Below are positions 1 through 64,000 of a stretch of DNA of 64,000 bases, piece after piece; position 1 is the stretch's first letter; every line of letters begins with the position of its first letter. The notes below the pieces were generated by a model. It did no database searches. It worked only from the letters and a program-made list of their open reading frames with translations, and was not told the origin of the DNA. Location: positions 1,813 to 65,812 of the forward strand of contig CAYPIR010000011.1 in assembly GCA_964410905.1 (NCBI GenBank). The letters run 5' to 3'. Source of the DNA: an uncultured bacterium. GTDB taxonomy: Bacteria > Omnitrophota > Omnitrophia > Omnitrophales > Aquincolibacteriaceae. The translations under genes were made by a program, and so were the position numbers.

Positions 1-470
1 AATGGATTGTGAATTTGAGGCTTTCTGTAGGCGTCAGAACCATTTACCAAAACGAGGCTGTTCGCGGCATCCATCGCTGTCTTAAAAATGGTGAAGTTGT
101 CGGGCTTTTACCGGATCAGGATTTGGATAGAGCGCGCGGTGTTTTTGTGGATTTTTTTGGGAAGCCTGCTTATACAAATATCGCGCCGGTAAAAATCGCC
201 ATGAAATTAGGGACGCCGATACTTATCGCTTTTATGATTAGGCAGCCTAAGGGCCGATACAAGCTGTTTTTAGGAGATGTTATTCGTCCTAAAATAGAAA
301 ATGGAAATCACGAAGCCTCGATAGAAAAATATACCAAGATTTGGATGCGGGAGTTTGAGACGATGATTCGCAAATATCCGGAGCAATGGGGCTGGCTGCA
401 CAACAGATGGCGAACGCGGCCTGAAGATGTTTTAAGAGAAAATAAAATCGAAAAAGAAAACGAGAAATGA
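1..470 (+). CDS. Lipid A biosynthesis lauroyl/myristoyl acyltransferase (LpxL/HtrB family), C-terminal fragment; 5' end lies outside the window
   Basis: Open frame runs from the window edge. C-terminal block KYPEQWGWLHNRWRTRPE matches the conserved YPEQY-W-H-RWK tail of LpxL-family acyltransferases. It sits immediately upstream of an LPS-export operon. Confidence 0.6.
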   Translation, partial: WIVNLRLSVGVRTIYQNEAVRGIHRCLKNGEVVGLLPDQDLDRARGVFVDFFGKPAYTNIAPVKIAMKLGTPILIAFMIRQPKGRYKLFLGDVIRPKIENGNHEASIEKYTKIWMREFETMIRKYPEQWGWLHNRWRTRPEDVLRENKIEKENEK

Positions 471-471
471 A

Positions 472-1356
472 ATGATAAAAAAAAGCATAATAGTTTTTGT
501 CGCGTTGGTTATTTTTTACGTATTTTTTATTCAATTCCAGGTTGTAATTACACGCAAGGAACGCGCTCAGAAAAAAACGGAGAGGGTTTCTTCGGAACGT
601 TCGCAAAAAGTTTTTGCTTTTTCTTTTACCAAATACACTCCGGAGGGGCAGCGCGAAATTGAAATAGAAGGAGATTCCGCGGACATTCTTGCCAGCAATG
701 TCAAATTAATGAATGTGATGGCAAAGGCCTATGCCGAAGAAATTCCTGTAACGGTAACCGCCGACAAAGGCGCGTATGACAAAAAGGAAAATAAAATCCG
801 CATAGAAAAAAATGTTATCGCAACCACTGACGATGGGACAAGGCTCATAACAGAATCGCTTGATATGCGTCCGTCGGAGCACTTGGTAGAAACGGAGCTT
901 CCTACGCAGGTGAAGAGGGATAATATTAATGTCGAAGGAACGGGCGCGCGCGCTGACACTAGACTAAAAAGAATCCGTTTTAAAAAAAATGTTACAGTTG
1001 TAATTCAAAACCTTGAAGACAAAGAAGGCGGCCCGACAACGATTACTTGTGATGGACCGCTTATAATCGACTATGAAAAAAACATCGCGTATTTCAGCGA
1101 TAATGTTGTGGCGCAAGATGCGAGAGGGAAACTTTCAGCTGATAAAATGGACGTTTACTATAATAAAATCTCAAAACGCGTTTCTAAAATTACTGCGGCG
1201 GGCGATGTGGCGATTGAAAATCCCGATGGAAATAAAACTTTTTCCGACAGCGTTATTTATTTGGCCGATGAAGGCAGAATTATTTTGGGTGGAGATACAG
1301 AAGCGCTTTATGTTGAGGGCAGAGAATCTTCTTCGCTTCTCGAAGGAGGTTTTTAA
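472..1356 (+). CDS. Membrane-anchored LptC/LptA-like (OstA-fold) LPS export periplasmic protein
   Basis: Single N-terminal TM helix (IIVFVALVIFYVFFIQF), then two OstA-like beta-jellyroll halves. Stop overlaps the lptB start (TAATGATG). Position is immediately 5' of lptB, as in lptC-lptA-lptB operons. Confidence 0.55.
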   Translation: MIKKSIIVFVALVIFYVFFIQFQVVITRKERAQKKTERVSSERSQKVFAFSFTKYTPEGQREIEIEGDSADILASNVKLMNVMAKAYAEEIPVTVTADKGAYDKKENKIRIEKNVIATTDDGTRLITESLDMRPSEHLVETELPTQVKRDNINVEGTGARADTRLKRIRFKKNVTVVIQNLEDKEGGPTTITCDGPLIIDYEKNIAYFSDNVVAQDARGKLSADKMDVYYNKISKRVSKITAAGDVAIENPDGNKTFSDSVIYLADEGRIILGGDTEALYVEGRESSSLLEGGF

Positions 1357-2084
1357 TGATGAACCTTCTTGAGACCAAACAAATAGTTAAGACTTATAAA
1401 GGACGCAGTGTTGTAAACGGTGTTAGCATACAAATTTCGCGAGGTGAAATTGTCGGGCTTTTGGGTCCGAACGGTGCCGGGAAAACGACATCTTTTTATA
1501 TGCTCACAGGAGTTATCCGCCCGGACGCGGGACAAATTTTTTTCCGCGGCGAAGATATCACTAATCTTCCTATGTTTGAACGCGCGCGGCTTGGAATGGG
1601 CTACCTTTCACAAGAGCCTTCTATCTTCCGTAAACTTACAGTGGAAGAAAATATTATGGCTATTTTAGAAACGCTGGAAATTTCGCAAGAAGAACGCGAC
1701 CGCAGATTAAAAAGACTTTTGGCCGATTTAGACATCGCGTACCTCGCGAAGAATAAGGCTTATACGCTTTCCGGCGGCGAACGCAGGCGACTCGAAATTA
1801 CGCGCGCGCTTGTAACAAATCCATCGCTTATTCTTTTGGACGAGCCTTTCAGCGGAGTTGATCCGATAGCGGTTTTTGAAGTGCAGAAAATTTTACAAAA
1901 ATTGAAAGCGCAGGGGCTTAGCATACTTTTGACTGACCACAGCGTTCGAGAAACGCTTTCTATTACCGATAGGTCATATCTTCTTTTTGAAGGACGGGTT
2001 GAAGTGTCGGGGACATCGGAATTTTTGGCGTCCGATACTAAGGCGCGGGAAATTTATTTGGGCGAACGGTTTACATTATCTTAA
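1356..2084 (+). CDS. lptB: LPS export ABC transporter ATP-binding protein LptB
   Basis: 242 aa. Walker A GPNGAGKTT, ABC signature LSGGERRR, Walker B ILLDEPFSGVD, H-loop. Length and context are typical for LptB. Confidence 0.85.
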   Translation: MMNLLETKQIVKTYKGRSVVNGVSIQISRGEIVGLLGPNGAGKTTSFYMLTGVIRPDAGQIFFRGEDITNLPMFERARLGMGYLSQEPSIFRKLTVEENIMAILETLEISQEERDRRLKRLLADLDIAYLAKNKAYTLSGGERRRLEITRALVTNPSLILLDEPFSGVDPIAVFEVQKILQKLKAQGLSILLTDHSVRETLSITDRSYLLFEGRVEVSGTSEFLASDTKAREIYLGERFTLS

Positions 2085-2129
2085 AAATAATTTGGCTTTT
2101 GCTGAATAAACAACTAGGAGGAGAACGGC

Positions 2130-2675
2130 GTGGATATTCGTTTTACTGGTCAAAACATTAAAATCACCTCGGGAATGAAAGAGCATCTTGAGGCGCATTT
2201 GCCTAAACTTGAAAAATATGCTCCATCGGTTGTCGAAGCACACGTTTTTTTGAAAAAAGAGAAATATATTTTCAGAGCGGAAATCGCTTTGACGGCGAAG
2301 GGATTTAGAGCTATTGGAGTCGCGGAAAAGAAAGATAATATTTTTGCTGCTATTGACGAAGCGTATGTTCGAATTGAAAAACAACTTAAAAAGTTTCGCG
2401 CCAAGTCTAAAGGACATCATAAAAAAATACACAAGTCTTCAGCAAAAGTTTCGCGCGCTTTAAAAATGATTGAAGCCGAAGAAGTGGATTTGCCTGAATC
2501 TCCAAAAGTTGTTTCTTCAAAAGCGTTATCTTCAAAACCAATGTCGGTGGAAGAAGCCAGTCTTCAATTAGAAGCAACAAGCGAATCATTTGTTGTGTTT
2601 CGCAATCGCGAAACAGACGAAGTAAATGTAATTCACAAACTCAAAAGCGGAAATCATGGTCTTATTGAACCATAA
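2130..2675 (+). CDS. hpf: Ribosome hibernation promoting factor (long form HPF/RaiA)
   Basis: GTG start 6 nt downstream of AGGAGGAG. The N-terminal RaiA/YfiA fold sequence (DIRFTG..I.IT...KEHLE) is followed by a C-terminal extension. Gene order lptB-hpf-ptsN is conserved. Confidence 0.8.
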   Translation: MDIRFTGQNIKITSGMKEHLEAHLPKLEKYAPSVVEAHVFLKKEKYIFRAEIALTAKGFRAIGVAEKKDNIFAAIDEAYVRIEKQLKKFRAKSKGHHKKIHKSSAKVSRALKMIEAEEVDLPESPKVVSSKALSSKPMSVEEASLQLEATSESFVVFRNRETDEVNVIHKLKSGNHGLIEP

Positions 2676-2719
2676 TTTTGATTGTCAACAGGGACGACCC
2701 TTAAAAGGAGAAATGAAGC

Positions 2720-3184
2720 ATGAAAATAACAGATTTTCTTAATTTAAAAGCCATTAAAGTTGACTTGGATTCGACGACGAAAGAAGATGTTCTTTCCGAA
2801 ATGGTTGATGCTCTTGCTGAGTCAAAAGATATTGGCGATAAAAAAACTGTTTTGAAGGCTTTGCTTGAGCGTGAAAATTTGGGGTCTACGGGCATTGGCC
2901 AGGGCATTGCAATTCCTCATGGAAAAACAGATAAAGTTGACGGACTTATTGCCGCGCTCGGAGTGAGCAAGAAGGGAGTTAATTTTGAGGCGTTAGACGA
3001 TGAACCGGTCTATATTTTATTTTTACTTGTTGCTCCCAAAGATGCCGCTGGAGCGCATTTGAAGGCTTTGGCGCAAATCTCTAGGCTTTTGCGTGATACA
3101 TATTTTTGTGAACTTATGCGTAAATGTGAAACAGCAAAAGATGTTTTCGATTTGATCGCAAAAGAAGAAAATCGCAAAGCCTAA
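2720..3184 (+). CDS. ptsN: PTS EIIA(Ntr)-type nitrogen regulatory protein PtsN
   Basis: 154 aa. EIIA type-2 fold with the phosphorylatable His in GIAIPHGKTD. Located downstream of hpf, as in rpoN-hpf-ptsN clusters. Confidence 0.8.
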   Translation: MKITDFLNLKAIKVDLDSTTKEDVLSEMVDALAESKDIGDKKTVLKALLERENLGSTGIGQGIAIPHGKTDKVDGLIAALGVSKKGVNFEALDDEPVYILFLLVAPKDAAGAHLKALAQISRLLRDTYFCELMRKCETAKDVFDLIAKEENRKA

Positions 3185-3213
3185 GTCCCAAAATTGTCTA
3201 GGGCAAAATTTAT

Positions 3214-4473
3214 ATGAAATTTTTCAAGTGGCTTTATCCGGGAATAGGTCTTAAACGCTGGGTTTTTTTGTGCGTCTTAGGTCTTAGCATAATCGTTGTC
3301 GTTGCCTTTTTGACGGTTCAGACGATAGCCCGTTATAGCGTTTTGCGCGCGTCCTTGACTACGGCATTTTTAATTCTTGGAATATTTCTTATTTTTACGT
3401 CCATTAAAAATATGATTAGAATTTTCGTGCGGGCGCTTATGCCTGTTAACGAAAATGATTCTCTGGTAGATATTGTTTATCGGAAACGAAAAGGTGAATC
3501 TCTTTTACACGGGCCGCGAATAGTTGCGATTGGCGGCGGAACTGGTTTGAGCACGCTTCTTTCCGGTGTTAAAACTGTTACGAGCAACATTACGGCGATT
3601 GTAACAGTAACGGATAATGGAGGAAGCTCGGGCAGGCTACGCGAAGAAATGGATGTGTTGCCGCCGGGAGATATTCGCAACTGTCTTGTGTCGCTTTCGG
3701 ATACGGGACAACTTATCCGCGATTTGTTTCAGTATCGGTTTATGGAAGGCGAAGGTCTTAAGGGACATAGTTTTGGGAATTTGTTTATCACGGCTCTTTC
3801 TAAGGTAACAGGTGATTTTGAAAAAGCGATAGCCGAGTCCAGCAAGGTTTTGGCGATTCGCGGAAGAGTGCTGCCATCGACTTTGGAAAAGGTGTCGCTT
3901 GTGGGCGAGTTTAAGGATGGAACTCAAGCCGTGGGCGAAACAGATATCACCGATCTTAGAAAAGCGATTCACAGTATCAGCCTTCGGCCTGATGATTGCA
4001 AGGCTACGCAGGAAGCGTTAGAGGCTATTGATATAGCCGATATTATTTTGATGGGACCGGGCAGCCTTTACACAAGTATTTTGCCGAATTTGCTGGTAAA
4101 AGATATTCGGGAAGCAATATTGCGGTCAGACGCGTATAAGATTTTTATAATGAATGTGATGACGCAGGCCGGCGAAACAACGGGAATGACCGCGTGGAAT
4201 CATATGAGCACCATTATAGAGCATACGGATCCACGTATTTTTGACGCGTGTTTTGTAAATAACGCGTCAGTGCCACAAGCGGTTTTGAAACGTTATGAAA
4301 AACAGAACTCAATTCCGGTTTATTTGGACACAGATAAAATTCAGGAAAAAGGATACAAAATAATTTCAGGCGAAACGCTTCTCTCGGGAGATCAAGTTCG
4401 TCATGACTCTGAAACATTGATGAAAATAATTATGGATTATTACCGCGAAAATATAGTTGGTGAAGAGGAATAA
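3214..4473 (+). CDS. YvcK/CofD-like (UPF0052, gluconeogenesis factor family) protein with an N-terminal membrane anchor
   Basis: VAIGGGTGLSTLLSGVK is the P-loop-like motif characteristic of YvcK/CofD. An 85-aa N-terminal extension carries two hydrophobic helices. An alternative internal start at about 3412 would give a canonical ~333-aa protein. Confidence 0.7.
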   Translation: MKFFKWLYPGIGLKRWVFLCVLGLSIIVVVAFLTVQTIARYSVLRASLTTAFLILGIFLIFTSIKNMIRIFVRALMPVNENDSLVDIVYRKRKGESLLHGPRIVAIGGGTGLSTLLSGVKTVTSNITAIVTVTDNGGSSGRLREEMDVLPPGDIRNCLVSLSDTGQLIRDLFQYRFMEGEGLKGHSFGNLFITALSKVTGDFEKAIAESSKVLAIRGRVLPSTLEKVSLVGEFKDGTQAVGETDITDLRKAIHSISLRPDDCKATQEALEAIDIADIILMGPGSLYTSILPNLLVKDIREAILRSDAYKIFIMNVMTQAGETTGMTAWNHMSTIIEHTDPRIFDACFVNNASVPQAVLKRYEKQNSIPVYLDTDKIQEKGYKIISGETLLSGDQVRHDSETLMKIIMDYYRENIVGEEE

Positions 4474-4478
4474 ATAAA

Positions 4479-4775
4479 ATGACTGCTAACAAAAAAAAAC
4501 ATGGCGTAGAAGTTTTGGAAAAGACTTTTACCATAAGAAATAAATTAGGGCTTCACGCGCGCCCCGCGGCCGTCTTTGTTCAAACTGCGAGCAAGTTTGT
4601 GTCATCGGTTGAAATACGAAAAGATGATACAAATGTGGACGGGAAATCCATTATGGGAATAATGGGACTTGCCGCGGAAATGGGTTCTTCCATAACGCTG
4701 CGCATATCCGGAGCTGATGCCGATGCCGCGCTTGCGGCTTTAGGCAAATTGATAGAGTCTGATTTTGGAGAATAA
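4479..4775 (+). CDS. ptsH: Phosphocarrier protein HPr
   Basis: 98 aa. His15 motif LGLHARPAA and Ser46 region GKSIMGIMGL. Confidence 0.85.
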   Translation: MTANKKKHGVEVLEKTFTIRNKLGLHARPAAVFVQTASKFVSSVEIRKDDTNVDGKSIMGIMGLAAEMGSSITLRISGADADAALAALGKLIESDFGE

Positions 4776-4781
4776 TAAAAA

Positions 4782-6530
4782 ATGAAACAATACAAAGGAA
4801 TAGGCGTTTCTCCGGGCATTGCTATTGGGAAAGTGTTTGTTCTGCACAGCCGAGAATCCTTTAATCCGCCTAAACATCCTATTGCCGCCACGCAAGTGGC
4901 TAATGAAATTGCTCGCTTTGAAGAGGCGTTAACACAAACTCGTGCCGAGATTCTTTCTGTCCGTTCAAAATTATCAGACAAAATCGGCAGAGAAAGCTCG
5001 GACATTTTCACAGCGCATCTGTTGATTTTGGAGGACAGGACGCTGATAGAAGATGTTATTGGCGTTATTAAAGAAGAAAAAGTAAGCGCCGATTACGCGT
5101 TTGCCCTTGTTATCCAACGATACTTTCAAGCGTTTTCGCAAATAAGCGATGATTATTTAAAAGAACGCGTCGCGGACATTCGCGATGTCGGCAAACGACT
5201 TTTGGGCAATTTATGTGGTGAAGAAAAAAAACGATTAGAAGAGTTTGAAGGAAAAGTGATTTTGCTTTCGCGAGATTTATCTCCTTCTGATACGGCCTCT
5301 CTTGACCGCGAAAAAGTTATAGCGTTCGCGACAGAGATTGGCGGGCCGACTTCACACACGGCCATTTTGGGACGTTCTTTAGAAATCCCCGCGGTTGTCG
5401 GTTTAGAATCCATAGTTAATGAATTAAATGACGGCGATCAAGTCATCGTGGACGGGACAAGCGGCGTTGTAACGGTTAATCCTGATGATGAAACGCTAGA
5501 AAAATTGCATTTTCGCGAAAGTAAGTTTCAGCACTTGTCGACAGAACTGGATAAGTTGCGAGATTTGCCCGCGGAAACTTTGGATGGGCATAAGATTGTG
5601 CTTGCCGCCAATATTGAATTTCATCATGAAATATCTTCCGTTTTTCAGCATGGCGGAACGGGCGTGGGCCTTTATAGAACGGAGTATTTTTATATGAACC
5701 GGGCAGCACTGCCGACTGAAGATGAACAATATGAAGCCTACAAAAAAGTAGCGGAAAAAATAAAGCCGAATCCAGTGGTCATTAGAACGCTTGATTTGGG
5801 GGGAGATAAGTTTGCGTCTACTTTAGACATTCCGCACGAAATGAATCCGTATCTTGGCTGGCGGGCAATTAGATTTTGTCTCGCGCGAACGGATATTTTC
5901 AAAACACAGCTTCGGGCTATTTTAAGGGCAAGCGCTCACGGAAATCTTAAAATTATGTATCCTATGATCGCTAGCATTTACGAAATACGTGCTGCGCGTG
6001 CAATTCTAAACGAAGCGATGAATGAGCTCACAAAAGAAGGAATAACTTACGACAAGAAAATTCATGTAGGCGCGATGATCGAAATCCCATCGGCGGCGCT
6101 TGCTAGTGATGTGCTGGCGAAAGAAGTTGATTTTTTCTCGATTGGAACAAATGACTTAATTCAATACACGCTGGCAATTGACCGCATGAATGAAAAAATT
6201 GTTTACTTATATGAGCCGACACATCCGGCAATTATTCGTCTTATAGATTTAACAGTCAGGAACGGACACGGGCATAACATTAGCGTTGGAAGCTGCGGAG
6301 AAATGTCATCTGACCCGGCCATCGCGCTTCTGCTTGTAGGGCTTGGCGTGGATGAAATAAGCGCCAGCCCCGTAACTTTGCCTAAAATTAAAAAAGCAAT
6401 TCGTTCAATAAAGTATTCCGATGCCAAGTCAATCGCGCAGCGCGCTCTCGCGTTGAAGACCGGCGAAGACATTTATGTTTTCCTGAAAAAGAAACTTAAA
6501 GACGTTTGCCAAGAACTAGTCGATGACTAA
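4782..6530 (+). CDS. ptsI: Phosphoenolpyruvate-protein phosphotransferase (PTS enzyme I)
   Basis: 582 aa. N-terminal MKQYKGIGVSPGIAIGK, phospho-His domain (GGPTSHTAILGRSLEIPAVVG) and PEP-utilizing C-terminal domain with the SIGTNDLIQYTLA motif. Confidence 0.9.
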   Translation: MKQYKGIGVSPGIAIGKVFVLHSRESFNPPKHPIAATQVANEIARFEEALTQTRAEILSVRSKLSDKIGRESSDIFTAHLLILEDRTLIEDVIGVIKEEKVSADYAFALVIQRYFQAFSQISDDYLKERVADIRDVGKRLLGNLCGEEKKRLEEFEGKVILLSRDLSPSDTASLDREKVIAFATEIGGPTSHTAILGRSLEIPAVVGLESIVNELNDGDQVIVDGTSGVVTVNPDDETLEKLHFRESKFQHLSTELDKLRDLPAETLDGHKIVLAANIEFHHEISSVFQHGGTGVGLYRTEYFYMNRAALPTEDEQYEAYKKVAEKIKPNPVVIRTLDLGGDKFASTLDIPHEMNPYLGWRAIRFCLARTDIFKTQLRAILRASAHGNLKIMYPMIASIYEIRAARAILNEAMNELTKEGITYDKKIHVGAMIEIPSAALASDVLAKEVDFFSIGTNDLIQYTLAIDRMNEKIVYLYEPTHPAIIRLIDLTVRNGHGHNISVGSCGEMSSDPAIALLLVGLGVDEISASPVTLPKIKKAIRSIKYSDAKSIAQRALALKTGEDIYVFLKKKLKDVCQELVDD

Positions 6531-6574
6531 ACCGATGAGTTTTGTCTTCATAAAAGAATAATAAGAGGAGACAA

Positions 6575-7327
6575 GTGAAAGTTGTTGTTCTTTGCGCGGG
6601 TTACGCGACACGGCTTCATCCGTTGACAGAAAATACTCCCAAGCCTCTTCTCCCAGTAGGAGGCAAACCGATATTGGAATGGATTTTGGATAAAATTGAA
6701 AATCTTTCTAATGTCGAGGCTGTTTATGTCGTAACCAACCAAAAATTCGCGGAGCATTTTAATAATTGGAAAAAGACTTCTAAACATTCGTGGCCTGTCA
6801 TAGTTGTAAATGACAAGACGACAGAAAATGAAAAAAGGCTTGGCGCAATCGGCGATTTGAATTACGCAATAAAGACGGAAAAGTTACCTCCAAGCGATTT
6901 GTTGGTGCTGGCGGGAGATAATTTTTTTGATTTTGATTTGGTTAAATTTATTGAGAAAACGAAAACGCTTCGTCCGCACGGCGCTCTCGCGGCTTACGAC
7001 ATTGGCGACTTGGAGATTGCTAAAAAATATGGGCTTGTCAGGATAGACTCGCAAAGCCGCGTTTTGGAATTTCAGGAAAAACCATCTAATCCTTTTTCCA
7101 CTCTTGTTTCGTGCGGAATATATTGGCTGCCTATAGAGATTTGGCAATTGCTTGACAAATATATTGAATTGGGTAATAACACCGACCAGCCCGGAAATTA
7201 TATGCGCTGGCTTGCGGAAACCGTCGGACTTTTTGCTTTTTCTTTTAAAGGTATATGGCTGGATATCGGCGATATTGTTTCCTATCAACGAGCAAACGAA
7301 ATCATAAAAAACGCGTCTAACATTTAA
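6575..7327 (+). CDS. Sugar-phosphate nucleotidyltransferase (glucose/mannose-1-phosphate NTP-transferase family)
   Basis: GTG start after AGGAG. N-terminal [31 protein letters not shown] is the canonical NTP_transferase signature. Confidence 0.7.
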
Positions 7328-7338
7328 GGAGAAGTTTT

Positions 7339-8526
7339 ATGGGTAAGGGGCATTATTTTTTTACATCGGAATCTGTTTCTGAGGGACATCCAGATAAAGT
7401 TTGTGATCAAATTTCCGACGCAATTTTAGACGCGTTTTTGGCGGGAGACGCCACGTCGCGCGTGGCGTGCGAGTCACTTGCCACGACTGATCGGCTGACT
7501 ATCGCGGGAGAGGTTACGAGTAAAACTAAAGTTGATGTTGAAAAAGTGGCGCGGAATGTAATTCGTAAAATTGGTTATACAGATCCCAAAGTTGGTTTTG
7601 ATTATAAAACTTGCAAAATTGATGTAGCGCTCCATACCCAGTCGCCAGACATAGCTCAAGGAGTTGATATTGGCGGAGCGGGTGATCAGGGAATGATGTT
7701 TGGCTATGCCACGGCCGAAACCAAAGAATTAATGCCTCTTCCAATTATGCTAGCGCAAAAACTTGTTAGACATCTCACGGCTGTTCGGAAATCCGGGAAA
7801 CTCAAATACTTGCGGCCAGATTCCAAAAGCCAGGTTACTGTTGAATATGAAAATGAAAAACCAAAACGCGTAGACGCCGTTGTTCTGTCAAGTCAGCATG
7901 ATGACAAAGTAAGTCAAAAAACACTGAAAAAAGATTTGATTGAAAAAGTTATTAAAAAAGTTATTCCCGCGAAACTGTTGGATAAAAATACAAAAATCTT
8001 TATTAATCCTACGGGACGTTTTGAGGTTGGCGGTCCGCATGGCGATACAGGCTTAACGGGACGGAAAATTATAGTTGATACCTACGGCGGAATGAGCAGA
8101 CACGGGGGCGGCGCATTTAGCGGTAAAGATCCTTCTAAAGTTGATCGCTCGGCGGCATATTTCGCACGTTACGTAGCCAAAAATATTGTCGCGGCAGGAC
8201 TCGCGGGAAGTTGCGAAATACAAGTTTCTTACGCCATTGGCGTGGCAAAACCTGTTTCAATTCGCGTTGATACATTTGGCACAAATCGCGTTAATGAAGG
8301 AGCGATAGTAAAAGCCGTTTTCGAAGTATTTGATTTTACGCCGCGGGGAATTATTGAAGCGCTTGACCTCCTCCGCCCTATTTATAATAAAACAGCTGCT
8401 TATGGACATTTCGGCAGAACCGAAGCGGGATTTACTTGGGAAAAAACGGATAAGGTAGAGGCGCTTAGAAAAGCATTGAAATTAAAAGACAACTGCGCCT
8501 GCTGTAAACTCACGATTGAAATTTAA
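7339..8526 (+). CDS. metK: S-adenosylmethionine synthetase
   Basis: [44 protein letters not shown] and DTYGG motifs. 395 aa with a short Cys-rich C-terminal tail ([11 protein letters not shown]). Confidence 0.9.
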
Positions 8527-8547
8527 CCAGTTGCAAAAGGACTAAAA

Positions 8548-9969
8548 ATGAAAGTAAAAGTTTCAAACGATACGAACGATTTCAAAGTAGCCGACTTATC
8601 CCTTGCCGAATGGGGACGCAAAGAAATTGATATGGCGGAAAAAGAAATGCCCGGTCTCATGGCGACAAGACGGAAATATGGTCCTAAAAAACCACTCAAA
8701 GGGTTACGGATTATGGGAAGTTTGCATATGACCATACAAACCGCCGTTCTGATTGAAACTTTGATAGAACTTGGCGCGGATGTTAGATGGTGCTCTTGTA
8801 ACATTTTTTCTACGCAAGACCATGCCGCCGCCGCCCTCGCGGTGAAAGGCATTCCTGTTTTCGCGTGGAAAGGCGAGACTTTGGAAGAATATTGGTGGTG
8901 CACGCTTCAAGCACTTAATTTCCCTGGCGGCAAAGGACCGCATCAAATAGTCGATGACGGCGGAGATTCAACGCTTTTAATTCATCTTGGGTATGAAGCG
9001 GAAAAGAATCCTAAAATTTTAAATAAAAAAACCGCGTCGCAAGATGAAGTAGAGCTCTTAAAACTTCTCAAAAAAGTTTTAAAGACTGAGCCGAAAAAAT
9101 GGCATGGCATGGTTAAAGAATGGAAAGGCGTTTCGGAAGAAACCACAACAGGTGTTCATCGCTTATATAAAATGCAAGAGGAAGGGACGCTTTTGGTTCC
9201 CGCGATAAATGTCAACGACTCTGTCACAAAATCAAAGTTTGATAATCTTTATGGTTGTCGCGAATCGCTTGCTGATGGGATTAAGCGCGCTACTGATGTA
9301 ATGATTGCAGGAAAAGTGGCAGTGATTTTAGGCTATGGAGATGTCGGCAAAGGCAGCGCTCAAGCAATGCACGGTCTTGGGGCGCGGATAGTTGTTACGG
9401 AAATTGATCCGATTTGTGCGCTTCAAGCATGTATGGCGGGTTATCAAGTCGCTCGCATAGAAGATGTTTTAACGATAGGAGATATTTTTGTAACGGCAAC
9501 AGGCAATGTCGATGTAATTACCGCCGAACATATGTCGAAAATGAAAGACGAAGCTATTGTTTGCAACATAGGGCACTTTGATAACGAAATTCAAGTATCT
9601 AAACTTGAAAGCTGGAAAGGAATAAAAAAATTAAATATAAAGCCGCAAGTCGATAAGTATATTTTTCCAGACGGGCATTCAATTATTTTGCTCGCGGGAG
9701 GACGGCTTGTTAATCTCGGATGCGCGACAGGACATCCAAGTTTTGTTATGTCGAACTCATTTACTAATCAAACGCTGGCGCAAATTGACCTCGCGCAAAG
9801 TTCTAAAAAACCCGGCGTATATCGATTAGATAAAAAATTAGACGAGGAAGTGGCGAGACTTCATCTGGATAAACTTGGCGCGAAACTCACGAAACTTACG
9901 GCTCGTCAGGCGGGCTACATTGGCGTCCCCGTTGACGGACCGTATAAACCGGAGTATTACAAATACTAA
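8548..9969 (+). CDS. ahcY: Adenosylhomocysteinase
   Basis: 473 aa. [27 protein letters not shown]-terminus, NAD-binding [12 protein letters not shown], and the conserved C-terminal PYKPEYY-Y. Confidence 0.9.
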
Positions 9970-9970
9970 T

Positions 9971-11113
9971 ATGAAAAAATTTAATTTTTACAATCCCACA
10001 ACAATTCTTTTTGGGCGGGGCAAAATCGCGGAAATTTCATCAAGACTTCCCAAAGGCAAAACGGTTCTTTTTTTGTATGGCGGCGGTTCTATAAAAAAGA
10101 ATGGCATTTACGGGCAAGTTTGTCGCGCTTTGAAAGGCGTGAAGTTTGTTGAGTTTTCCGGCATTGAAGCCAACCCTCTCTATGAAACTTGTCTTAAGGC
10201 GGCGGCTTTGGCAAAAAAAAATAAAGTGGGATTTATCCTCGCGGTTGGCGGAGGCTCTGTTCTTGACGCGGCAAAATTTATTTCCGCGGCTGTTCTTTTT
10301 AAAGGCAAATCCGCTTGGGATATTTTGCGTCAAGGCGGAAGCAATGTGCGCGAAGCATTGCCAATAGGAACAGTTTTAACACTCCCCGCTACGGGTTCGG
10401 AAGCAAACGGCAATTCTGTTATTTCGCGAAAAGAAACACATGAAAAACTTCCGTTTTATTCCAAACTGGTTTATCCAAAATTTTCTGTTCTTGACCCTGA
10501 AGCAACATTTTCGCTTCCCCAAAATCAGCTCAGGAATGGAATTGTCGATTCATTTGTTCACGTAATGGAGCAGTACGCGACATATCCCGCCGAGGCTCCG
10601 CTGCAGGACAGGTTTTCTGAAGGTATTATCCAAACCTTGATAGAGGTCGCTCCTAAAATTCTTAAAAATCCTAAAGATTATAATTCGCAATCCTCATTTA
10701 TGTGGAGCGCGACGCTAGCGCTTAACACGCTTATCGCGTGCGGAGTTCCGCAAGACTGGTCGACTCATATGATCGGGCATGAGTTAACGGCGTTTTATGG
10801 GCTTGCCCACGCGGAGACTTTGGCGATTATTTTACCGGGTGTTTGGAAATACAAATTAAAATCCAAACGGGAAAAGCTGCGGCAATTTGGAAAGCGAATA
10901 TGGAATGTTAAAACTGCTGAACAGGCAATAGAGAAAACAGAAGCGTTTTTTCATTCTATTAAAATGCCCACAAGACTTAGCAATTACAAAATAGACGCGC
11001 GCGAGGCGTCAGAAAAAATCAGCAAGCGTTTTAAAGAGCGCGGAGCCGCGTTTGGTGAAAATGGCGATATTAAACCTGCCGATGTCGCGAAAATTATTCT
11101 TTCTAGGAAGTAA
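9971..11113 (+). CDS. Iron-containing alcohol dehydrogenase (YqhD/butanol-dehydrogenase-like)
   Basis: ATG at 9971 is 1 nt after the ahcY stop. The ORF track extends upstream to 9875, but that stretch overlaps ahcY in another frame. Fe-ADH motifs: GGGSVLDAAKFIS, and the metal-binding His in HMIGHELTAFYGLAHAETLAI. Confidence 0.8.
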   Translation: MKKFNFYNPTTILFGRGKIAEISSRLPKGKTVLFLYGGGSIKKNGIYGQVCRALKGVKFVEFSGIEANPLYETCLKAAALAKKNKVGFILAVGGGSVLDAAKFISAAVLFKGKSAWDILRQGGSNVREALPIGTVLTLPATGSEANGNSVISRKETHEKLPFYSKLVYPKFSVLDPEATFSLPQNQLRNGIVDSFVHVMEQYATYPAEAPLQDRFSEGIIQTLIEVAPKILKNPKDYNSQSSFMWSATLALNTLIACGVPQDWSTHMIGHELTAFYGLAHAETLAIILPGVWKYKLKSKREKLRQFGKRIWNVKTAEQAIEKTEAFFHSIKMPTRLSNYKIDAREASEKISKRFKERGAAFGENGDIKPADVAKIILSRK

Positions 11114-11170
11114 ATTTATAAGTCCCGCATTTAATGTCCGCAAGCATTTGCTGCAGAGAAAATCAAGCCA

Positions 11171-12976
11171 ATGACGGTTTTATTACAAGTAAACAATATT
11201 AGAAAAAGTTACGGAGCGAGGGCGCTTCTCGATAACGCCACGGCTACATTTGGCGATGACCAAAAAATAGGCGTAATTGGCAGAAACGGAGCGGGGAAGT
11301 CAACGCTTTGCAGAATCATCACGGGCCACGATACTGCTGACAGCGGGACTATTACAAGAAATTTCGCGCTGCGCTTAAGTTATTTGGAGCAGCACGACGC
11401 GTTTAAGCCGGGTGAAAATGTTTTGAGTTTTTTAAAGCGCGTAACGCGAGGAGAGCATTGGGAATGCGCTCAAATGGCGGCGCAATTCCAAATAAAAAAT
11501 GAAATGCTTGATGAGGCGGTCGGGAGTCTTGCCGGAGGGTATCAAACGCGCGTAAAACTTGCAGCGATGCTTTTAGGCGACCCTAACTTTTTAATACTGG
11601 ATGAACCTAGTAACTATCTTGACTTAAGTACTTTGATTTTGCTTGAAAATTTTCTTCTAAATTTCAAAGGCGGATACCTTGTAGTGTCGCACGATAGAGA
11701 GTTTTTGAAACGCACTTGCGATCATACGCTTGAGGTGGAGAACGGGCAGCTTGTGCTTTATCCGGGCGATGTAGAAGAATATTTTGGATTTAAAGAAGAA
11801 CAATTAAAACAAGCTGAAGCGTATAACAGAGGCGTTGATAAAAAACGCGAGCAGTTGCAGACATTTATTGATAAATTTAAAGCGAAAGCGACAACTGCGA
11901 CGCGGGCACAGTCAAAAATGAAGCAGCTTGCCAAACTAAAAACAATAGAAATCGCTCACCCCATGAACAATGTGAATATTCAAATTCCCACTGTTGAAAG
12001 AAAGACAGGAGTCGCGCTTTCATGTGAAGATTTAACAATAGGCTATCCTGAAAAAGATATCGCAAAAAAGATTCATCTGGAAATTGAACGCGGCAAACAC
12101 GTGGCGGTTCTTGGTAATAACGGCGAAGGTAAAACAACTTTTCTTAAAACTATTGTCGGAAATCTTGCGCCAAAGGCGGGCGGCTTCAAGTGGGGGACTG
12201 GGCTTAAGGTGGCGTATTACGCGCAGCACGTTTTTACAACGCTCTCGCCGGAGGACGATATTTTGACGCATCTCTCGCGCGAGCGGGCAGAAGGCGTAAG
12301 CCGACAAGATGTATTGGATATGGCGGGCTGTTTTCTTTTCAAAGGCGATGATGTTGAAAAAAAAATAAAAGTATTGAGCGGAGGAGAGCGAGCGAGGCTT
12401 GTCCTGGCGGGAATTTTGCTTTCAAAAAGTCATGTTCTTTTACTGGATGAACCTACAAACCATTTGGATTTTGAAACCGTTGAGTCTTTGGCTCGAGCGC
12501 TTAAAAATTTTAACGGCACAGTTATTTTTATTAGCCACGACAGAACGTTTGTAAATTTGCTCGCGACAAGCATAGTTGAGGTAAAGCGCGGCCGCATTAC
12601 GCATTATCCGGGCAGTTATGAAGATTATGTTTATCACTTAGAGCAGATTGCTCGCGGCGAGATAGAAGACGATACCAATAATGATTTGCCTGAACGAGAA
12701 AGCCTCAAAGAAAACGAGGCGGAAAAAGTAATCGAAGAACCAAAAAAAACGCCACTTTCTGAAATAAAAAAAATCCAGAAACAGATGGAAAAAAGCGAAG
12801 GGCGTATGAAACATTACATCGCTGAGCGCGACAGAATTTTAAAAGAAATGGCGGACAATCCGCTTCATTATTCAAAAGACCGAAACGCGAAATTGAAAGA
12901 CGCGCAAATCCAAATAGAAAACGCGGAAGAAGAGTGGCTTTCTCTTCAATCTAAATTAGAAAAATTACAAAAGTGA
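11171..12976 (+). CDS. ABC-F family ATPase (tandem ABC domains, no TM domain)
   Basis: Two Walker A motifs (GRNGAGKST, GNNGEGKTT), two signature motifs (LAGGYQTRV, LSGGERARL) and a C-terminal coiled-coil arm. No membrane domain. Confidence 0.8.
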   Translation: MTVLLQVNNIRKSYGARALLDNATATFGDDQKIGVIGRNGAGKSTLCRIITGHDTADSGTITRNFALRLSYLEQHDAFKPGENVLSFLKRVTRGEHWECAQMAAQFQIKNEMLDEAVGSLAGGYQTRVKLAAMLLGDPNFLILDEPSNYLDLSTLILLENFLLNFKGGYLVVSHDREFLKRTCDHTLEVENGQLVLYPGDVEEYFGFKEEQLKQAEAYNRGVDKKREQLQTFIDKFKAKATTATRAQSKMKQLAKLKTIEIAHPMNNVNIQIPTVERKTGVALSCEDLTIGYPEKDIAKKIHLEIERGKHVAVLGNNGEGKTTFLKTIVGNLAPKAGGFKWGTGLKVAYYAQHVFTTLSPEDDILTHLSRERAEGVSRQDVLDMAGCFLFKGDDVEKKIKVLSGGERARLVLAGILLSKSHVLLLDEPTNHLDFETVESLARALKNFNGTVIFISHDRTFVNLLATSIVEVKRGRITHYPGSYEDYVYHLEQIARGEIEDDTNNDLPERESLKENEAEKVIEEPKKTPLSEIKKIQKQMEKSEGRMKHYIAERDRILKEMADNPLHYSKDRNAKLKDAQIQIENAEEEWLSLQSKLEKLQK

Positions 12977-13971
12977 GACATTACAATTCCTTCAAAAGAA
13001 GCCAAAATTCCCGTGATGGCTCGCGAGGTTTTTACGGCAGGGCAAACGAACATTTTGAACCGCGTTATGAACCGCGTCAAACTTCGCGAGAAAATCCAGC
13101 GTTGAAAAAGTTTAAAGAAACTGTCGCGATTGATCCGAAACCTCGTATCCGTCTTGAAGATGGTTCAAATGAACTTAGTATGAGAGTTATGGATTTGATT
13201 GCTCCCATAGGACGCGGGCAGCGCGGGCTTATTGTCGCTCCGCCGGGTTCTGGGAAAACTACATTTCTAAAACAAATTTGCAATTCCGTGATTAAGAGCT
13301 CGCCGGATATTAAGGTTTACTGTCTCTTAATTGACGAGCGCCCCGAAGAAGTTACGGATTTTAGACGCGGCGTTCAAGCTGACGTTAGATGGTCGTCAAC
13401 TGATGAGACATATGGACATCACATTGAAACGGCTGATAAATTGATGAATGAAATTTATGAAGAAGTATTGATGGGCAAGCACATTATGCTTCTTGTGGAT
13501 TCTCTCACGCGTCTTTCAAGAGTTCATAACGCCGAGCGTTCTTCTGGCGGGCGAACGCTTTCCGGCGGTGTGGACGCGCGCGCGTTAGAAATTCCGCGCC
13601 GTATTTTTGGTTCCGCGCGGTGCGTGGAAAATGGAGGGTCGCTTACAATACTCGCGACGGTTTTGGTGGATACCGGGAGTAGAATGGATCAAATTATTTT
13701 TGAAGAGTTCAAGGGAACGGGGAATATGGAAATTTTTTTATCACGTGAAATTTCTAATCAGCGAATTTTCCCCGCCGTCGATATTTTAAAAAGCGGGACG
13801 CGCAAAGAAGAACTGTTGTTTACGGCGGAAGAGTTAGAGCCGATACGAAAAACAAGACGTGTGTTGGCGGGTATGAAACCTACGGAAGCGATAGCCGCGC
13901 TTTTGACGCAACTAAAAAAACATTCTACAAATCGCGAGTTTTTGCAAGCGATAGAAAAGATTGGCAAATGA
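12973..13971 (+). CDS. rho: Transcription termination factor Rho: ATPase/RecA-like core only, apparently lacking the N-terminal OB-fold RNA-binding domain
   Basis: GTG start overlaps the upstream stop (GTGA). The 332 aa align with the Rho core: [22 protein letters not shown] (P-loop), [60 protein letters not shown]. The N-terminus is instead an Arg-rich low-complexity segment. Confidence 0.8.
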
Positions 13972-14201
13972 AAACTAATTCAGACTTGGGCGTGCAGCCG
14001 CTAGACGCGCTAATGACAAACTTAGGTCTTACTAATCATAGCCTTGTCGAGGCTTCAACAGAACAGCTTTCGCATAAGGTTATTCATAAGGCGAGGATTG
14101 GGCGAAGACTTACACCGAGAATGAAGACCAAAGTTTTAAACGCTCTTCACCTGGCATGTCCTGAAAAAAGTTTTGCGCATAGAGACCTTTTTAACTATTG
14201 A
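13968..14201 (+). CDS. Hypothetical small protein (77 aa)
   Basis: ATG overlaps the rho stop (ATGA). No recognisable motif; coding status rests on ORF integrity and translational coupling only. Confidence 0.35.
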   Translation: MKTNSDLGVQPLDALMTNLGLTNHSLVEASTEQLSHKVIHKARIGRRLTPRMKTKVLNALHLACPEKSFAHRDLFNY

Positions 14202-14240
14202 TTTTATGACGTGACAAAACAGTAAAAAATTTCCCTAAAG

Positions 14241-14507
14241 GTGAGTTGGTTTTATCGTTATCGCCCTTTGCGGTATTTTGCCCTTGCGACCAATTCGCCG
14301 ATACATAATAGCGAATCCGCTTCGCAGTATTCGTCCACTACGTCATTTTGCACGAAACATAGTGGCATTGCAGAATCCATAGGCGATCAACGCTTGGAGC
14401 CTGCGACATTAAAAAACAACGAGCAGGATGACTTTAGAATTAAATCTGTCCATGAATTAGCTGACATCAACAAGGATGACGGAAACGAATGGCGAGCCAG
14501 AAAATAG
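14241..14507 (+). CDS. Hypothetical small ORF (88 aa); the intact member of a dispersed repeat family, carrying the conserved PATLKNN-QDD-KSV-EL peptide
   Basis: GTG/TTG start after AAAGG. The sequence from 14291 to 14440 is homologous at nucleotide and peptide level to blocks at 46995-47100, 51258-51445 and 21927-21959. Confidence 0.3.
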   Translation: MSWFYRYRPLRYFALATNSPIHNSESASQYSSTTSFCTKHSGIAESIGDQRLEPATLKNNEQDDFRIKSVHELADINKDDGNEWRARK

Positions 14508-14566
14508 CCGCACAACAAGTGCAAACGAGCCATCTCAAAAAATCTCTCTTTTTTCATTGGTTTTTA

Positions 14567-14595
14567 TTGAAGCAAAAAAAAATTTACTGTAATAT
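14567..14595 (+). promoter_or_regulatory. Candidate sigma-70-type promoter for the polyamine operon (TTGAAG, 17-nt spacer, TAATAT)
   Basis: TTGAAG at 14567-14572, 17-nt spacer, TAATAT at 14590-14595, about 65 nt upstream of the 14662 start in an AT-rich leader. Confidence 0.35.
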
Positions 14596-14661
14596 TCACG
14601 CTGTTTTGCTTTTGAAAATTTTTTAAAAACCACAAAAAAAAATTGGAGAGCTGAATATAAA

Positions 14662-16164
14662 ATGAGTGAATTCAAATATCCCAAAATCAAAGCCCAAGTT
14701 CCAAAAATTAAACAAAAATTCTCTGGGAAAATTCTCGTTATCGGCTGCGGCGGTGTGGCGCAATGCGTGGTTCCGCTTTTGCTAAGACATCTTAATACTC
14801 CCGCCTCAAAAATAACAATTATGGATTTTGTGGACAATAGATTTCGTGTCCAAGATTCGCTCAAAAAAGGCGTTCACTATGTTTTTGACCGTATCACAAA
14901 AGATAACTACAAAAAACTTCTCGTGAAATATGTCGGAGCCGGAGATTTAATTGTTGACCTTGCGTGGAACATTGAAGCGTGGGCGATTCTTGATTGGTGC
15001 CGCGAAAACGAAGTTCTTTATGCGAACACCTCCATTGAAGAATGGGATCCTTACCGCGATGATAAACGCACAGATCCGACTCTTTATACTCTTTATGCGC
15101 GACATATGAAACTTCGCGCCATTATGGCGAAACAATGGAAGGGCGTAAAAGGGACAACTGCGATAGTCGATCACGGCGCGAATCCCGGCCTTGTGTCTCA
15201 CTTTACAAAAAAAGCATTAATTGATATTGGACAAAAAGTTTTAAAAGAAAAAAAGAATGACGCGCGCCGAACAAAACTAGAACAATTTATCGCTGAAAAA
15301 AACTTCGCGAAACTCGCGCAAATTTTGGGCGTTAAAACTATTCACATAAGCGAGCGCGATACTCAGATTACGGACGCGCCTAAAAAGGTAAACGAGTTTG
15401 TTAACACTTGGTCGATAGAAGGTTTTTATGAAGAAGGCGTCGCGCCAGCCGAAATGGGTTGGGGAACTCATGAGAAAAAATTGCCCATCGGTGCTCACGA
15501 ATATAAAACAGGCCCTAAGAATCAAATTTGCTTAAATTCTCTTGGAATGAATACTTGGGTGAAGTCTTGGGTTCCGTGCGGCGAGATAAACGGAATGGTG
15601 ATTCGACACGGTGAGGCGTTCAGCATTTCTGATCGGCTGACAGTTTGGCAAAACGGAAAAGCGGTTTATCGTCCAACCGTCCATTATGCTTACTGCCCGT
15701 CTGACGCGGCGATTCTCTCTTTGCATGAACTTAAAATGCGCCAATACAAAATGCAGGATAACTTGCGGATTTTGTCTGACGATATTGTTGACGGACGCGA
15801 TGAATTGGGCGTTCTTTTGATGGGGCACGATTTTAAATCATGGTGGTGCGGCTCTTTGCTTGATATTCATACAACACGAAAACTTCTGCCGCATCAAGAA
15901 GCGACAACTCTTCAAGTCGCGGCGTCTGTCGTGGCGGCGGTCATATGGATGATACAAAATCCTAAAGAAGGGTTCTTGCTGCCTGACGATGTCGATCACG
16001 AATTCATTTTAAAATTTGCGACGCCTTATATTGCCCCTTTGGTTTCAATTCCATCGGATTGGACGCCGCTTAAAAATTTGAATCAAAAATATTTGAAGTT
16101 TGGCGCGCAAATGCCAAAAGAAAAAGATCTGTGGCAATTCACTACATTTTTAGTGGAGCGATGA
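14662..16164 (+). CDS. Homospermidine synthase-like (saccharopine dehydrogenase NAD(P)-binding family)
   Basis: N-terminal Rossmann motif ILVIGCGGVAQCVVPLLLRH resembles the Hss N-terminus, and the ~500-aa length fits. Lies adjacent to an ornithine decarboxylase gene. Confidence 0.6.
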   Translation: MSEFKYPKIKAQVPKIKQKFSGKILVIGCGGVAQCVVPLLLRHLNTPASKITIMDFVDNRFRVQDSLKKGVHYVFDRITKDNYKKLLVKYVGAGDLIVDLAWNIEAWAILDWCRENEVLYANTSIEEWDPYRDDKRTDPTLYTLYARHMKLRAIMAKQWKGVKGTTAIVDHGANPGLVSHFTKKALIDIGQKVLKEKKNDARRTKLEQFIAEKNFAKLAQILGVKTIHISERDTQITDAPKKVNEFVNTWSIEGFYEEGVAPAEMGWGTHEKKLPIGAHEYKTGPKNQICLNSLGMNTWVKSWVPCGEINGMVIRHGEAFSISDRLTVWQNGKAVYRPTVHYAYCPSDAAILSLHELKMRQYKMQDNLRILSDDIVDGRDELGVLLMGHDFKSWWCGSLLDIHTTRKLLPHQEATTLQVAASVVAAVIWMIQNPKEGFLLPDDVDHEFILKFATPYIAPLVSIPSDWTPLKNLNQKYLKFGAQMPKEKDLWQFTTFLVER

Positions 16165-16172
16165 TTTCTTAA

Positions 16173-17351
16173 ATGAATGAACCCGTCGTAAACGGCAACG
16201 TCTTCGTCTCTTCTTTAAAGCCCAAACTGTCCGACAGTTCCGGAGTGGAGCAGCTCATTCGCAGTATGCTTCAAAAGCATAAGACGCCGTTTATGCTTAT
16301 CCGTCGCAGCGTGCTCGAAAAACAGTTCACAAGATTTAAAAAAGCGTTTCCGAAAGTTACTCCTTATTATGCTATAAAGGCAAATCCTAATCCTAAAATC
16401 GTTAAAACATTTGCCGAGCTCGGCGCTAATTTTGATGTGGCGTCAGCCGCCGAAATGCGCGCGGTTCTTCGCCACAAAGTTTCGCCGAAACAGATTATTT
16501 TTGCCAACACTATTAAATCCGAAGAAGATTTGATTGCCGCCCGCAGACGCGGTGTTAGGCTTATGACATTTGATAATGAGGCCGAGCTTTATAAAATTGC
16601 GGAGAATTTTCCGCGAGCTCATGTCCTCTGCCGAATAAAAGTTGAAAATCGGGGAAGTGTTGTTCAGCTATCTTTGAAATTTGGCGCGGAAGTCGCGCAC
16701 GCGTTTCCGTTGCTTCGCAAAGCGAAATCTCTTGGGCTTGTTCCTAAAGGGATTAGTTTTCATGTGGGTTCGCAATCGACAAATGTGGAAAATTATTTGC
16801 AGGCGTTGGAGTTAACAGCAAATATCTTTAAAGAAGCAAAAGACAATGACATTCCTCTTAAAATAGTGGACATCGGAGGAGGTTTTCCGATACAACATTT
16901 TGAAAACGAAATAGGAATTAACTTTGAGCGGATGGCGGCGCAAATCCGCAAACAAATGCGCGAGTTGTTTCCTAAAACAACGGAATTTATTGCTGAACCG
17001 GGCAGGTTTTTTGCGGGTCCGGCGGGAGTTTTGGTTACACAAGTTATCGGAAAATCATTCCGCGACAACAAACACTTTTATTATCTCAATGACGGAGTGT
17101 ATCAAGATTTTTCAGGAATGATTTTTGACCATTGCAAATATGAATTTAAAACTCTAAGGCGCGGGCCGCGCGTTCAATGCGCTTTGGCGGGTCCCACCTG
17201 CGATTCCCTCGACATACTTTCCTCAAGTGAAGAACTTCCCGAGCTCTCCGCCGGCGATGTCGTCTACGCCAAAAACATCGGAGCATATTCAAGCGCTTCA
17301 GCCGTGTCGAATTTCAATGGCTTTGAACCCGCAAAAACCCTTTTGGTTTGA
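16173..17351 (+). CDS. Ornithine (or lysine/ornithine) decarboxylase, alanine-racemase-fold PLP enzyme
   Basis: PLP-Lys motif PYYAIKANPNP and glycine-rich DIGGGFP. 392 aa is typical of eukaryote-type ODC or the Orn/Lys/Arg decarboxylase family II. Confidence 0.8.
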   Translation: MNEPVVNGNVFVSSLKPKLSDSSGVEQLIRSMLQKHKTPFMLIRRSVLEKQFTRFKKAFPKVTPYYAIKANPNPKIVKTFAELGANFDVASAAEMRAVLRHKVSPKQIIFANTIKSEEDLIAARRRGVRLMTFDNEAELYKIAENFPRAHVLCRIKVENRGSVVQLSLKFGAEVAHAFPLLRKAKSLGLVPKGISFHVGSQSTNVENYLQALELTANIFKEAKDNDIPLKIVDIGGGFPIQHFENEIGINFERMAAQIRKQMRELFPKTTEFIAEPGRFFAGPAGVLVTQVIGKSFRDNKHFYYLNDGVYQDFSGMIFDHCKYEFKTLRRGPRVQCALAGPTCDSLDILSSSEELPELSAGDVVYAKNIGAYSSASAVSNFNGFEPAKTLLV

Positions 17352-17434
17352 TGCCGTTACTACTATAGCTATAAAAAACGCGCGCTATTCTAGCGAAATA
17401 GTTCTGAAAAGATTGCAAATATTTATGAACGAAT

Positions 17435-17734
17435 ATGAACATAAACCAGATTAAACAAACAAAGAAATGGGCGGAGCTTAGCGGCTTTCAAAAATCTGTT
17501 TATGAATATGTGGCTACGATCCCGCACGGCGGAACGAAAAGTTATAAAGAAGTCGCCGTGGCAATTGGACGGCCAAAAGCCGCGCGCGCGGTAGGCAATG
17601 CGCTTAATAAAAATCCATTCGCACCCGATGTGCCGTGCCACAGAATTATAAAGTCAGACGGCTCGGCGGGCGGTTTTGCTTTCGGAACGGCTAAAAAAGA
17701 AAAATTGCTGCTGGCCGAGAGGAAGAAAATCTAG
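17435..17734 (+). CDS. ogt: Methylated-DNA-protein-cysteine methyltransferase (Ogt/MGMT), C-terminal catalytic domain only
   Basis: 99 aa. Active-site PCHRII (Cys acceptor) and the GSAGG/FAFG motifs of the MGMT DNA-binding domain. Confidence 0.75.
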   Translation: MNINQIKQTKKWAELSGFQKSVYEYVATIPHGGTKSYKEVAVAIGRPKAARAVGNALNKNPFAPDVPCHRIIKSDGSAGGFAFGTAKKEKLLLAERKKI

Positions 17735-17783
17735 CAAAGCGACTCGGCTGAAAATATAAAATTCAATCGATAAAGTCCCAGCC

Positions 17784-18839
17784 TTACGCAAAACACTTTC
17801 CGTTTTTATCTCTCGGACAGGGTTTTGCCGTGCCGCATTGATAGCAAATTTCGTTGGGGATTTTTCCATCGGCAAAAAAAGCGCGTATATTTTCTAGCGT
17901 GGTATTCGCGATGTTGTGCAATGCTTCACGAGTAAAAAATCCTTGATGAGAAGTCACGATTACATTGTTGAATGACAAAAGCCGCGCCAGCGTATCGTCC
18001 GTTACAACGGTATTTGAAAAATTCTCAAAAAAATACTCGTCTTCTTCCTCGTAAACATCCAGCCCTGCGTAACCGACCTTTTCAGTTTTTAGACCCTCAA
18101 TCAGCGCGTGGGAATCAATGAGTTTTCCGCGCCCCGTATTAATAATCATTACACCACGCTTCATTTGCGAAATGGCTTTTTCGTCAATTAAATGCTGAGT
18201 CTCTTTTGTCAGCGGGCAGTGAAGCGAAATTATGTCGGCTTCTTTATATAAGGCTTCAAGCGATACATATTTGAAACCGGTTTTTTGGGCGAACACGTTG
18301 TCGGGAAAAAGGTCGTATGCCAAAACCTTCAACCCAAGACCGAGAAGAATATTGATTAGAACTTTTCCAATTTGTCCTGTGCCGATTACGCCGGCAGTTT
18401 TGCCGCAAAGGTCAAAACCCATCAACCCTTCCAGCGTAAAATTGTTATCGCGGGTTCTTAAGTACGCTTTATGAATCTTGCGATTTAAAGAGAGTATTAA
18501 CGCTAGCGCGTGTTCTGCCACAGCGTGAGGAGAATAAACAGGAACGCGAGCCACATGTATTTTGTCAAATGTCGCGCGCAAGTCGATGTTGTTGTAGCCC
18601 GCGCAGCGGAGGGCTATAAAACGAACTCCGCAATCTTTTAAAATTTGAGCGACTTCATCCGTTATCTTGTCGTTTACAAAAACACAGGCAACATCATGCC
18701 CTCGCGCGATCGGCGCGGTTTCTTTTGTAAGACGGGTGTGGAGGTAAGTGATTTGAAAATTAAAGCTTTTGTTTGCTTCGTTGAACGATTCTTCGTCGTA
18801 TGATTTGGTATCGAAAAACGCGACTTTAATTCGGTTCAT
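17784..18839 (-). CDS. ldhA: D-isomer-specific 2-hydroxyacid dehydrogenase (fermentative D-lactate dehydrogenase-like)
   Basis: 351 aa. NAD-binding GVIGTGQIGKVLINIL and catalytic Arg/Glu/His region (RGKLID..AL...L..EKV.YAGLDVYEEE..). C-terminal Cys-rich tail CYQCGTAKPCPRDKNGKCFA. Confidence 0.8.
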   Translation of the reverse strand: MNRIKVAFFDTKSYDEESFNEANKSFNFQITYLHTRLTKETAPIARGHDVACVFVNDKITDEVAQILKDCGVRFIALRCAGYNNIDLRATFDKIHVARVPVYSPHAVAEHALALILSLNRKIHKAYLRTRDNNFTLEGLMGFDLCGKTAGVIGTGQIGKVLINILLGLGLKVLAYDLFPDNVFAQKTGFKYVSLEALYKEADIISLHCPLTKETQHLIDEKAISQMKRGVMIINTGRGKLIDSHALIEGLKTEKVGYAGLDVYEEEDEYFFENFSNTVVTDDTLARLLSFNNVIVTSHQGFFTREALHNIANTTLENIRAFFADGKIPNEICYQCGTAKPCPRDKNGKCFA

Positions 18840-18931
18840 GGCGGCTCCTTTGTTGAAGATAAAAACAAGTATAAACCTGCGTTATGCGAATAATACCTTC
18901 TTATGTTTGAAAGACAATGTAAAAGGTTATG

Positions 18932-18940
18932 TGCTATAAT
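18932..18940 (+). promoter_or_regulatory. Extended -10 promoter element (TGCTATAAT) for dapF-dapA-dapB
   Basis: Perfect TGnTATAAT match about 37 nt upstream of the dapF ATG, in the divergent ldhA/dapF intergenic region. Confidence 0.4.
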
Positions 18941-18976
18941 TCTTGTCCGTTTTAATTGCTTTTTAAGGACTATGAA

Positions 18977-19789
18977 ATGAAAACAACAATTCCTTTTTAT
19001 AAAATGGTAGCATCGGGAAATGATTTTGTTGTGGTTGATAACCGCCAAAAAATTATAAGAGACACGGCCGCATGGGCGCGCCAAGTTTGCAAACCTCATC
19101 AAGGCGTTGGAGCGGACGGAGTTCTGCTTTTTGAAAATTCAAAAACAGCTAATTTTAAGATGCGCATAATCAACCTCGATGGGACAGAGGCGGCGGCGTG
19201 TGGAAACGGATTTCGCTGCATAGCTCTATATGCTAATCAAATTTTGAAATATTCATCACGCATACAATTCGAATCAGGCTCTGGACTAATAGAAGCTGAA
19301 GTGGAAAAAGACAATATTGTAAAAGTTCAGCTTGTTAAACCGAAGGTTTTCGATTTGGATTCTGAACTTTCTTTAACGCAAAATAAAATTCATTACACGT
19401 TTTTGGATACAGGCGTTCCGCATGTTGTGATTTTTGTTGAAGATTTAGAAATAGTAAATGTTTTTGAGGTGGGCAGACTTGTCCGTAATCACGCCAAGTT
19501 TCAGCCGTTTGGCGCGAATGTGAATTTTGTCGCTATACGCGGCAAAAAAGATATAGAAGTCAGAACATATGAGCGCGGAGTGGAAAATGAAACGCTTGCT
19601 TGTGGGACGGGCTCTACGGCATCGGCCGTGGCGAGTGTCCTGCGGGGGTTTACTGCGCCGCCTGTTCATGTCAAAACCCGAAGTGGTGAAGTCTTGAAAA
19701 TTGACATGAGTCTGAAGGACGGTAAAGTTGAAAAGGTTTTTTTGCAAGGGCATGCCCAAATTGTCTATAAAGGAGAGTATTTTTTATGA
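18977..19789 (+). CDS. dapF: Diaminopimelate epimerase
   Basis: Start ATG 18977 preceded by AAGGA. FYKMVASGNDFVVVDN, the catalytic Cys pair AACGNGFRC and LACGTGSTASAV. The track ORF begins at an upstream TTG (18956). Confidence 0.85.
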   Translation: MKTTIPFYKMVASGNDFVVVDNRQKIIRDTAAWARQVCKPHQGVGADGVLLFENSKTANFKMRIINLDGTEAAACGNGFRCIALYANQILKYSSRIQFESGSGLIEAEVEKDNIVKVQLVKPKVFDLDSELSLTQNKIHYTFLDTGVPHVVIFVEDLEIVNVFEVGRLVRNHAKFQPFGANVNFVAIRGKKDIEVRTYERGVENETLACGTGSTASAVASVLRGFTAPPVHVKTRSGEVLKIDMSLKDGKVEKVFLQGHAQIVYKGEYFL

Positions 19790-20673
19790 GTAATCCGAAA
19801 GTTAGATTTGAAGGTTCGATGACCGCTCTTGTTACGCCGTTTAAAAATGGCAAGGTCGATAAAAAAACTTTTAAAGAATTAATAGATTTCCAGATTGAAG
19901 AAGGGACAGATGTCCTCATTCCGTGCGGAACAACCGGCGAAGCGGCAACAATGTCTCATGAAGAACATCGAGATACGCTTAGCTTTGTTGTGGATTATGT
20001 CGCGGGCAGAGTTCCTGTTATTTGCGGGTGCGGATCCAATAACACAACGGAAGCGCTGGGTCTTATCCGCCACGCGAAAAGCATAAAGGCGAACGCCGCG
20101 CTTGTTGTAACGCCTTATTATAATAAGCCCACTCAAGAGGGACTTTTTAAGCATTACCAATATCTTGCCAGCCACGTTGATATTCCGATAATTCTCTATA
20201 ATGTGCCGGGCAGAACAGGCGTGTCGCTTACGCCGGAAACGGTCGCGCATCTTTCAAAAATAGAAAACATTGTGGCTATTAAAGAGGCGAGCGGAAGTCT
20301 AGACCAAGCAGATCAAATTATGCAGCTCTGCAACCTTCCCATTATATCCGGCGAAGATTCGCTTACTTTTCCGCTTATCGTGCTTGGTGCGCGCGGCGTT
20401 ATTTCGGTTGTTTCAAATGTGGTGCCGCGTTTGGTAAAACAAATGGTGTCGCTCGCGCTTGACGGCAAGATTGATGAAGCTCGGTCGATGCATAAAAAAC
20501 TTTATCCAATTTCAAAAACACTTTTTATCGAAACTAATCCGATACCGGCAAAAACAGCGCTGGCTATTATGAAAAAATTGACGCTTGAGTTTCGCCTGCC
20601 GCTCTGCGAGATGAAGCCGGAAAATGAAAAAAAACTGCGAGAAGTTTTAAAAAAATTGGGAGTGACGAAGTAG
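19786..20673 (+). CDS. dapA: 4-hydroxy-tetrahydrodipicolinate synthase
   Basis: ATGA overlaps the dapF stop. Motifs GSMTALVTPF, CGTTGEAATMSHEEH, and the Schiff-base Lys region IVAIKEASG. Confidence 0.85.
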   Translation: MSNPKVRFEGSMTALVTPFKNGKVDKKTFKELIDFQIEEGTDVLIPCGTTGEAATMSHEEHRDTLSFVVDYVAGRVPVICGCGSNNTTEALGLIRHAKSIKANAALVVTPYYNKPTQEGLFKHYQYLASHVDIPIILYNVPGRTGVSLTPETVAHLSKIENIVAIKEASGSLDQADQIMQLCNLPIISGEDSLTFPLIVLGARGVISVVSNVVPRLVKQMVSLALDGKIDEARSMHKKLYPISKTLFIETNPIPAKTALAIMKKLTLEFRLPLCEMKPENEKKLREVLKKLGVTK

Positions 20674-20708
20674 AGTTTTGCGGTAAAAAGTTATAAAGGA
20701 GAGACAAA

Positions 20709-21512
20709 ATGATTAAATTAGTTGTGGCTGGCGCGGCTGGACGAATGGGAAAAATTATCCTTAACCTCGCGCTTCAAGATAAAACTTTTAAAGTTGTCGG
20801 CGCTCTTGAGAGTCAAGGAAATCCTGTTTTAGGAAAAGACATTGGACTTATACTCGGTCGTGAACCTATGAGCAGGACTGTTACTCCATACGCTAACGCC
20901 GCGCTTAAGGACGCGGACGCTCTTATAGACTTCAGTCATTTTTCGGCAATTCCCGACTACCTTGATGCTGCTGTGAAAAACAAAACGGCGTATGTTATTG
21001 GCACTACCGCGATTCCTAAAGAAACGATGAGAAAAATCAAGCTGGCTTCAAAAAAAATACCAATAGTTCAGTCTCCAAACATGAGTGTCGGCGTGAATCT
21101 TCTTTTCAAGTTAATGGCGATCGCGGGGACGGTTTTGAACGATGACTATGATCTTGAAATTTCCGAAACTCATCACAGAATGAAAAAGGACGCGCCAAGC
21201 GGAACGGCCATGAAGCTTTTGGAAGTTCTTGCTAAGGCTCGCAAAAAGGATATTGAAAAAGATGTTGTTTACGGCAGGGTCGGGGATACCGGCGCGCGTG
21301 AAAAAGGCAAAATAGGCGTTTTTGCGCTGCGAGGCGGCGATGTCGTTGGAGATCACACTGTTTCTTTTTTAGGCGACGGCGAGAGAATTGAATTTACGCA
21401 CAAGGCGTCATCGCGCGAAGCCTTCGCGCGGGGAGCTCTTTTGGCAACGAAATTTCTTGCTAAAAAAAAGAACGGGTTCTATCATATGTCGCAAGTTTTA
21501 GGAATTGAATAG
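20709..21512 (+). CDS. dapB: 4-hydroxy-tetrahydrodipicolinate reductase
   Basis: MIKLVVAGAAGRMGK N-terminal NAD(P) motif and the E(L/I)SETHHR-KKDAPSGTA catalytic block. Confidence 0.85.
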   Translation: MIKLVVAGAAGRMGKIILNLALQDKTFKVVGALESQGNPVLGKDIGLILGREPMSRTVTPYANAALKDADALIDFSHFSAIPDYLDAAVKNKTAYVIGTTAIPKETMRKIKLASKKIPIVQSPNMSVGVNLLFKLMAIAGTVLNDDYDLEISETHHRMKKDAPSGTAMKLLEVLAKARKKDIEKDVVYGRVGDTGAREKGKIGVFALRGGDVVGDHTVSFLGDGERIEFTHKASSREAFARGALLATKFLAKKKNGFYHMSQVLGIE

Positions 21513-21626
21513 CAAATTTGTTCATTGTCATTTCCAGTTAAATCTTTCAGAAATGACGAAGTTTCATCTAACATTTTCTGTGATTCTTTCACACAATTAA
21601 TCAAACGCGAGAGAGTATTATTGTCG

Positions 21627-23543
21627 ATGAGAAGAATTAAAAAAAATTTAATAATCTCAATCGCATATCTTCTAGCCATATCTTCCCCAAGTTCCCAATC
21701 TTTCGCGGGTGATGGTCCGCAAATTTCAAGCTCGCATGAGCAAGATGTGTTGGTTCAAACCTCCTCCGCCGAAGCTCAAGCGCAATCTGCCTCACGAAAG
21801 GTTGCGGTTGTTAAACCGGCCGCGACATCAACAGCGAAAAAACATCTTAGTATCAATAGAAAGCCACCAGCTGTAAAAGCGGCTACTGCGGTTGATGTTC
21901 AAACGGCTACAACTCCTTCAAGTCATCCTGCGACATTAAAAAACAACGCGCAGAATGACGTAATGGACGAGGGCGGCGGCAATATCCGTTACGAACAAAT
22001 TGAACAAACAGATATTCCAGGCGTGAAATTGCCAACGCTTGAAATTCGTAAGTCGACTCAGTCAAGTGGTATGGATGTAAATCCTTTTGCCGATCAATTT
22101 TTTGTTCCGGCAAATCAGAAGACCGCAAATCGCGTGGAACTTGTTCGCGGATTTCCCATAATCAAGACGCCGAATAAATCCAAAAACACCGAATATTCCA
22201 TTGTTACGGATTTCAAATCAAACATCTTAAAATCTCGCTACCTTCCCGGTCTTAAAAATATAAAAGAAATTGACAGCTATATTAAAAGTAATGCTCAAGT
22301 CGCTCAATACGCGGGGACGGAGATTAGGCAACTTCCAGTCCCAACTGTCCAGGGCGGCGTAACAACTCTTTATTTTGTTGGAGAAAAAGCGTTTACGGAT
22401 GCCACCTCCGCGGCTCAAGCGGTAGATTTTGTTAAATTGGCAGTTGAATCATACGGCGGAAACTTTGCTGAAGTTGTGAAATCCGCGCCGGTTTATGTCC
22501 CAGAGCCTGAACCTGTCCTTGAAATAAAAACGCCCGCGCAGTTTAAACGCGAAGAAGAGTTGATGCTTAAGTTCACGGATCAACTTGGTATCGGTGAAAA
22601 GATGTATGGCGTGTTATATGGAGAAAATTCTGGAACGCCGATTACCTGGCAATCGTTTGGCGAAACAAGTTGGCGTATGACAAACCTTTCGGCAAGACAT
22701 TATGATACGCAGGTTGGATATTGGGCAAACCGCATTGTGTTTGGCGGTATTCGCTTTCCTTTAAATAATCTTTCGCCGTTCGTTGAATCAATTGTAAGTA
22801 TGGACTCAAGCGATACGTCCTGGACAAATAATCTTAGACTTTATGTCGGTATGGAATGGCGGCCTTTGGCTCGCAATCCTTGGCTTGTCAATTTTCGTCC
22901 ATACGGCGGGATCCCAATTTTGGAATGGATGCGGAACTATCGTTTTTATATTAAATACGGTGAACAATACAATATTAAAAACGAAATTCTCGGCGCGCAA
23001 CATTATGACCTTATTTGGGGCGTTCAATGTTTTTATGAATGGGGAACGGACTTGTCGCCACTTGACGAAGGAAAACCGGAAACTTTTGCCGACTATATCC
23101 GTCAATATGTTTGGGGAGAATATTTTGGCGACTACTATGTTTCCAAAACAGGATTTGCCAACAAAGCCGAGAAGCCAAGTTACAATGCCATCACGGCAAA
23201 CTCATCGCTTATTTTGGGTATTAAACTTCCCGGCATTCCTCTGCCAGAAAATCCCATAAATAACGAACTGGTTTTTATGCCTTATATGCGGTTTGAGCAT
23301 GTCAATAATTCTGATTATTCTGACTACTATCAAAACCAATACTTCATTGCCGCGGGCGTTCGCATTATGCCTTTCCGCGCATATAAATGGAAAGAAAACG
23401 AATGGTTATCCAAGATTGCTATTTTTGGAGAATGGGTCGGAGTCGGCCGCGCGCAGCGCAACAAACAAGATCCGGATACGCCGCCGTATATTCCCGACTA
23501 TGATTTGCGTTTTGGCGTTAAATTTTCAAGCAGGCGGTTTTAA
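21627..23543 (+). CDS. Secreted outer-membrane beta-barrel-type protein with an Ala/Ser/Thr/Pro-rich N-terminal linker (hypothetical)
   Basis: ATG 21627 gives a signal peptide (MRRIKKNLIISIAYLLAISSPSSQSFA). The low-complexity region contains the repeat-family block HPATLKNNAQND. A W/Y/G-rich ~480-aa C-terminal domain ends in an aromatic residue (..FSSRRF), typical of OMP C-termini. The stop overlaps the next start (TAATG). Confidence 0.5.
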   Translation: MRRIKKNLIISIAYLLAISSPSSQSFAGDGPQISSSHEQDVLVQTSSAEAQAQSASRKVAVVKPAATSTAKKHLSINRKPPAVKAATAVDVQTATTPSSHPATLKNNAQNDVMDEGGGNIRYEQIEQTDIPGVKLPTLEIRKSTQSSGMDVNPFADQFFVPANQKTANRVELVRGFPIIKTPNKSKNTEYSIVTDFKSNILKSRYLPGLKNIKEIDSYIKSNAQVAQYAGTEIRQLPVPTVQGGVTTLYFVGEKAFTDATSAAQAVDFVKLAVESYGGNFAEVVKSAPVYVPEPEPVLEIKTPAQFKREEELMLKFTDQLGIGEKMYGVLYGENSGTPITWQSFGETSWRMTNLSARHYDTQVGYWANRIVFGGIRFPLNNLSPFVESIVSMDSSDTSWTNNLRLYVGMEWRPLARNPWLVNFRPYGGIPILEWMRNYRFYIKYGEQYNIKNEILGAQHYDLIWGVQCFYEWGTDLSPLDEGKPETFADYIRQYVWGEYFGDYYVSKTGFANKAEKPSYNAITANSSLILGIKLPGIPLPENPINNELVFMPYMRFEHVNNSDYSDYYQNQYFIAAGVRIMPFRAYKWKENEWLSKIAIFGEWVGVGRAQRNKQDPDTPPYIPDYDLRFGVKFSSRRF

Positions 23544-26500
23544 TGTCTATTCAATCTAATAACAAAAAATTTGGTTTAAAATTTATAGCAAACGTCGTGG
23601 CGTTTTTTATGATCGCCTCATCGTTTGTGTTCGTTCCCGCTCAGCCCAAAGCATATGCTGCAACGGAATTTGGCAATCTTAATTTTGAACAGCCCTTGGG
23701 CGATGGTATGAACGGAACTTGGTCTAACGGTGAGCCTCAGAAAACATATGCCAAATACGATATTACAACTGCTGAAAAACACAGTGGATCATCAAGTTTA
23801 AGACTTCAAGCATATTACAAAGCAGGTTCGCCTCCAGATTATGAATCGACTTATACTTGGCAGGCTGTAGATGCGAGCGCTGGAGATTATGTGTCTGTTT
23901 CAGGTTGGGCAAAATCGACTGTTGGTTCGGGAGACGCTGGTGCTTTTGTTCAAATAAAATTTGAAAATGCTTCTGGACAGAACCTTTGCGGCGGGCCTGG
24001 TTATTGCGTGCAAACGCCAAAAATCACATCGGGCACATATACTAATTGGAAAGCTTTTCCTGTTATTTCTTATACTGCACCGGAAGGAACCGCTCGTGTG
24101 GTTATCGTTTTAAAAACAGATGGGGTTAGTGGTGGTAGCCCAAGTTATGGAACAACTTATTTTGATGATTTTATTGTAAATGTAACAAGAAACGGACTTA
24201 GTGTTACTGCTTCAAAACAACGAGTTTCTGTAGGCGACGCGGTTGGAGTTAATGGTACATTTACTAATGGTTCGGGCGCGCCGCTCAACGATGTTTTCGT
24301 TCATATTGATATGCCTAGCGGTTTTGACTTTGCTGATAAAACAGTTCGCGTTAATGGCAAACAAGCCATGTCGCAGACTCTGGGCGATATGCCAAACGAC
24401 ACCACTTACACATCAAGCATTGTTTTACTTGTTACAAGCGGCGTGCGTATTGGGCATCGTTACAAAATCCCAGTTTGGGTGGAAGATGCCGTTGGGAATG
24501 TTTTAGGACGGGCATATATTTACTTCGACATTGAAGCAGATCCCGTTTTTGATAAAGGAACGATTATTGGAAAGGTGTTTAATGACTTTAACGAAAACAC
24601 TGTTCAAGATTGCGGTGAAATGGGTGTGCCGTTTGTCAGTCTTTATACTGAAGAAGGCATTGGAATTGTTACCGACGAATACGGACGCTATCACCTTCCT
24701 AATGTAAACCCCGGCAGGCATATTGTGAAAATCGATGGACACAGTTTGCCCGAAGGAACAAAGTTTGTTACGGAAGAGGCCAAACTTGTAAAAACCACGC
24801 GCGGAATGATACAAAAAGCGAATTTTGCGATACTTTTGCCGCCATCTGGGATACCTGAAGAGTTTGCTCAAGACTTGCAAGTTATGGTAACGCAAGGCGT
24901 TGATGTGTTTCAGCCAACGCTTGATGTTTCAATCAATCAAGATGTTCTAAAGCTTGGTGTTGGAGTTTTTGAAAAAGAGCCTGTTTTTACATTCGATAAC
25001 AATTATGGAAAATATATAAAGAAATGGTCGCTTGAAATTCGCGATAGTTTTGGCGAATTGGTTTGGATTGGATATGGCGTTGGACAGCCGCCCGCGGAAG
25101 TTTCTTGGGCGGGCACGGCGGAAAACGGAATGCTTGTTACGCCAGGAATTTATTCTTATCAGCTTAAAGTTCGAGACGAACAATACAATGAAGATTGGAC
25201 AACGTTGAAGTTTTTTGAAGTGATGACTAAAAACGATCCGAAAGCGAGCGGAAATTATCATCCTGAGATTCCGTCAATCGGCGATTTTAATCTTTTTAAA
25301 GACGGCAAACGCAGTATTTCACTTAACGCGAAGCCTGTTGTTAGAGTTCAAGGAACTACTAAACTTGGCAACCAGATCACTATCAACGACACGCCCGTTA
25401 TGGTGGAAGAAGAAAGCGGAATGTTCCAAAAGGAGTTTTTTGTTACGCCCGGCACTCACGACATAAAAATTTCTACAACAAATCAAGACGGCGAAACAAC
25501 GAGCTTCACAAAATCTGTTACTGTAAAAGACAGCTCGCTTTTTATGGTCGCGCTTGCCGAACAGCAATTTGGGCTTAATCACAATCACGGTTCTATGGAG
25601 GCGGTAGAAGGCGATGAGTTCAGAAACGGGTTTCGCCAAGACGGCCGCGTGGCGTTTTTCCTAAAAGGGAAAATTAAAGGCAAGTTTCTTATCAAAGCAA
25701 AATATGACACCGAGGGCGAAGACGAAAATTATTTTACCAACCTCAATCCTAACGACTATTACCCGATTTATGGCGACAACTCAACCCGCGATTATGAAAC
25801 GCTTAGCACAACTCAGAAACTTTATATATTAGTAGAGATGGATAAAGCGTATGTAAAATGGGGAAGTTATGAAACGGAATTTACGGACACGGAACTTGCC
25901 TCGCATAACAGAACTCTTTCCGGTTTGAAAATTAATTATGACTCTGTTGAGACAACGGTTTATGGCGATTCAAAACGCGGGTTTAAACTTTATAGCGCGG
26001 AGTCTGAAACATTGTCCGACCATAACGAACTTTACGCGACGGGAGGTTCGCTCTTTTATACTCGCAATCGCCGAATCGCGATGGGAAGTGAGAAAATTCG
26101 TGTCGAGGTTCGCGACAAGATTCAAAATATGACAATCGCCAGCTATGATCTTCAAGCGTCTACCGACTATGAAATTAACTATGAGGAAGGACGCATTTTG
26201 CTGTCCCGTCCTCTTTCGTCAGTCGCGGCGGCTGACACGCTGATTTCCAACGATATTTTGGACGGCGCGCCGGTTTATTTGATCGTGGACTATGAATATG
26301 AACCTGCCGGACAGGCATATAAGGCGCTTACGAATCAAGGGCTTCGCGGTTATGTTTGGATGGGCGATCACATTCGTGTCGGCGGCACGGCAATTCAAGA
26401 AAAACGCGCTGACGCGGACTATCAATTACGCGGCGTGGACGCGTTGTTTAAAATTGGCCGCAATACAAAGATTACAGCGGAATACGCTCAATCGCTTAGC

Positions 26501-28276
26501 CATCTCAGCGGTTCGTCAGTTTCATATGATGGCGGTATCACTTATGCTGATATTCGTTATGCGGATGCTAGCGGGAACAGACAAAATTATTATAACGGCG
26601 GTGCGATCCCGAAAGACCCGGACACGCTTCAACACGCGTATTTAATCCGTGGTGCGTCTCAGCCCATTCGAGATCTTGAACTTTCTGGATATTTGCAAGG
26701 CGTTGAAAACGGATTTTCCAGCAACTTCAATATAGGTCAAGAAGGAACGCAGAAATATGGAGTTTCGGCACGTTATAAATTTACAGATAATTTTTCAATG
26801 CGTTACCGTTTTGATCGTGAAGACGTAATTGAAACGCTTCTTTCGGGCGGAAACGGTGTTTACGCGCCGTATCAAAATCGCGGCGTTCACACCGCGCAAG
26901 CGGTTTATGACAACGGTAAATATTTAGCCGCGCTTGAATACGCTAAAACAAACGCGTATGACGGTCAGGAGTCTCAATATCTTTTGCCGACAATAGACAA
27001 TCAAATTTCTTTTGACAACGGACTTGCCGCGAAGCTGGGTTATCATATAAACGACAAACTGCTTCCTTATATTAAGGCTCAAACGGTTTATGAAAGCAAA
27101 AGCAACCATCAATTTGGCGCGGGCGTGCGCTATCAAGTTTTAAATGATTTGTACGCGTATATTGAGCAGATGTATGGGAATTACGGAGATTCAACTTATT
27201 TTGGTTTTGAACGACAGCACAAAAACGGAGTCCGAAGTTACGCGAATATCCGCTCAATAGATAGGGGCATTGGCGATAAAGTTATCGGCACGGCGATCGG
27301 GAATTCGTTTTCGCTTACTCAAAACTCACGTGTTTATTCCGAACGTCAATATTCATCATATACCGGAAAAGACGCTTACGCGGATATTTTGGGATATGAA
27401 GGGAAAGCGGGGGATAATTGGGATTATGGAGCAAAGTTTGAACGCAGACGGCTAAATTATAAAGGGGATTGGATTTTAAGCCAGGCCGCGGCGGAATCCT
27501 TGGCGCGCGCGAATACATTTAATACCTTGGGCGGAAATTTGGGTTATGCACGGGGCAAAAAATTTCGCGCACGGACTTATTGGGAAATTCGTCACGATAA
27601 AGAGTCGCCGTCATTAGCGCAAATCGTAACGAGAAACTCCGTTAAATATCAATTTAACGAAGAATGGTCATGGCTTTCATATATGAATTATGGCGTGTCT
27701 GATCAATATGGAGAGGCCTCTGATTCCGCGAAATTTTTGGAATGGAATACAGGATTTGCGTATCGTCCGATTTATTGCGACAAATTGAATATGTTGGGCC
27801 GCTATACTTATACGCGTGATTTTGCTCCTGAGCAGCAATGGAAAAGTTCTTATTACAATGGCTATGGAACGGACGAGTCGGCGCATATTTTATCTTTTGA
27901 TATTGCTTATGATATAAGTAAATATTTTGGATTGGCCCAAAAATTTGCATTTAAGCAATCGCGTCTTTTTACCTCATATGGCGATACTGTCGCGGCGAAC
28001 ACGTTCTTGACTGCCACACGAGTAAATTTTCATGTAACCCGCAAATGGGATTTCGCAGTGGAGTATAGAATTTTGGGACAAAGTTACGCGCAAGAAACAT
28101 TGCGGCAGGGGGTCGTTGTTGAGCTTGACCGCGAAATTTATGAGTATGTTCGGCTTGGGATCGGCTACAATTTCACTGATTTTAGCGATGATTTGCGTTA
28201 TGACCAGGGCGATGTCCGCACAACTGACAACCTTCGTTCCAACGGCTTTTTTGTTCGCATGACAGGCAAGTTTTAA
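23543..28276 (+). CDS. Giant (1577 aa) secreted outer-membrane protein: signal peptide, CBM4/9-like jelly-roll module, SdrD-B/Cna-B-like beta-sandwich repeat(s), very large C-terminal beta-barrel-like domain
   Basis: Signal peptide (FMIASSFVFVPAQPKAYA). Residues ~40-215 have the CBM_4_9 pattern (W..GE....S...L.....G.....W...V.A..GDYV.SGWAK......F.AP.G.AR....L......YFDDF). GKVFNDFNENTVQDCGEMGVPFVSL..TDEYGRYHL.NVNPG is SdrD-B-like. The last ~900 aa are Y/G/N/D-rich alternating strands ending ..FFVRMTGKF. Confidence 0.6.
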   Translation: MSIQSNNKKFGLKFIANVVAFFMIASSFVFVPAQPKAYAATEFGNLNFEQPLGDGMNGTWSNGEPQKTYAKYDITTAEKHSGSSSLRLQAYYKAGSPPDYESTYTWQAVDASAGDYVSVSGWAKSTVGSGDAGAFVQIKFENASGQNLCGGPGYCVQTPKITSGTYTNWKAFPVISYTAPEGTARVVIVLKTDGVSGGSPSYGTTYFDDFIVNVTRNGLSVTASKQRVSVGDAVGVNGTFTNGSGAPLNDVFVHIDMPSGFDFADKTVRVNGKQAMSQTLGDMPNDTTYTSSIVLLVTSGVRIGHRYKIPVWVEDAVGNVLGRAYIYFDIEADPVFDKGTIIGKVFNDFNENTVQDCGEMGVPFVSLYTEEGIGIVTDEYGRYHLPNVNPGRHIVKIDGHSLPEGTKFVTEEAKLVKTTRGMIQKANFAILLPPSGIPEEFAQDLQVMVTQGVDVFQPTLDVSINQDVLKLGVGVFEKEPVFTFDNNYGKYIKKWSLEIRDSFGELVWIGYGVGQPPAEVSWAGTAENGMLVTPGIYSYQLKVRDEQYNEDWTTLKFFEVMTKNDPKASGNYHPEIPSIGDFNLFKDGKRSISLNAKPVVRVQGTTKLGNQITINDTPVMVEEESGMFQKEFFVTPGTHDIKISTTNQDGETTSFTKSVTVKDSSLFMVALAEQQFGLNHNHGSMEAVEGDEFRNGFRQDGRVAFFLKGKIKGKFLIKAKYDTEGEDENYFTNLNPNDYYPIYGDNSTRDYETLSTTQKLYILVEMDKAYVKWGSYETEFTDTELASHNRTLSGLKINYDSVETTVYGDSKRGFKLYSAESETLSDHNELYATGGSLFYTRNRRIAMGSEKIRVEVRDKIQNMTIASYDLQASTDYEINYEEGRILLSRPLSSVAAADTLISNDILDGAPVYLIVDYEYEPAGQAYKALTNQGLRGYVWMGDHIRVGGTAIQEKRADADYQLRGVDALFKIGRNTKITAEYAQSLSHLSGSSVSYDGGITYADIRYADASGNRQNYYNGGAIPKDPDTLQHAYLIRGASQPIRDLELSGYLQGVENGFSSNFNIGQEGTQKYGVSARYKFTDNFSMRYRFDREDVIETLLSGGNGVYAPYQNRGVHTAQAVYDNGKYLAALEYAKTNAYDGQESQYLLPTIDNQISFDNGLAAKLGYHINDKLLPYIKAQTVYESKSNHQFGAGVRYQVLNDLYAYIEQMYGNYGDSTYFGFERQHKNGVRSYANIRSIDRGIGDKVIGTAIGNSFSLTQNSRVYSERQYSSYTGKDAYADILGYEGKAGDNWDYGAKFERRRLNYKGDWILSQAAAESLARANTFNTLGGNLGYARGKKFRARTYWEIRHDKESPSLAQIVTRNSVKYQFNEEWSWLSYMNYGVSDQYGEASDSAKFLEWNTGFAYRPIYCDKLNMLGRYTYTRDFAPEQQWKSSYYNGYGTDESAHILSFDIAYDISKYFGLAQKFAFKQSRLFTSYGDTVAANTFLTATRVNFHVTRKWDFAVEYRILGQSYAQETLRQGVVVELDREIYEYVRLGIGYNFTDFSDDLRYDQGDVRTTDNLRSNGFFVRMTGKF

Positions 28277-28345
28277 CGATTGTTTTCTCGAGTTGCGCTG
28301 AATTTGGCGCAGTTCACGGGTAATAAAGATAAAGGACATTTAAAT

Positions 28346-28729
28346 ATGAAAAAACTTTTTTCTTTTTGTCTTATCGCGGCCTTGACTCTTTCGCTTTCCG
28401 CTTGCAAAACGCTTGAAGTCGCGGACCCGTCCGCGAAGAAACTCACGTTTCAACTCCCGTATGATCTGACGTATTTGCGAGTTCTTGAAGCCGTTGATGG
28501 TTATAAGGATTGGCAGCTCGCGCTGACTGAAAAAGAGCAAGGAACTTTGAAGCTGCGCGATGTTAATTATTCAAATTTAGTGGATGCCGATTTGCGCGAA
28601 ATAACGATTTTGATTGAACGCATTGATCCTACCACGACGGCGGTTTATCTTTCTCCGAGTTCACAAAAAGGCGGAAAAGATGTTTTGAATAAGATTAAGG
28701 AGACGCTCGCAAAAGTTGTAAAGCGTTAA
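28346..28729 (+). CDS. Small lipoprotein (hypothetical, 127 aa)
   Basis: ATG 28346 gives MKKLFSFCLIAALTLSLSAC with a lipobox LSAC. The track ORF starts at an upstream in-frame Met (28280), which lacks signal-peptide logic. Confidence 0.45.
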   Translation: MKKLFSFCLIAALTLSLSACKTLEVADPSAKKLTFQLPYDLTYLRVLEAVDGYKDWQLALTEKEQGTLKLRDVNYSNLVDADLREITILIERIDPTTTAVYLSPSSQKGGKDVLNKIKETLAKVVKR

Positions 28730-28734
28730 GCCTC

Positions 28735-31518
28735 TTGAACGCAATTTGTCTTCGTAATATTTCAACGCATAATCTAAAAAATCTTTCTATTACTCTTCCG
28801 CATAGAAAACTTTATGTCATAACAGGCGTTTCAGGTTCCGGGAAATCCTCGCTCGCGTTTGATACTCTTTACGCCGAAGGGCAGCGCCGCTACATAGAAT
28901 CCGTTTCGGCTTATGCCAGACAATTTTTGGAACGCATGCCGAAGCCGGATGTGGAATCTGCCGATGGAATTCCGCCGGCAATAGCCATTCAAGCGAAAAA
29001 TGTTATATCTAACGCGCGCTCTACAGTCGGAACGCAAACGGAAATTAATGATTATTTGCGAGCGCTTTTCTCTAGAGCCGCGACTCTGATTTGTCCCGCC
29101 TGCGAAACCTTGGTAGAAAAATCTAATCCCGCCAATGTTTTCCAATTTCTAAATAAAAATTTTTATGAGCAAATAGCGCGCGTTTTTTTTAAGACACAGC
29201 TCAATAAACGAACTCAAAAATATTTGAAAGAGACATTTGAGGAATTGGAAAGGCAGGGCTTTAGCGAGTTCTCTTTTGACGGAAAATGGGATTTGTCTGA
29301 AAATCTGATCGCAAAAATCAAATCAAAAAAAGAGATTTTAGTCGGTGTTGATAAGCTGAAAATATCAGAGGCTAATAAAGAGAGGCTTTCGGACTCGCTT
29401 GAGTCGGCGTTCAAACTTGGGCGCGGCGAGATCGGCATTGAGATAAACGCTCAAAATTATTTTTTCTCGGAAAAATTAAAATGCCACGGCTGCGGGAAAG
29501 AATTTATAGAAGCAACTTCCAATCTTTTTTCATTCAATAGCCCACTCGGCGCGTGCCCGACCTGCCAAGGTTTTGGGCGAGTGATTACTATCGATTGGGA
29601 TTTAGTTGTGCCTGATGAAACTCTTTCGTTGCAAGACGGAGCAATCGCGCCGTGGAGAACAGAAAGCGCCCGTTGGGAACAAGGACAACTTTTGGATTTT
29701 TGTGAAAGAAAACGTATATCTACTAAAAAATCTTGGAAGGATTTAAAATCGCAGCATAAAAAACAAATTTTACATGGTTCGCCGGAGGATGACTTTTACG
29801 GCGTTCAAGGGTTTTTCGACTACTTGGCAAAAAAAACTTACAAAATGCATGTGCGAATTTTTCTTAATCGTTACCGCGGCTATACGCCTTGCGATGTTTG
29901 CGGCGGTTCTCGGCTTAAGCCCGAAGCGTTGAGTTATTTGATAAACGGAAAAAATATCGCCGAAGTTCAAGCTTTGAATATTTCGGAACTTTTAAAGTTT
30001 TTGAACACGTTTATTTCGACTTATCCCAATCAAACAAAAATCGAACCAGTTATGAGAGAGCTTTTTGACAGAACGAATTTTTTAAATGATGTCGGGCTTG
30101 GATATTTGACCATGGACAGAATGTCTCGCACTCTTTCGGGAGGTGAAGTAGAACGGATTCATTTGGCAAGTTCTCTTGGCTCAGCTCTTGTGGATACACT
30201 TTATGTTTTGGATGAGCCGTCTGTAGGGCTTCATGAACGGGACAATCAGATGCTTATAGGGCTTCTGAAAAAACTGAGAGATTTAGGAAATACAGTTGTC
30301 GTAGTGGAACATGATCAAACTATGATTGAGGCGGCTGACGAAGTTTTGGATTTGGGGCCGACGGGAGGCGTTCAAGGCGGACATCTTTTGTTTCAGGGGA
30401 GCGTTGAAAATCTTAAAGCGCAAAAAAATTCACTTACGGGCGCTTACCTTTCTCATAAGAAAAAACTTTCGCGGAAAATTTTGTCCAAAACCGAAGGAAC
30501 AAGCAAAATAGAAATTTTTGGAGCAAAAGCGCACAATCTTAAAGGCATAAATGTTTCAATCCCTCTTAGAAAGTTTAGTGTTTTAACGGGCGTTTCAGGC
30601 TCTGGGAAAAGCACGTTTTTATATGAGATTCTTTACAATAATTTTTTGAAATTTAAAGGGCGTTCCGTGCCCTCGGAAGAACTTGGCGGCGTTGAGAAAA
30701 TAAAAGGTTTTGAGCATTTGTCGGATATGGTGATGATGGACCAATCGCCGCTTGGGCGTTCTCCTCGCTCTAATTCGGCAACATTTATGAAAGCGTTTGA
30801 AGACATAAGAAAAATATTCGCTAACACCGCCGAAGCACACCGGGAAGGATTTGACGCGGGACATTTTTCTTTCAATGTTGAAAGAGGCAGATGCGATGTT
30901 TGCGAAGGCGATGGCGAGGTGAAAGTCGAGATGCATTTTTTAGCGGATATATTTGTTCCTTGTGAAGAATGCGGCGGCAAACGATTTAAGTCAGAAATTT
31001 TAAAAATTAAATATAGAGGAAAAAATATTGATGATGTTTTAAATATGACGATAGATGAAGCCTTAGAGTTTTTTTCTGACAGCAAAGGGTTCGTTACTAA
31101 AATGCAGCATGTGAAAAAAATCGGACTGGGATATTTGAAATTAGGACAGTCTACTTTGACTTTGTCGGGCGGCGAAGCGCAGCGGCTTAAAATTGCTTAT
31201 GAGCTTTCCGAACGAAGAATGAGAAACATTTTATATCTTTTAGATGAGCCTACAACTGGGCTGCACGAAGACGATGTTAGATATTTGCTTGGGGCATTCG
31301 ATGAAATTTTAGCAAGAGGAGACTCCGTGCTTGTTATAGAACATCATATGGGGCTTATTAGTTTGGCAGATTACTGCATAGATTTGGGACCAGAAGGCGG
31401 AAATTTGGGCGGCGAGGTTTTGTATCAAGGTGACGCCTCGGGGCTTTTAAATTGCAAGCGTTCGTATACCGGGCAATGTCTGAAGCGTTATTTGCGCACG
31501 TATTCAAGCGCGACTTAA
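28735..31518 (+). CDS. uvrA: Excinuclease ABC subunit A
   Basis: 927 aa. TTG start. Two ABC ATPase modules (GVSGSGKSSLAFDTLYAEGQRRY, GVSGSGKSTFLYEIL), zinc-finger Cys clusters (CHGCG..C..C, CDVCEGDG...CEECGG) and signature motifs LSGGEVERI and LSGGEAQRL. Confidence 0.9.
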   Translation: MNAICLRNISTHNLKNLSITLPHRKLYVITGVSGSGKSSLAFDTLYAEGQRRYIESVSAYARQFLERMPKPDVESADGIPPAIAIQAKNVISNARSTVGTQTEINDYLRALFSRAATLICPACETLVEKSNPANVFQFLNKNFYEQIARVFFKTQLNKRTQKYLKETFEELERQGFSEFSFDGKWDLSENLIAKIKSKKEILVGVDKLKISEANKERLSDSLESAFKLGRGEIGIEINAQNYFFSEKLKCHGCGKEFIEATSNLFSFNSPLGACPTCQGFGRVITIDWDLVVPDETLSLQDGAIAPWRTESARWEQGQLLDFCERKRISTKKSWKDLKSQHKKQILHGSPEDDFYGVQGFFDYLAKKTYKMHVRIFLNRYRGYTPCDVCGGSRLKPEALSYLINGKNIAEVQALNISELLKFLNTFISTYPNQTKIEPVMRELFDRTNFLNDVGLGYLTMDRMSRTLSGGEVERIHLASSLGSALVDTLYVLDEPSVGLHERDNQMLIGLLKKLRDLGNTVVVVEHDQTMIEAADEVLDLGPTGGVQGGHLLFQGSVENLKAQKNSLTGAYLSHKKKLSRKILSKTEGTSKIEIFGAKAHNLKGINVSIPLRKFSVLTGVSGSGKSTFLYEILYNNFLKFKGRSVPSEELGGVEKIKGFEHLSDMVMMDQSPLGRSPRSNSATFMKAFEDIRKIFANTAEAHREGFDAGHFSFNVERGRCDVCEGDGEVKVEMHFLADIFVPCEECGGKRFKSEILKIKYRGKNIDDVLNMTIDEALEFFSDSKGFVTKMQHVKKIGLGYLKLGQSTLTLSGGEAQRLKIAYELSERRMRNILYLLDEPTTGLHEDDVRYLLGAFDEILARGDSVLVIEHHMGLISLADYCIDLGPEGGNLGGEVLYQGDASGLLNCKRSYTGQCLKRYLRTYSSAT

Positions 31519-31653
31519 TTTGCCGTGATTTTCGAGAGATGAGCCGCTTTGTGATATCAAAATGGTCAACGCCGTCTGCGTTGATGAAAATAAGCGGGTT
31601 TTATAAATGGAACAGTTATTGCTAAACAAATTCTCATAAGGCATACTTGCGAT

Positions 31654-32061
31654 ATGAAAAAACAAATTTTGATTTCGCTTATTTTACTATGTCTGGCCTG
31701 TCTCAATCTTGCCTCGGTTCGTAAAAACGAAGATCCAATTTTAAATACTCAAGCCGAAGGCGTTCTTTATCGGCAGAAAATGGAAGAAGAAAAAGACGGA
31801 GTAAAAGGGCCGCTTCTTTATCATGTCCGCAACAATCCGAGCGACACATTTTTTATTGACCCGCCATTCGCAAAAGACACTTCAAGTGAATATAGTTATG
31901 AAAAATCTGATAGCGCGGTCGGACGGGAAGATGTTAACTCGTGGTGGGATGACTCCAGCGATGATAATGCTTTAGAGGGCGAAAAAGGAGGATCATATAC
32001 TTCTGAGCGAACAGTTGAAGAAGCCGCAAACGATAGCTCTAATGACGATGGTTGGTGGTAG
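31654..32061 (+). CDS. Small secreted acidic protein (hypothetical, 135 aa)
   Basis: Signal peptide MKKQILISLILLCLACLNLASV followed by a D/E/S-rich sequence ending DDGWW. No recognisable domain. Confidence 0.35.
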   Translation: MKKQILISLILLCLACLNLASVRKNEDPILNTQAEGVLYRQKMEEEKDGVKGPLLYHVRNNPSDTFFIDPPFAKDTSSEYSYEKSDSAVGREDVNSWWDDSSDDNALEGEKGGSYTSERTVEEAANDSSNDDGWW

Positions 32062-32205
32062 GTGGTTTTTTTATAAAAGATGTTTTGACCGGAACTTTCA
32101 GTTATTTTAAATTGTCTGTTATAGAAATAGATTTAATTTACGGTTATAATCCGCGAACTTTGTCTTTATCAAATCCAAACAAGCACTTTTAAAAAGGCGG
32201 TTTTT

Positions 32206-33870
32206 ATGAATAAATGGCGCAGGTGGAAACTTTTCATAATGGATCATTGGGTCAAGGTCGCGATTATCAGCGCGGCGCTTATTTTGGTTTTGGCTTCTAT
32301 TTGGGGCATGGCTTCCCTAGAAAGTTATTACCGTAACATTACTCTCGCCCAACTTCCTCTGCAGATTTTGATGGTGATTATCAACTCCGTCATTTTTGTC
32401 TATTTATATATGATAGTTTTTCGCGGCGGATTTTCCAAAATGGACAAAAAAAATATCAAATCCAATCAAGTAAATGTCCATTTTTCCGATGTGCTTGGCA
32501 TCGATGAAGCAAAGGACGAATGCTGGGAAGTCGTACAGCTTATCAAAGATCACGCCCGCTTAAAAAAAATCGGCGGAAAAATCCTTAGAGGTATTTTGAT
32601 GATGGGACCTCCCGGCTGCGGAAAAACTTATTTAGCAAAAGCAATTGCTACTGAATCTGGACTTCCATTTATATCAATGGCGGCGAGCGAATTTAATGAG
32701 ATTTTTGTTGGCGTGGGCGCCAGCCGCGTCCGTCAACTTTTCAAAAAAGCGCAGCGTTTGGCATACGGCTTTGGAGGCTGTATTGTTTTTATAGACGAGC
32801 TTGACGCTATGGGACAACGCCGCACGTTCAACCAGTTCGGAAGCGGTGAAGGGAACACTACGCAAAACCAATTGCTTGTCGCGATGGACGGACTAAATGA
32901 AAAGTCCGAAAATATCGTTGTAATTGGCGCGACTAATGCCGCTGAAGATGTCCTCGACCCCGCGCTTCTTAGGCCGGGAAGATTTGACAGAAAAGTTTAT
33001 ATTAAAAAACCAAATCTTGAAGGGCGCGAGTCGCTTTTTAAGTTTTATTTGAGCCGAGTAAAATACGATGCTTCAGTTGACTGCAAACGCTTGGCAAGAA
33101 AAGCGGTTGATAAATCGCCCGCAGATATCGAAAACATTGTTAAAGAATCCGCGCTTATTGCCACGCGAAATAAACGAGATGTCATTAGCCTTCGTGATAT
33201 TACGGAAGCTATTGAAAGAATTGAACTTGGCGTGAAGCAGAAACTTACAATAAATGCCAAAGAGCGGGAAATGACGGCGTATCACGAAACTGGACATTTG
33301 ATTGTTACATATCTTTTGCATCCGCGTAACGATGTTTTTAAAGCGTCAATCATCCCGAGAAAATCATCGCTTGGAGTGGTTCATCCAACACCGATAGAGG
33401 AATGGCATAGCCAAGACCGCGAAACGTTGATGGCGCAGATTAAAGTTTGTGTCGCGAGTTATGTTGCTGAAAAACTTAAATTTGGAACAACGACAACAGG
33501 TGTCGGCGGAGGTCCAGGAAGTGATTTTTATCAAGCCTCCGGTATTGCCAACGCAATGGTTTGGCGGTTTGGCATGGGACCATCGGGGATGGTTGGCGAC
33601 TATACCGTAAATTTTCAGCTTTTATCAGAAGAAATCAAGACTCGACTTAACCAAGATGTGGACAAAATTTTGAAAGAAGCGATGTTGGATGTTGAAAATC
33701 TTCTTAAAAAAGAAAACGCTCTTTTTGAGCGGTTCGCAAAACTTCTCATTGAGAAGCAAGAACTTGATTACGATGAAATCGAAGCGGTGTTTGCTGAATT
33801 TGGCAAAGTCAATCCCCGCAGAGCTCATTTGTTAGAATCTTCCAATAGCGCGTATCTTCCTAAGGAATAA
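32206..33870 (+). CDS. FtsH-like membrane AAA+ zinc metalloprotease with a minimal periplasmic loop
   Basis: Two N-terminal TM helices. AAA module with Walker A GPPGCGKT, Walker B IVFIDELDA and second region of homology (ATNAAEDVLDPALLRPGRFDR). M41 peptidase HEXXH (AYHETGHLIV). Confidence 0.8.
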   Translation: MNKWRRWKLFIMDHWVKVAIISAALILVLASIWGMASLESYYRNITLAQLPLQILMVIINSVIFVYLYMIVFRGGFSKMDKKNIKSNQVNVHFSDVLGIDEAKDECWEVVQLIKDHARLKKIGGKILRGILMMGPPGCGKTYLAKAIATESGLPFISMAASEFNEIFVGVGASRVRQLFKKAQRLAYGFGGCIVFIDELDAMGQRRTFNQFGSGEGNTTQNQLLVAMDGLNEKSENIVVIGATNAAEDVLDPALLRPGRFDRKVYIKKPNLEGRESLFKFYLSRVKYDASVDCKRLARKAVDKSPADIENIVKESALIATRNKRDVISLRDITEAIERIELGVKQKLTINAKEREMTAYHETGHLIVTYLLHPRNDVFKASIIPRKSSLGVVHPTPIEEWHSQDRETLMAQIKVCVASYVAEKLKFGTTTTGVGGGPGSDFYQASGIANAMVWRFGMGPSGMVGDYTVNFQLLSEEIKTRLNQDVDKILKEAMLDVENLLKKENALFERFAKLLIEKQELDYDEIEAVFAEFGKVNPRRAHLLESSNSAYLPKE

Positions 33871-33883
33871 GGTAAAAATATTT

Positions 33884-35269
33884 ATGGGGCGAATTCGGGC
33901 TTTAAAATTTACCGCGTTCGCCCCTTTTTTATGTCTTATTTTAGCGGCCTCTTTTTTAAGTGGCTGCGGACAAGCGACTTTCCCCGAAGAAAAACTTAAG
34001 CGGTCTCTCCAAGAAATAGCTCTCAAAGAATATTCCATTCCCAATATTGAAGTGGAATTCAAAGGAACAACGCTGGGCGTTTACTTACCTCTTAAAAATT
34101 TGTTTGCTATGGATTTTAAAGAGGCGATTTTAAAAGGAGAAGAATTGGATATGGAAACTCTTTTTAGGCCAAGCGAAGAAGCGGTTGGGCAAGTGGAAGA
34201 TATTCTTTTCTCTATGTCGCGGGTGATGCTTAGCACAGATAAAAAAATAGAGTTTTATTATCTGCAGGCAACCGACGGCGAAAAATCTGCGATGGATTTG
34301 ACGTTTCTTGGGCATATTGATGACCTTAAGCGTGTCAGATTTTGGGATATCCCCAGAAGCGAATATCGAAAACGTATTATTCATGATATGGGGATAAACC
34401 GCGCCGTGCTGCAGCACAGACCCGTTAAGAATTTTTTTAAAGATTTAAACGAGGCGGATCTTAAAACGATAGAAAAAAAATATTTCTCTAAAAAAAATAA
34501 AGAGAAATGGGAAAAAGAGTTCTTTTTTGTTGATTATAAAGGAAAAAAACTTGAATACGGCATTGTGTCTTGGGCTGTTTTAGATATGCGCAGCATACCG
34601 CTTGAGGACGGGAAAGTTGCCGTTTATGTTAAAGTGTTTTTTGCTCCAAAAGAATCGGGCGTATCGGCAAGCATTGAAGGCGAGAGGGAATTTGTTTTTA
34701 TTGTTTCGGCAAGTTTAGGTCAAAACGCGGTAATCACGCAAATTATTCCTATGACGGAACTTGATAAAATGGAAGCGCCGTCTGATTTCGCGTTTACCCG
34801 CGAGGCGATTTATGAAAGTTTGCCTGGTTGGGAGCGTGATTTTGAAACTCCTGATATGACTATGGAAAAGTTCTTGTCCCTTCAAATTACACGCCGCTGC
34901 CAGGAGTTATTAATGAAAGACGAGAGAATTTTTAATACTTTTTCCGACGCCAAAGGGGCGTTCCGCTTTGAGCAAGCTCGAGAGCCGAGATTTATTTTTG
35001 AATCAATGGCGCTTCTGAAAGATAAAAAACAAAAAATCGTGTCAGACGATGGCTCGATTAACGAAGACATTTTATATTTGTGGAGCACCGTCGCACGAGA
35101 ATTTGTTGATGTTCTTCATAGTTATGGATTTGAAAACTATATATCGCTTGATTTTCAAACCACAGGCGAGGATGATAAATTGACGACGCGGACGGCAAAC
35201 AAAAGAGATCTGGAGCTTTTTCGTAAAAATAAAAAATCTCTAAAAGATGCTTTGATAGATCTGAATTAA
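33884..35269 (+). CDS. Lipoprotein of unknown function (461 aa)
   Basis: Signal peptide with lipobox FLSGCG. No recognisable catalytic motif. Lies directly downstream of the ftsH-like gene. Confidence 0.45.
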   Translation: MGRIRALKFTAFAPFLCLILAASFLSGCGQATFPEEKLKRSLQEIALKEYSIPNIEVEFKGTTLGVYLPLKNLFAMDFKEAILKGEELDMETLFRPSEEAVGQVEDILFSMSRVMLSTDKKIEFYYLQATDGEKSAMDLTFLGHIDDLKRVRFWDIPRSEYRKRIIHDMGINRAVLQHRPVKNFFKDLNEADLKTIEKKYFSKKNKEKWEKEFFFVDYKGKKLEYGIVSWAVLDMRSIPLEDGKVAVYVKVFFAPKESGVSASIEGEREFVFIVSASLGQNAVITQIIPMTELDKMEAPSDFAFTREAIYESLPGWERDFETPDMTMEKFLSLQITRRCQELLMKDERIFNTFSDAKGAFRFEQAREPRFIFESMALLKDKKQKIVSDDGSINEDILYLWSTVAREFVDVLHSYGFENYISLDFQTTGEDDKLTTRTANKRDLELFRKNKKSLKDALIDLN

Positions 35270-35523
35270 AACTCCGATTGCCTTTCAGCTGTTTACTAGC
35301 TCAAACAGTGAAATTTTTCTTACTCAAAAGTTGCGTAACAAAAATGTTTATGATATAGTCCGTTTCCCTTTAGCCCCATTTTGGCTAAAATACCGTCCCC
35401 GCTTTTGTGGCTTCTGCTTACGAGACGAACGGAAAGTTATCATTTAAGTTAAAATATATGTTTTTTTGTTGCGATAACTGTCGCAATGTCTAAAAATACA
35501 AGCTGTTATTAGAGGAGCAAGCA

Positions 35524-35868
35524 ATGAAAAAATACGAAGGTTTGTTTATTTTCCCGCCTGAAGTTACAAGCGATTCGGCGAAAGATTCTACAGCTGAAGT
35601 GACAAAATGGATTGAAAAGTTCCAAGGCAAGGTTCTGCAGGCAAACGATCTTGGCAAAAAGTCCCTTGGGCATTTGATTGGGAAATATCGAGAAGGGCGA
35701 ACATTCGTTTTTGAATATGAGATGCCAGCTTCTCAGACACAGGCATTTAGAAAAGACCTTGAACTTCAAGAAGGGCTTTTGAAATATATGATAACATTCC
35801 CCTCTGGAAAACCTACTTTGCCTCCAGTAACTGTCGCGGTTGATGACTTGGCGGAAGAGCAGGAATAA
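35524..35868 (+). CDS. rpsF: 30S ribosomal protein S6
   Basis: MKKYEGLFIFPPE N-terminus typical of S6. 114 aa. Followed by ssb-rpsR-rplI. Confidence 0.8.
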   Translation: MKKYEGLFIFPPEVTSDSAKDSTAEVTKWIEKFQGKVLQANDLGKKSLGHLIGKYREGRTFVFEYEMPASQTQAFRKDLELQEGLLKYMITFPSGKPTLPPVTVAVDDLAEEQE

Positions 35869-35886
35869 AAATAGGCGAGATATCTT

Positions 35887-36348
35887 ATGGCGACATTAAA
35901 TAAAGTAATGCTAATTGGAAATCTTACAAGAGATCCCGAAATGCGTTACATTCCTTCAGGACAGCCTGTAACGCAGTTTTCTATAGCGGTAAGCCGTAGA
36001 TACAAATCTAAGTCGGGTGAAGCGAAAGAGGAAGTTTCATTTATTCGTATTGTCGCGTGGAGTCGTCTCGCGGAAATCTGCAATGAGTATCTTAAAAAAG
36101 GACGGCCTGTATTTGTAGAGGGAAGAATTCAAGTCCGTAATTATGACGCGCAAGATGGAACCAAAAGAAGTGTTACTGAAATTATCGCGGACAATATCCA
36201 ACTCCTCGGTTCAAAACAAGGCGGCGGAGCGGGACAAGGCGAAGGGATACCTTCTGTAGACGTTGATGACAGCGCGTTTGAAGTCCCTAAAAATACAAAT
36301 TCTTTTTCAAATGATGAACTTAAACCCGATGAGGATGTTCCTTTTTAA
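35887..36348 (+). CDS. ssb: Single-stranded DNA-binding protein
   Basis: LNKVMLIGNLTRDPEMRY..G..V..FSIAV OB-fold signature, a Gly-rich linker and the acidic C-terminal tip DEDVPF. Confidence 0.85.
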   Translation: MATLNKVMLIGNLTRDPEMRYIPSGQPVTQFSIAVSRRYKSKSGEAKEEVSFIRIVAWSRLAEICNEYLKKGRPVFVEGRIQVRNYDAQDGTKRSVTEIIADNIQLLGSKQGGGAGQGEGIPSVDVDDSAFEVPKNTNSFSNDELKPDEDVPF

Positions 36349-36380
36349 TCGGCTAGACAGGGAAATGCTAAGGAAATACT

Positions 36381-36701
36381 ATGGAACCTAGACCTTCTTC
36401 TCGATTTTCTAAAGATAACAAAAAAAAGCCATTTAACAAAAACGCGCGCGGGCCTAAAAAAGGCGAAAAAAAGTTTTCTTCGTCGGAGCGTTCAAACCGT
36501 TCGCCCCGCAAACGTGTTCGTCGCGTGCTTCCGCCTATAGATTACAAAGACGTTGACGCTCTTTCGAAATTCATCACAGAAAAAGGGAAAATTCTTCCTC
36601 GACGTATTACGCGCCTTAGCGCGAAAGATCAACGCGAATTGACAAGACTTATTAAAAAATCGAGACACTCGGGACTTTTGGCCTTCCAAGCCAATTACTA
36701 A
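36381..36701 (+). CDS. rpsR: 30S ribosomal protein S18
   Basis: [48 protein letters not shown] is canonical S18. It has a basic N-terminal extension. Confidence 0.85.
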
Positions 36702-36750
36702 TCGTAAACGGTTAAAGTTGATTAAACGAAAATAAAGGGGAATAGAGACA

Positions 36751-37203
36751 ATGGAATTGTTGCTTTTAAAAGATGTGGCGGATGTTGGAAAAAAAGGCGA
36801 TGTTGTTCGTGTTCGTGACGGCCACGCGAGAAATTTTTTGATTCCTCGCGATCTAGCGATTCCGGCGACTCGCGCCAATAAGCAATTTTTTGCAGAGCAT
36901 CGCGCGCGCAGTGTTGCCCGCAAAACTAAAGAAAAAGAAGCTGCGGAAAAACGGGCTAAGGATCTTAAAGATTTAACCATTCGTCTTGAAGTTAAAGCTG
37001 GCGAAGGCGAAAAACTTTTTGGCTCTGTTACGGCGGAAGACATACGGTTTGAACTCGAAAAATTGGGACATATTTTTGAAAAGAAACAGGTTCGTGTTAA
37101 AGGCGCTTTGAAAACTCTTGGGACGCATCAAGTTGACTTGGAAATTTACCCGCAAGTAAAAACGCGATTAACTATAGAACTTGTTCGCCAGCCGGAAGCC
37201 TAA
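36751..37203 (+). CDS. rplI: 50S ribosomal protein L9
   Basis: MELLLLKDVADVGKKGDVVRVRDGHARNFLIP N-terminus is canonical L9. 150 aa. Confidence 0.85.
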   Translation: MELLLLKDVADVGKKGDVVRVRDGHARNFLIPRDLAIPATRANKQFFAEHRARSVARKTKEKEAAEKRAKDLKDLTIRLEVKAGEGEKLFGSVTAEDIRFELEKLGHIFEKKQVRVKGALKTLGTHQVDLEIYPQVKTRLTIELVRQPEA

Positions 37204-37290
37204 TTTTTGCGGGAAGGTAGTTTTTTTTCGGGATAGATAAGTCATAAATATCTTTTAAATCATCCTGCTTTAATTTCTCCAAAAGGGGCT

Positions 37291-38655
37291 TTGAATGTGG
37301 AAGTAAAGACAACAGTAAATCTTCAGACAAAGCGACCTCCTCAGAATATCGAAGCGGAAATGAGCGTTTTAGGTGCGATGTTCATTGACGCCGAGGCGAT
37401 TGACCACGCTATAGAAATTCTTCGTCCGGAATATTTTTATGATTCTCGCCATCAAAATATTTTTCAAGTAATACTCGACCTTTCTTCGCGTAACCACCCC
37501 GTAGATCTTATTTCCGTTTCTGACGCTTTAGAAAAAAATGGACAATTAGATTTTGTTGGAGGAAAAACATATTTGATGCAGCTTCAGGAAATGGTCCCGA
37601 CCGCGGCGAATGTTGAATATTATTCCAAAATAGTTAAGGAGAAAGCTCTTCTCAGGGAATTGATTCGTTCGGCCACGGAAATTGTTCAAGAAGGTTTGGA
37701 GTCCGATGGAGACGCGAAACAAATTATAGAAGACGCTGAGAAAAGAATTTTTGAAATTGGGCAATCTCAAATTAGCAAACGAGCAGTCCCGATAAATGAG
37801 ATTATTAACAGCACAATTGAAACCATTGAAATGCTCTCGCAAAGAAAAGAAGCGATAACGGGGCTCGCGACCGGTTTTCGAGATTTTGATAAAAAAACCG
37901 CAGGATTGCAACCGTCAGATTTAATTATTATCGCGGGGCGGCCGTCTATGGGAAAATCGGCTTTCGCCGGCTCTATTTGCGAACACGTGGCGGTTCATCT
38001 TAAAAAGGGTGTTGCCATTTTCTCTCTTGAAATGAGTAAAGAACAGCTTGTCCAAAGAATGCTTTGTTCCCAGGCTATGGTTGAGTTGTCGCGCGTTAGA
38101 AACGGATATTTGTCAGGCGAAGATTGGAGCAAATTGACTTTGGCCGCGGGCAAATTATCCGAGTCGCCGATTTTTATAGATGACGCGCCGGGGCAAACGG
38201 TTTTGGAAATTAGAGCAAAGGCAAGACGGCTTAAAATGAAACACGATATTTCACTAATTGTGATAGACTATCTCCAGTTTATACAGTCGGCGAAGCGAGC
38301 CGAAAATCGTCAGCAGGAAATCTCGGAAATTTCTCGTTCTCTTAAGGCTTTGGCACGTGAGCTTCGCGTGCCTGTAATTGCCGTAAGTCAACTTTCTCGT
38401 CAAGTGGAACAACGAACTGGCAATCGCCCGCAACTATCAGACCTTCGCGAGTCGGGAGCAATTGAGCAAGACGCTGACGTGGTTGTGCTTCTTTTTAGAG
38501 AAGATTATTATAAAGAAACCGAAGAAAATAAAAACAAAGTAACGGCTATTATAGGTAAGCAGCGTAACGGTCCTACGGGAAGTGTTGACCTAATGTTTCT
38601 CAAAGAATTTACGCGCTTTGCTGATTTGGACACCGAACATCAGGAGGATTTTTAA
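37291..38655 (+). CDS. dnaB: Replicative DNA helicase
   Basis: PPQNIEAEMSVLGAMFID N-terminal domain, Walker A GRPSMGKSAFAG, and IVIDYLQFI and SQLSRQVEQR motifs. The stop overlaps the bamA start. Confidence 0.9.
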   Translation: MNVEVKTTVNLQTKRPPQNIEAEMSVLGAMFIDAEAIDHAIEILRPEYFYDSRHQNIFQVILDLSSRNHPVDLISVSDALEKNGQLDFVGGKTYLMQLQEMVPTAANVEYYSKIVKEKALLRELIRSATEIVQEGLESDGDAKQIIEDAEKRIFEIGQSQISKRAVPINEIINSTIETIEMLSQRKEAITGLATGFRDFDKKTAGLQPSDLIIIAGRPSMGKSAFAGSICEHVAVHLKKGVAIFSLEMSKEQLVQRMLCSQAMVELSRVRNGYLSGEDWSKLTLAAGKLSESPIFIDDAPGQTVLEIRAKARRLKMKHDISLIVIDYLQFIQSAKRAENRQQEISEISRSLKALARELRVPVIAVSQLSRQVEQRTGNRPQLSDLRESGAIEQDADVVVLLFREDYYKETEENKNKVTAIIGKQRNGPTGSVDLMFLKEFTRFADLDTEHQEDF

Positions 38656-40994
38656 TGAAAAGAGTTTTTTTATGGTTGTTCTTAGTAGGCATTTTGAGCG
38701 CAAATACCTTACCTTTGATTTATGCTGACGCAAACTCAGGTGATAGCGGCAACGCAGCGAATCCTTCCGTTTCGTCTTCGTCTACAGGTAAGGCTATATC
38801 TGAAATTGAGGTTCGTGGGAATAAAATCGTTAGCACCAATACAATTTTGAGTAAAGTCCAGAGCCAGCAAGGCGTAGCGTTGAAGCAGCAGACGGTAAAT
38901 GAAGATATTAAGCGTCTCTACGCGACAGGTTTTTTTGATGATGTTAGGCTGGAAGTAGAGGATTTGTCATCAGGGTATAAATTGATAGTCAACGTGAGCG
39001 AGAAACCGATTGTAAAGCAAATTATTGTCGAGGCCGGAACCGCTTTTAAAGAAGATAAGATTCGCAAAACGTTAGGCGTTATAGAAGGACAGATTTTAGA
39101 TCGCAGCGCGGTGAAAAAAGGCGAAGCGGAAATCAAAAAACTTTATGCGAATAAAGGTTACAGATTTGTCGATGTTGAAACTTCCATGGAGGAAGACGCG
39201 CAGCAAAAAGAAGCCACTATAAAAGTAAAAATCACCGAAGGCAAAAAATATAAAATCGATAAAATTTCTTTTGAAGGAAATCACGCGTTTACAAATAAAG
39301 AACTTCGCAAGTTGATGAAAACGAAGGCGAAAATGTGGTTCCTTTTTGGAACGCTTAAGGAAGAGGATTTTGAAAAAGACATTGAAAACCTGACCTTCTT
39401 TCATCAAAAAGAAGGTTATCTTGACGCGAAAGTCGCGCCCGAATTTACGTATAACAAAGAAAAAGATACTATACAAGTCCTTATCAAAATTGAGGAGGGC
39501 GCGCATTACGAGACTGGAGCGGTTTCATTTAAGGGCAACAGCCTTTTCCCCGAATCCGAACTTTGGCAAGAAATTGAAATGTTGCCGGGGCTTTCTTACT
39601 CCCAATACTATGTAGCGCAGGATATTGAAAAGCTGCGTTATTTTTATTCAAGTCAGGGATACATTGAAGCGCGAATTGTTCCTGATGTGCGAATGAACAG
39701 CGGGACGCACAAAATTGATGTAACTTACGAAATACAAGAAGGCGAACTCTTTTTTGTAGATCGAATTCAAATTCGCGGGAACACAAAAACACGCGACAAA
39801 GTAATCCGCCGCGAACTTCGCGTCCGTCCCGGCGAACGCTTTGATGGAAAGAAAATTGAAAAGTCCAAAGAGCGTCTTCAGAATTTAAATTACTTTGAAG
39901 AAATCACTTATGATACGGAACCGTCGGACACGGAGCCTAACAAAAAAGATCTTATCTTTCGCGTTAAAGAAAAACGGACAGGCGAGCTTTCATTCGGCGG
40001 CGGAGTTAGTTCTGTCGATGCATTTATGGGATTCGCGGAAATTTCTCAGCGTAACTTTGACATTTTAAATTGGCCAAGGCTTACAGGCGGCGGACAAAGT
40101 TTATCTCTTCGCGGACAAATTGGAACAATTAGGCAAGAATACGATTTGAATTTTGTTGAGCCTTATCTTTTCAATAAGCCTATTTCTTGGGGCACAAATA
40201 TTTATGCCACAGAGCAGGATAACGACAACACTCTTTTTGGCGAAAAACGCATGGGCGCGTCCACATCAATTTCCCGACTCTTTAAGGACGTGTTGAGGCT
40301 TGGAACAGGATACACCATGGAACGAGTTAAGTTGGAAGAGATTGTCGGCGGCGCTCCAAAATCCGTCACGGATTTCAAAGGACCGGAGTGGCTTTCCCGC
40401 GGACGTATTTTTGCGACATTTGATAATCGCGATAATGTGATGAATCCAACTAAAGGACGCGTTGCAAATATAAGCGGCGAACTTGTCGGCAGTTTTTTAA
40501 GTGGCGACCGTGATTACTACATATTTAAAACAGGATATACAGAATATTTTACATTTTTTCAAAAGCATCAAATAGAGCTTCAGACGCGTCTCGCCACAAT
40601 AGATTCACTGGGAGATGACGATGTTTCTCCAGCATATGACAGATTTTTTGCTGGAGGACTTGGAACGGTTCGCGGTTTTGATTATCACAGAGTCGGACCT
40701 CAGTGGAACGGTCAAGCACTAGGCGGACAAACGATGGCTATTGTTAATATCGATTATACATTTCCGCTGCCAAAACTTGACGCGTTTAGAGGAGTCGTTT
40801 TTATTGACGCGGGGCAAGTAAATGCGGATTCGTATAAAATAGACGCCGGAGAGTTTTGCGTCAGTGTTGGACCTGGTATTAAAATCAAAACTCCTATCGG
40901 GCCGCTTGCGTTTTACTATGGACTCCCCATTAAAAATAAATCTGACAAAGATAAAAATGGGCGTTTTGAATTTAGTCTTAGCAAAAGTTTCTAA
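38655..40994 (+). CDS. bamA: Outer membrane protein assembly factor BamA
   Basis: 779 aa. Signal peptide, five POTRA-like repeats (e.g. ISFEGNHAFTNKELRKLM, IQIRGNTKTRDKVIRREL) and a C-terminal 16-strand barrel region ending ..FEFSLSKSF. Confidence 0.85.
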   Translation: MKRVFLWLFLVGILSANTLPLIYADANSGDSGNAANPSVSSSSTGKAISEIEVRGNKIVSTNTILSKVQSQQGVALKQQTVNEDIKRLYATGFFDDVRLEVEDLSSGYKLIVNVSEKPIVKQIIVEAGTAFKEDKIRKTLGVIEGQILDRSAVKKGEAEIKKLYANKGYRFVDVETSMEEDAQQKEATIKVKITEGKKYKIDKISFEGNHAFTNKELRKLMKTKAKMWFLFGTLKEEDFEKDIENLTFFHQKEGYLDAKVAPEFTYNKEKDTIQVLIKIEEGAHYETGAVSFKGNSLFPESELWQEIEMLPGLSYSQYYVAQDIEKLRYFYSSQGYIEARIVPDVRMNSGTHKIDVTYEIQEGELFFVDRIQIRGNTKTRDKVIRRELRVRPGERFDGKKIEKSKERLQNLNYFEEITYDTEPSDTEPNKKDLIFRVKEKRTGELSFGGGVSSVDAFMGFAEISQRNFDILNWPRLTGGGQSLSLRGQIGTIRQEYDLNFVEPYLFNKPISWGTNIYATEQDNDNTLFGEKRMGASTSISRLFKDVLRLGTGYTMERVKLEEIVGGAPKSVTDFKGPEWLSRGRIFATFDNRDNVMNPTKGRVANISGELVGSFLSGDRDYYIFKTGYTEYFTFFQKHQIELQTRLATIDSLGDDDVSPAYDRFFAGGLGTVRGFDYHRVGPQWNGQALGGQTMAIVNIDYTFPLPKLDAFRGVVFIDAGQVNADSYKIDAGEFCVSVGPGIKIKTPIGPLAFYYGLPIKNKSDKDKNGRFEFSLSKSF

Positions 40995-41014
40995 TTTAAA
41001 GAACGGATTCTAAA

Positions 41015-41767
41015 ATGATAAGAAAAAAATTTTTACTTTCAGCGTTGGCGGGCGTGTTAAGTTTTTCTTTTCTAATTCCTTTTGCGTTTTCAACCGAACG
41101 TTGCTGCGAACAAGAATATCCCAAAGTAACAGTGCAGGGAGAGGGAAAAATTGAAACGGCTCCCGATAAAGCGAGTTTTAATTTCAATCTTCGCGTAGAA
41201 GAGAAAAAACTAGAAAAAGCGTTTGAAGAAAGCTCTAATCGGATTAATAAAACATCTGCCGCTTTAGCGAAACTTGGTATCCGAAGCGAGGATATAAAAA
41301 ATCAGGGTTACTCCTATCAGCCTTTATATGAAGGAAAGAAGTTTTTTTCAACCATAGATAAACCCAGCAGCTATGAAGTTACTTATACATTGAAGGTAAC
41401 AGTGCTTAGTCTTGATAATCTCGGTAAGATTTTGAATGCTCTTTCCGAAATCCCAGAAAGCCGTGTGGAGAATTTGGAGTTTGCTTCAATGAAAATTGAC
41501 GATTTAAAACGAGACGTTTTGAAAAAAGCCGCGGAAGACGCAAGACTTAAAGCGGCAAAATTGGCGGAAGGCGCCGGAGCAGCGATTGATTCGGTTTTAA
41601 ATATTTCATCGTATGTAAGCGGAGGCTATAGACCCGTAATGAAAATGGCGATGGCAGACGATGCGGCGATGTTGAAGACGGCATCATCCGCGTCTATTGC
41701 GCCATCTATAGAGTCAGGAACAATAGAAGTTTCCGCGCAATGCACAGTTGTTTATTCATTAAAATAA
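41015..41767 (+). CDS. SIMPL/DUF541-family periplasmic protein
   Basis: Signal peptide, then VTVQGEGKIETAPDKASFNFNLRVEEK and the typical two-lobed SIMPL pattern. Inserted between bamA and skp. Confidence 0.65.
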   Translation: MIRKKFLLSALAGVLSFSFLIPFAFSTERCCEQEYPKVTVQGEGKIETAPDKASFNFNLRVEEKKLEKAFEESSNRINKTSAALAKLGIRSEDIKNQGYSYQPLYEGKKFFSTIDKPSSYEVTYTLKVTVLSLDNLGKILNALSEIPESRVENLEFASMKIDDLKRDVLKKAAEDARLKAAKLAEGAGAAIDSVLNISSYVSGGYRPVMKMAMADDAAMLKTASSASIAPSIESGTIEVSAQCTVVYSLK

Positions 41768-41792
41768 TCTAAACCTCAATCAAGGAGAATAT

Positions 41793-42302
41793 ATGAAAAA
41801 GGCAATGCGTTTTTTCGCAGTGTTTTTCACGGTAGCATTTCTTGTTTCTTCGGTCGGATTTGCGGCAGAGTTGAAAGTCGCGTTTGTTGAAGTGAGTGAT
41901 GTGTTTGACGGCTATCAAAAGACAAAAGATCAGGATTTGCTTTTGAAAACGGCAGGTGAAGCAAAGGAAAAAGAACGCACGGATATCACTAACAAGATTC
42001 GCGCCATGGAAGATGAGCTTGCGCTTCTTTCCGCGGATACTCGTGGCAAAAAACAAGAACAATTGATAGAAGAAAAACGAAAACTCGAAGATTTTGACCG
42101 CAATGTCCGTCAACAGCTTGCTGAGCAGCGTGACAAAGTTGTTCGTGAAATTTTTGAAGAAATCGATAAAGTGATACAAGAAATCCGTGAAAAAGAAGGA
42201 TACGATATGATTTTTAATAAACGCGTTCTTCTAGCTCAAAAATCGGAGTTTGATTTAACAGAAAAAGTTTCTACCGAGCTCGCGAAGCGATATAAAAAAT
42301 AA
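41793..42302 (+). CDS. skp: Periplasmic chaperone Skp (OmpH family)
   Basis: 169 aa. Signal peptide, then the ELKVAFVEVSDVFDGYQKTKD start of the OmpH fold, then long coiled-coil helices. Canonical position after bamA. Confidence 0.7.
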   Translation: MKKAMRFFAVFFTVAFLVSSVGFAAELKVAFVEVSDVFDGYQKTKDQDLLLKTAGEAKEKERTDITNKIRAMEDELALLSADTRGKKQEQLIEEKRKLEDFDRNVRQQLAEQRDKVVREIFEEIDKVIQEIREKEGYDMIFNKRVLLAQKSEFDLTEKVSTELAKRYKK

Positions 42303-42318
42303 GCGGTATATCTAAGAC

Positions 42319-43611
42319 GTGATTAAGCAGCAAACAATAAAAGCAAAAGTTTCGCTAGAGGGCGTTGGACTTCATACCGGAAATAAAATTAGGGTAACGC
42401 TATGCCCAGAGCCAGCCGACAGCGGCGTTTCGTTTTGTCGTGTCGATCTAGATGCGAATTTAAAAGCCTCTGCCACATTTGAAAATGTTAGAACGGATGA
42501 GCTTCGTCAAACTTCCATTATTGTTGGAAAAGGGCGAGTGAGGACGGTAGAGCATTTGATGTCGGTATTTCACGGGCTTGGGATAGATAATATAACCGTT
42601 GAGATAGACGGCGATGAAGTCCCCGGAATGGATGGAAGCGCGTTAGAGTTTGTTAAAGCCATTCAGGCGGTTGGCTTGGAGCAACAAGACGCTCCGCGTA
42701 AGTTTCTTGAAATAAAAGAAACGGTAGTTGTTGATCGCGGCGATCAATCAATAGTCATTGTGCCGGCGGCCGCTTTCTCTGTTTCTTATACTCTTAGCTA
42801 TCGCGATCCAAACCTTTTAGACCAAAATGCTACATTTGTCATAACACCGGAAATTTTTTTGAAAGAACTTGCTCCTGCTAGGACGTTTTGTCTCAAGAAA
42901 GAGGCCGAGCAACTTTTGGCTTTGGGACTTGGCAAAGGCGCTAACCCAAACAACACACTGATTTTTGAAAATAATAAACCGATAGAAACAACATTAAGAT
43001 TTGAAAATGAACCGTGTCGCCATAAAATCACAGATATTATCGGCGACCTTTTTTTATGCGGAAAATTTATCCGCGGACATGTTATCGCTTCGCGAAGCGG
43101 GCATGCTCTTAACTCTGAAATAGTGAGGAAATTAACCATGAGTGAAAATGCGCAAACTCCACAAAATAATTTAGGAACTTTGAACGTGGAGCAAATCCAA
43201 AAAATCATTCCGCATCGTTACCCGTTTCTTTTTGTCGATAGAGTTGAAAATCTCGTCCCGGGTGAACGAGCGACAGGATTTAAAAATGTAACGATGAACG
43301 ATTATTTTTTTCAAGGGCATTTCCCCGGACATCCAGTCATGCCGGGGGTCTTGATTGTTGAGGCGATGGCGCAAGTTGGCGGCGTGATTATGCTTCAAGA
43401 ACCGGAAAATGTCGGAAAAATCGCTTATTTTATGAGCGTTGATTCTGTTAAATGGCGAAAACCGGTATTGCCCGGCGATACGCTTAGAATGGAAGTTGTG
43501 GTTGTAAAAAAACGCTCGTCATTTGGACAATGCGAAGGCAAGGCCTATGTTGGCGACAAACTAGTATGCGAAGCAGATGTAAAGTTCGCAGTGGTTGATA
43601 GGGAGCAATAA
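42319..43611 (+). CDS. lpxC/fabZ: Bifunctional UDP-3-O-acyl-GlcNAc deacetylase / 3-hydroxyacyl-ACP dehydratase (LpxC-FabZ fusion)
   Basis: The N-terminal ~290 aa carry LpxC motifs (KQQTIKAKVSLEGVGLHTG.., HKITDIIGDL, GHALNSEIVRKL). The C-terminal ~145 aa are a FabZ hot-dog (IPHRYPFLFVDRV.., FFQGHFPGHPVMPGVLIVEAMAQ). Confidence 0.85.
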   Translation: MIKQQTIKAKVSLEGVGLHTGNKIRVTLCPEPADSGVSFCRVDLDANLKASATFENVRTDELRQTSIIVGKGRVRTVEHLMSVFHGLGIDNITVEIDGDEVPGMDGSALEFVKAIQAVGLEQQDAPRKFLEIKETVVVDRGDQSIVIVPAAAFSVSYTLSYRDPNLLDQNATFVITPEIFLKELAPARTFCLKKEAEQLLALGLGKGANPNNTLIFENNKPIETTLRFENEPCRHKITDIIGDLFLCGKFIRGHVIASRSGHALNSEIVRKLTMSENAQTPQNNLGTLNVEQIQKIIPHRYPFLFVDRVENLVPGERATGFKNVTMNDYFFQGHFPGHPVMPGVLIVEAMAQVGGVIMLQEPENVGKIAYFMSVDSVKWRKPVLPGDTLRMEVVVVKKRSSFGQCEGKAYVGDKLVCEADVKFAVVDREQ

Positions 43612-44378
43612 TGATTCATCCTACAGCAATTGTTCACCCTGATGCTCAAATAGGCGAAGGCGTAGAAATTGGACCTTGGGCTATTGTCGCGGGAACTGTT
43701 CAAATCGGCGCGCGGACAAAAGTTGGCGCTCGCGTAACTATAGAAGGCAACACCATAATCGGCGAAGACAACACCATTTTTACAGGCGCTGTCGTGGGCA
43801 GTTTGACACAGGATAGAAAATTTGACGGCGGTAAAAGTTATCTTCGCATTGGAAACCGCAACATCATCCGTGAATATTCGACGTTTAATCCCGGCACGCT
43901 TGATGGAACCGAAACGGTTGTGGGAGACGATAACCTTTTAATGGCGTATTGCCACGTAGCGCACGATTGCGTTATCGGAAACGGCGCGACTCTCGCCAAT
44001 AACGCGACTCTCGCCGGGCACGTGATAGTGGAAGACAAAGCAATACTTGGCGGATTGAGCGCCGTGCATCAATTTGTCCGAGTCGGAAAACTTTCCATCA
44101 CAGGTGGCTGTTCTAAAATTACGCAAGATATTCCTCCTTTTGTTATGGTCGATGGCCATCCCGCGAGAGCGTTTGGAATTAACTCTATAGGGCTCGATCG
44201 CGCTGGATTTTCTTCAAATGAAAAATCTATAATTAAAAAAGCCTTCAAAATTATTTTTAAATCGGGATTAATACTTAAAAATGCTATTAGTCAAATTCAG
44301 CAAGACCTTCCTCAAACCCCTTCTATTCAGACCATACTGGAATTTTTGGAGAAGTCCGAAAGAGGCATCTGCGGATAA
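43611..44378 (+). CDS. lpxA: Acyl-ACP--UDP-N-acetylglucosamine O-acyltransferase
   Basis: MIHPTAIVHPDAQIGEGVEIGPWAIV begins a left-handed beta-helix of hexapeptide repeats, with an LpxA-specific C-terminal helical domain. Its start overlaps the lpxC/fabZ stop. Confidence 0.85.
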   Translation: MIHPTAIVHPDAQIGEGVEIGPWAIVAGTVQIGARTKVGARVTIEGNTIIGEDNTIFTGAVVGSLTQDRKFDGGKSYLRIGNRNIIREYSTFNPGTLDGTETVVGDDNLLMAYCHVAHDCVIGNGATLANNATLAGHVIVEDKAILGGLSAVHQFVRVGKLSITGGCSKITQDIPPFVMVDGHPARAFGINSIGLDRAGFSSNEKSIIKKAFKIIFKSGLILKNAISQIQQDLPQTPSIQTILEFLEKSERGICG

Positions 44379-44424
44379 ACTATTTGCGTAAGTGATATAG
44401 ATTCAAAATTTCTGGAGCAGCAAA

Positions 44425-45261
44425 ATGAAAACACTGGGAATAATTGCCGGTAATGGACGCTTCCCAATTCTTGTGGCAAAGGAAGCCAAAAAAGAAGACT
44501 ATCGCGTGGTCGTATGCGCTATTGAGCAAGAAGCCGAACCTTCGCTTGTCGATTTCTCAGATGCGTTCCGCTGGATGAAAATAGGAGAGATGAAACGACT
44601 CACTAATTTTTTTGCTGCGGAAGGAGTTCATGAAGCGGTTATGGCTGGCAAGGTTGAAAAAGTTAGACTTTTCAAAGAAAACGTTCGCCTTGATTTGGAT
44701 ATGATGGCGATACTTGTCAAGCTTAAAGACCACAAGGACGACTCTCTTCTTGGCGGCATCGCTGATTACCTATTTAAAAAAGGCGTAACGCTTCAAGATT
44801 CCACATTTCTTTTAAAACATTTGATGCCCGGCGCGGGAGTTTTGGGGAAGCGTTCGCCGTCAAAAGCAATACTTGAAAATATTAATTTTGGTTTTGAAAT
44901 GGCAAAGAAAATCTCGGGAGCGGATATCGGGCAGACCGTTGTTGTAAAAAATAAAGTGGTGCTTGCTGTTGAGGCGATAGAGGGAACGGACGAAGCAATA
45001 AAGCGTGGTGCCGAACTTGGGCGGGGAAAGATAGTGGTTGTAAAAGTCGCAAAACCCAATCAGGATATGCGCTTTGATGTGCCAGCGGTCGGGCTTAAAA
45101 CACTTGAAGGATTAATAGCGGCACGAGCTGAAGCGCTTGCGTTTGAAGCAAATAAAACACTTTTTATAGGGCAGGAAATTTTCGTAGAGAAAGCCAACCG
45201 TGCCGGCATCGTGCTTTACGGCATAGAAGAAAAGCTGACAGAAACAAAAATAAATGACTAG
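44425..45261 (+). CDS. lpxI: UDP-2,3-diacylglucosamine pyrophosphatase LpxI (DUF1009)
   Basis: LGIIAGNGRFPILVAKEAKK N-terminus and overall 278-aa length match LpxI. Sits between lpxA and the next gene, where lpxI lies in LpxH-lacking lineages. Confidence 0.65.
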   Translation: MKTLGIIAGNGRFPILVAKEAKKEDYRVVVCAIEQEAEPSLVDFSDAFRWMKIGEMKRLTNFFAAEGVHEAVMAGKVEKVRLFKENVRLDLDMMAILVKLKDHKDDSLLGGIADYLFKKGVTLQDSTFLLKHLMPGAGVLGKRSPSKAILENINFGFEMAKKISGADIGQTVVVKNKVVLAVEAIEGTDEAIKRGAELGRGKIVVVKVAKPNQDMRFDVPAVGLKTLEGLIAARAEALAFEANKTLFIGQEIFVEKANRAGIVLYGIEEKLTETKIND

Positions 45262-46834
45262 CGGAAAAACAAAAGTATCAAAGCCCGCCTCACGCGAAAG
45301 CAGAGAAATCGAAGCCATTTATGAAGTAACGCGTCAAATGAGCGCGCCGTTTTCTTTGGAAGATCGCCTCCGCAATGTTCTTAATTCTTTACATCAAAAA
45401 ATGGGAATGCATCGTGGAACGCTCGCAATTCTTGACGCGGAAGGTGAAAATCTCACAATAGAAATTGCCCATAGCATAGATGATCAAGCGATTAAAAAAG
45501 GGCGAAATAAGGTTGGCGAGGGAATAACGAGAAAAGTCGTTGAGGCGGGAGAGCCGATAGTGGTTTCTAATATCGGTGAAGAACCGCTTTTTTTAGACAT
45601 AACTGGGATACGGAAAGATTTTAAAAAAAATCGCATAGCGTTTATTTGCATTCCTATAAAAATTGACCAAAAAACAATAGGCGCGCTTAGTGTTGATAGG
45701 CTTTTTGAAGAAAATGTTTCGTTAGATGAGGATCTAAGACTTCTTACTATTATTAGTTTTGTTATCGCACAAGCCGTCGCGAACTTTCGTCTGAGAGAAC
45801 AAGAAAAGGAAAAACTGCAGACAGAGAATATTCAGCTTAAGCGAGAACTAGCCAAAAAATTTCATCCGACAAATATTATTGGCGAAAGTAAACGGATGGA
45901 AGAAGTTTACGAAGCTATTGATATGGTGAGCCGCACGCGTTCGACAGTGCTTATTCGCGGGGAAACTGGAACGGGTAAAGAACTAGTAGCCCACGCAATT
46001 CATTACGGAAGTTTTAGATTTAAAGGACCGTTTGTAAAAGTGTCATGCGCGGCTCTTCCTGAAACTCTTCTTGAAAGTGAGCTGTTTGGCTATGAAAAAG
46101 GAGCGTTTACAGGAGCAGTGAATCAAAAGCCCGGTCGTTTTGAAATGGCGGATGGCGGGACGCTTTTTTTAGATGAAGTGGGCGATATATCCGCGGCAAT
46201 GCAGATAAAACTTCTGCGTGCGTTGCAGGAACGCGAGTTTGAGAGAGTCGGCGGGACGCAAACCATATGCGTGGATGTTCGAGTGATTGCCGCGACAAAT
46301 AAAGATTTGGAAAGAGCGGTTCGGGAGAATCAATTTAGAGAAGATCTTTATTATCGTTTGAATGTTGTTCCGATTTTTTTGCCGCCGCTTCGTGAACGCA
46401 GAGAAGATATTCCGCTTCTTGTTACGCATTTTTTAAAGAAAGCGGCAATTGAGAATGGGAAAAAAGTCCGCTACGTTTCGGACGATGCCATGAAGTATTT
46501 GATGGGATACGCGTGGCCGGGCAATATTCGTGAATTGATGAATGTTATTGAACGTGCGGTTTTGCTTTGCAAAACAGACACCATCGAACCAGATGTATTT
46601 CCCATACCCGGCAGAAAAAATCAACCGACTTCTATTTATATTAACTCTTTGCCTGAAAAAGTTGTTCTTGGGAAACCTTCCGCTTTGCTTTCTGAGGCTG
46701 TGGAAGAATTAGAGAGGAAAATGATACAAAACGCTTTGGAGAAAAATTCTGGGAATCAACGCAAAACGGCAAAAGAGTTAGGAATTACTGAAAGAGTTTT
46801 GGGATACAAAATAAGAGGCTACGGTCTTAAGTAA
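45254..46834 (+). CDS. Sigma-54-dependent transcriptional activator (GAF - AAA+ - Fis-type HTH; NifA-like architecture)
   Basis: N-terminal GAF-like domain. AAA+ sigma-54 interaction domain with Walker A GETGTGKE, GAFTGA motif (EKGAFTGA) and Walker B LFLDEVGD. C-terminal HTH (QRKTAKELGITERVLGYKIRGYGL). Confidence 0.9.
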   Translation: MTSGKTKVSKPASRESREIEAIYEVTRQMSAPFSLEDRLRNVLNSLHQKMGMHRGTLAILDAEGENLTIEIAHSIDDQAIKKGRNKVGEGITRKVVEAGEPIVVSNIGEEPLFLDITGIRKDFKKNRIAFICIPIKIDQKTIGALSVDRLFEENVSLDEDLRLLTIISFVIAQAVANFRLREQEKEKLQTENIQLKRELAKKFHPTNIIGESKRMEEVYEAIDMVSRTRSTVLIRGETGTGKELVAHAIHYGSFRFKGPFVKVSCAALPETLLESELFGYEKGAFTGAVNQKPGRFEMADGGTLFLDEVGDISAAMQIKLLRALQEREFERVGGTQTICVDVRVIAATNKDLERAVRENQFREDLYYRLNVVPIFLPPLRERREDIPLLVTHFLKKAAIENGKKVRYVSDDAMKYLMGYAWPGNIRELMNVIERAVLLCKTDTIEPDVFPIPGRKNQPTSIYINSLPEKVVLGKPSALLSEAVEELERKMIQNALEKNSGNQRKTAKELGITERVLGYKIRGYGLK

Positions 46835-46854
46835 TGTCTACAAAAATGTAGACA
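46835..46854. promoter_or_regulatory. Perfect palindrome TGTCTACAaaaaTGTAGACA: candidate enhancer (UAS) site and/or terminator hairpin
   Basis: 8-bp arms with a 4-nt centre, 1 nt after the activator stop codon. The TGTCTAC/GTAGACA core recurs in two further palindromes nearby. Confidence 0.45.
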
Positions 46855-46864
46855 CGGGCAATTT

Positions 46865-46891
46865 TTCTACAAAATTGTAGAATTTTGTTTT
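46865..46891 (+). terminator. Hairpin TTCTACAAaaTTGTAGAA followed by a T-run: candidate intrinsic terminator of the activator gene, or a second UAS palindrome
   Basis: 8-bp inverted repeat sharing the TCTACA/TGTAGA core, followed by TTTTGTTTT. Confidence 0.4.
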
Positions 46892-46955
46892 AGTATAGAC
46901 GTAGATTGCGCATGCCGGTTAATTTAGACGGGTCTAGTTCTAAAGTTATCCTTGT

Positions 46956-46981
46956 GTATGTCTACTAATTAGTTGACATAC
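46956..46981. promoter_or_regulatory. 26-nt near-perfect palindrome GTATGTCtACTAATTAGTtGACATAC: candidate enhancer-binding site
   Basis: Symmetric apart from two mirrored positions. Shares the TGTCTAC core with the palindromes at 46835 and 46865. About 80 nt upstream of the -24/-12 promoter. Confidence 0.4.
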
Positions 46982-46994
46982 ACACGATCGACTT

Positions 46995-47100
46995 GCGTCG
47001 GTGGCCAATTCGCTGATACGAAACGGCGAGTTGCCTTTGTCATACTCGTCCGATACGCATTCTGGTATAGATTTTGCTTTTATTTATGTCTGACGAATGG
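46995..47100 (+). repeat. Degenerate copy of the same repeat family, overlapping the glnA3 sigma-54 promoter region
   Basis: CCAATTCGCTGATAC (47005-19) and ..TACTCGTCCGATACGCATTCTG match 14291-14305 and 14328-14350. The translated peptide ANSLIRNGELPLSYSSDTHS matches ATNSPIHNSESASQYSSTTS of ORF 14241. Confidence 0.45.
47062..47078 (+). promoter_or_regulatory. Sigma-54 (-24/-12) promoter cTGGTATagatTTTGCt upstream of glnA3
   Basis: GG at 47064-47065 and GC at 47076-47077 have the exact consensus spacing (TGGCAC-N5-TTGC). It is ~75 nt upstream of the GS start codon and downstream of the palindromic sites and the activator gene. Confidence 0.5.
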
Positions 47101-47153
47101 ATTTTATGCTTTTTAAGAGAAATAAAGACAATTTAAACTAAAGGGGGAAGGCA

Positions 47154-49280
47154 ATGAGCTGTGATTGTAATAAGAAAATAGATGTGACAGAGATTTTTGG
47201 CTGTCATGTTTTTAACGATAGAACGATGCGCGAAAGGCTTCCAAAAGAAACCTACAAAGCGCTTAAGAAAACTATTCAACAAGGGCTTCCTCTTTCCGCT
47301 GAAGTCGCCAATGTTGTTGCTGACACTATGAAAGATTGGGCTATTGAACGCGGTGCGACACATTACACTCACTGGTTTCAACCTCTCACAAGTAAAACCG
47401 CGGAAAAGCATGATTCCTTTATTTCTCCCACCGATGAAGGCGGAGTTATTATGGAATTTTCCGGGAAACAATTGGCGCAGGGAGAGCCTGACGCGTCATC
47501 ATTCCCCAGCGGCGGACTTCGCTCTATGTTTGAAGCTCGCGGCTATACCGCTTGGGACTGCACGTCTCCGGCATTCCTGAAAGAAGACGGTTCCGGCAAT
47601 GTTACGCTCACTATTCCCACCGCATTTTGCTCATACACGGGCGAAGCGCTTGATAAAAAAACACCGCTTCTTCGCTCCATGGACGCGGTTTCCAAACAAG
47701 CGATGCGTGTTCTTCGCGCGCTCGGCAACAAAAGTGTCACGCGCGTAACATCTACGGTTGGTCCTGAACAAGAATATTTTTTAATCGATAAAAAGTATTA
47801 CGAAAAACGGCTTGATCTTATCGTTGCCGGCAGAACGCTATTTGGCGCGCCGTCTCCAAAAGGTCAAGAGTTAGAAGATCAATATTTCGGAGCTATCAAA
47901 GATCGCATTTCCTCGTTTATGAAAGATCTTGATATAGAGCTCTGGAAGATGGGTATTTCTTCAAAGACAAAACATAACGAAGTCGCTCCCGCGCAATATG
48001 AAATGGCGCCCATTTTTTCGACTACAAACATCGCGGCAGATCATAACCAGCTTATTATGGAAACAATGCAAAAAGTTGCGCTTCGCCATGACCTTGTTTG
48101 TCTATTGCATGAGAAACCCTTCGCCGGCGTAAACGGTTCGGGGAAACACAACAACTGGTCGCTTTCAACTGATGATGGACAGAACCTTTTAGAGCCGGGC
48201 AAAACACCTTCCGATAATGGACAGTTTTTGGTTTTTGTGAGCGCTCTTATCGCGGCGGTTGATAAACACGCGGATAAACTTCGCGCAAGCTGCGGAAATC
48301 CGGGCAATGACCTTCGGCTTGGAGCAAACGAGGCGCCTCCCGCGATTATTTCCATTTTTATGGGGGAAGAATTGACGGATATTTTGGAAGGCATCGCGCA
48401 GGGTAAAAAAGTTTCTTCCAAAGGGCAGAGTTTCTTACAAGTCGGAGCTGACGCTCTTCCTCCGCTTCCTAAAGACAGCACTGACCGCAACCGCACATCG
48501 CCATTCGCGTTTACCGGCAACAAGTTTGAGTTTCGCATGGTTGGCTCTTCCGCTTCCATCTCAGGACCAAATGTTGTAATTAACACCATTGTCGCCGAAG
48601 CTCTCGACGAAATCGCCACGCGTCTTGAAAAAGCTGGAAAGTCGGGCTTGGACAAAGAAGCGACGGCTATTGTCCGCGACGCGATAAAAAAACACGGACG
48701 CGTGATTTTTAACGGGAACAATTATTCTGATGAATGGGTTGCGGAAGCCAAGAAACGTGGTCTCCCAAATATCAAGACGGGAGTTGAAGCGACTAAAGCG
48801 ATGGCAACGCCTGAAGCGGAGAATCTTTTTAGCAAGTATAGAGTGCTAAGCTCTAAGGAACTTCATTCACGTAATGAAATTTACCTAGAGCATTATGTGA
48901 AGCACGTTAACATTGAGGCGCAAGCCGCGGTGCAAATGGTAAAGAGACTTTTTATTCCCGCGGGAATTAAATTCGCGACCAAGCTTGCAAAATCCATCGC
49001 GGCGTTCAAGGCGGTATCTGTTTCCGCGAGCGTTCAAAAGGATTTGCTTGCAACGGTGAACGAGCTTGTCTCATCCGCTGCGAATAATTTGGCGGTGCTT
49101 GAAGCGGCTATTAAAAAAGCGCACAAAATTGCTGATGTTGAAAAACGTGCTGAAGCGTTTCGCGATAAGGTTAATGTGGTGGTTTCTGAGCTGCGTAAGG
49201 ATATTGACGCTCTTGAAGGCATAACGCCGGCAAATATTTGGCCGGTGCCTACATATGCCGATATGCTCTTTAAGTTATAA
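47154..49280 (+). CDS. glnA3: Glutamine synthetase type III (GlnN)
   Basis: 708 aa. SD GGGGGAAGG. GSIII-specific N-terminal domain ([24 protein letters not shown]), catalytic core ([35 protein letters not shown]) and the long C-terminal extension. Confidence 0.85.
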
Positions 49281-49316
49281 GATAAAACTTAGTATAAAGT
49301 AATTAGAGAGAATTAG

Positions 49317-49356
49317 CCTCGCATTCGGTTTTTGAATGCGGGGCTTTTTGTTTTTG
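49317..49356 (+). terminator. Rho-independent terminator after glnA3
   Basis: 10-bp stem CCTCGCATTC / GAATGCGGGG (one G-U wobble), 7-nt loop, then CTTTTTGTTTTTG. Confidence 0.65.
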
Positions 49357-49550
49357 TCGGAAATTTACTCTATAAATAAAAAACGTCATTAATTCCAAAT
49401 CTTCACAGATTCTCATATGGCATTGTTTGTCATTAATGATGTTTATTTATACACAACGTCATTCTGAACCTGTGTGTAGCCGCCGCGACAATTGTTTCAG
49501 GAGCGATGGCAGAACGCACGAAATTTAGTGCGTATCTCATTTATACAATA

Positions 49551-49582
49551 CTTATTAGCGCGATCACTTATTAGCGCGATCA
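49551..49582. repeat. Perfect tandem duplication of a 16-nt unit (CTTATTAGCGCGATCA x2)
   Basis: Exact adjacent copies at 49551-49566 and 49567-49582, about 190 nt upstream of the porin-like gene. Confidence 0.8.
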
Positions 49583-49774
49583 TTTATCCGGTGGCCGAGA
49601 TTCTCGCGGACAATGTTGAAAAAATGGCAAGAATTGACTATAGAAGGCTTTTGGACGTATTCCGGGGGCTTAAGTCTCCGAAGTCATCAGAAAGCGGTAA
49701 AGTTTCTTGAAAAATGACCGAAACAGTGTAGTATTCACGCAGTTTTTTAAAACAAAAACAAGGGAGATTAGACG

Positions 49775-51073
49775 ATGAAAACACTAGCGAAAGCAATAAG
49801 TGTTATTTGCCTCGGATTGTTTCTTGTTCCCGGCATCACACTTGCTGAAACCAGTGAGGTTGCAGATCTTAAAGCTCAAATCGACAAATTAACCCGCAAA
49901 CTTGAGGCTATGGATTCCAAAGTTGCTTCGTTGCAAAAAACCGCTTCTGCGGCGCAAGCGACGTACATAACTCCGGATGGCGAACCAGCTTCTATCGTTT
50001 CAACCACTCTTGATGGTGTCCGTATTGGCGGTTATGTCGAAACGCAATACAATGAATATCTTGGCCAAACCGGCTCAACAGGCTCTTATGGAATGGGACG
50101 CAATGGGTTTGACACGGCAGATTCGTTTTCTCTCAATGCCGCCAAGATTTATTTAGAAAAACAAGCTAACCCGGACGGCGGAGCTGGTTTCCGTATTGAT
50201 ATGATTGCCGGCACAAACGCTCGTTTTTACAATGCAGAAGAGAACGACGTGAACAACAAAGGCGACACAGACTTTGCTTTTCAACAAGCATATGTTCAAT
50301 ACATCCAACCGCTTTGCGCTTTCAATGACAGCAAATGGCTTCCGCACTCAATCGAGTTTAAAGCCGGTCGTTTTTATTCTCTTGCTGGATTTGAGGTCTT
50401 AGATGGCCCAGACAACTGGAATATCAGCCGCAACATCATTTTCGGTTATATCCCTGTCGCGCATACTGGTGTTCGCGCAACGTATTCGTTGTTCAATGAT
50501 TTCTTAACCGTTACGCATGGCGTGAATAATGGTTGGAATATCAATGTTGACAACAATCGTTTCAAGACAATTGAAAACGCAGTCAGTTTCAAGCCGACCA
50601 AAAACACAACATGGACAACAGCTACTTATTTTGGGCCTGAAACTGCAGGTAAGGATGACAATAAACGTTTCCTTATCACGAATGTTTATCAATGGGATGT
50701 TACTGAGAAATTGTCCTTAGTCGGAGAATTTGATATTGGCAACCAAAACTATAATCGCTATGGTGTCGCTGGTGAAACTGACACACGCCACAGCGCTCAA
50801 TGGTATAGTGTTGTTGGTGCTGCGCGTTATCAAATTAATGACAAATGGGCAGCTGCCTATCGTGCTGAACTTTTCAACGATAGTGATCATTATATGGCAA
50901 CTCAAGCTGGAGATGCTCGCCGTATTATTTCTAACACGGCAACAATCGAATATAAGCCATATGAGAACGTTATCGCACGTGCGGAATATCGTCTTGATCA
51001 CGCAACAAATAAAGACTTGGAAGGCAAGAGAAATCAGAGCACAATCGCAGGACAACTTATTTATCTCTTCTAA
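49775..51073 (+). CDS. Outer-membrane beta-barrel porin (Porin O/P-like) with N-terminal coiled-coil segment
   Basis: Signal peptide (..FLVPGITLA). The heptad-like AEVADLKAQIDKLTRKLEAMDSKVASLQK is followed by GVRIGGYVETQYNEY and alternating amphipathic strands. C-terminal ..AGQLIYLF has a terminal aromatic residue. SD AAGGGAG. Confidence 0.5.
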   Translation: MKTLAKAISVICLGLFLVPGITLAETSEVADLKAQIDKLTRKLEAMDSKVASLQKTASAAQATYITPDGEPASIVSTTLDGVRIGGYVETQYNEYLGQTGSTGSYGMGRNGFDTADSFSLNAAKIYLEKQANPDGGAGFRIDMIAGTNARFYNAEENDVNNKGDTDFAFQQAYVQYIQPLCAFNDSKWLPHSIEFKAGRFYSLAGFEVLDGPDNWNISRNIIFGYIPVAHTGVRATYSLFNDFLTVTHGVNNGWNINVDNNRFKTIENAVSFKPTKNTTWTTATYFGPETAGKDDNKRFLITNVYQWDVTEKLSLVGEFDIGNQNYNRYGVAGETDTRHSAQWYSVVGAARYQINDKWAAAYRAELFNDSDHYMATQAGDARRIISNTATIEYKPYENVIARAEYRLDHATNKDLEGKRNQSTIAGQLIYLF

Positions 51074-51101
51074 TAAGTTTCTTGCTTTTTAGTTTCACAA
51101 A

Positions 51102-51142
51102 AAATCCCGTTTGGGCTAGCGCTCAAGCGGGATTTTTGTTTT
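51102..51142 (+). terminator. Rho-independent terminator after the porin gene
   Basis: Arms AAATCCCG / CGGGATTT enclosing an imperfectly self-paired loop (TTGGGCTAGCGCTCAAG), followed by TTTTGTTTT. Confidence 0.55.
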
Positions 51143-51257
51143 ACTGCCAATGGGTTCCCGCCAAAAGCATTCGAGAATTGTAAAAGTCAGTAATTTTGCA
51201 GACAGACTTGTTGAGGGTTTTTTGTTTTTTTATTATCGCTGGCGAAAGCGAGACAAT

Positions 51258-51445
51258 CTAGTCATTCTGCGCAAATCGTAGCGTAGTTGCAGAATCCAGA
51301 GGAAATTAGCCTTTGGTTGCATTTGTAGAGCAACCACCCGATACGCACGATTAAAGAAATCGTGTCGGATCTTGTAGATCCTGCGACGTTAAAAAGCAAC
51401 CCGCAGGATGATCGAGTATCAAAATCTGTCTACGAGTTATTTGGC
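51258..51445 (+). repeat. Degenerate copy of the dispersed repeat/small-ORF family (frameshifted, in-frame stop) in the leader of the giant gene
   Basis: Blocks GTCATTCTGCGCA (51261-73), TTGCAGAATCCA (51287-98) and CCTGCGACGTTAAAAAGCAAC (51380-51400) match 14342-54, 14368-79 and 14400-21. The encoded peptides SFCANRSVVAESRGN* and DPATLKSNPQDDRVSKSVYEL match SFCTKHSGIAESIGD and EPATLKNNEQDDFRIKSVHEL, but lie in two different frames. Confidence 0.5.
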
Positions 51446-51606
51446 ATGTACAAGAAGGGCAAAGCTTAGTCTACTAATAATCGATAAAAATCTATTTTGG
51501 GCAGATTATTAGTAAATAATCAATTAAAAATTATATTTTTTTCATTTCGCGAGCGATAAATTTAAACATTATTTTTAATGAACCCGTTTCGCGAGAGGAG
51601 AAAAAT

Positions 51607-54600
51607 ATGAAAAAAACATTTTTATTTATAAGGTTAATAGCCGGACTTACCGCTCTAATTTTCTCTTCTGAACAAATAATTTTGGCAAACGGTTCGCTGC
51701 CGTCTTCCGTTTATACTATTTCTAGCAAATCTCCTACTGTTGATTCGACACAAGAGTTGTCTGCAACATTTAACTCGCAAATAAATGACGCAACGACAGA
51801 TTTTTTTGTGACACAAAACTCTCCATTATCAATGTCCGACACTCCGCAAAATGTTTATGGTGAAAACGGAGAGCTGCGGACAGAATCTTTAATCAACAGC
51901 AAAACAATACACCACGTTTATCAAGGCGAGTCCATTCAAAACGCAATAGAAGGAGCGAAGGCGGGAGATACGATTTTTATTCACGTCGGAATTTACAAAG
52001 AGAACTTAGAACTCAAAAATGGAGTTTCAATAAAAGGAGAAGATGCAAACGCGACAATCTTGAACGGTGAAAACAAAACAGGAACACAAATTATACGCGC
52101 GCTTGGCAACAATAGAATTGAAGACATAACCGTTACGGGCGGAGGCGCGTATTCTGGAACGCCTTCAAGCGCTATCAAAGTGGATGGCGACAAGGTTCAA
52201 ATACGAAACAGCATTTTTTCTGACAATAAAGATTACGGGATTTTTGCGGCCTTTGATGGCCACCTGTTAATAGAAGGAAATATTTTTATAAATACACATA
52301 TTGGAGTGCAGCTCCCAAAAGATAAAACACAAATCCGTTATAACACTTTTTACGAATGCGATATCGGCGTAAATGTTTTAAACGGGACAACGCCCGAGAT
52401 TGCGAACAATATTTTTTATGGCAGCAAGAATTCGTCAATTTATGAATTTAATTGGGCAAGTTACGCAAAAGGCGAGGCGAGCCGCGGATTTTTAACGGCA
52501 ATAAATAATACTTTTTGGGCTAACAAAGAAAAACCGAGCGCTTACGGCAGCGCGATGCCTTTTATGGTTGAGCAACAGGCTGAAGGAAATATAAAAGAAA
52601 ACCCGCAATTTTTTGATGCCAGCAACGGAGACTTTAGAAATTTGGAGAGAGAGCGTGGAGCGATTTTGCCGGAAGCGTTAAAAAGGGCGCTTACTCGCGC
52701 GAGTTTGTTTTCTTATGAGGTGAAGATAGAAAATATTTTGGATGAAGGCGCTGTAACCGGATACAAAACGCTTTATAACGACGGCTCGATAGAGAAGTTT
52801 TACAATGACGGACGAGACATTTTGGATACTACGCCGCCGGAGATAAATATAGCCGATGAAATTTGGACGAATCAAACGAGCGGGGAAATTACATATGAAG
52901 TTGATGGCGTTTTGCGAACTCTGGCATTTGAATTTTTTGGGGAGACGGCAAGCATTACTATAGAAGAAACGGATATTTTGGGAAATAAAGCGGCTAAGAC
53001 GATTTTGCTAAAACAAGATTTGATTTTGCCTACGGGAACATTACAGATTGAAAATTTTGTCGGGAAAGCAAATACGCGAGAAGCAGTTATTACAGTCAAC
53101 GCTCAAGACAACGCGGCGCTTAAAGATTTAAGGTTTTCGGCAGACGGAGGAATAACTTGGACGGAATGGACAAGCTGCGGAGTAAAAAAAGGTTTGGATA
53201 TAAATATAGATACGACAGAAATTTTATGTCAGCTGCGAGATCGCGCGGGGAATATAACAACTCTTAGCGCTAACATTCTGAAAGGCGATTTTGCATCGAC
53301 AATCAATTTTATTTCGTCAAATATAACGAATGATGAAAACTATATTTTGCGTTACACAATAGACGGCGAACTTCACGAAGAACATTGGAAATTGAACAGC
53401 GGAGAAAATCGTTTAATTGTTTCTATCGCGCAAGGCGGCTTGGCTGAATATGCCGATTTTGTTGTAACACTCAATGCACCAAGCGATTCGTTTAAAGATA
53501 TACCGCAACCGCTCGGAACAATTCCTAACGACTTAATTTCATACACCGCCGAAGACGGCTCGCTTGTCAGTTACTCGCAAGGGAAACTTTTTTCTATAGA
53601 AATGACGGGTGATTATTGCTTTTATTCGCCGGAGTTTGATGATGACGGAGAACTTGTAAATGGAATAGTTGAATTCGCGAACGGCAGCAGGATTTGTTAT
53701 GAAAATGGGAATGTTATAAGACGTATTGATTCCGATGGCGCGAAGTCCATTTATGACGGCGATAATCATATTGTCAAAAAAATATCTGAAAACGGCGAAG
53801 AAGTTTCTTTTGCGTATAGATTTGACGAGGCGGAAAATGTGTCGGGAATTTTATCTACGAGTAATGGAGCGAGTAATTTTTATGACGAAAATGGTGAAGC
53901 AGTTTGGATAAAAAGGGCGGATAACTCCGAGTGGTTTTATCAAAACGGGCGACCGTATATTTATCAAGATTCATTCGGAAATAAATATAAATATGAAACG
54001 GCGGTTAGCAGAGACGGAATGGACATAACAGGATTTAAAACAAGTCTTACTTATGTTTTGCCGAGCGGACAAGAAACTTGGATTTTGTATTCTGATGTCG
54101 CGGCAAGTTATGACGAATTTGCCGAGATAAAAAATGTTTTTAACGCCGGGCTTCCTAAGGAAATAACTTATGAGTCCGGTGGCGAAGTAAAAGAAATCGT
54201 CTCAACTTCCGGAGCTTTGGTCAATCTTGAAAATGGAATGCTTACTGGTGTTGATGCCGGAGGAAACCAAACTTATACATTTGACGTTGACCGCTTGGGA
54301 AATAATGAAAACTATTTTGTAGTAACGCAAGACGGCGGAGATTTTTCTCAAAAATTTAATGAGAGAGGTGAATTGATAGAAATACAAATGGCGGGCGGAG
54401 AGTCTCTGAAAATTAAGGAATTAAAACTTGACCAAATAATTTTTGAGAATGGGGAATTTTTAAGCGACCTCACGCGGGATGAAAATAACCTTATCGGATT
54501 TGTTTACAATCATTTAGACGGAAGCCGTGATTTTTATCAAGACGGGAAAATAATTAAGCGTGAAGATGCGGACGGTGTTATAACGCGATATGTGTCAGAT

Positions 54601-57600
54601 GCTGCGGCGGCGTTTCCTGAAAGCGTTCTGCTTCCGGACGGCAGAGAATATATTTTAAGCGAGACTATAAATTTAAACGGTGAAATTGAACGGCTTATGA
54701 CGCTTGCGTCTGTTTCGCTTGCGGGAGGTGAACAACTGCAATTCCAAAACGGGAACGCGGCTTGGCTTTCCGCTGTAAAAATAATTTCTTTGAATCCGCA
54801 AGATATTCCAAGTCTTTTGGACAATCAATTCTTTGTCCCTTCAATCAAACTTACAAAAGCTGAACTAAAAAATTTAACAGTTGATGAAAATGGGGATATT
54901 TTTTCCGGCGAAATTTTATTTAGCGACGGGACGCAGTTTTTTATTGAGGAAGGAAAAATTATAAAACAAGCAACGGCGGACGGACATTTAATAGAGCTTG
55001 AAAACACCGCTTTAGAAAATACTCAGCAACAAAAAGAAATATTGGCTGAACCGCTTACGGCGAAAGAATTAGAGTTTCGCAATCAAATTATTGACGCGCA
55101 GCTTGATTATTTTACAGACGGAATTGGAATAGACGCGGCAACGGGTTTGCCGGTCGATTCTTTCGCGATTTCTGCAGGTGAACAGTCGACTTATTCACAA
55201 TCCACGCTCGTTGGGTTTTGGGCAGAAATACTCGCGGCAATCGCCAGAGGAGATTTTCCCACTCAAAAATTATCTCAAGACGAGGCTTTTTCAAAACTAA
55301 ATCAATTGCTTCAAACTTACAAGGAAGCGCAGCGGGACGCGGGCTGGAAAGGAATATTGTCGTTTTTTTCTCGCGGGACAGCCACGAAAGAAATTTTGGA
55401 TGAAGAAACCAATGAGCCGACAGGCGAAATTATTACGACTTATTATTGGAAAAATGAATTTGATCAAGCAGGGCTTGGAGACGCGCTTAATCTCGCGATG
55501 AGTCTCGCGAGCGTTATTGGCGCGTTCGGAAATTTTGATGTCGCGCCGGAGTTTAATAATCAAAAAGATCAGATTTTATCAACCGCACGCGAAATTTTGT
55601 TGGCGCAGGAAGAAGGCTTCTCGGCATTTTACGATGCGGAAAACGACAGATTCTATGGTTCCGTAAAGCTCAATCAAGCGACAGGGAAGTGGGAATTTGA
55701 AAATTATGTGATGGACAGAGTTTTCAATGAGTTTAGATCGGGGCTTATTTATCTTGCCACGAAATATCCACAATACGCTAGCTCCGTTAAAAAATTAGAA
55801 GTGGCGCGGAGTGAATATGAACTTCAAAACGGAGAAAAAATTAATATTGCTCTTACCTATGACGGCGGTGCGTTTCAGATGTTTTGGCCGCTCATTCACG
55901 TGGATGAAACAAAATATCCTCAATTTGATGTCGCGATAAAAAACTTTTTATACGCGCAAGCAGACTTTGCCGCCCACGAAAACATCGCGGGTCTTTTATC
56001 CGCCGGAGCAAATGCTCTTTCCGAATATGAAAGTAAATCAGGGGTTCAAAATACGGCTGAAACCGATGAACGGCTTTTTTCGGATGCCGGTTCGCTTTAC
56101 GGAACCGCGGCTGCGTTCGGCGCGGCTCCGCATTACACGCTTCAATTCCTTAAAAATCTCATAGAGCAATTTCCAGAAATAATGACTTCAGCCGGCTTTG
56201 TGGATTCAATCGGGTTTAAAACCGTATTAAACGAAGATGAACAAACCGGCGAAATTTTTGAGACAACAGAGACGGTGTTTTCTGATAGCTTTTTCGGAGT
56301 AAACCAAGCCGCATTTTTGCTTTCACTTTTAAAAATAGGGCAAACATATTTTAGTAATTATTTGAAAAATGAAGGATTGGAAACGGAGTTTGATACTTTG
56401 TATCAATCTTTCAAATGGGATCTGTCGCCGGTTACTGAAAGCAATTCTACGCCGCCTTTTGGCACGGAGCCGGCAGATTTGCTTTATCAAGGCGATAGCG
56501 AATTTCCGGACGGCAAATTATCGGGGTTAGTTAAACAGCCTTCTTTTATCGCTTCTATTCAAGACACTGATCTTGGTAAAGGGAAAGTCTATAACTATTT
56601 AACGAATGACGGAAGTTTTCATCACTCGGAAATAGAGTTTGGCTCCGACAAAAACATTCTAAAAATGAATTTACAAGAATATTTTTTATCACCGTCGCAT
56701 TCCGGAGTTGCTACATCCATTTTGGACGGGATAGATTTGAATATACTTGATTCATCTATACAAAAAGGAGTTTTTTATACGCCGGGAAATGGCGCCGCCG
56801 GACTTGTTGTGGCAAACGATTCAAAAATCGGAGCGGTAACCAGAATGCCTTTCGATTTTAAAAATGTGGAATATCCCGTCGGCATTTGGGCGAATTTTAA
56901 TGAACGGGATTTTTCCGGTTATGACTTTTTCTCCGTCCCTGTCCGAGTTGATTCCGCGAATGCCGGAAAAGTTAGATTGAAATTCGAGTTCAAAGGAATG
57001 GGCGAAATTTTTATCTCGGATTTTCTCGATACCGATTGGAATTATTTATCACTGCCTATTCCAAAATCCTTTAGCAATTTATCGCAGCTTGCGATTTCTA
57101 TTCAAACGCTTGATGGGGAAGCCGCTTCCGGCGATGTGCTTTTAGGCCCAATATCTGCAATAAAAATTAGAACATCTAACGATATTAATTGGCAAGTGCT
57201 TTTGGGGAAAACTGAATCAGAAATTAAAAATCTTGTATTGCGGGCACTCGTAGAAAATAAAGAACCTGAAACGCAAATAGAGGCGCGTGATATTTTGCGT
57301 AATTTTTCTTTGGACGATAACGGAAGAGTTGTAAACGGTATTTTGGAACTTGCGACGGGCGATAAACAGTATTTTCAAAACGGGCGACTCGTGAAATGGA
57401 TTTTTGCAGATGGGAAAACGATCCTTTTTGAAAATGGGCTTGCAAGTTTTATATTGGATTTGTCGCGCGGCAAGCTTGAGACGGGCAGGTTTTATTACGA
57501 GAGAAATTTCAAAGGAGATATACAGTCTTTTGTTTTGCGCGACAATGATTCTGAACGCGTATTTTCTTTGTCGGGAGAAATGGTTTCTTATTTTAGAGAA

Positions 57601-60600
57601 GGAGTCCGCGCGTTTTATGAAAACGGAGAGATGAAATTCATAAAAACTTCCACGGCGGAATTGAACGATTTAGAGTTTTCTTCTGAAGGAGAACTTTTGA
57701 GCGCTCGCGTTACGCTTTCTGACGGACGCGAATTCGATTTGGATAAGGAGGGAGTTCAAACTCTTTATCTTGATAACGGGGCGACGGTTTTTGTTAAAGA
57801 CGGAAGGACCATAGCGATTGAAACACCACAAAATGGCAGAATTAATCTTACGTATAGGCTGGACGCGCTTGGGCGAATGTTCGGCGTTGATGTTTCGTTT
57901 TTTGAAACAGTTCAAGGTGAAGAAATTTTGAGAGAAATGGATTTGTTTGATTATCTTAATTTGGCGGGAAGAGAAATCGAACGAAACATAATTTTTGACG
58001 AAGCGGTTTGCGTTTTGGATTCTGCCATTGCCGGAGGTTTTAGCGTTGGTCAGCTTAAGCAAGGAGAAATTACCACGGCCGTGAAAAATTCTAGCTCAAA
58101 TGAAGTTGCTTACACTTATAGGTACGCGGAGGCAAGCGGAACAACCTTGGGAGCGGTTGTTAAGCCTACCAGAGAAAATACTCGTTTTGAAGATTATGAT
58201 TTTTTCACATTAAACGTTAGAGAAAATCCAAATTTTTTAGGTGCGGATAACTTTTACCTAAAACTTAAAACCACGAATATGCAGACGCGGTTTTCTGGAG
58301 ATATTCAGGGCGTTAGTGTTGATGAAAAACTTTTTGGATTTTCTTTGCAAGGGATAACGGGCGATTTTGGAGAAATGACATTAGAAGTCATACGCGATGA
58401 AAACTTTATTGGACAAACGCAAGGCGTTTATTTAAACGATATTAAGTTTCTTAATTTGAGGAAATTTGATGAAATTCTCGAAATGCAAATTGGGGCGGAC
58501 GCGGAAATTTTTCAAAGGCTTAAAACGAAAGGAGATAAACTTGTTTTCATAGGAGAAAAAATAGCGGCGTATTCGCCATTTGTGCTTGATGGTGCGGTTG
58601 AGTTTTTAAATATGCCGACTCAAATGACTTACAAAGGAACGAAAGCGGATTTGGGACGCGTGGAAGCGTTTGAGCGTTTCGATGGAAGCAGAGTAGAGCT
58701 AAATGAACAAAATGAAGTTTCCCGCGTAATTCTCTCGGATGGAAGCGTTCATGAATTTGAAGTGTCGGGAAATTTTACCGTAGGACATATTTCCGGCATT
58801 GACCAAGCGGCCGGTACAACTAATGAACTTAGCTATAGATACGGAATGCTAAAAAAAATTATTAGCGCGGACGGGAGGGAAATTAATTTGTCGTATGAAT
58901 ACGACTCGGACGGAAAAAAGATAACAGTTTTTACGGACGCGGCGAGCGGCGAGGAGCAAAAGTTTAAAGACGGAAAAATCATATCAACCGATGCCTCAAC
59001 GGATTTGAAAACGCAATATGAGTATGTTAACGGAGTTTTGAGCGGCGCGCGGCTTACTTATAACGGAAGAACGCTTAGTGAGACTCAATATGAATTTGCC
59101 GGTGATGAAACGCGGATTACGGACGAAGAAGGAACAATATGGTTTTATGACGCGGCGGGAGAACTCACAAAACATATTACGACAGGCGGGTTTTTGTATG
59201 AATATTCTGGGCATACGCAAGAAGCCGAAGACGGCGGTGAAATCTCTGATGACTATAAGAAGGAACTTTATGAGAGTGAAAATCTTCGGGAAGTTAGGCT
59301 TAACGGATATGAAGCAAAAGACGGTTCGTGGATTAAATATGATTTTTCAAATGGCGCGGAAATACGTCTCGCTTCAGGCATTCAAGCGTTCAATGTGGAA
59401 TTTGACAGTGAACAAAAAATGAAAAGCGGTCAGCTGCTTTTCCCCGATGAAATGATTCTTGAAATAGAAAATTATGTTCCTGTCCGCGGCAGACTCCCAA
59501 GCGGAGAGATTTTTGATTGTGAAATTCCGCTGGGTGAGTCGTATGAATTAATTCAAGACGAGAAGGGAAACTATGATGGATTTTCTATCGCCCAAGACGG
59601 CATTAAATGGACTTATAACGCATTTGGAGAATTGATTAAGACGGAATCTGAAGACGGCGAGACTAATACTTTTACTTATGTCCGAAACGCCTCAGGCGAA
59701 ATTACGGATGTTATTAGGAAAGAACGCAAGCAAGCGGACTTTAACGGCGTGCCGTTTCCTAAGGAAATAATTTTAGAAACGACCGGCGGGCAGAGGCTTT
59801 TTGACACGGGTGAATTGGCGGCATCGCACGATGGAGATGGTTTTTTAGCCGCGATTTATAAGGAAGCGACAAATCAATGGGAAGTTTATACGGGAACATT
59901 TAACTCTGAGGCGAACCGCGCTGGACTTAATTATTTTTTATCAAGCATAAAGACGGGCGAGTATTTTGTAATGGCGGTGTCTGACCCGAATTTTTATAAG
60001 GCAGATGAGGAGACAAAAAGTTTACTGGAGGGTTTGGGCGCGGGAAATGTCCGCGAAATCGCTTCGCAAAATATGTCTTGGAGTTTTATAGGCAACGAAA
60101 GTTTGTCTATTGGTGAAGGCATAGAATCCGTAAAAAAACTTTCTAGCACTTACGAAACCACGGTTACTGAGAAAATCATAACTAGCCAAAAGTTTTTGTT
60201 TTATAAAAAAACTACATATAAATATGTAACTTACACAAAGCAAGTTCCCGCTGAATTTCTTGAAGCGGATGAATTGTCCACGATTACCGAAAGTATTCAC
60301 GAGGAATTAATAGATGTGGAAGCAAAATCCAGTTGGGAAGGCGGACAAATGTTTTTAAATATGCTTTCCGCGGTTCATCGAGCCTATTCCGATTTTCTTA
60401 TTCAAAGCGAAAGTTTAAAGATAGCAAGCGACTTGCAAATTCTTGTTGTTTATAACGAAAAAAATGAAATGGTTTTTTCCCGCCGCATGGACGGGATAAG
60501 TTCTTTTTATGAAAATGGAAATGTCCGCGAAACTTTTTCCGCAGAAGGCGAGCTTTTAAGCGTTCACGAATATGAACAAAACTCGGACGGCGAATGGATT

Positions 60601-63600
60601 GTGAGCAAAATTACGCTTGTAAAAGTCAGACAAGATTTTGAAGAAGAGTCCGCGAGACTTCTCAATCAAATAGAACAGGCAAAATATGACGCGCTTCTTC
60701 AACTGGTTTGGCAGGACGATGTCGCCAGACTTGAAATAAATGAAAATGTTACGGCGGGGCTTGCGGCGTATGACGCGCATATCGCGTATTTAAACAGTCA
60801 ACTATTTAGAACGGTAAAACAATGCAAAAAAATAGTTTTTGTTACGCATTGTGAAAAGCATACCTATGAAGTCCCAGGCGTTCGAGAAATGATTTATACC
60901 GCGCAAAACGAACGAAGAAATTTGCTCGTAACGGGCGAGGAAGAACTCGCGAAAATTCCCGGCGCGATTGCTGACAAAAAAATAGAAATTGAGCAGGCAA
61001 CGCTTGAGAAAATCACGGAGCTTGAGACGCAAAAACAAGAATTTCTTTTAGATATTTTGCGCAAGGAAATGGAACCCGTAATCACGGATATTTATCGCCG
61101 CGTTTTAGGACGCGATGTTTCTAAAGAAGAATTTGAAGAATGGATTTTGCGTTATAAAGAAACGGGGGCAGTAAATGTGGAGGAAGTTTATCAAACTCTG
61201 AATGATTCTGATGAAAAGATAGTTAAGCAAAATCAAAAAAATATGATTATCCGCTCGGTCCGTGATTTCTTGGAAGATTATCTCGAGGCTGACGCGGCGG
61301 AACGTGAAACTCTTTTGGAAGAATTGAATCTTACAAAAGATGAGACGGTTGCGCTTGATAGCGAAGAAGTAGATTTGATTTTGGGATGGCTTAATACGCG
61401 TGATTTGCACTTTGGACAATCGGCGTTTTTATCATTACAGGAAATGCTGGCCTCGGAAGGTGTGGAAACATCGCTTGAAACGCTTGGAATACAGACAATC
61501 CTTATTGATATTTTGACAGGCGTTATTCACAGATTTTCCGCGGGCGAGCTTGTCATTTCAATGTTCGCGCTTGAGCGGACCGCGCAAATTTACGCTAAAC
61601 AATTCGCTGTCGTCCGCTATGACTTTCAAGACCTTTTGGATTTGTATAAAGAAGCTTGTCCGGATCAAGAAACGGAATGCGGATTTCGTGTTATCGCCCA
61701 TATTGCCGGCGATCACTTTGTTGTGATTAAACGCGTAACGGAAACCGAAGTTGTAATGGTTGAAACAAACAAGGGCGAGGACGGAGAAGTGTCTATCGCG
61801 CGACGTGATGAGTTTATGAAACGCTGGTTAGACGGCGAAGGCTCGGGACATTTGCTTGTGTCCGATTCAAAGGCCGTTCAGACAAAAAAATTAACAAATG
61901 AGCAATCAAGAAAAATACGCGGAGCGTTTTTCCCTCTTATTATTGTATGGGCGTTTTGGGCATCGGTAGCGCTTAGCGTCGCGAGCGTGATTGTCGCGCC
62001 ATTTAGTCCAACGTTTGGAAAAATATTAGGTTATGCCGCGCTTGTCGCAAGCGTTATCAGCATTGTTGCAAGCGTGGGGAATTTTATAGTTCAAGGCGTA
62101 AAATCAATATTTACTCAAATCGCGGCTAACGGAATCATTTCTACCCTTAAGGCTGGGATTTCGCAAATAGGAGGCATTATTGTTTCAGGCGTTAAAGCGG
62201 TCGGGCGATTTTTTTCTAACGCGTGGACATTTACAAAAGATGCTTTTACGGGCGGACTTAAGGCTCTCGGCTCCGGGTTAATGAAAATCAAAAATTATGC
62301 GGCGGCAAATGTAGGAGGACTTGCCACCAAAGAAGGCTTGTTGAAGGCAATATCCAATAATTTAGTTTTGGCGTCAATCAATTGGAATGTTTCAAACGGC
62401 TTAGAGATTTTAGGCTTAGATTCACGACTGACTAGAATTATTTCTAGCGCTGTCGGCGCTGCTTATGGCGGCGCTATGGGAGTTGGCTTAAGCGTAAATA
62501 CGACGCAAGAGGCGATGGCGGAATTTTGGAAGTCGGGCATATCGGCGTTCGCGCTGCAGGGCGTAAACGAAATCTCGCGGCATTTAGATTTGCCGCCTCC
62601 GCTTCTGTCTATAGTAGAAACCGTGGGCAGTGTCACGTTGGAATTTTTTAACACGGAATTAACTTTAGACGAAGGCTTTAAAAAAATATTACCAGACGTC
62701 GTGAATGGTGCAACCGCCTGGGGCATAGACTTCTTAGGAGAATCTCTCGAACTTGATTCTCGCATTACAAAACTTCTTGGGCTTTCTGTTACATCGCTTG
62801 CAGGCGGGCTTGTGGCGGATTATCTAAATCCGAAACGGGATATATCGTTTGACTTAGATTCGATTTGGGAGCGCGTAAAAGACGCATTTCTTTCAAAAGA
62901 AAGTCTCGGCGGGACGCTTTCCATCTCGGCTGAAGTCGTTATTGATAAATTTGAGCTTGATGAGTCTTTGTGGAAGTCGGGAGTTGCCCGCATTGTGGCG
63001 GGAATGTTTAATGATTTTTTAAGCGATACGCCGGCGAAATTTGACTTTATAAAAAGCATTGGCAAATCTGTGGACGAATCCATTGATGACTTTTTGAACA
63101 AAGACAACCTGGTCAATCTTTTAGAAGCAATAGATAAATTGGGATTTTCCGAGGGAATAGAAAAATACGCGACATTTCTATTTACACAAGGAGCTTTGCA
63201 GGAAATGACCAAGGGCGGTGAAACTATAGCGTATTTAATTGAGCATGGAATTTTCCGCAACGCGAGTTTCTGGATTGACGGCAAATTGAAAAATGTGTTG
63301 ATGGTGGAAGCTAATGGAAAAACTGTAATGATTACTTATGAAGCTCATGGAGATAAAAAAACCATAACGGGAATTTATGAAGAAAATGAAGACGGTTCGT
63401 ATCAGTATGTTTCTTGGGAAGTAGATGAAAATGGAGAAATTACGAATATTAAGGTCATTAAAAAGGACAGTTCCGGCGGAATAAAAACCGAAGAAGATTT
63501 AAAAACAGGAAATTTCAAAATTACTTTCGAGGATTTTAACGGTAATGAATATGGCGAAATTTTCTATGATAAAGAATCGGGCAAAATTGGATTTTCAAAT

Positions 63601-64000
63601 CAGGACGCGGGAATTACTTCGAGTCTTAACGCCGGCGGGAAAATCGAAATCGATTTTGCTATTCTGCCGGACATGGAGGACATAAAAGGATTTCTTGAAA
63701 ACTACAATCAAAATATGACCAAAGATTCCGCCGCTCAAATTGTGGCATTTTCTGTCGGGCAAGGATTTTGGAATTCGCTTGGAAGTTATGACCAAGTTTC
63801 GGATTTGATGTCGCATTTTAGGCAAGCGGTTAAAGAAGATAAAATAAAATTTGGGGCGGCGGGAATTGTTTTGTTTGATGAAAATGGAAATATCGCTTAT
63901 GACAAAAACGGTGAAGTTTTGACTACGGCCGCGCTTCCTGTAACGCTTTATGAGGAGACAACTCTTTTCGGGAATTCTATAAGATGGATCGCGGAAACTT
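51607..64000 (+). CDS. Giant secreted multidomain protein (>4130 aa, 3' end beyond window): signal peptide, parallel beta-helix, YD-repeat block 1, (alpha/alpha)6 glucoamylase-like domain, YD-repeat block 2, C39-like peptidase-like module, glycine-zipper TM segment
   Basis: ATG 51607 sits 7 nt after GAGAGGAG. Frame 1 stays open to the window end: no stop seen on manual codon reading, and the ORF track lists no frame-1 ORFs after 51093. Signal peptide MKKTFLFIRLIAGLTALIFS. PbH1-like repeats (NGVSIKGEDANATILNGEN..ITVTGG..IRNSIFSDNKDYGIF..IEGNIFINTHIGV.., ~51920-52460). YD repeats (FYDENGEAVWIKRADNSEWFYQNGRPYIYQD; SYRYGMLKKIISADGREINLSYEYDSDGKKITVF; FYDAAGELTK). Alpha-helical domain at ~55150-56350 (GFWAEILAAIARGDF, YDGGAFQMFWPLIHVDE, AAFGAAPHYTLQFLKN). 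C39-like block ..QEML.SEG.. to ECGFRVIAHIAGDHFVVIKRV (~61400-61880). Hydrophobic glycine-zipper helices (FFPLIIVWAFWASVALSVASVIVAP, GAAYGGAMGVGLSV; ~61905-62560). Confidence 0.8.
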   Translation, partial: MKKTFLFIRLIAGLTALIFSSEQIILANGSLPSSVYTISSKSPTVDSTQELSATFNSQINDATTDFFVTQNSPLSMSDTPQNVYGENGELRTESLINSKTIHHVYQGESIQNAIEGAKAGDTIFIHVGIYKENLELKNGVSIKGEDANATILNGENKTGTQIIRALGNNRIEDITVTGGGAYSGTPSSAIKVDGDKVQIRNSIFSDNKDYGIFAAFDGHLLIEGNIFINTHIGVQLPKDKTQIRYNTFYECDIGVNVLNGTTPEIANNIFYGSKNSSIYEFNWASYAKGEASRGFLTAINNTFWANKEKPSAYGSAMPFMVEQQAEGNIKENPQFFDASNGDFRNLERERGAILPEALKRALTRASLFSYEVKIENILDEGAVTGYKTLYNDGSIEKFYNDGRDILDTTPPEINIADEIWTNQTSGEITYEVDGVLRTLAFEFFGETASITIEETDILGNKAAKTILLKQDLILPTGTLQIENFVGKANTREAVITVNAQDNAALKDLRFSADGGITWTEWTSCGVKKGLDINIDTTEILCQLRDRAGNITTLSANILKGDFASTINFISSNITNDENYILRYTIDGELHEEHWKLNSGENRLIVSIAQGGLAEYADFVVTLNAPSDSFKDIPQPLGTIPNDLISYTAEDGSLVSYSQGKLFSIEMTGDYCFYSPEFDDDGELVNGIVEFANGSRICYENGNVIRRIDSDGAKSIYDGDNHIVKKISENGEEVSFAYRFDEAENVSGILSTSNGASNFYDENGEAVWIKRADNSEWFYQNGRPYIYQDSFGNKYKYETAVSRDGMDITGFKTSLTYVLPSGQETWILYSDVAASYDEFAEIKNVFNAGLPKEITYESGGEVKEIVSTSGALVNLENGMLTGVDAGGNQTYTFDVDRLGNNENYFVVTQDGGDFSQKFNERGELIEIQMAGGESLKIKELKLDQIIFENGEFLSDLTRDENNLIGFVYNHLDGSRDFYQDGKIIKREDADGVITRYVSDAAAAFPESVLLPDGREYILSETINLNGEIERLMTLASVSLAGGEQLQFQNGNAAWLSAVKIISLNPQDIPSLLDNQFFVPSIKLTKAELKNLTVDENGDIFSGEILFSDGTQFFIEEGKIIKQATADGHLIELENTALENTQQQKEILAEPLTAKELEFRNQIIDAQLDYFTDGIGIDAATGLPVDSFAISAGEQSTYSQSTLVGFWAEILAAIARGDFPTQKLSQDEAFSKLNQLLQTYKEAQRDAGWKGILSFFSRGTATKEILDEETNEPTGEIITTYYWKNEFDQAGLGDALNLAMSLASVIGAFGNFDVAPEFNNQKDQILSTAREILLAQEEGFSAFYDAENDRFYGSVKLNQATGKWEFENYVMDRVFNEFRSGLIYLATKYPQYASSVKKLEVARSEYELQNGEKINIALTYDGGAFQMFWPLIHVDETKYPQFDVAIKNFLYAQADFAAHENIAGLLSAGANALSEYESKSGVQNTAETDERLFSDAGSLYGTAAAFGAAPHYTLQFLKNLIEQFPEIMTSAGFVDSIGFKTVLNEDEQTGEIFETTETVFSDSFFGVNQAAFLLSLLKIGQTYFSNYLKNEGLETEFDTLYQSFKWDLSPVTESNSTPPFGTEPADLLYQGDSEFPDGKLSGLVKQPSFIASIQDTDLGKGKVYNYLTNDGSFHHSEIEFGSDKNILKMNLQEYFLSPSHSGVATSILDGIDLNILDSSIQKGVFYTPGNGAAGLVVANDSKIGAVTRMPFDFKNVEYPVGIWANFNERDFSGYDFFSVPVRVDSANAGKVRLKFEFKGMGEIFISDFLDTDWNYLSLPIPKSFSNLSQLAISIQTLDGEAASGDVLLGPISAIKIRTSNDINWQVLLGKTESEIKNLVLRALVENKEPETQIEARDILRNFSLDDNGRVVNGILELATGDKQYFQNGRLVKWIFADGKTILFENGLASFILDLSRGKLETGRFYYERNFKGDIQSFVLRDNDSERVFSLSGEMVSYFREGVRAFYENGEMKFIKTSTAELNDLEFSSEGELLSARVTLSDGREFDLDKEGVQTLYLDNGATVFVKDGRTIAIETPQNGRINLTYRLDALGRMFGVDVSFFETVQGEEILREMDLFDYLNLAGREIERNIIFDEAVCVLDSAIAGGFSVGQLKQGEITTAVKNSSSNEVAYTYRYAEASGTTLGAVVKPTRENTRFEDYDFFTLNVRENPNFLGADNFYLKLKTTNMQTRFSGDIQGVSVDEKLFGFSLQGITGDFGEMTLEVIRDENFIGQTQGVYLNDIKFLNLRKFDEILEMQIGADAEIFQRLKTKGDKLVFIGEKIAAYSPFVLDGAVEFLNMPTQMTYKGTKADLGRVEAFERFDGSRVELNEQNEVSRVILSDGSVHEFEVSGNFTVGHISGIDQAAGTTNELSYRYGMLKKIISADGREINLSYEYDSDGKKITVFTDAASGEEQKFKDGKIISTDASTDLKTQYEYVNGVLSGARLTYNGRTLSETQYEFAGDETRITDEEGTIWFYDAAGELTKHITTGGFLYEYSGHTQEAEDGGEISDDYKKELYESENLREVRLNGYEAKDGSWIKYDFSNGAEIRLASGIQAFNVEFDSEQKMKSGQLLFPDEMILEIENYVPVRGRLPSGEIFDCEIPLGESYELIQDEKGNYDGFSIAQDGIKWTYNAFGELIKTESEDGETNTFTYVRNASGEITDVIRKERKQADFNGVPFPKEIILETTGGQRLFDTGELAASHDGDGFLAAIYKEATNQWEVYTGTFNSEANRAGLNYFLSSIKTGEYFVMAVSDPNFYKADEETKSLLEGLGAGNVREIASQNMSWSFIGNESLSIGEGIESVKKLSSTYETTVTEKIITSQKFLFYKKTTYKYVTYTKQVPAEFLEADELSTITESIHEELIDVEAKSSWEGGQMFLNMLSAVHRAYSDFLIQSESLKIASDLQILVVYNEKNEMVFSRRMDGISSFYENGNVRETFSAEGELLSVHEYEQNSDGEWIVSKITLVKVRQDFEEESARLLNQIEQAKYDALLQLVWQDDVARLEINENVTAGLAAYDAHIAYLNSQLFRTVKQCKKIVFVTHCEKHTYEVPGVREMIYTAQNERRNLLVTGEEELAKIPGAIADKKIEIEQATLEKITELETQKQEFLLDILRKEMEPVITDIYRRVLGRDVSKEEFEEWILRYKETGAVNVEEVYQTLNDSDEKIVKQNQKNMIIRSVRDFLEDYLEADAAERETLLEELNLTKDETVALDSEEVDLILGWLNTRDLHFGQSAFLSLQEMLASEGVETSLETLGIQTILIDILTGVIHRFSAGELVISMFALERTAQIYAKQFAVVRYDFQDLLDLYKEACPDQETECGFRVIAHIAGDHFVVIKRVTETEVVMVETNKGEDGEVSIARRDEFMKRWLDGEGSGHLLVSDSKAVQTKKLTNEQSRKIRGAFFPLIIVWAFWASVALSVASVIVAPFSPTFGKILGYAALVASVISIVASVGNFIVQGVKSIFTQIAANGIISTLKAGISQIGGIIVSGVKAVGRFFSNAWTFTKDAFTGGLKALGSGLMKIKNYAAANVGGLATKEGLLKAISNNLVLASINWNVSNGLEILGLDSRLTRIISSAVGAAYGGAMGVGLSVNTTQEAMAEFWKSGISAFALQGVNEISRHLDLPPPLLSIVETVGSVTLEFFNTELTLDEGFKKILPDVVNGATAWGIDFLGESLELDSRITKLLGLSVTSLAGGLVADYLNPKRDISFDLDSIWERVKDAFLSKESLGGTLSISAEVVIDKFELDESLWKSGVARIVAGMFNDFLSDTPAKFDFIKSIGKSVDESIDDFLNKDNLVNLLEAIDKLGFSEGIEKYATFLFTQGALQEMTKGGETIAYLIEHGIFRNASFWIDGKLKNVLMVEANGKTVMITYEAHGDKKTITGIYEENEDGSYQYVSWEVDENGEITNIKVIKKDSSGGIKTEEDLKTGNFKITFEDFNGNEYGEIFYDKESGKIGFSNQDAGITSSLNAGGKIEIDFAILPDMEDIKGFLENYNQNMTKDSAAQIVAFSVGQGFWNSLGSYDQVSDLMSHFRQAVKEDKIKFGAAGIVLFDENGNIAYDKNGEVLTTAALPVTLYEETTLFGNSIRWIAET

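Follow-up and report, generated by a model that had tools for sequence, protein, structure and literature searches.

A candidate built-in processing module with a C39 peptidase fold in a giant Omnitrophota surface protein

We propose that a region near the end of the window (the whole stretch of 64,000 nucleotides analysed here) encodes a processing module built into a giant, Sec-exported and membrane-anchored Omnitrophota surface protein, and that this module cuts the ectodomain from its anchor. Sequence comparison and structure modelling together lead us to give this reading about an even chance (a probability of roughly 0.5). The putative module joins three parts: a C39 fold with Ser3272, His3370 and Glu3386 at the triad positions, a 14-residue mimic of a leader, and a two-helix membrane hairpin. 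In the mechanism we envisage, the leader-like helix would dock into the leader groove of its own domain and so place the bond between G-A and the following Phe at the Ser/His centre, where cleavage could occur either in cis or from one copy to its neighbour. The predicted products would be an ectodomain of ∼3,400 residues, keeping the peptidase domain and carrying the leader as its new C-terminus, and an 894-residue C-terminal part that starts at the membrane hairpin. Release may serve the shedding of an adhesin or an enzyme scaffold, or else maturation.

The host protein is encoded by a giant ORF on the + strand (nt 51607-63999). Frame +1 is free of stops from nt 51520 up to the window end at nt 63999, and the start Met lies at nt 51607. 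A database protein (P0003; 4,334 aa) has 100% identity to the window translation from this Met over 4,131 aa; the window therefore covers aa 1-4131, and the last 203 aa lie beyond its end. All strings quoted by the first-pass annotation of this DNA were present in frame +1 of this one ORF. Three reverse-strand ORFs (61105-61419, 62463-62765, and 62820-63284) were judged incidental, the + frame being backed by hundreds of homologues. The N-terminus carries a signal-peptide-like segment (MKKTFLFIRLIAGLTALIFSSEQIILA; nt 51607-51687, + strand) with its hydropathy peak at aa 2-27. Many full-length relatives have a likewise basic and hydrophobic N-terminus ending in "...Q...A", and in 57 of 68 relatives this segment is the sole hydrophobic helix upstream of the C39-like domain. 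Pfam matches in the N-terminal 3,000 aa comprise Beta_helix, RHS_repeat, and ILEI, most of the chain being without assignment, and no relevant NCBIfam model matched. Neither Pfam nor NCBIfam placed ABC transporter domains in the giant protein. Beyond the window, the final 200 aa contain HSG... and ...GHND motifs, possibly of a hydrolase, without Pfam support.

The module is conserved in ∼400 proteins, mostly giant and nearly all from Candidatus Omnitrophota. The family was recovered by an exhaustive representative search alone, a word-indexed protein database giving two matches per search. The conserved block surrounds the module (aa ∼2900-3800), and relatives diverge over most of the N-terminal region and over the final ∼500 aa; the module stays ∼885 aa away from the C-terminus. 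NCBI labels one relative with Cys at the nucleophile position, from Candidatus Gorgyraea atricola, as a C39 domain protein.

Profile searches and modelling agree that the segment at aa 3250-3420 (nt 61354-61866, + strand) is a true C39 double-glycine peptidase fold. The similarity, proposed earlier from the letters alone, goes beyond chance. The segment by itself matched Pfam PF03412 at 22.6 bits, just above the gathering cutoff of 22 (E-value of 1e-4), and at 16.9 bits only when the whole protein was scanned, compared with 33-43 bits for its relatives; every HMM match fell within the last two thirds of the Pfam model. Single sequences were too weak as queries. A single segment sequence searched against the PDB with phmmer gave no match, one Cys-type domain gave no relevant match, and a profile of three sequences reached an E-value of 0.22 only, while a 40-sequence family profile matched the C39 domain of PCAT1 (E-value of 5e-9). 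Profile-profile alignment of the family with seven canonical C39 domains using hhalign gave a probability of 98.2 and an E-value of 6e-14. The structural modelling that the first-pass annotation had proposed as a check pointed the same way: an AlphaFold2 (AF2) model of the domain had a pLDDT of 92.5 and a pTM of 0.88 (an AF2 run on three sequences, with a pLDDT of 61, was set aside), and in a Foldseek comparison of this model with the PDB, double-glycine C39 peptidases made up 13 of the 15 top matches. The best of these were LahT150, ComA, and PCAT1 (prob 1.0; TM ∼0.7 normalised to the target). Relative to the canonical domains, hhalign places a family-specific 13-column insertion at ILIDILTG (nt 61498-61521, + strand), in which Asp3301 is present in 127/130 and Gly3305 in 130/130 relatives.

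Within this fold, the triad positions can be assigned with a change at the nucleophile. The earlier pairing of one block with the Cys-box and another with the His-box was right, and hhalign pairs Ser3272, His3370, and Glu3386 with the catalytic Cys, His, and Asp. GQSAFLSLQEMLASEG begins at nt 61414, and Ser3272 (nt 61420-61422, + strand; motif LHFGQSA), the Ser of GQSA, is paired with the DCG-motif Cys of canonical PCAT peptidases and sits at the N-terminus of a helix (residues 26-38 of the AF2 model). The catalytic Cys that C39 peptidases have at the start of helix alpha-1 is thus absent, Ser taking the aligned position. His3370 (HFVV, within AHIAGDHFVVIKRV; nt 61714-61716, + strand) aligns with His99 of PCAT1 and with the His of the canonical domains. 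Glu3386 (nt 61762-61764, + strand), 16 residues after His3370, aligns with the Asp of the PCAT1 ADPGKG motif, and the spacing equals that of His101 and Asp117 in LahT150 (PMC6363468). Across 130 relatives with a mean identity of ∼35%, the nucleophile column holds Ser in 123 and Cys in seven, and the His is invariant (130/130). The acid column is split between Asp (66) and Glu (62), an acid in 128/130 when counted by alignment; a regular expression fixed at +16 undercounts it owing to loop insertions.

These columns bear on an earlier suggestion that the domain may be degenerate and non-catalytic. That suggestion rested on the missing Cys, and it is weakened by Ser (95%) or Cys (5%) at the position, an invariant His, and a conserved acid. 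The Cys of ECGF is indeed off the canonical position, as had been remarked; its loop is variable, and about half of the relatives have a gap there. The interchange of Ser and Cys in one column is the pattern of a nucleophile swap, and with the His and the acid kept it looks like a swap and not like decay. At position −6 from the nucleophile, the usual C39 Gln is absent: the window protein has Asp3266 and the family S/N/D. The alignment of the Q/C/H/D positions suggested by the first-pass annotation thus recovers the His and the acid (as Glu), but finds Ser in place of Cys and Asp3266 in place of Gln. The role of this Gln is itself cast in doubt by the LahT150 paper (PMC6363468). A further residue, His3268 at −4 from the nucleophile, is conserved and is Asn in the Cys-type members. 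Taken together, the alignment leads us to infer that the serine form may be active. To our knowledge, the nucleophile is Cys in all characterised peptidases of clan CA and C39. Cys-to-Ser mutants of such enzymes are mostly dead.

The same residues invite another reading, in which the serine form is a pseudo-peptidase that binds the leader-like helix, its own or that of a partner, without hydrolysis, and so works as a juxtamembrane clamp or a chaperone-like tether. We regard this as possible though on the doubtful side. Non-catalytic, substrate-binding C39-like domains are established, according to the LahT paper (PMC6363468) and West-Roberts et al. (2023). The catalytic Cys is missing from the window protein as from 95% of its relatives, and so is the usual oxyanion Gln. 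The near-invariance of Ser, His, and Asp/Glu argues against such a latch, and sets the family apart from the HlyB-type domain. In the latter, Tyr takes the place of the Cys, and the substrates come without a GG-type leader.

What we consider the strongest clue to the function of the module is found, in the alignments, directly behind the C39 domain. A leader-like motif (KKLTNEQSRKIRGA; nt 61885-61926, + strand; aa 3427-3440) follows the pattern L-[ST]-x-x-[EQ]-x-x-x-[IV]-[RK]-G-[AS], here KLTNEQSRKIRGA followed by FF, with the predicted scissile bond between Ala3440 and Phe3441 (between nt 61926 and nt 61927). In the family logo, the preferred residues are L/I at −12, S/T at −11, E/Q at −8, I/V at −4 (always hydrophobic), R/K at −3, G at −2, and A/S at −1; the window protein has L-12, T-11, Q-8, I-4, G-2, and A-1. 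Gly occupies −2 in all non-gapped sequences of an unbiased alignment, and Ala or Ser occupies −1 without exception. Published leader rules (L-12...E-8 L-7...V-4, ending in GG, GA, or GS; PMC6363468) agree with the motif save at −7, which is Ala/Thr here and Leu in bacteriocin leaders. Agreement extends to a genuine leader beside a PCAT gene (KLTAKEMSQVVGG followed by K). The strict pattern occurs a single time in the 4,334 aa, with 0.19 occurrences expected anywhere, and in 150 relatives the motif is enriched 55-fold just behind the domain. This conserved motif behind the domain had not been mentioned in the first-pass annotation.

The placement of the motif is as regular as its sequence. It begins ∼10 residues past the end of the fold, and its G-A abuts the first transmembrane helix; across the family, 87 of 130 leader-like sites run straight into a hydrophobic, transmembrane-type segment. 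The AF2 model has the tail carrying the motif as helical, with a block-mean pLDDT of 97 for model residues 181-190 (motif −15 to −6) and of 70 for residues 191-200, which contain G-A. Cys-type copies in other giant proteins have the same ...IRGA motif and no membrane helix, so the domain and the site appear to form a conserved unit as a pair. A leader that is bound and left uncut would account for the conserved motif and for its confident placement in the model equally well, as in a non-hydrolysing latch. On the other hand, a catalytic S1/S2 site demands small residues such as the Gly at −2 and the Ala/Ser at −1 that are kept without exception, whereas a helix-binding groove alone (∼20 Å from the active site in LahT150; PMC6363468) needs no small residues there. 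That Cys-type members retain the same motif also speaks against a latch. If the region is a processing module, as we propose, the cut would fall at Ala3440-Phe3441.

The earlier outline of a C39-family fold in a giant, signal-peptide-bearing protein, with hydrophobic helices directly after it, was borne out, and the number of helices was not. In place of four hydrophobic helices over 220 aa, we found two that reach transmembrane hydrophobicity (nt 61933-62097). Helix 1 (the FFPLIIVWAFWASVALSVASVIVAPF region; nt 61933-62007, + strand; aa 3443-3467) has a Kyte-Doolittle 19-mer mean of 2.32 and a Hessa-type sum of −0.9, and helix 2 (nt 62026-62097, + strand; aa 3474-3497) has a Kyte-Doolittle mean of 2.21 and a Hessa-type sum of +1.0. 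The hydrophobicity of both is conserved in the average of 68 relatives. Both carry small-xxx-small (Ala/Ser) spacing in place of GxxxGxxxG, and helix 2 is rich in it. Five Lys/Arg residues lie in the flank before helix 1; by the positive-inside rule they would put the C39 domain in the cytoplasm, which clashes with the topology based on the signal peptide.

A glycine-rich amphipathic region follows (nt 62098-62586, + strand; aa 3498-3660) and contains the stretch AVGAAYGGAMGVGLS (nt 62443-62499). The glycine zipper described earlier exists as a pattern, GxxxGxxxG at aa 3617-3629 in the GAAYGGAMGVGLSV stretch, but the segment around it (aa 3611-3629) is only marginally hydrophobic, with a Hessa-type value of +4.9, near that of the N-terminal signal segment, and a Kyte-Doolittle value of ∼1.0. 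Hydropathy in the rest of aa 3498-3660 stays under the transmembrane threshold. No Pfam family matched aa 3498-3660, the 840 aa that come after the membrane helices, or the final 260 aa. Repeated motifs of the form G-L-E-x-L-G-L-D-S/P-x-L (nt 62398-62784, + strand; aa 3598-3612 and 3706-3726) are conserved in a 68-sequence C-terminal alignment, with regular-expression matches at LGLDSRL (3602) and LELDSRI (3714).

The first-pass annotation had suggested a processed, translocating effector here. On such a model, a degenerate C39 domain sits beside the glycine-zipper insertion segment of a YD-repeat toxin, and the hydrophobic C-terminal part, once processed, would enter a target (prey) membrane and deliver an effector. 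A cut at G-A would indeed leave a fragment that starts with a hydrophobic hairpin and continues into Gly-rich amphipathic sequence including GxxxGxxxG, a predatory or epibiotic lifestyle has been reported for Omnitrophota, and the order of protease and then hydrophobic segment recalls large clostridial toxins and MARTX; the HSG.../...GHND motifs of the last 200 aa, although without Pfam support, may belong to a hydrolase. We nonetheless consider such a toxin improbable. RHS_repeat/YD matches are three only and scattered (aa ∼716, 2499, and 2515; Pfam and NCBIfam), and there is no Rhs core. The Rhs-core aspartyl autoprotease motif DPxG[LWIV] has zero matches across all 4,334 aa. Polymorphic toxins conserve their N-terminal parts and vary the C-terminal toxin, whereas here the conserved block is at aa ∼2900-3800 and the distance to the C-terminus is constant. 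The two clear membrane helices are consistent with an anchor, and no toxin or immunity gene is in evidence. Identity as an Rhs toxin was rejected on the absent core motif and the lack of a variable C-terminal toxin. Of the processed, translocating YD-repeat effector suggested earlier, the processing is plausible and the YD effector falls away; translocation is speculation.

A last variant keeps the chemistry at G-A and changes its outcome. In a sortase-like acyl transfer, the Ser/Cys-His centre would attack G-A, and an amine or hydroxyl of the envelope or of a prey surface would resolve the acyl-enzyme, attaching the ectodomain covalently. Papain-like folds include acyltransferases and amide-forming enzymes, one of which, CtaG, is among the lower Foldseek matches, and a cut on the C-terminal side of the domain would produce an intramolecular acyl-enzyme that may be well placed for transfer. 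No specific evidence points to it, however, and the nearest relatives in structure and in sequence are hydrolytic leader peptidases, which makes this variant very unlikely indeed.

The ultra-small and probably predatory Omnitrophota are typified by their giant proteins. If the processing module is real, it would supply the first defined cleavage sites for giant Omnitrophota proteins, together with a natural Cys-to-Ser switch: the candidate site is precise and conserved (G-[AS], then the first membrane helix), and the domain likely responsible is named. An active serine form would be an unusual natural case of Ser replacing Cys as the nucleophile of a papain-fold peptidase, and would offer a compact tag that cleaves itself and whose sequence rules are known; an inactive one would mean a peptidase and its substrate fossilised as a structural latch. 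More broadly, and tentatively, we suggest that a Ser-His-Asp/Glu branch of the papain-fold C39 peptidases (clan CA) may act as an autoprotease with its leader in cis, cutting giant Omnitrophota proteins at their anchor, perhaps in connection with work outside the cytoplasm. As far as we could find, there is no earlier report of the serine swap, of the conserved in-cis G-[AS] site, or of its placement at the first membrane helix.

In the closest precedent from the phylum, West-Roberts et al. (2023; bioRxiv 10.1101/2023.11.21.568195) independently proposed cleavage of giant Omnitrophota proteins by C39 domains; the cleavage points are described there as not known, which blocked further analysis. 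A PF03412 architecture cluster among giant Omnitrophota proteins also appears in a second preprint (bioRxiv 10.64898/2026.06.07.730766). The proteins so reported come from the same phylum and, like the one studied here, are very long and combine a signal peptide and C-terminal membrane anchors with PF03412; in the passages of these papers that mention C39, the Pfam label is given and nothing further.

With the C39 domains of the PCAT/AMS transporters (LahT150, ComA-PEP, PCAT1; PF03412), the module shares its fold, sequence homology, and the positions and spacing of the His and the acid, with the nucleophile at the N-terminus of the equivalent helix. The logic of the partner sequence is alike as well (L-12, E/Q-8, hydrophobic −4, G-2, A/S-1). 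It differs from them in having Ser for Cys in 95% of members, no Gln at −6, and the 13-residue insertion (ILIDILTG). The module also lacks an ABC transporter and carries the leader-like sequence fused C-terminally in cis; its "cargo" is a membrane hairpin plus ∼840 aa, and the predicted location of its domain is outside the cytoplasm instead of inside. The HlyB-type C39-like domain (CLD) of RTX exporters is likewise a C39 fold without the catalytic Cys, and binds its substrate polypeptide. The CLD is, however, the N-terminal domain of an ABC transporter, with substrates free of a double-glycine leader and no conserved Ser at the nucleophile position, whereas the giant-protein module conserves the His, the acid, and the GG-type site, and is followed by two membrane helices and not by a TMD and an NBD.

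Three further systems resemble the module by analogy only. In Plasmodium SERA proteins, the nucleophile of a papain fold is Ser (SERA5) or Cys (SERA6) within one family; these belong to family C1 and are eukaryotic, and the Ser type is regarded as non-enzymatic, a caution for the serine C39 module. The C80 cysteine protease domain of MARTX and large clostridial toxins acts in cis beside a hydrophobic region of a secreted protein several thousand residues long and frees part of the chain, but it is a caspase-like, InsP6-activated enzyme of clan CD that cuts N-terminal to itself and frees its effectors inside the host cell. The GAIN/GPS modules of adhesion GPCRs and polycystin-1 and the SEA modules of mucins are eukaryotic, have unrelated folds, and cleave by way of an N-to-O/S acyl shift, with no protease triad involved; they too are self-cleaving modules that stand just before the first membrane helix of giant ectodomains, dividing them into ectodomain and membrane fragments.

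The C39-like call made by the first-pass annotation for part of the giant protein was borne out by a family profile, hhalign, an AlphaFold2 model and Foldseek. The protein is encoded on the forward strand in one reading frame that is free of stops from nt 51520 to the window end, with a start Met at nt 51607 (first nucleotide of residue i, 51607+3(i-1)). Its 4,131 translated residues are identical to those of a 4,334-residue database protein (P0003), whose final 203 residues lie past the window end; all strings quoted by the annotation were found in the window sequence. Taken alone, the segment (aa 3250-3420) is borderline: Pfam PF03412 scored 22.6 bits against a cutoff of 22 (E 1e-4), with coverage limited to the model's His-box half, and the segment as a single query had no matches in the PDB. 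The assignment became firm once family sequences were added. An exhaustive small-profile search retrieved 398 proteins at E <= 1e-3 (227 at E <= 1e-10), mostly 2,000-7,000 residues long, and relatives scored 33-43 bits with PF03412. A 40-sequence family profile had a match at E 5e-9 to the C39 domain of PCAT1, and when 130 family domains were compared by hhalign with seven canonical PCAT peptidase domains (drawn from plasmid bacteriocin loci), the probability was 98.2% and the E value 6e-14. With an AlphaFold2 model based on the 40-sequence alignment (pLDDT 92.5, pTM 0.88), LahT150, ComA-PEP and PCAT1 accounted for 13 of the 15 best PDB hits in Foldseek, at probability 1.0.

The hhalign alignment begins exactly at Ser3272 (LHFGQ-S-AF), which pairs with the canonical Cys (D-C-G motif); further along, His3370 falls at the position of the catalytic His and Glu3386 at that of the catalytic Asp, so the Cys-box and His-box had been assigned correctly. 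Profile matches to PCAT1 likewise pair the His and acid positions. The Cys of ECGF, already judged to be off the canonical position, lies in a variable loop. In the AlphaFold2 model, Ser3272 sits at a helix N-terminus, His3370 opens a strand and Glu3386 is at the end of the following strand. At the nucleophile position, 123 of the 130 aligned family domains have Ser and seven have Cys; the His is invariant, and the acid is Asp (66) or Glu (62). A conserved 13-residue insertion (ILIDILTG) is family-specific relative to canonical C39 domains in the hhalign comparison. C39 peptidases usually have a Gln six residues ahead of the nucleophile; it is absent here, and a conserved His3268 at -4 is replaced by Asn in Cys-type members. 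The domain had been called possibly degenerate, and the catalytic Cys is indeed missing, but given the strong constraint on the triad positions and the Ser/Cys interchange, degeneracy is not the sole reading of these alignments and perhaps not the best one.

Kyte-Doolittle analysis gave two strong peaks, at aa 3443-3467 (2.32) and aa 3474-3497 (2.21), and none above 1.6 elsewhere in the protein (1.57 is the maximum in the N-terminal signal-like segment). On a Hessa-type free-energy sum these two segments scored -0.9 and +1.0, the signal-like segment scored +4.0, and all others were above +6 apart from a Gly-zipper stretch at aa 3611-3629. The GxxxGxxxG pattern noted in AVGAAYGGAMGVGLS is real, but the segment is marginally hydrophobic (+4.9 on the Hessa-type sum). 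Mean hydropathy over 68 relatives showed the same two helices and none besides, with extra peaks in some relatives. Where four helices over 220 aa had been proposed, the profile is better described as a two-helix hairpin plus glycine-rich amphipathic sequence, which carries conserved G-L-E-x-L-G-L-D-[SP]-x-L repeats.

From the module to the C-terminus, relatives have a nearly constant length of ~885 residues (interquartile range 776-930), and the BLAST-level conserved block spans aa ~2900-3800. The N-terminal thousands of residues vary in length and content, most of them matched by few relatives except at approximately aa 500-1000, 1900-2100 and 2300-2700; the final ~500 residues are poorly conserved too. 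This conserved core around the module, in place of a variable C-terminal toxin, argues against the processed, translocating YD effector proposed at first, as do the lack of an Rhs core motif in the 4,334-aa protein, YD repeats that are scattered only, and just two clear membrane helices. We retain its idea of processing and consider the effector itself improbable.

Many full-length members begin with a similar basic-hydrophobic signal-like segment, and in 57 of 68 relatives no hydrophobic helix separates it from the C39-like domain. Read simply, the sequence would place both the giant N-terminal region and the C39-like domain outside the cytoplasmic membrane, with the hairpin as anchor and the C-terminal ~840 residues back outside; the five Lys/Arg immediately ahead of the first membrane helix are, by the positive-inside rule, contrary to this topology. 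The organism has an outer membrane, since nearby genes include BamA, an LpxC-FabZ fusion and an OmpL-like porin, besides glutamine synthetase III and a sigma-54 activator. The porin gene (BBP2, E 1e-66; window 49772-51070) is the gene immediately upstream of that for the giant protein, across a gap of ~500 nt.

The stereotyped N-terminal segment (window 51607-51687; e.g., MFKRFFLKPIAAVLIFTFSYSQLLYAADVRQMLLD) common to many full-length relatives shows stronger conservation than signal peptides ordinarily do, and giant proteins of this class may use it as a dedicated export signal. Domain matches in the giant protein also included a right-handed beta-helix (window 52114-52464, aa 170-286; E 1e-9 to 1e-18) and an ILEI/PANDER-like domain (window 59890-60099, aa 2762-2831; Pfam E 7e-7); the Pfam scan gave no match at all in aa ~1000-2400. 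ITDIYRRVLGRDVSKEEFEEWILRYKETGAVNVEEVYQTLNDSDE (window 61081-61221, aa ~3159-3205), conserved as YDYFRRILGRDPSSQEYADWV in the Azambacteria-labelled relative P0002, resembles the DUF4214 motif (..LGR.p...e..yW...l..G...); Pfam reported no DUF4214 in the giant protein at E <= 0.1. Past the window end, aa 4132-4334 of P0003 contain HFSHSGNF and GAGHNDY, possible hydrolase nucleophile and His motifs; these 203 residues had no Pfam match and low conservation among relatives.

About ten residues past the end of the fold, the sequence reads K-K-L-T-N-E-Q-S-R-K-I-R-G-A and then directly F-F-P-L-I-I-V-W..., the first membrane helix. This leader-like motif (aa 3427-3440), between domain and membrane segment, had escaped the first-pass annotation. 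Numbered backwards from the residue preceding the helix, the family logo has L/I at -12 (120/130), S/T at -11, E/Q at -8, A/T at -7, I/V at -4 (hydrophobic without exception), R/K at -3, G at -2 and A/S at -1; the Gly is in all non-gapped sequences of an unbiased alignment. A strict motif expression matched the 4,334-residue protein once, at 3429-3440, where ~0.19 matches are expected anywhere in a shuffled copy. Across 150 retrieved proteins, 91 of 126 matches fell within the 4.5% of residues just behind the C39-like domain (55-fold enrichment), and several of the remaining ones had the family ...RGA form in proteins whose domain match was split in two. AlphaFold2 modeled residues -10 to -5 as helix, with a block-mean pLDDT of 97 for model residues 181-190 (motif -15 to -6) and 70 for 191-200, which include G-A.

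Other giant proteins, one of them from Candidatus Gorgyraea atricola, have Cys-type domains at about residues 450-650, and these are followed by ...IRGA or ...IKGA but by no membrane helix; the conserved unit is therefore a C39 domain plus its own GG-type site. Several Cys-type giant proteins (P0051, P0101, P0126, P0131, P0140 and P0145) have at least two C39 domains. An ...IRGA motif comes after the first copy (VINCA..., GGDHYVV); the second (YVINCA..., GGDHAV) has Ala after the His and ends ...ERAPP without the motif, which suggests a split into self-site-bearing and site-less copies.

We favor a built-in processing module, at about even odds (probability roughly 0.5). The leader-like helix would dock into the domain's own leader groove, and the G-A/F bond would be cut by the Ser/His/Glu center, in cis or between neighboring copies, detaching the ectodomain (~3,400 residues) from its membrane anchor. 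The analysis shows the fold, the equivalent residues, their conservation, the motif statistics and the location at the helix, whereas activity of a serine in this fold, the cut and what it serves are inferred. To our knowledge, characterized clan CA enzymes use Cys as nucleophile, and Ser-type papain-like domains, for example that of SERA5, are considered inactive; with the missing Gln, this speaks for the main rival, a non-catalytic latch. The small G-[AS] pair and all three triad positions are nevertheless strictly conserved, as a working active site needs, and a helix-binding groove ~20 Å from the active site, as in LahT150 (PMC6363468), would need no G-[AS] conservation; we rate the latch the less likely of the two. 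A sortase-like acyl-transfer variant would be a long shot.

A module-based scan of GTDB genomes found 87 relatives, of which 80 loci were kept, nearly all labeled Candidatus Omnitrophota or Omnitrophica, with a few "uncultured Planctomycetia" or "uncultured bacterium" MAGs. The closest named relatives in the word-indexed database, P0001 and P0002, are labeled Opitutales and Candidatus Azambacteria (a CPR lineage), labels that may stem from wrong binning of 2-kb contigs or from rare transfer. Two scan loci, L014 (8537-17136) and L021 (24087-32686), share a 33.5-kb contig of Candidatus Omnitrophus fodinae (ASOC01000009.1), their module copies ~15 kb apart, so family genes occur as neighboring paralogues or two modules lie in a single enormous gene. 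The window itself may hold a second surface-protein locus: a 676-aa ORF without Pfam match (21513-23540) precedes, and overlaps at the junction, a 1,584-aa ORF with only weak SdrD_B/FlgD-Ig matches (23522-28273).

The C39 call itself is not new, since some relatives carry the NCBI annotation of C39 domain protein and earlier preprints already give such domains. West-Roberts et al. (bioRxiv 10.1101/2023.11.21.568195) described giant Omnitrophota proteins with C39 peptidase domains, among them C-terminal C39-like ones close to transmembrane anchors; they suggested that these cut the polypeptide and noted that cleavage points were not known. A 2026 preprint (bioRxiv 10.64898/2026.06.07.730766) gives a PF03412 group as the largest Pfam-architecture cluster of long Omnitrophota proteins. 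In a literature search of incomplete coverage, neither the serine substitution nor the conserved in-cis double-glycine-type site, nor the location of that site at the first membrane helix, was found described. The module makes an acknowledged open question, whether and where giant Omnitrophota proteins are cut, approachable by simple experiment. Double-glycine leaders end in GG, GA or GS and follow the consensus L(-12)-x3-E(-8)-L(-7), with V-4, L-7 and L-12 occupying hydrophobic pockets of the peptidase (PMC6363468). A real leader beside a PCAT gene reads KLTAKEMSQVVGG/KYYGNG, and its window counterpart KLTNEQSRKIRGA/FFPL. The window motif shares L-12, a hydrophobic -4, G-2 and A-1 with published leaders, and its family has E/Q at -8; at -7 the family has A/T, whereas the leaders have Leu.
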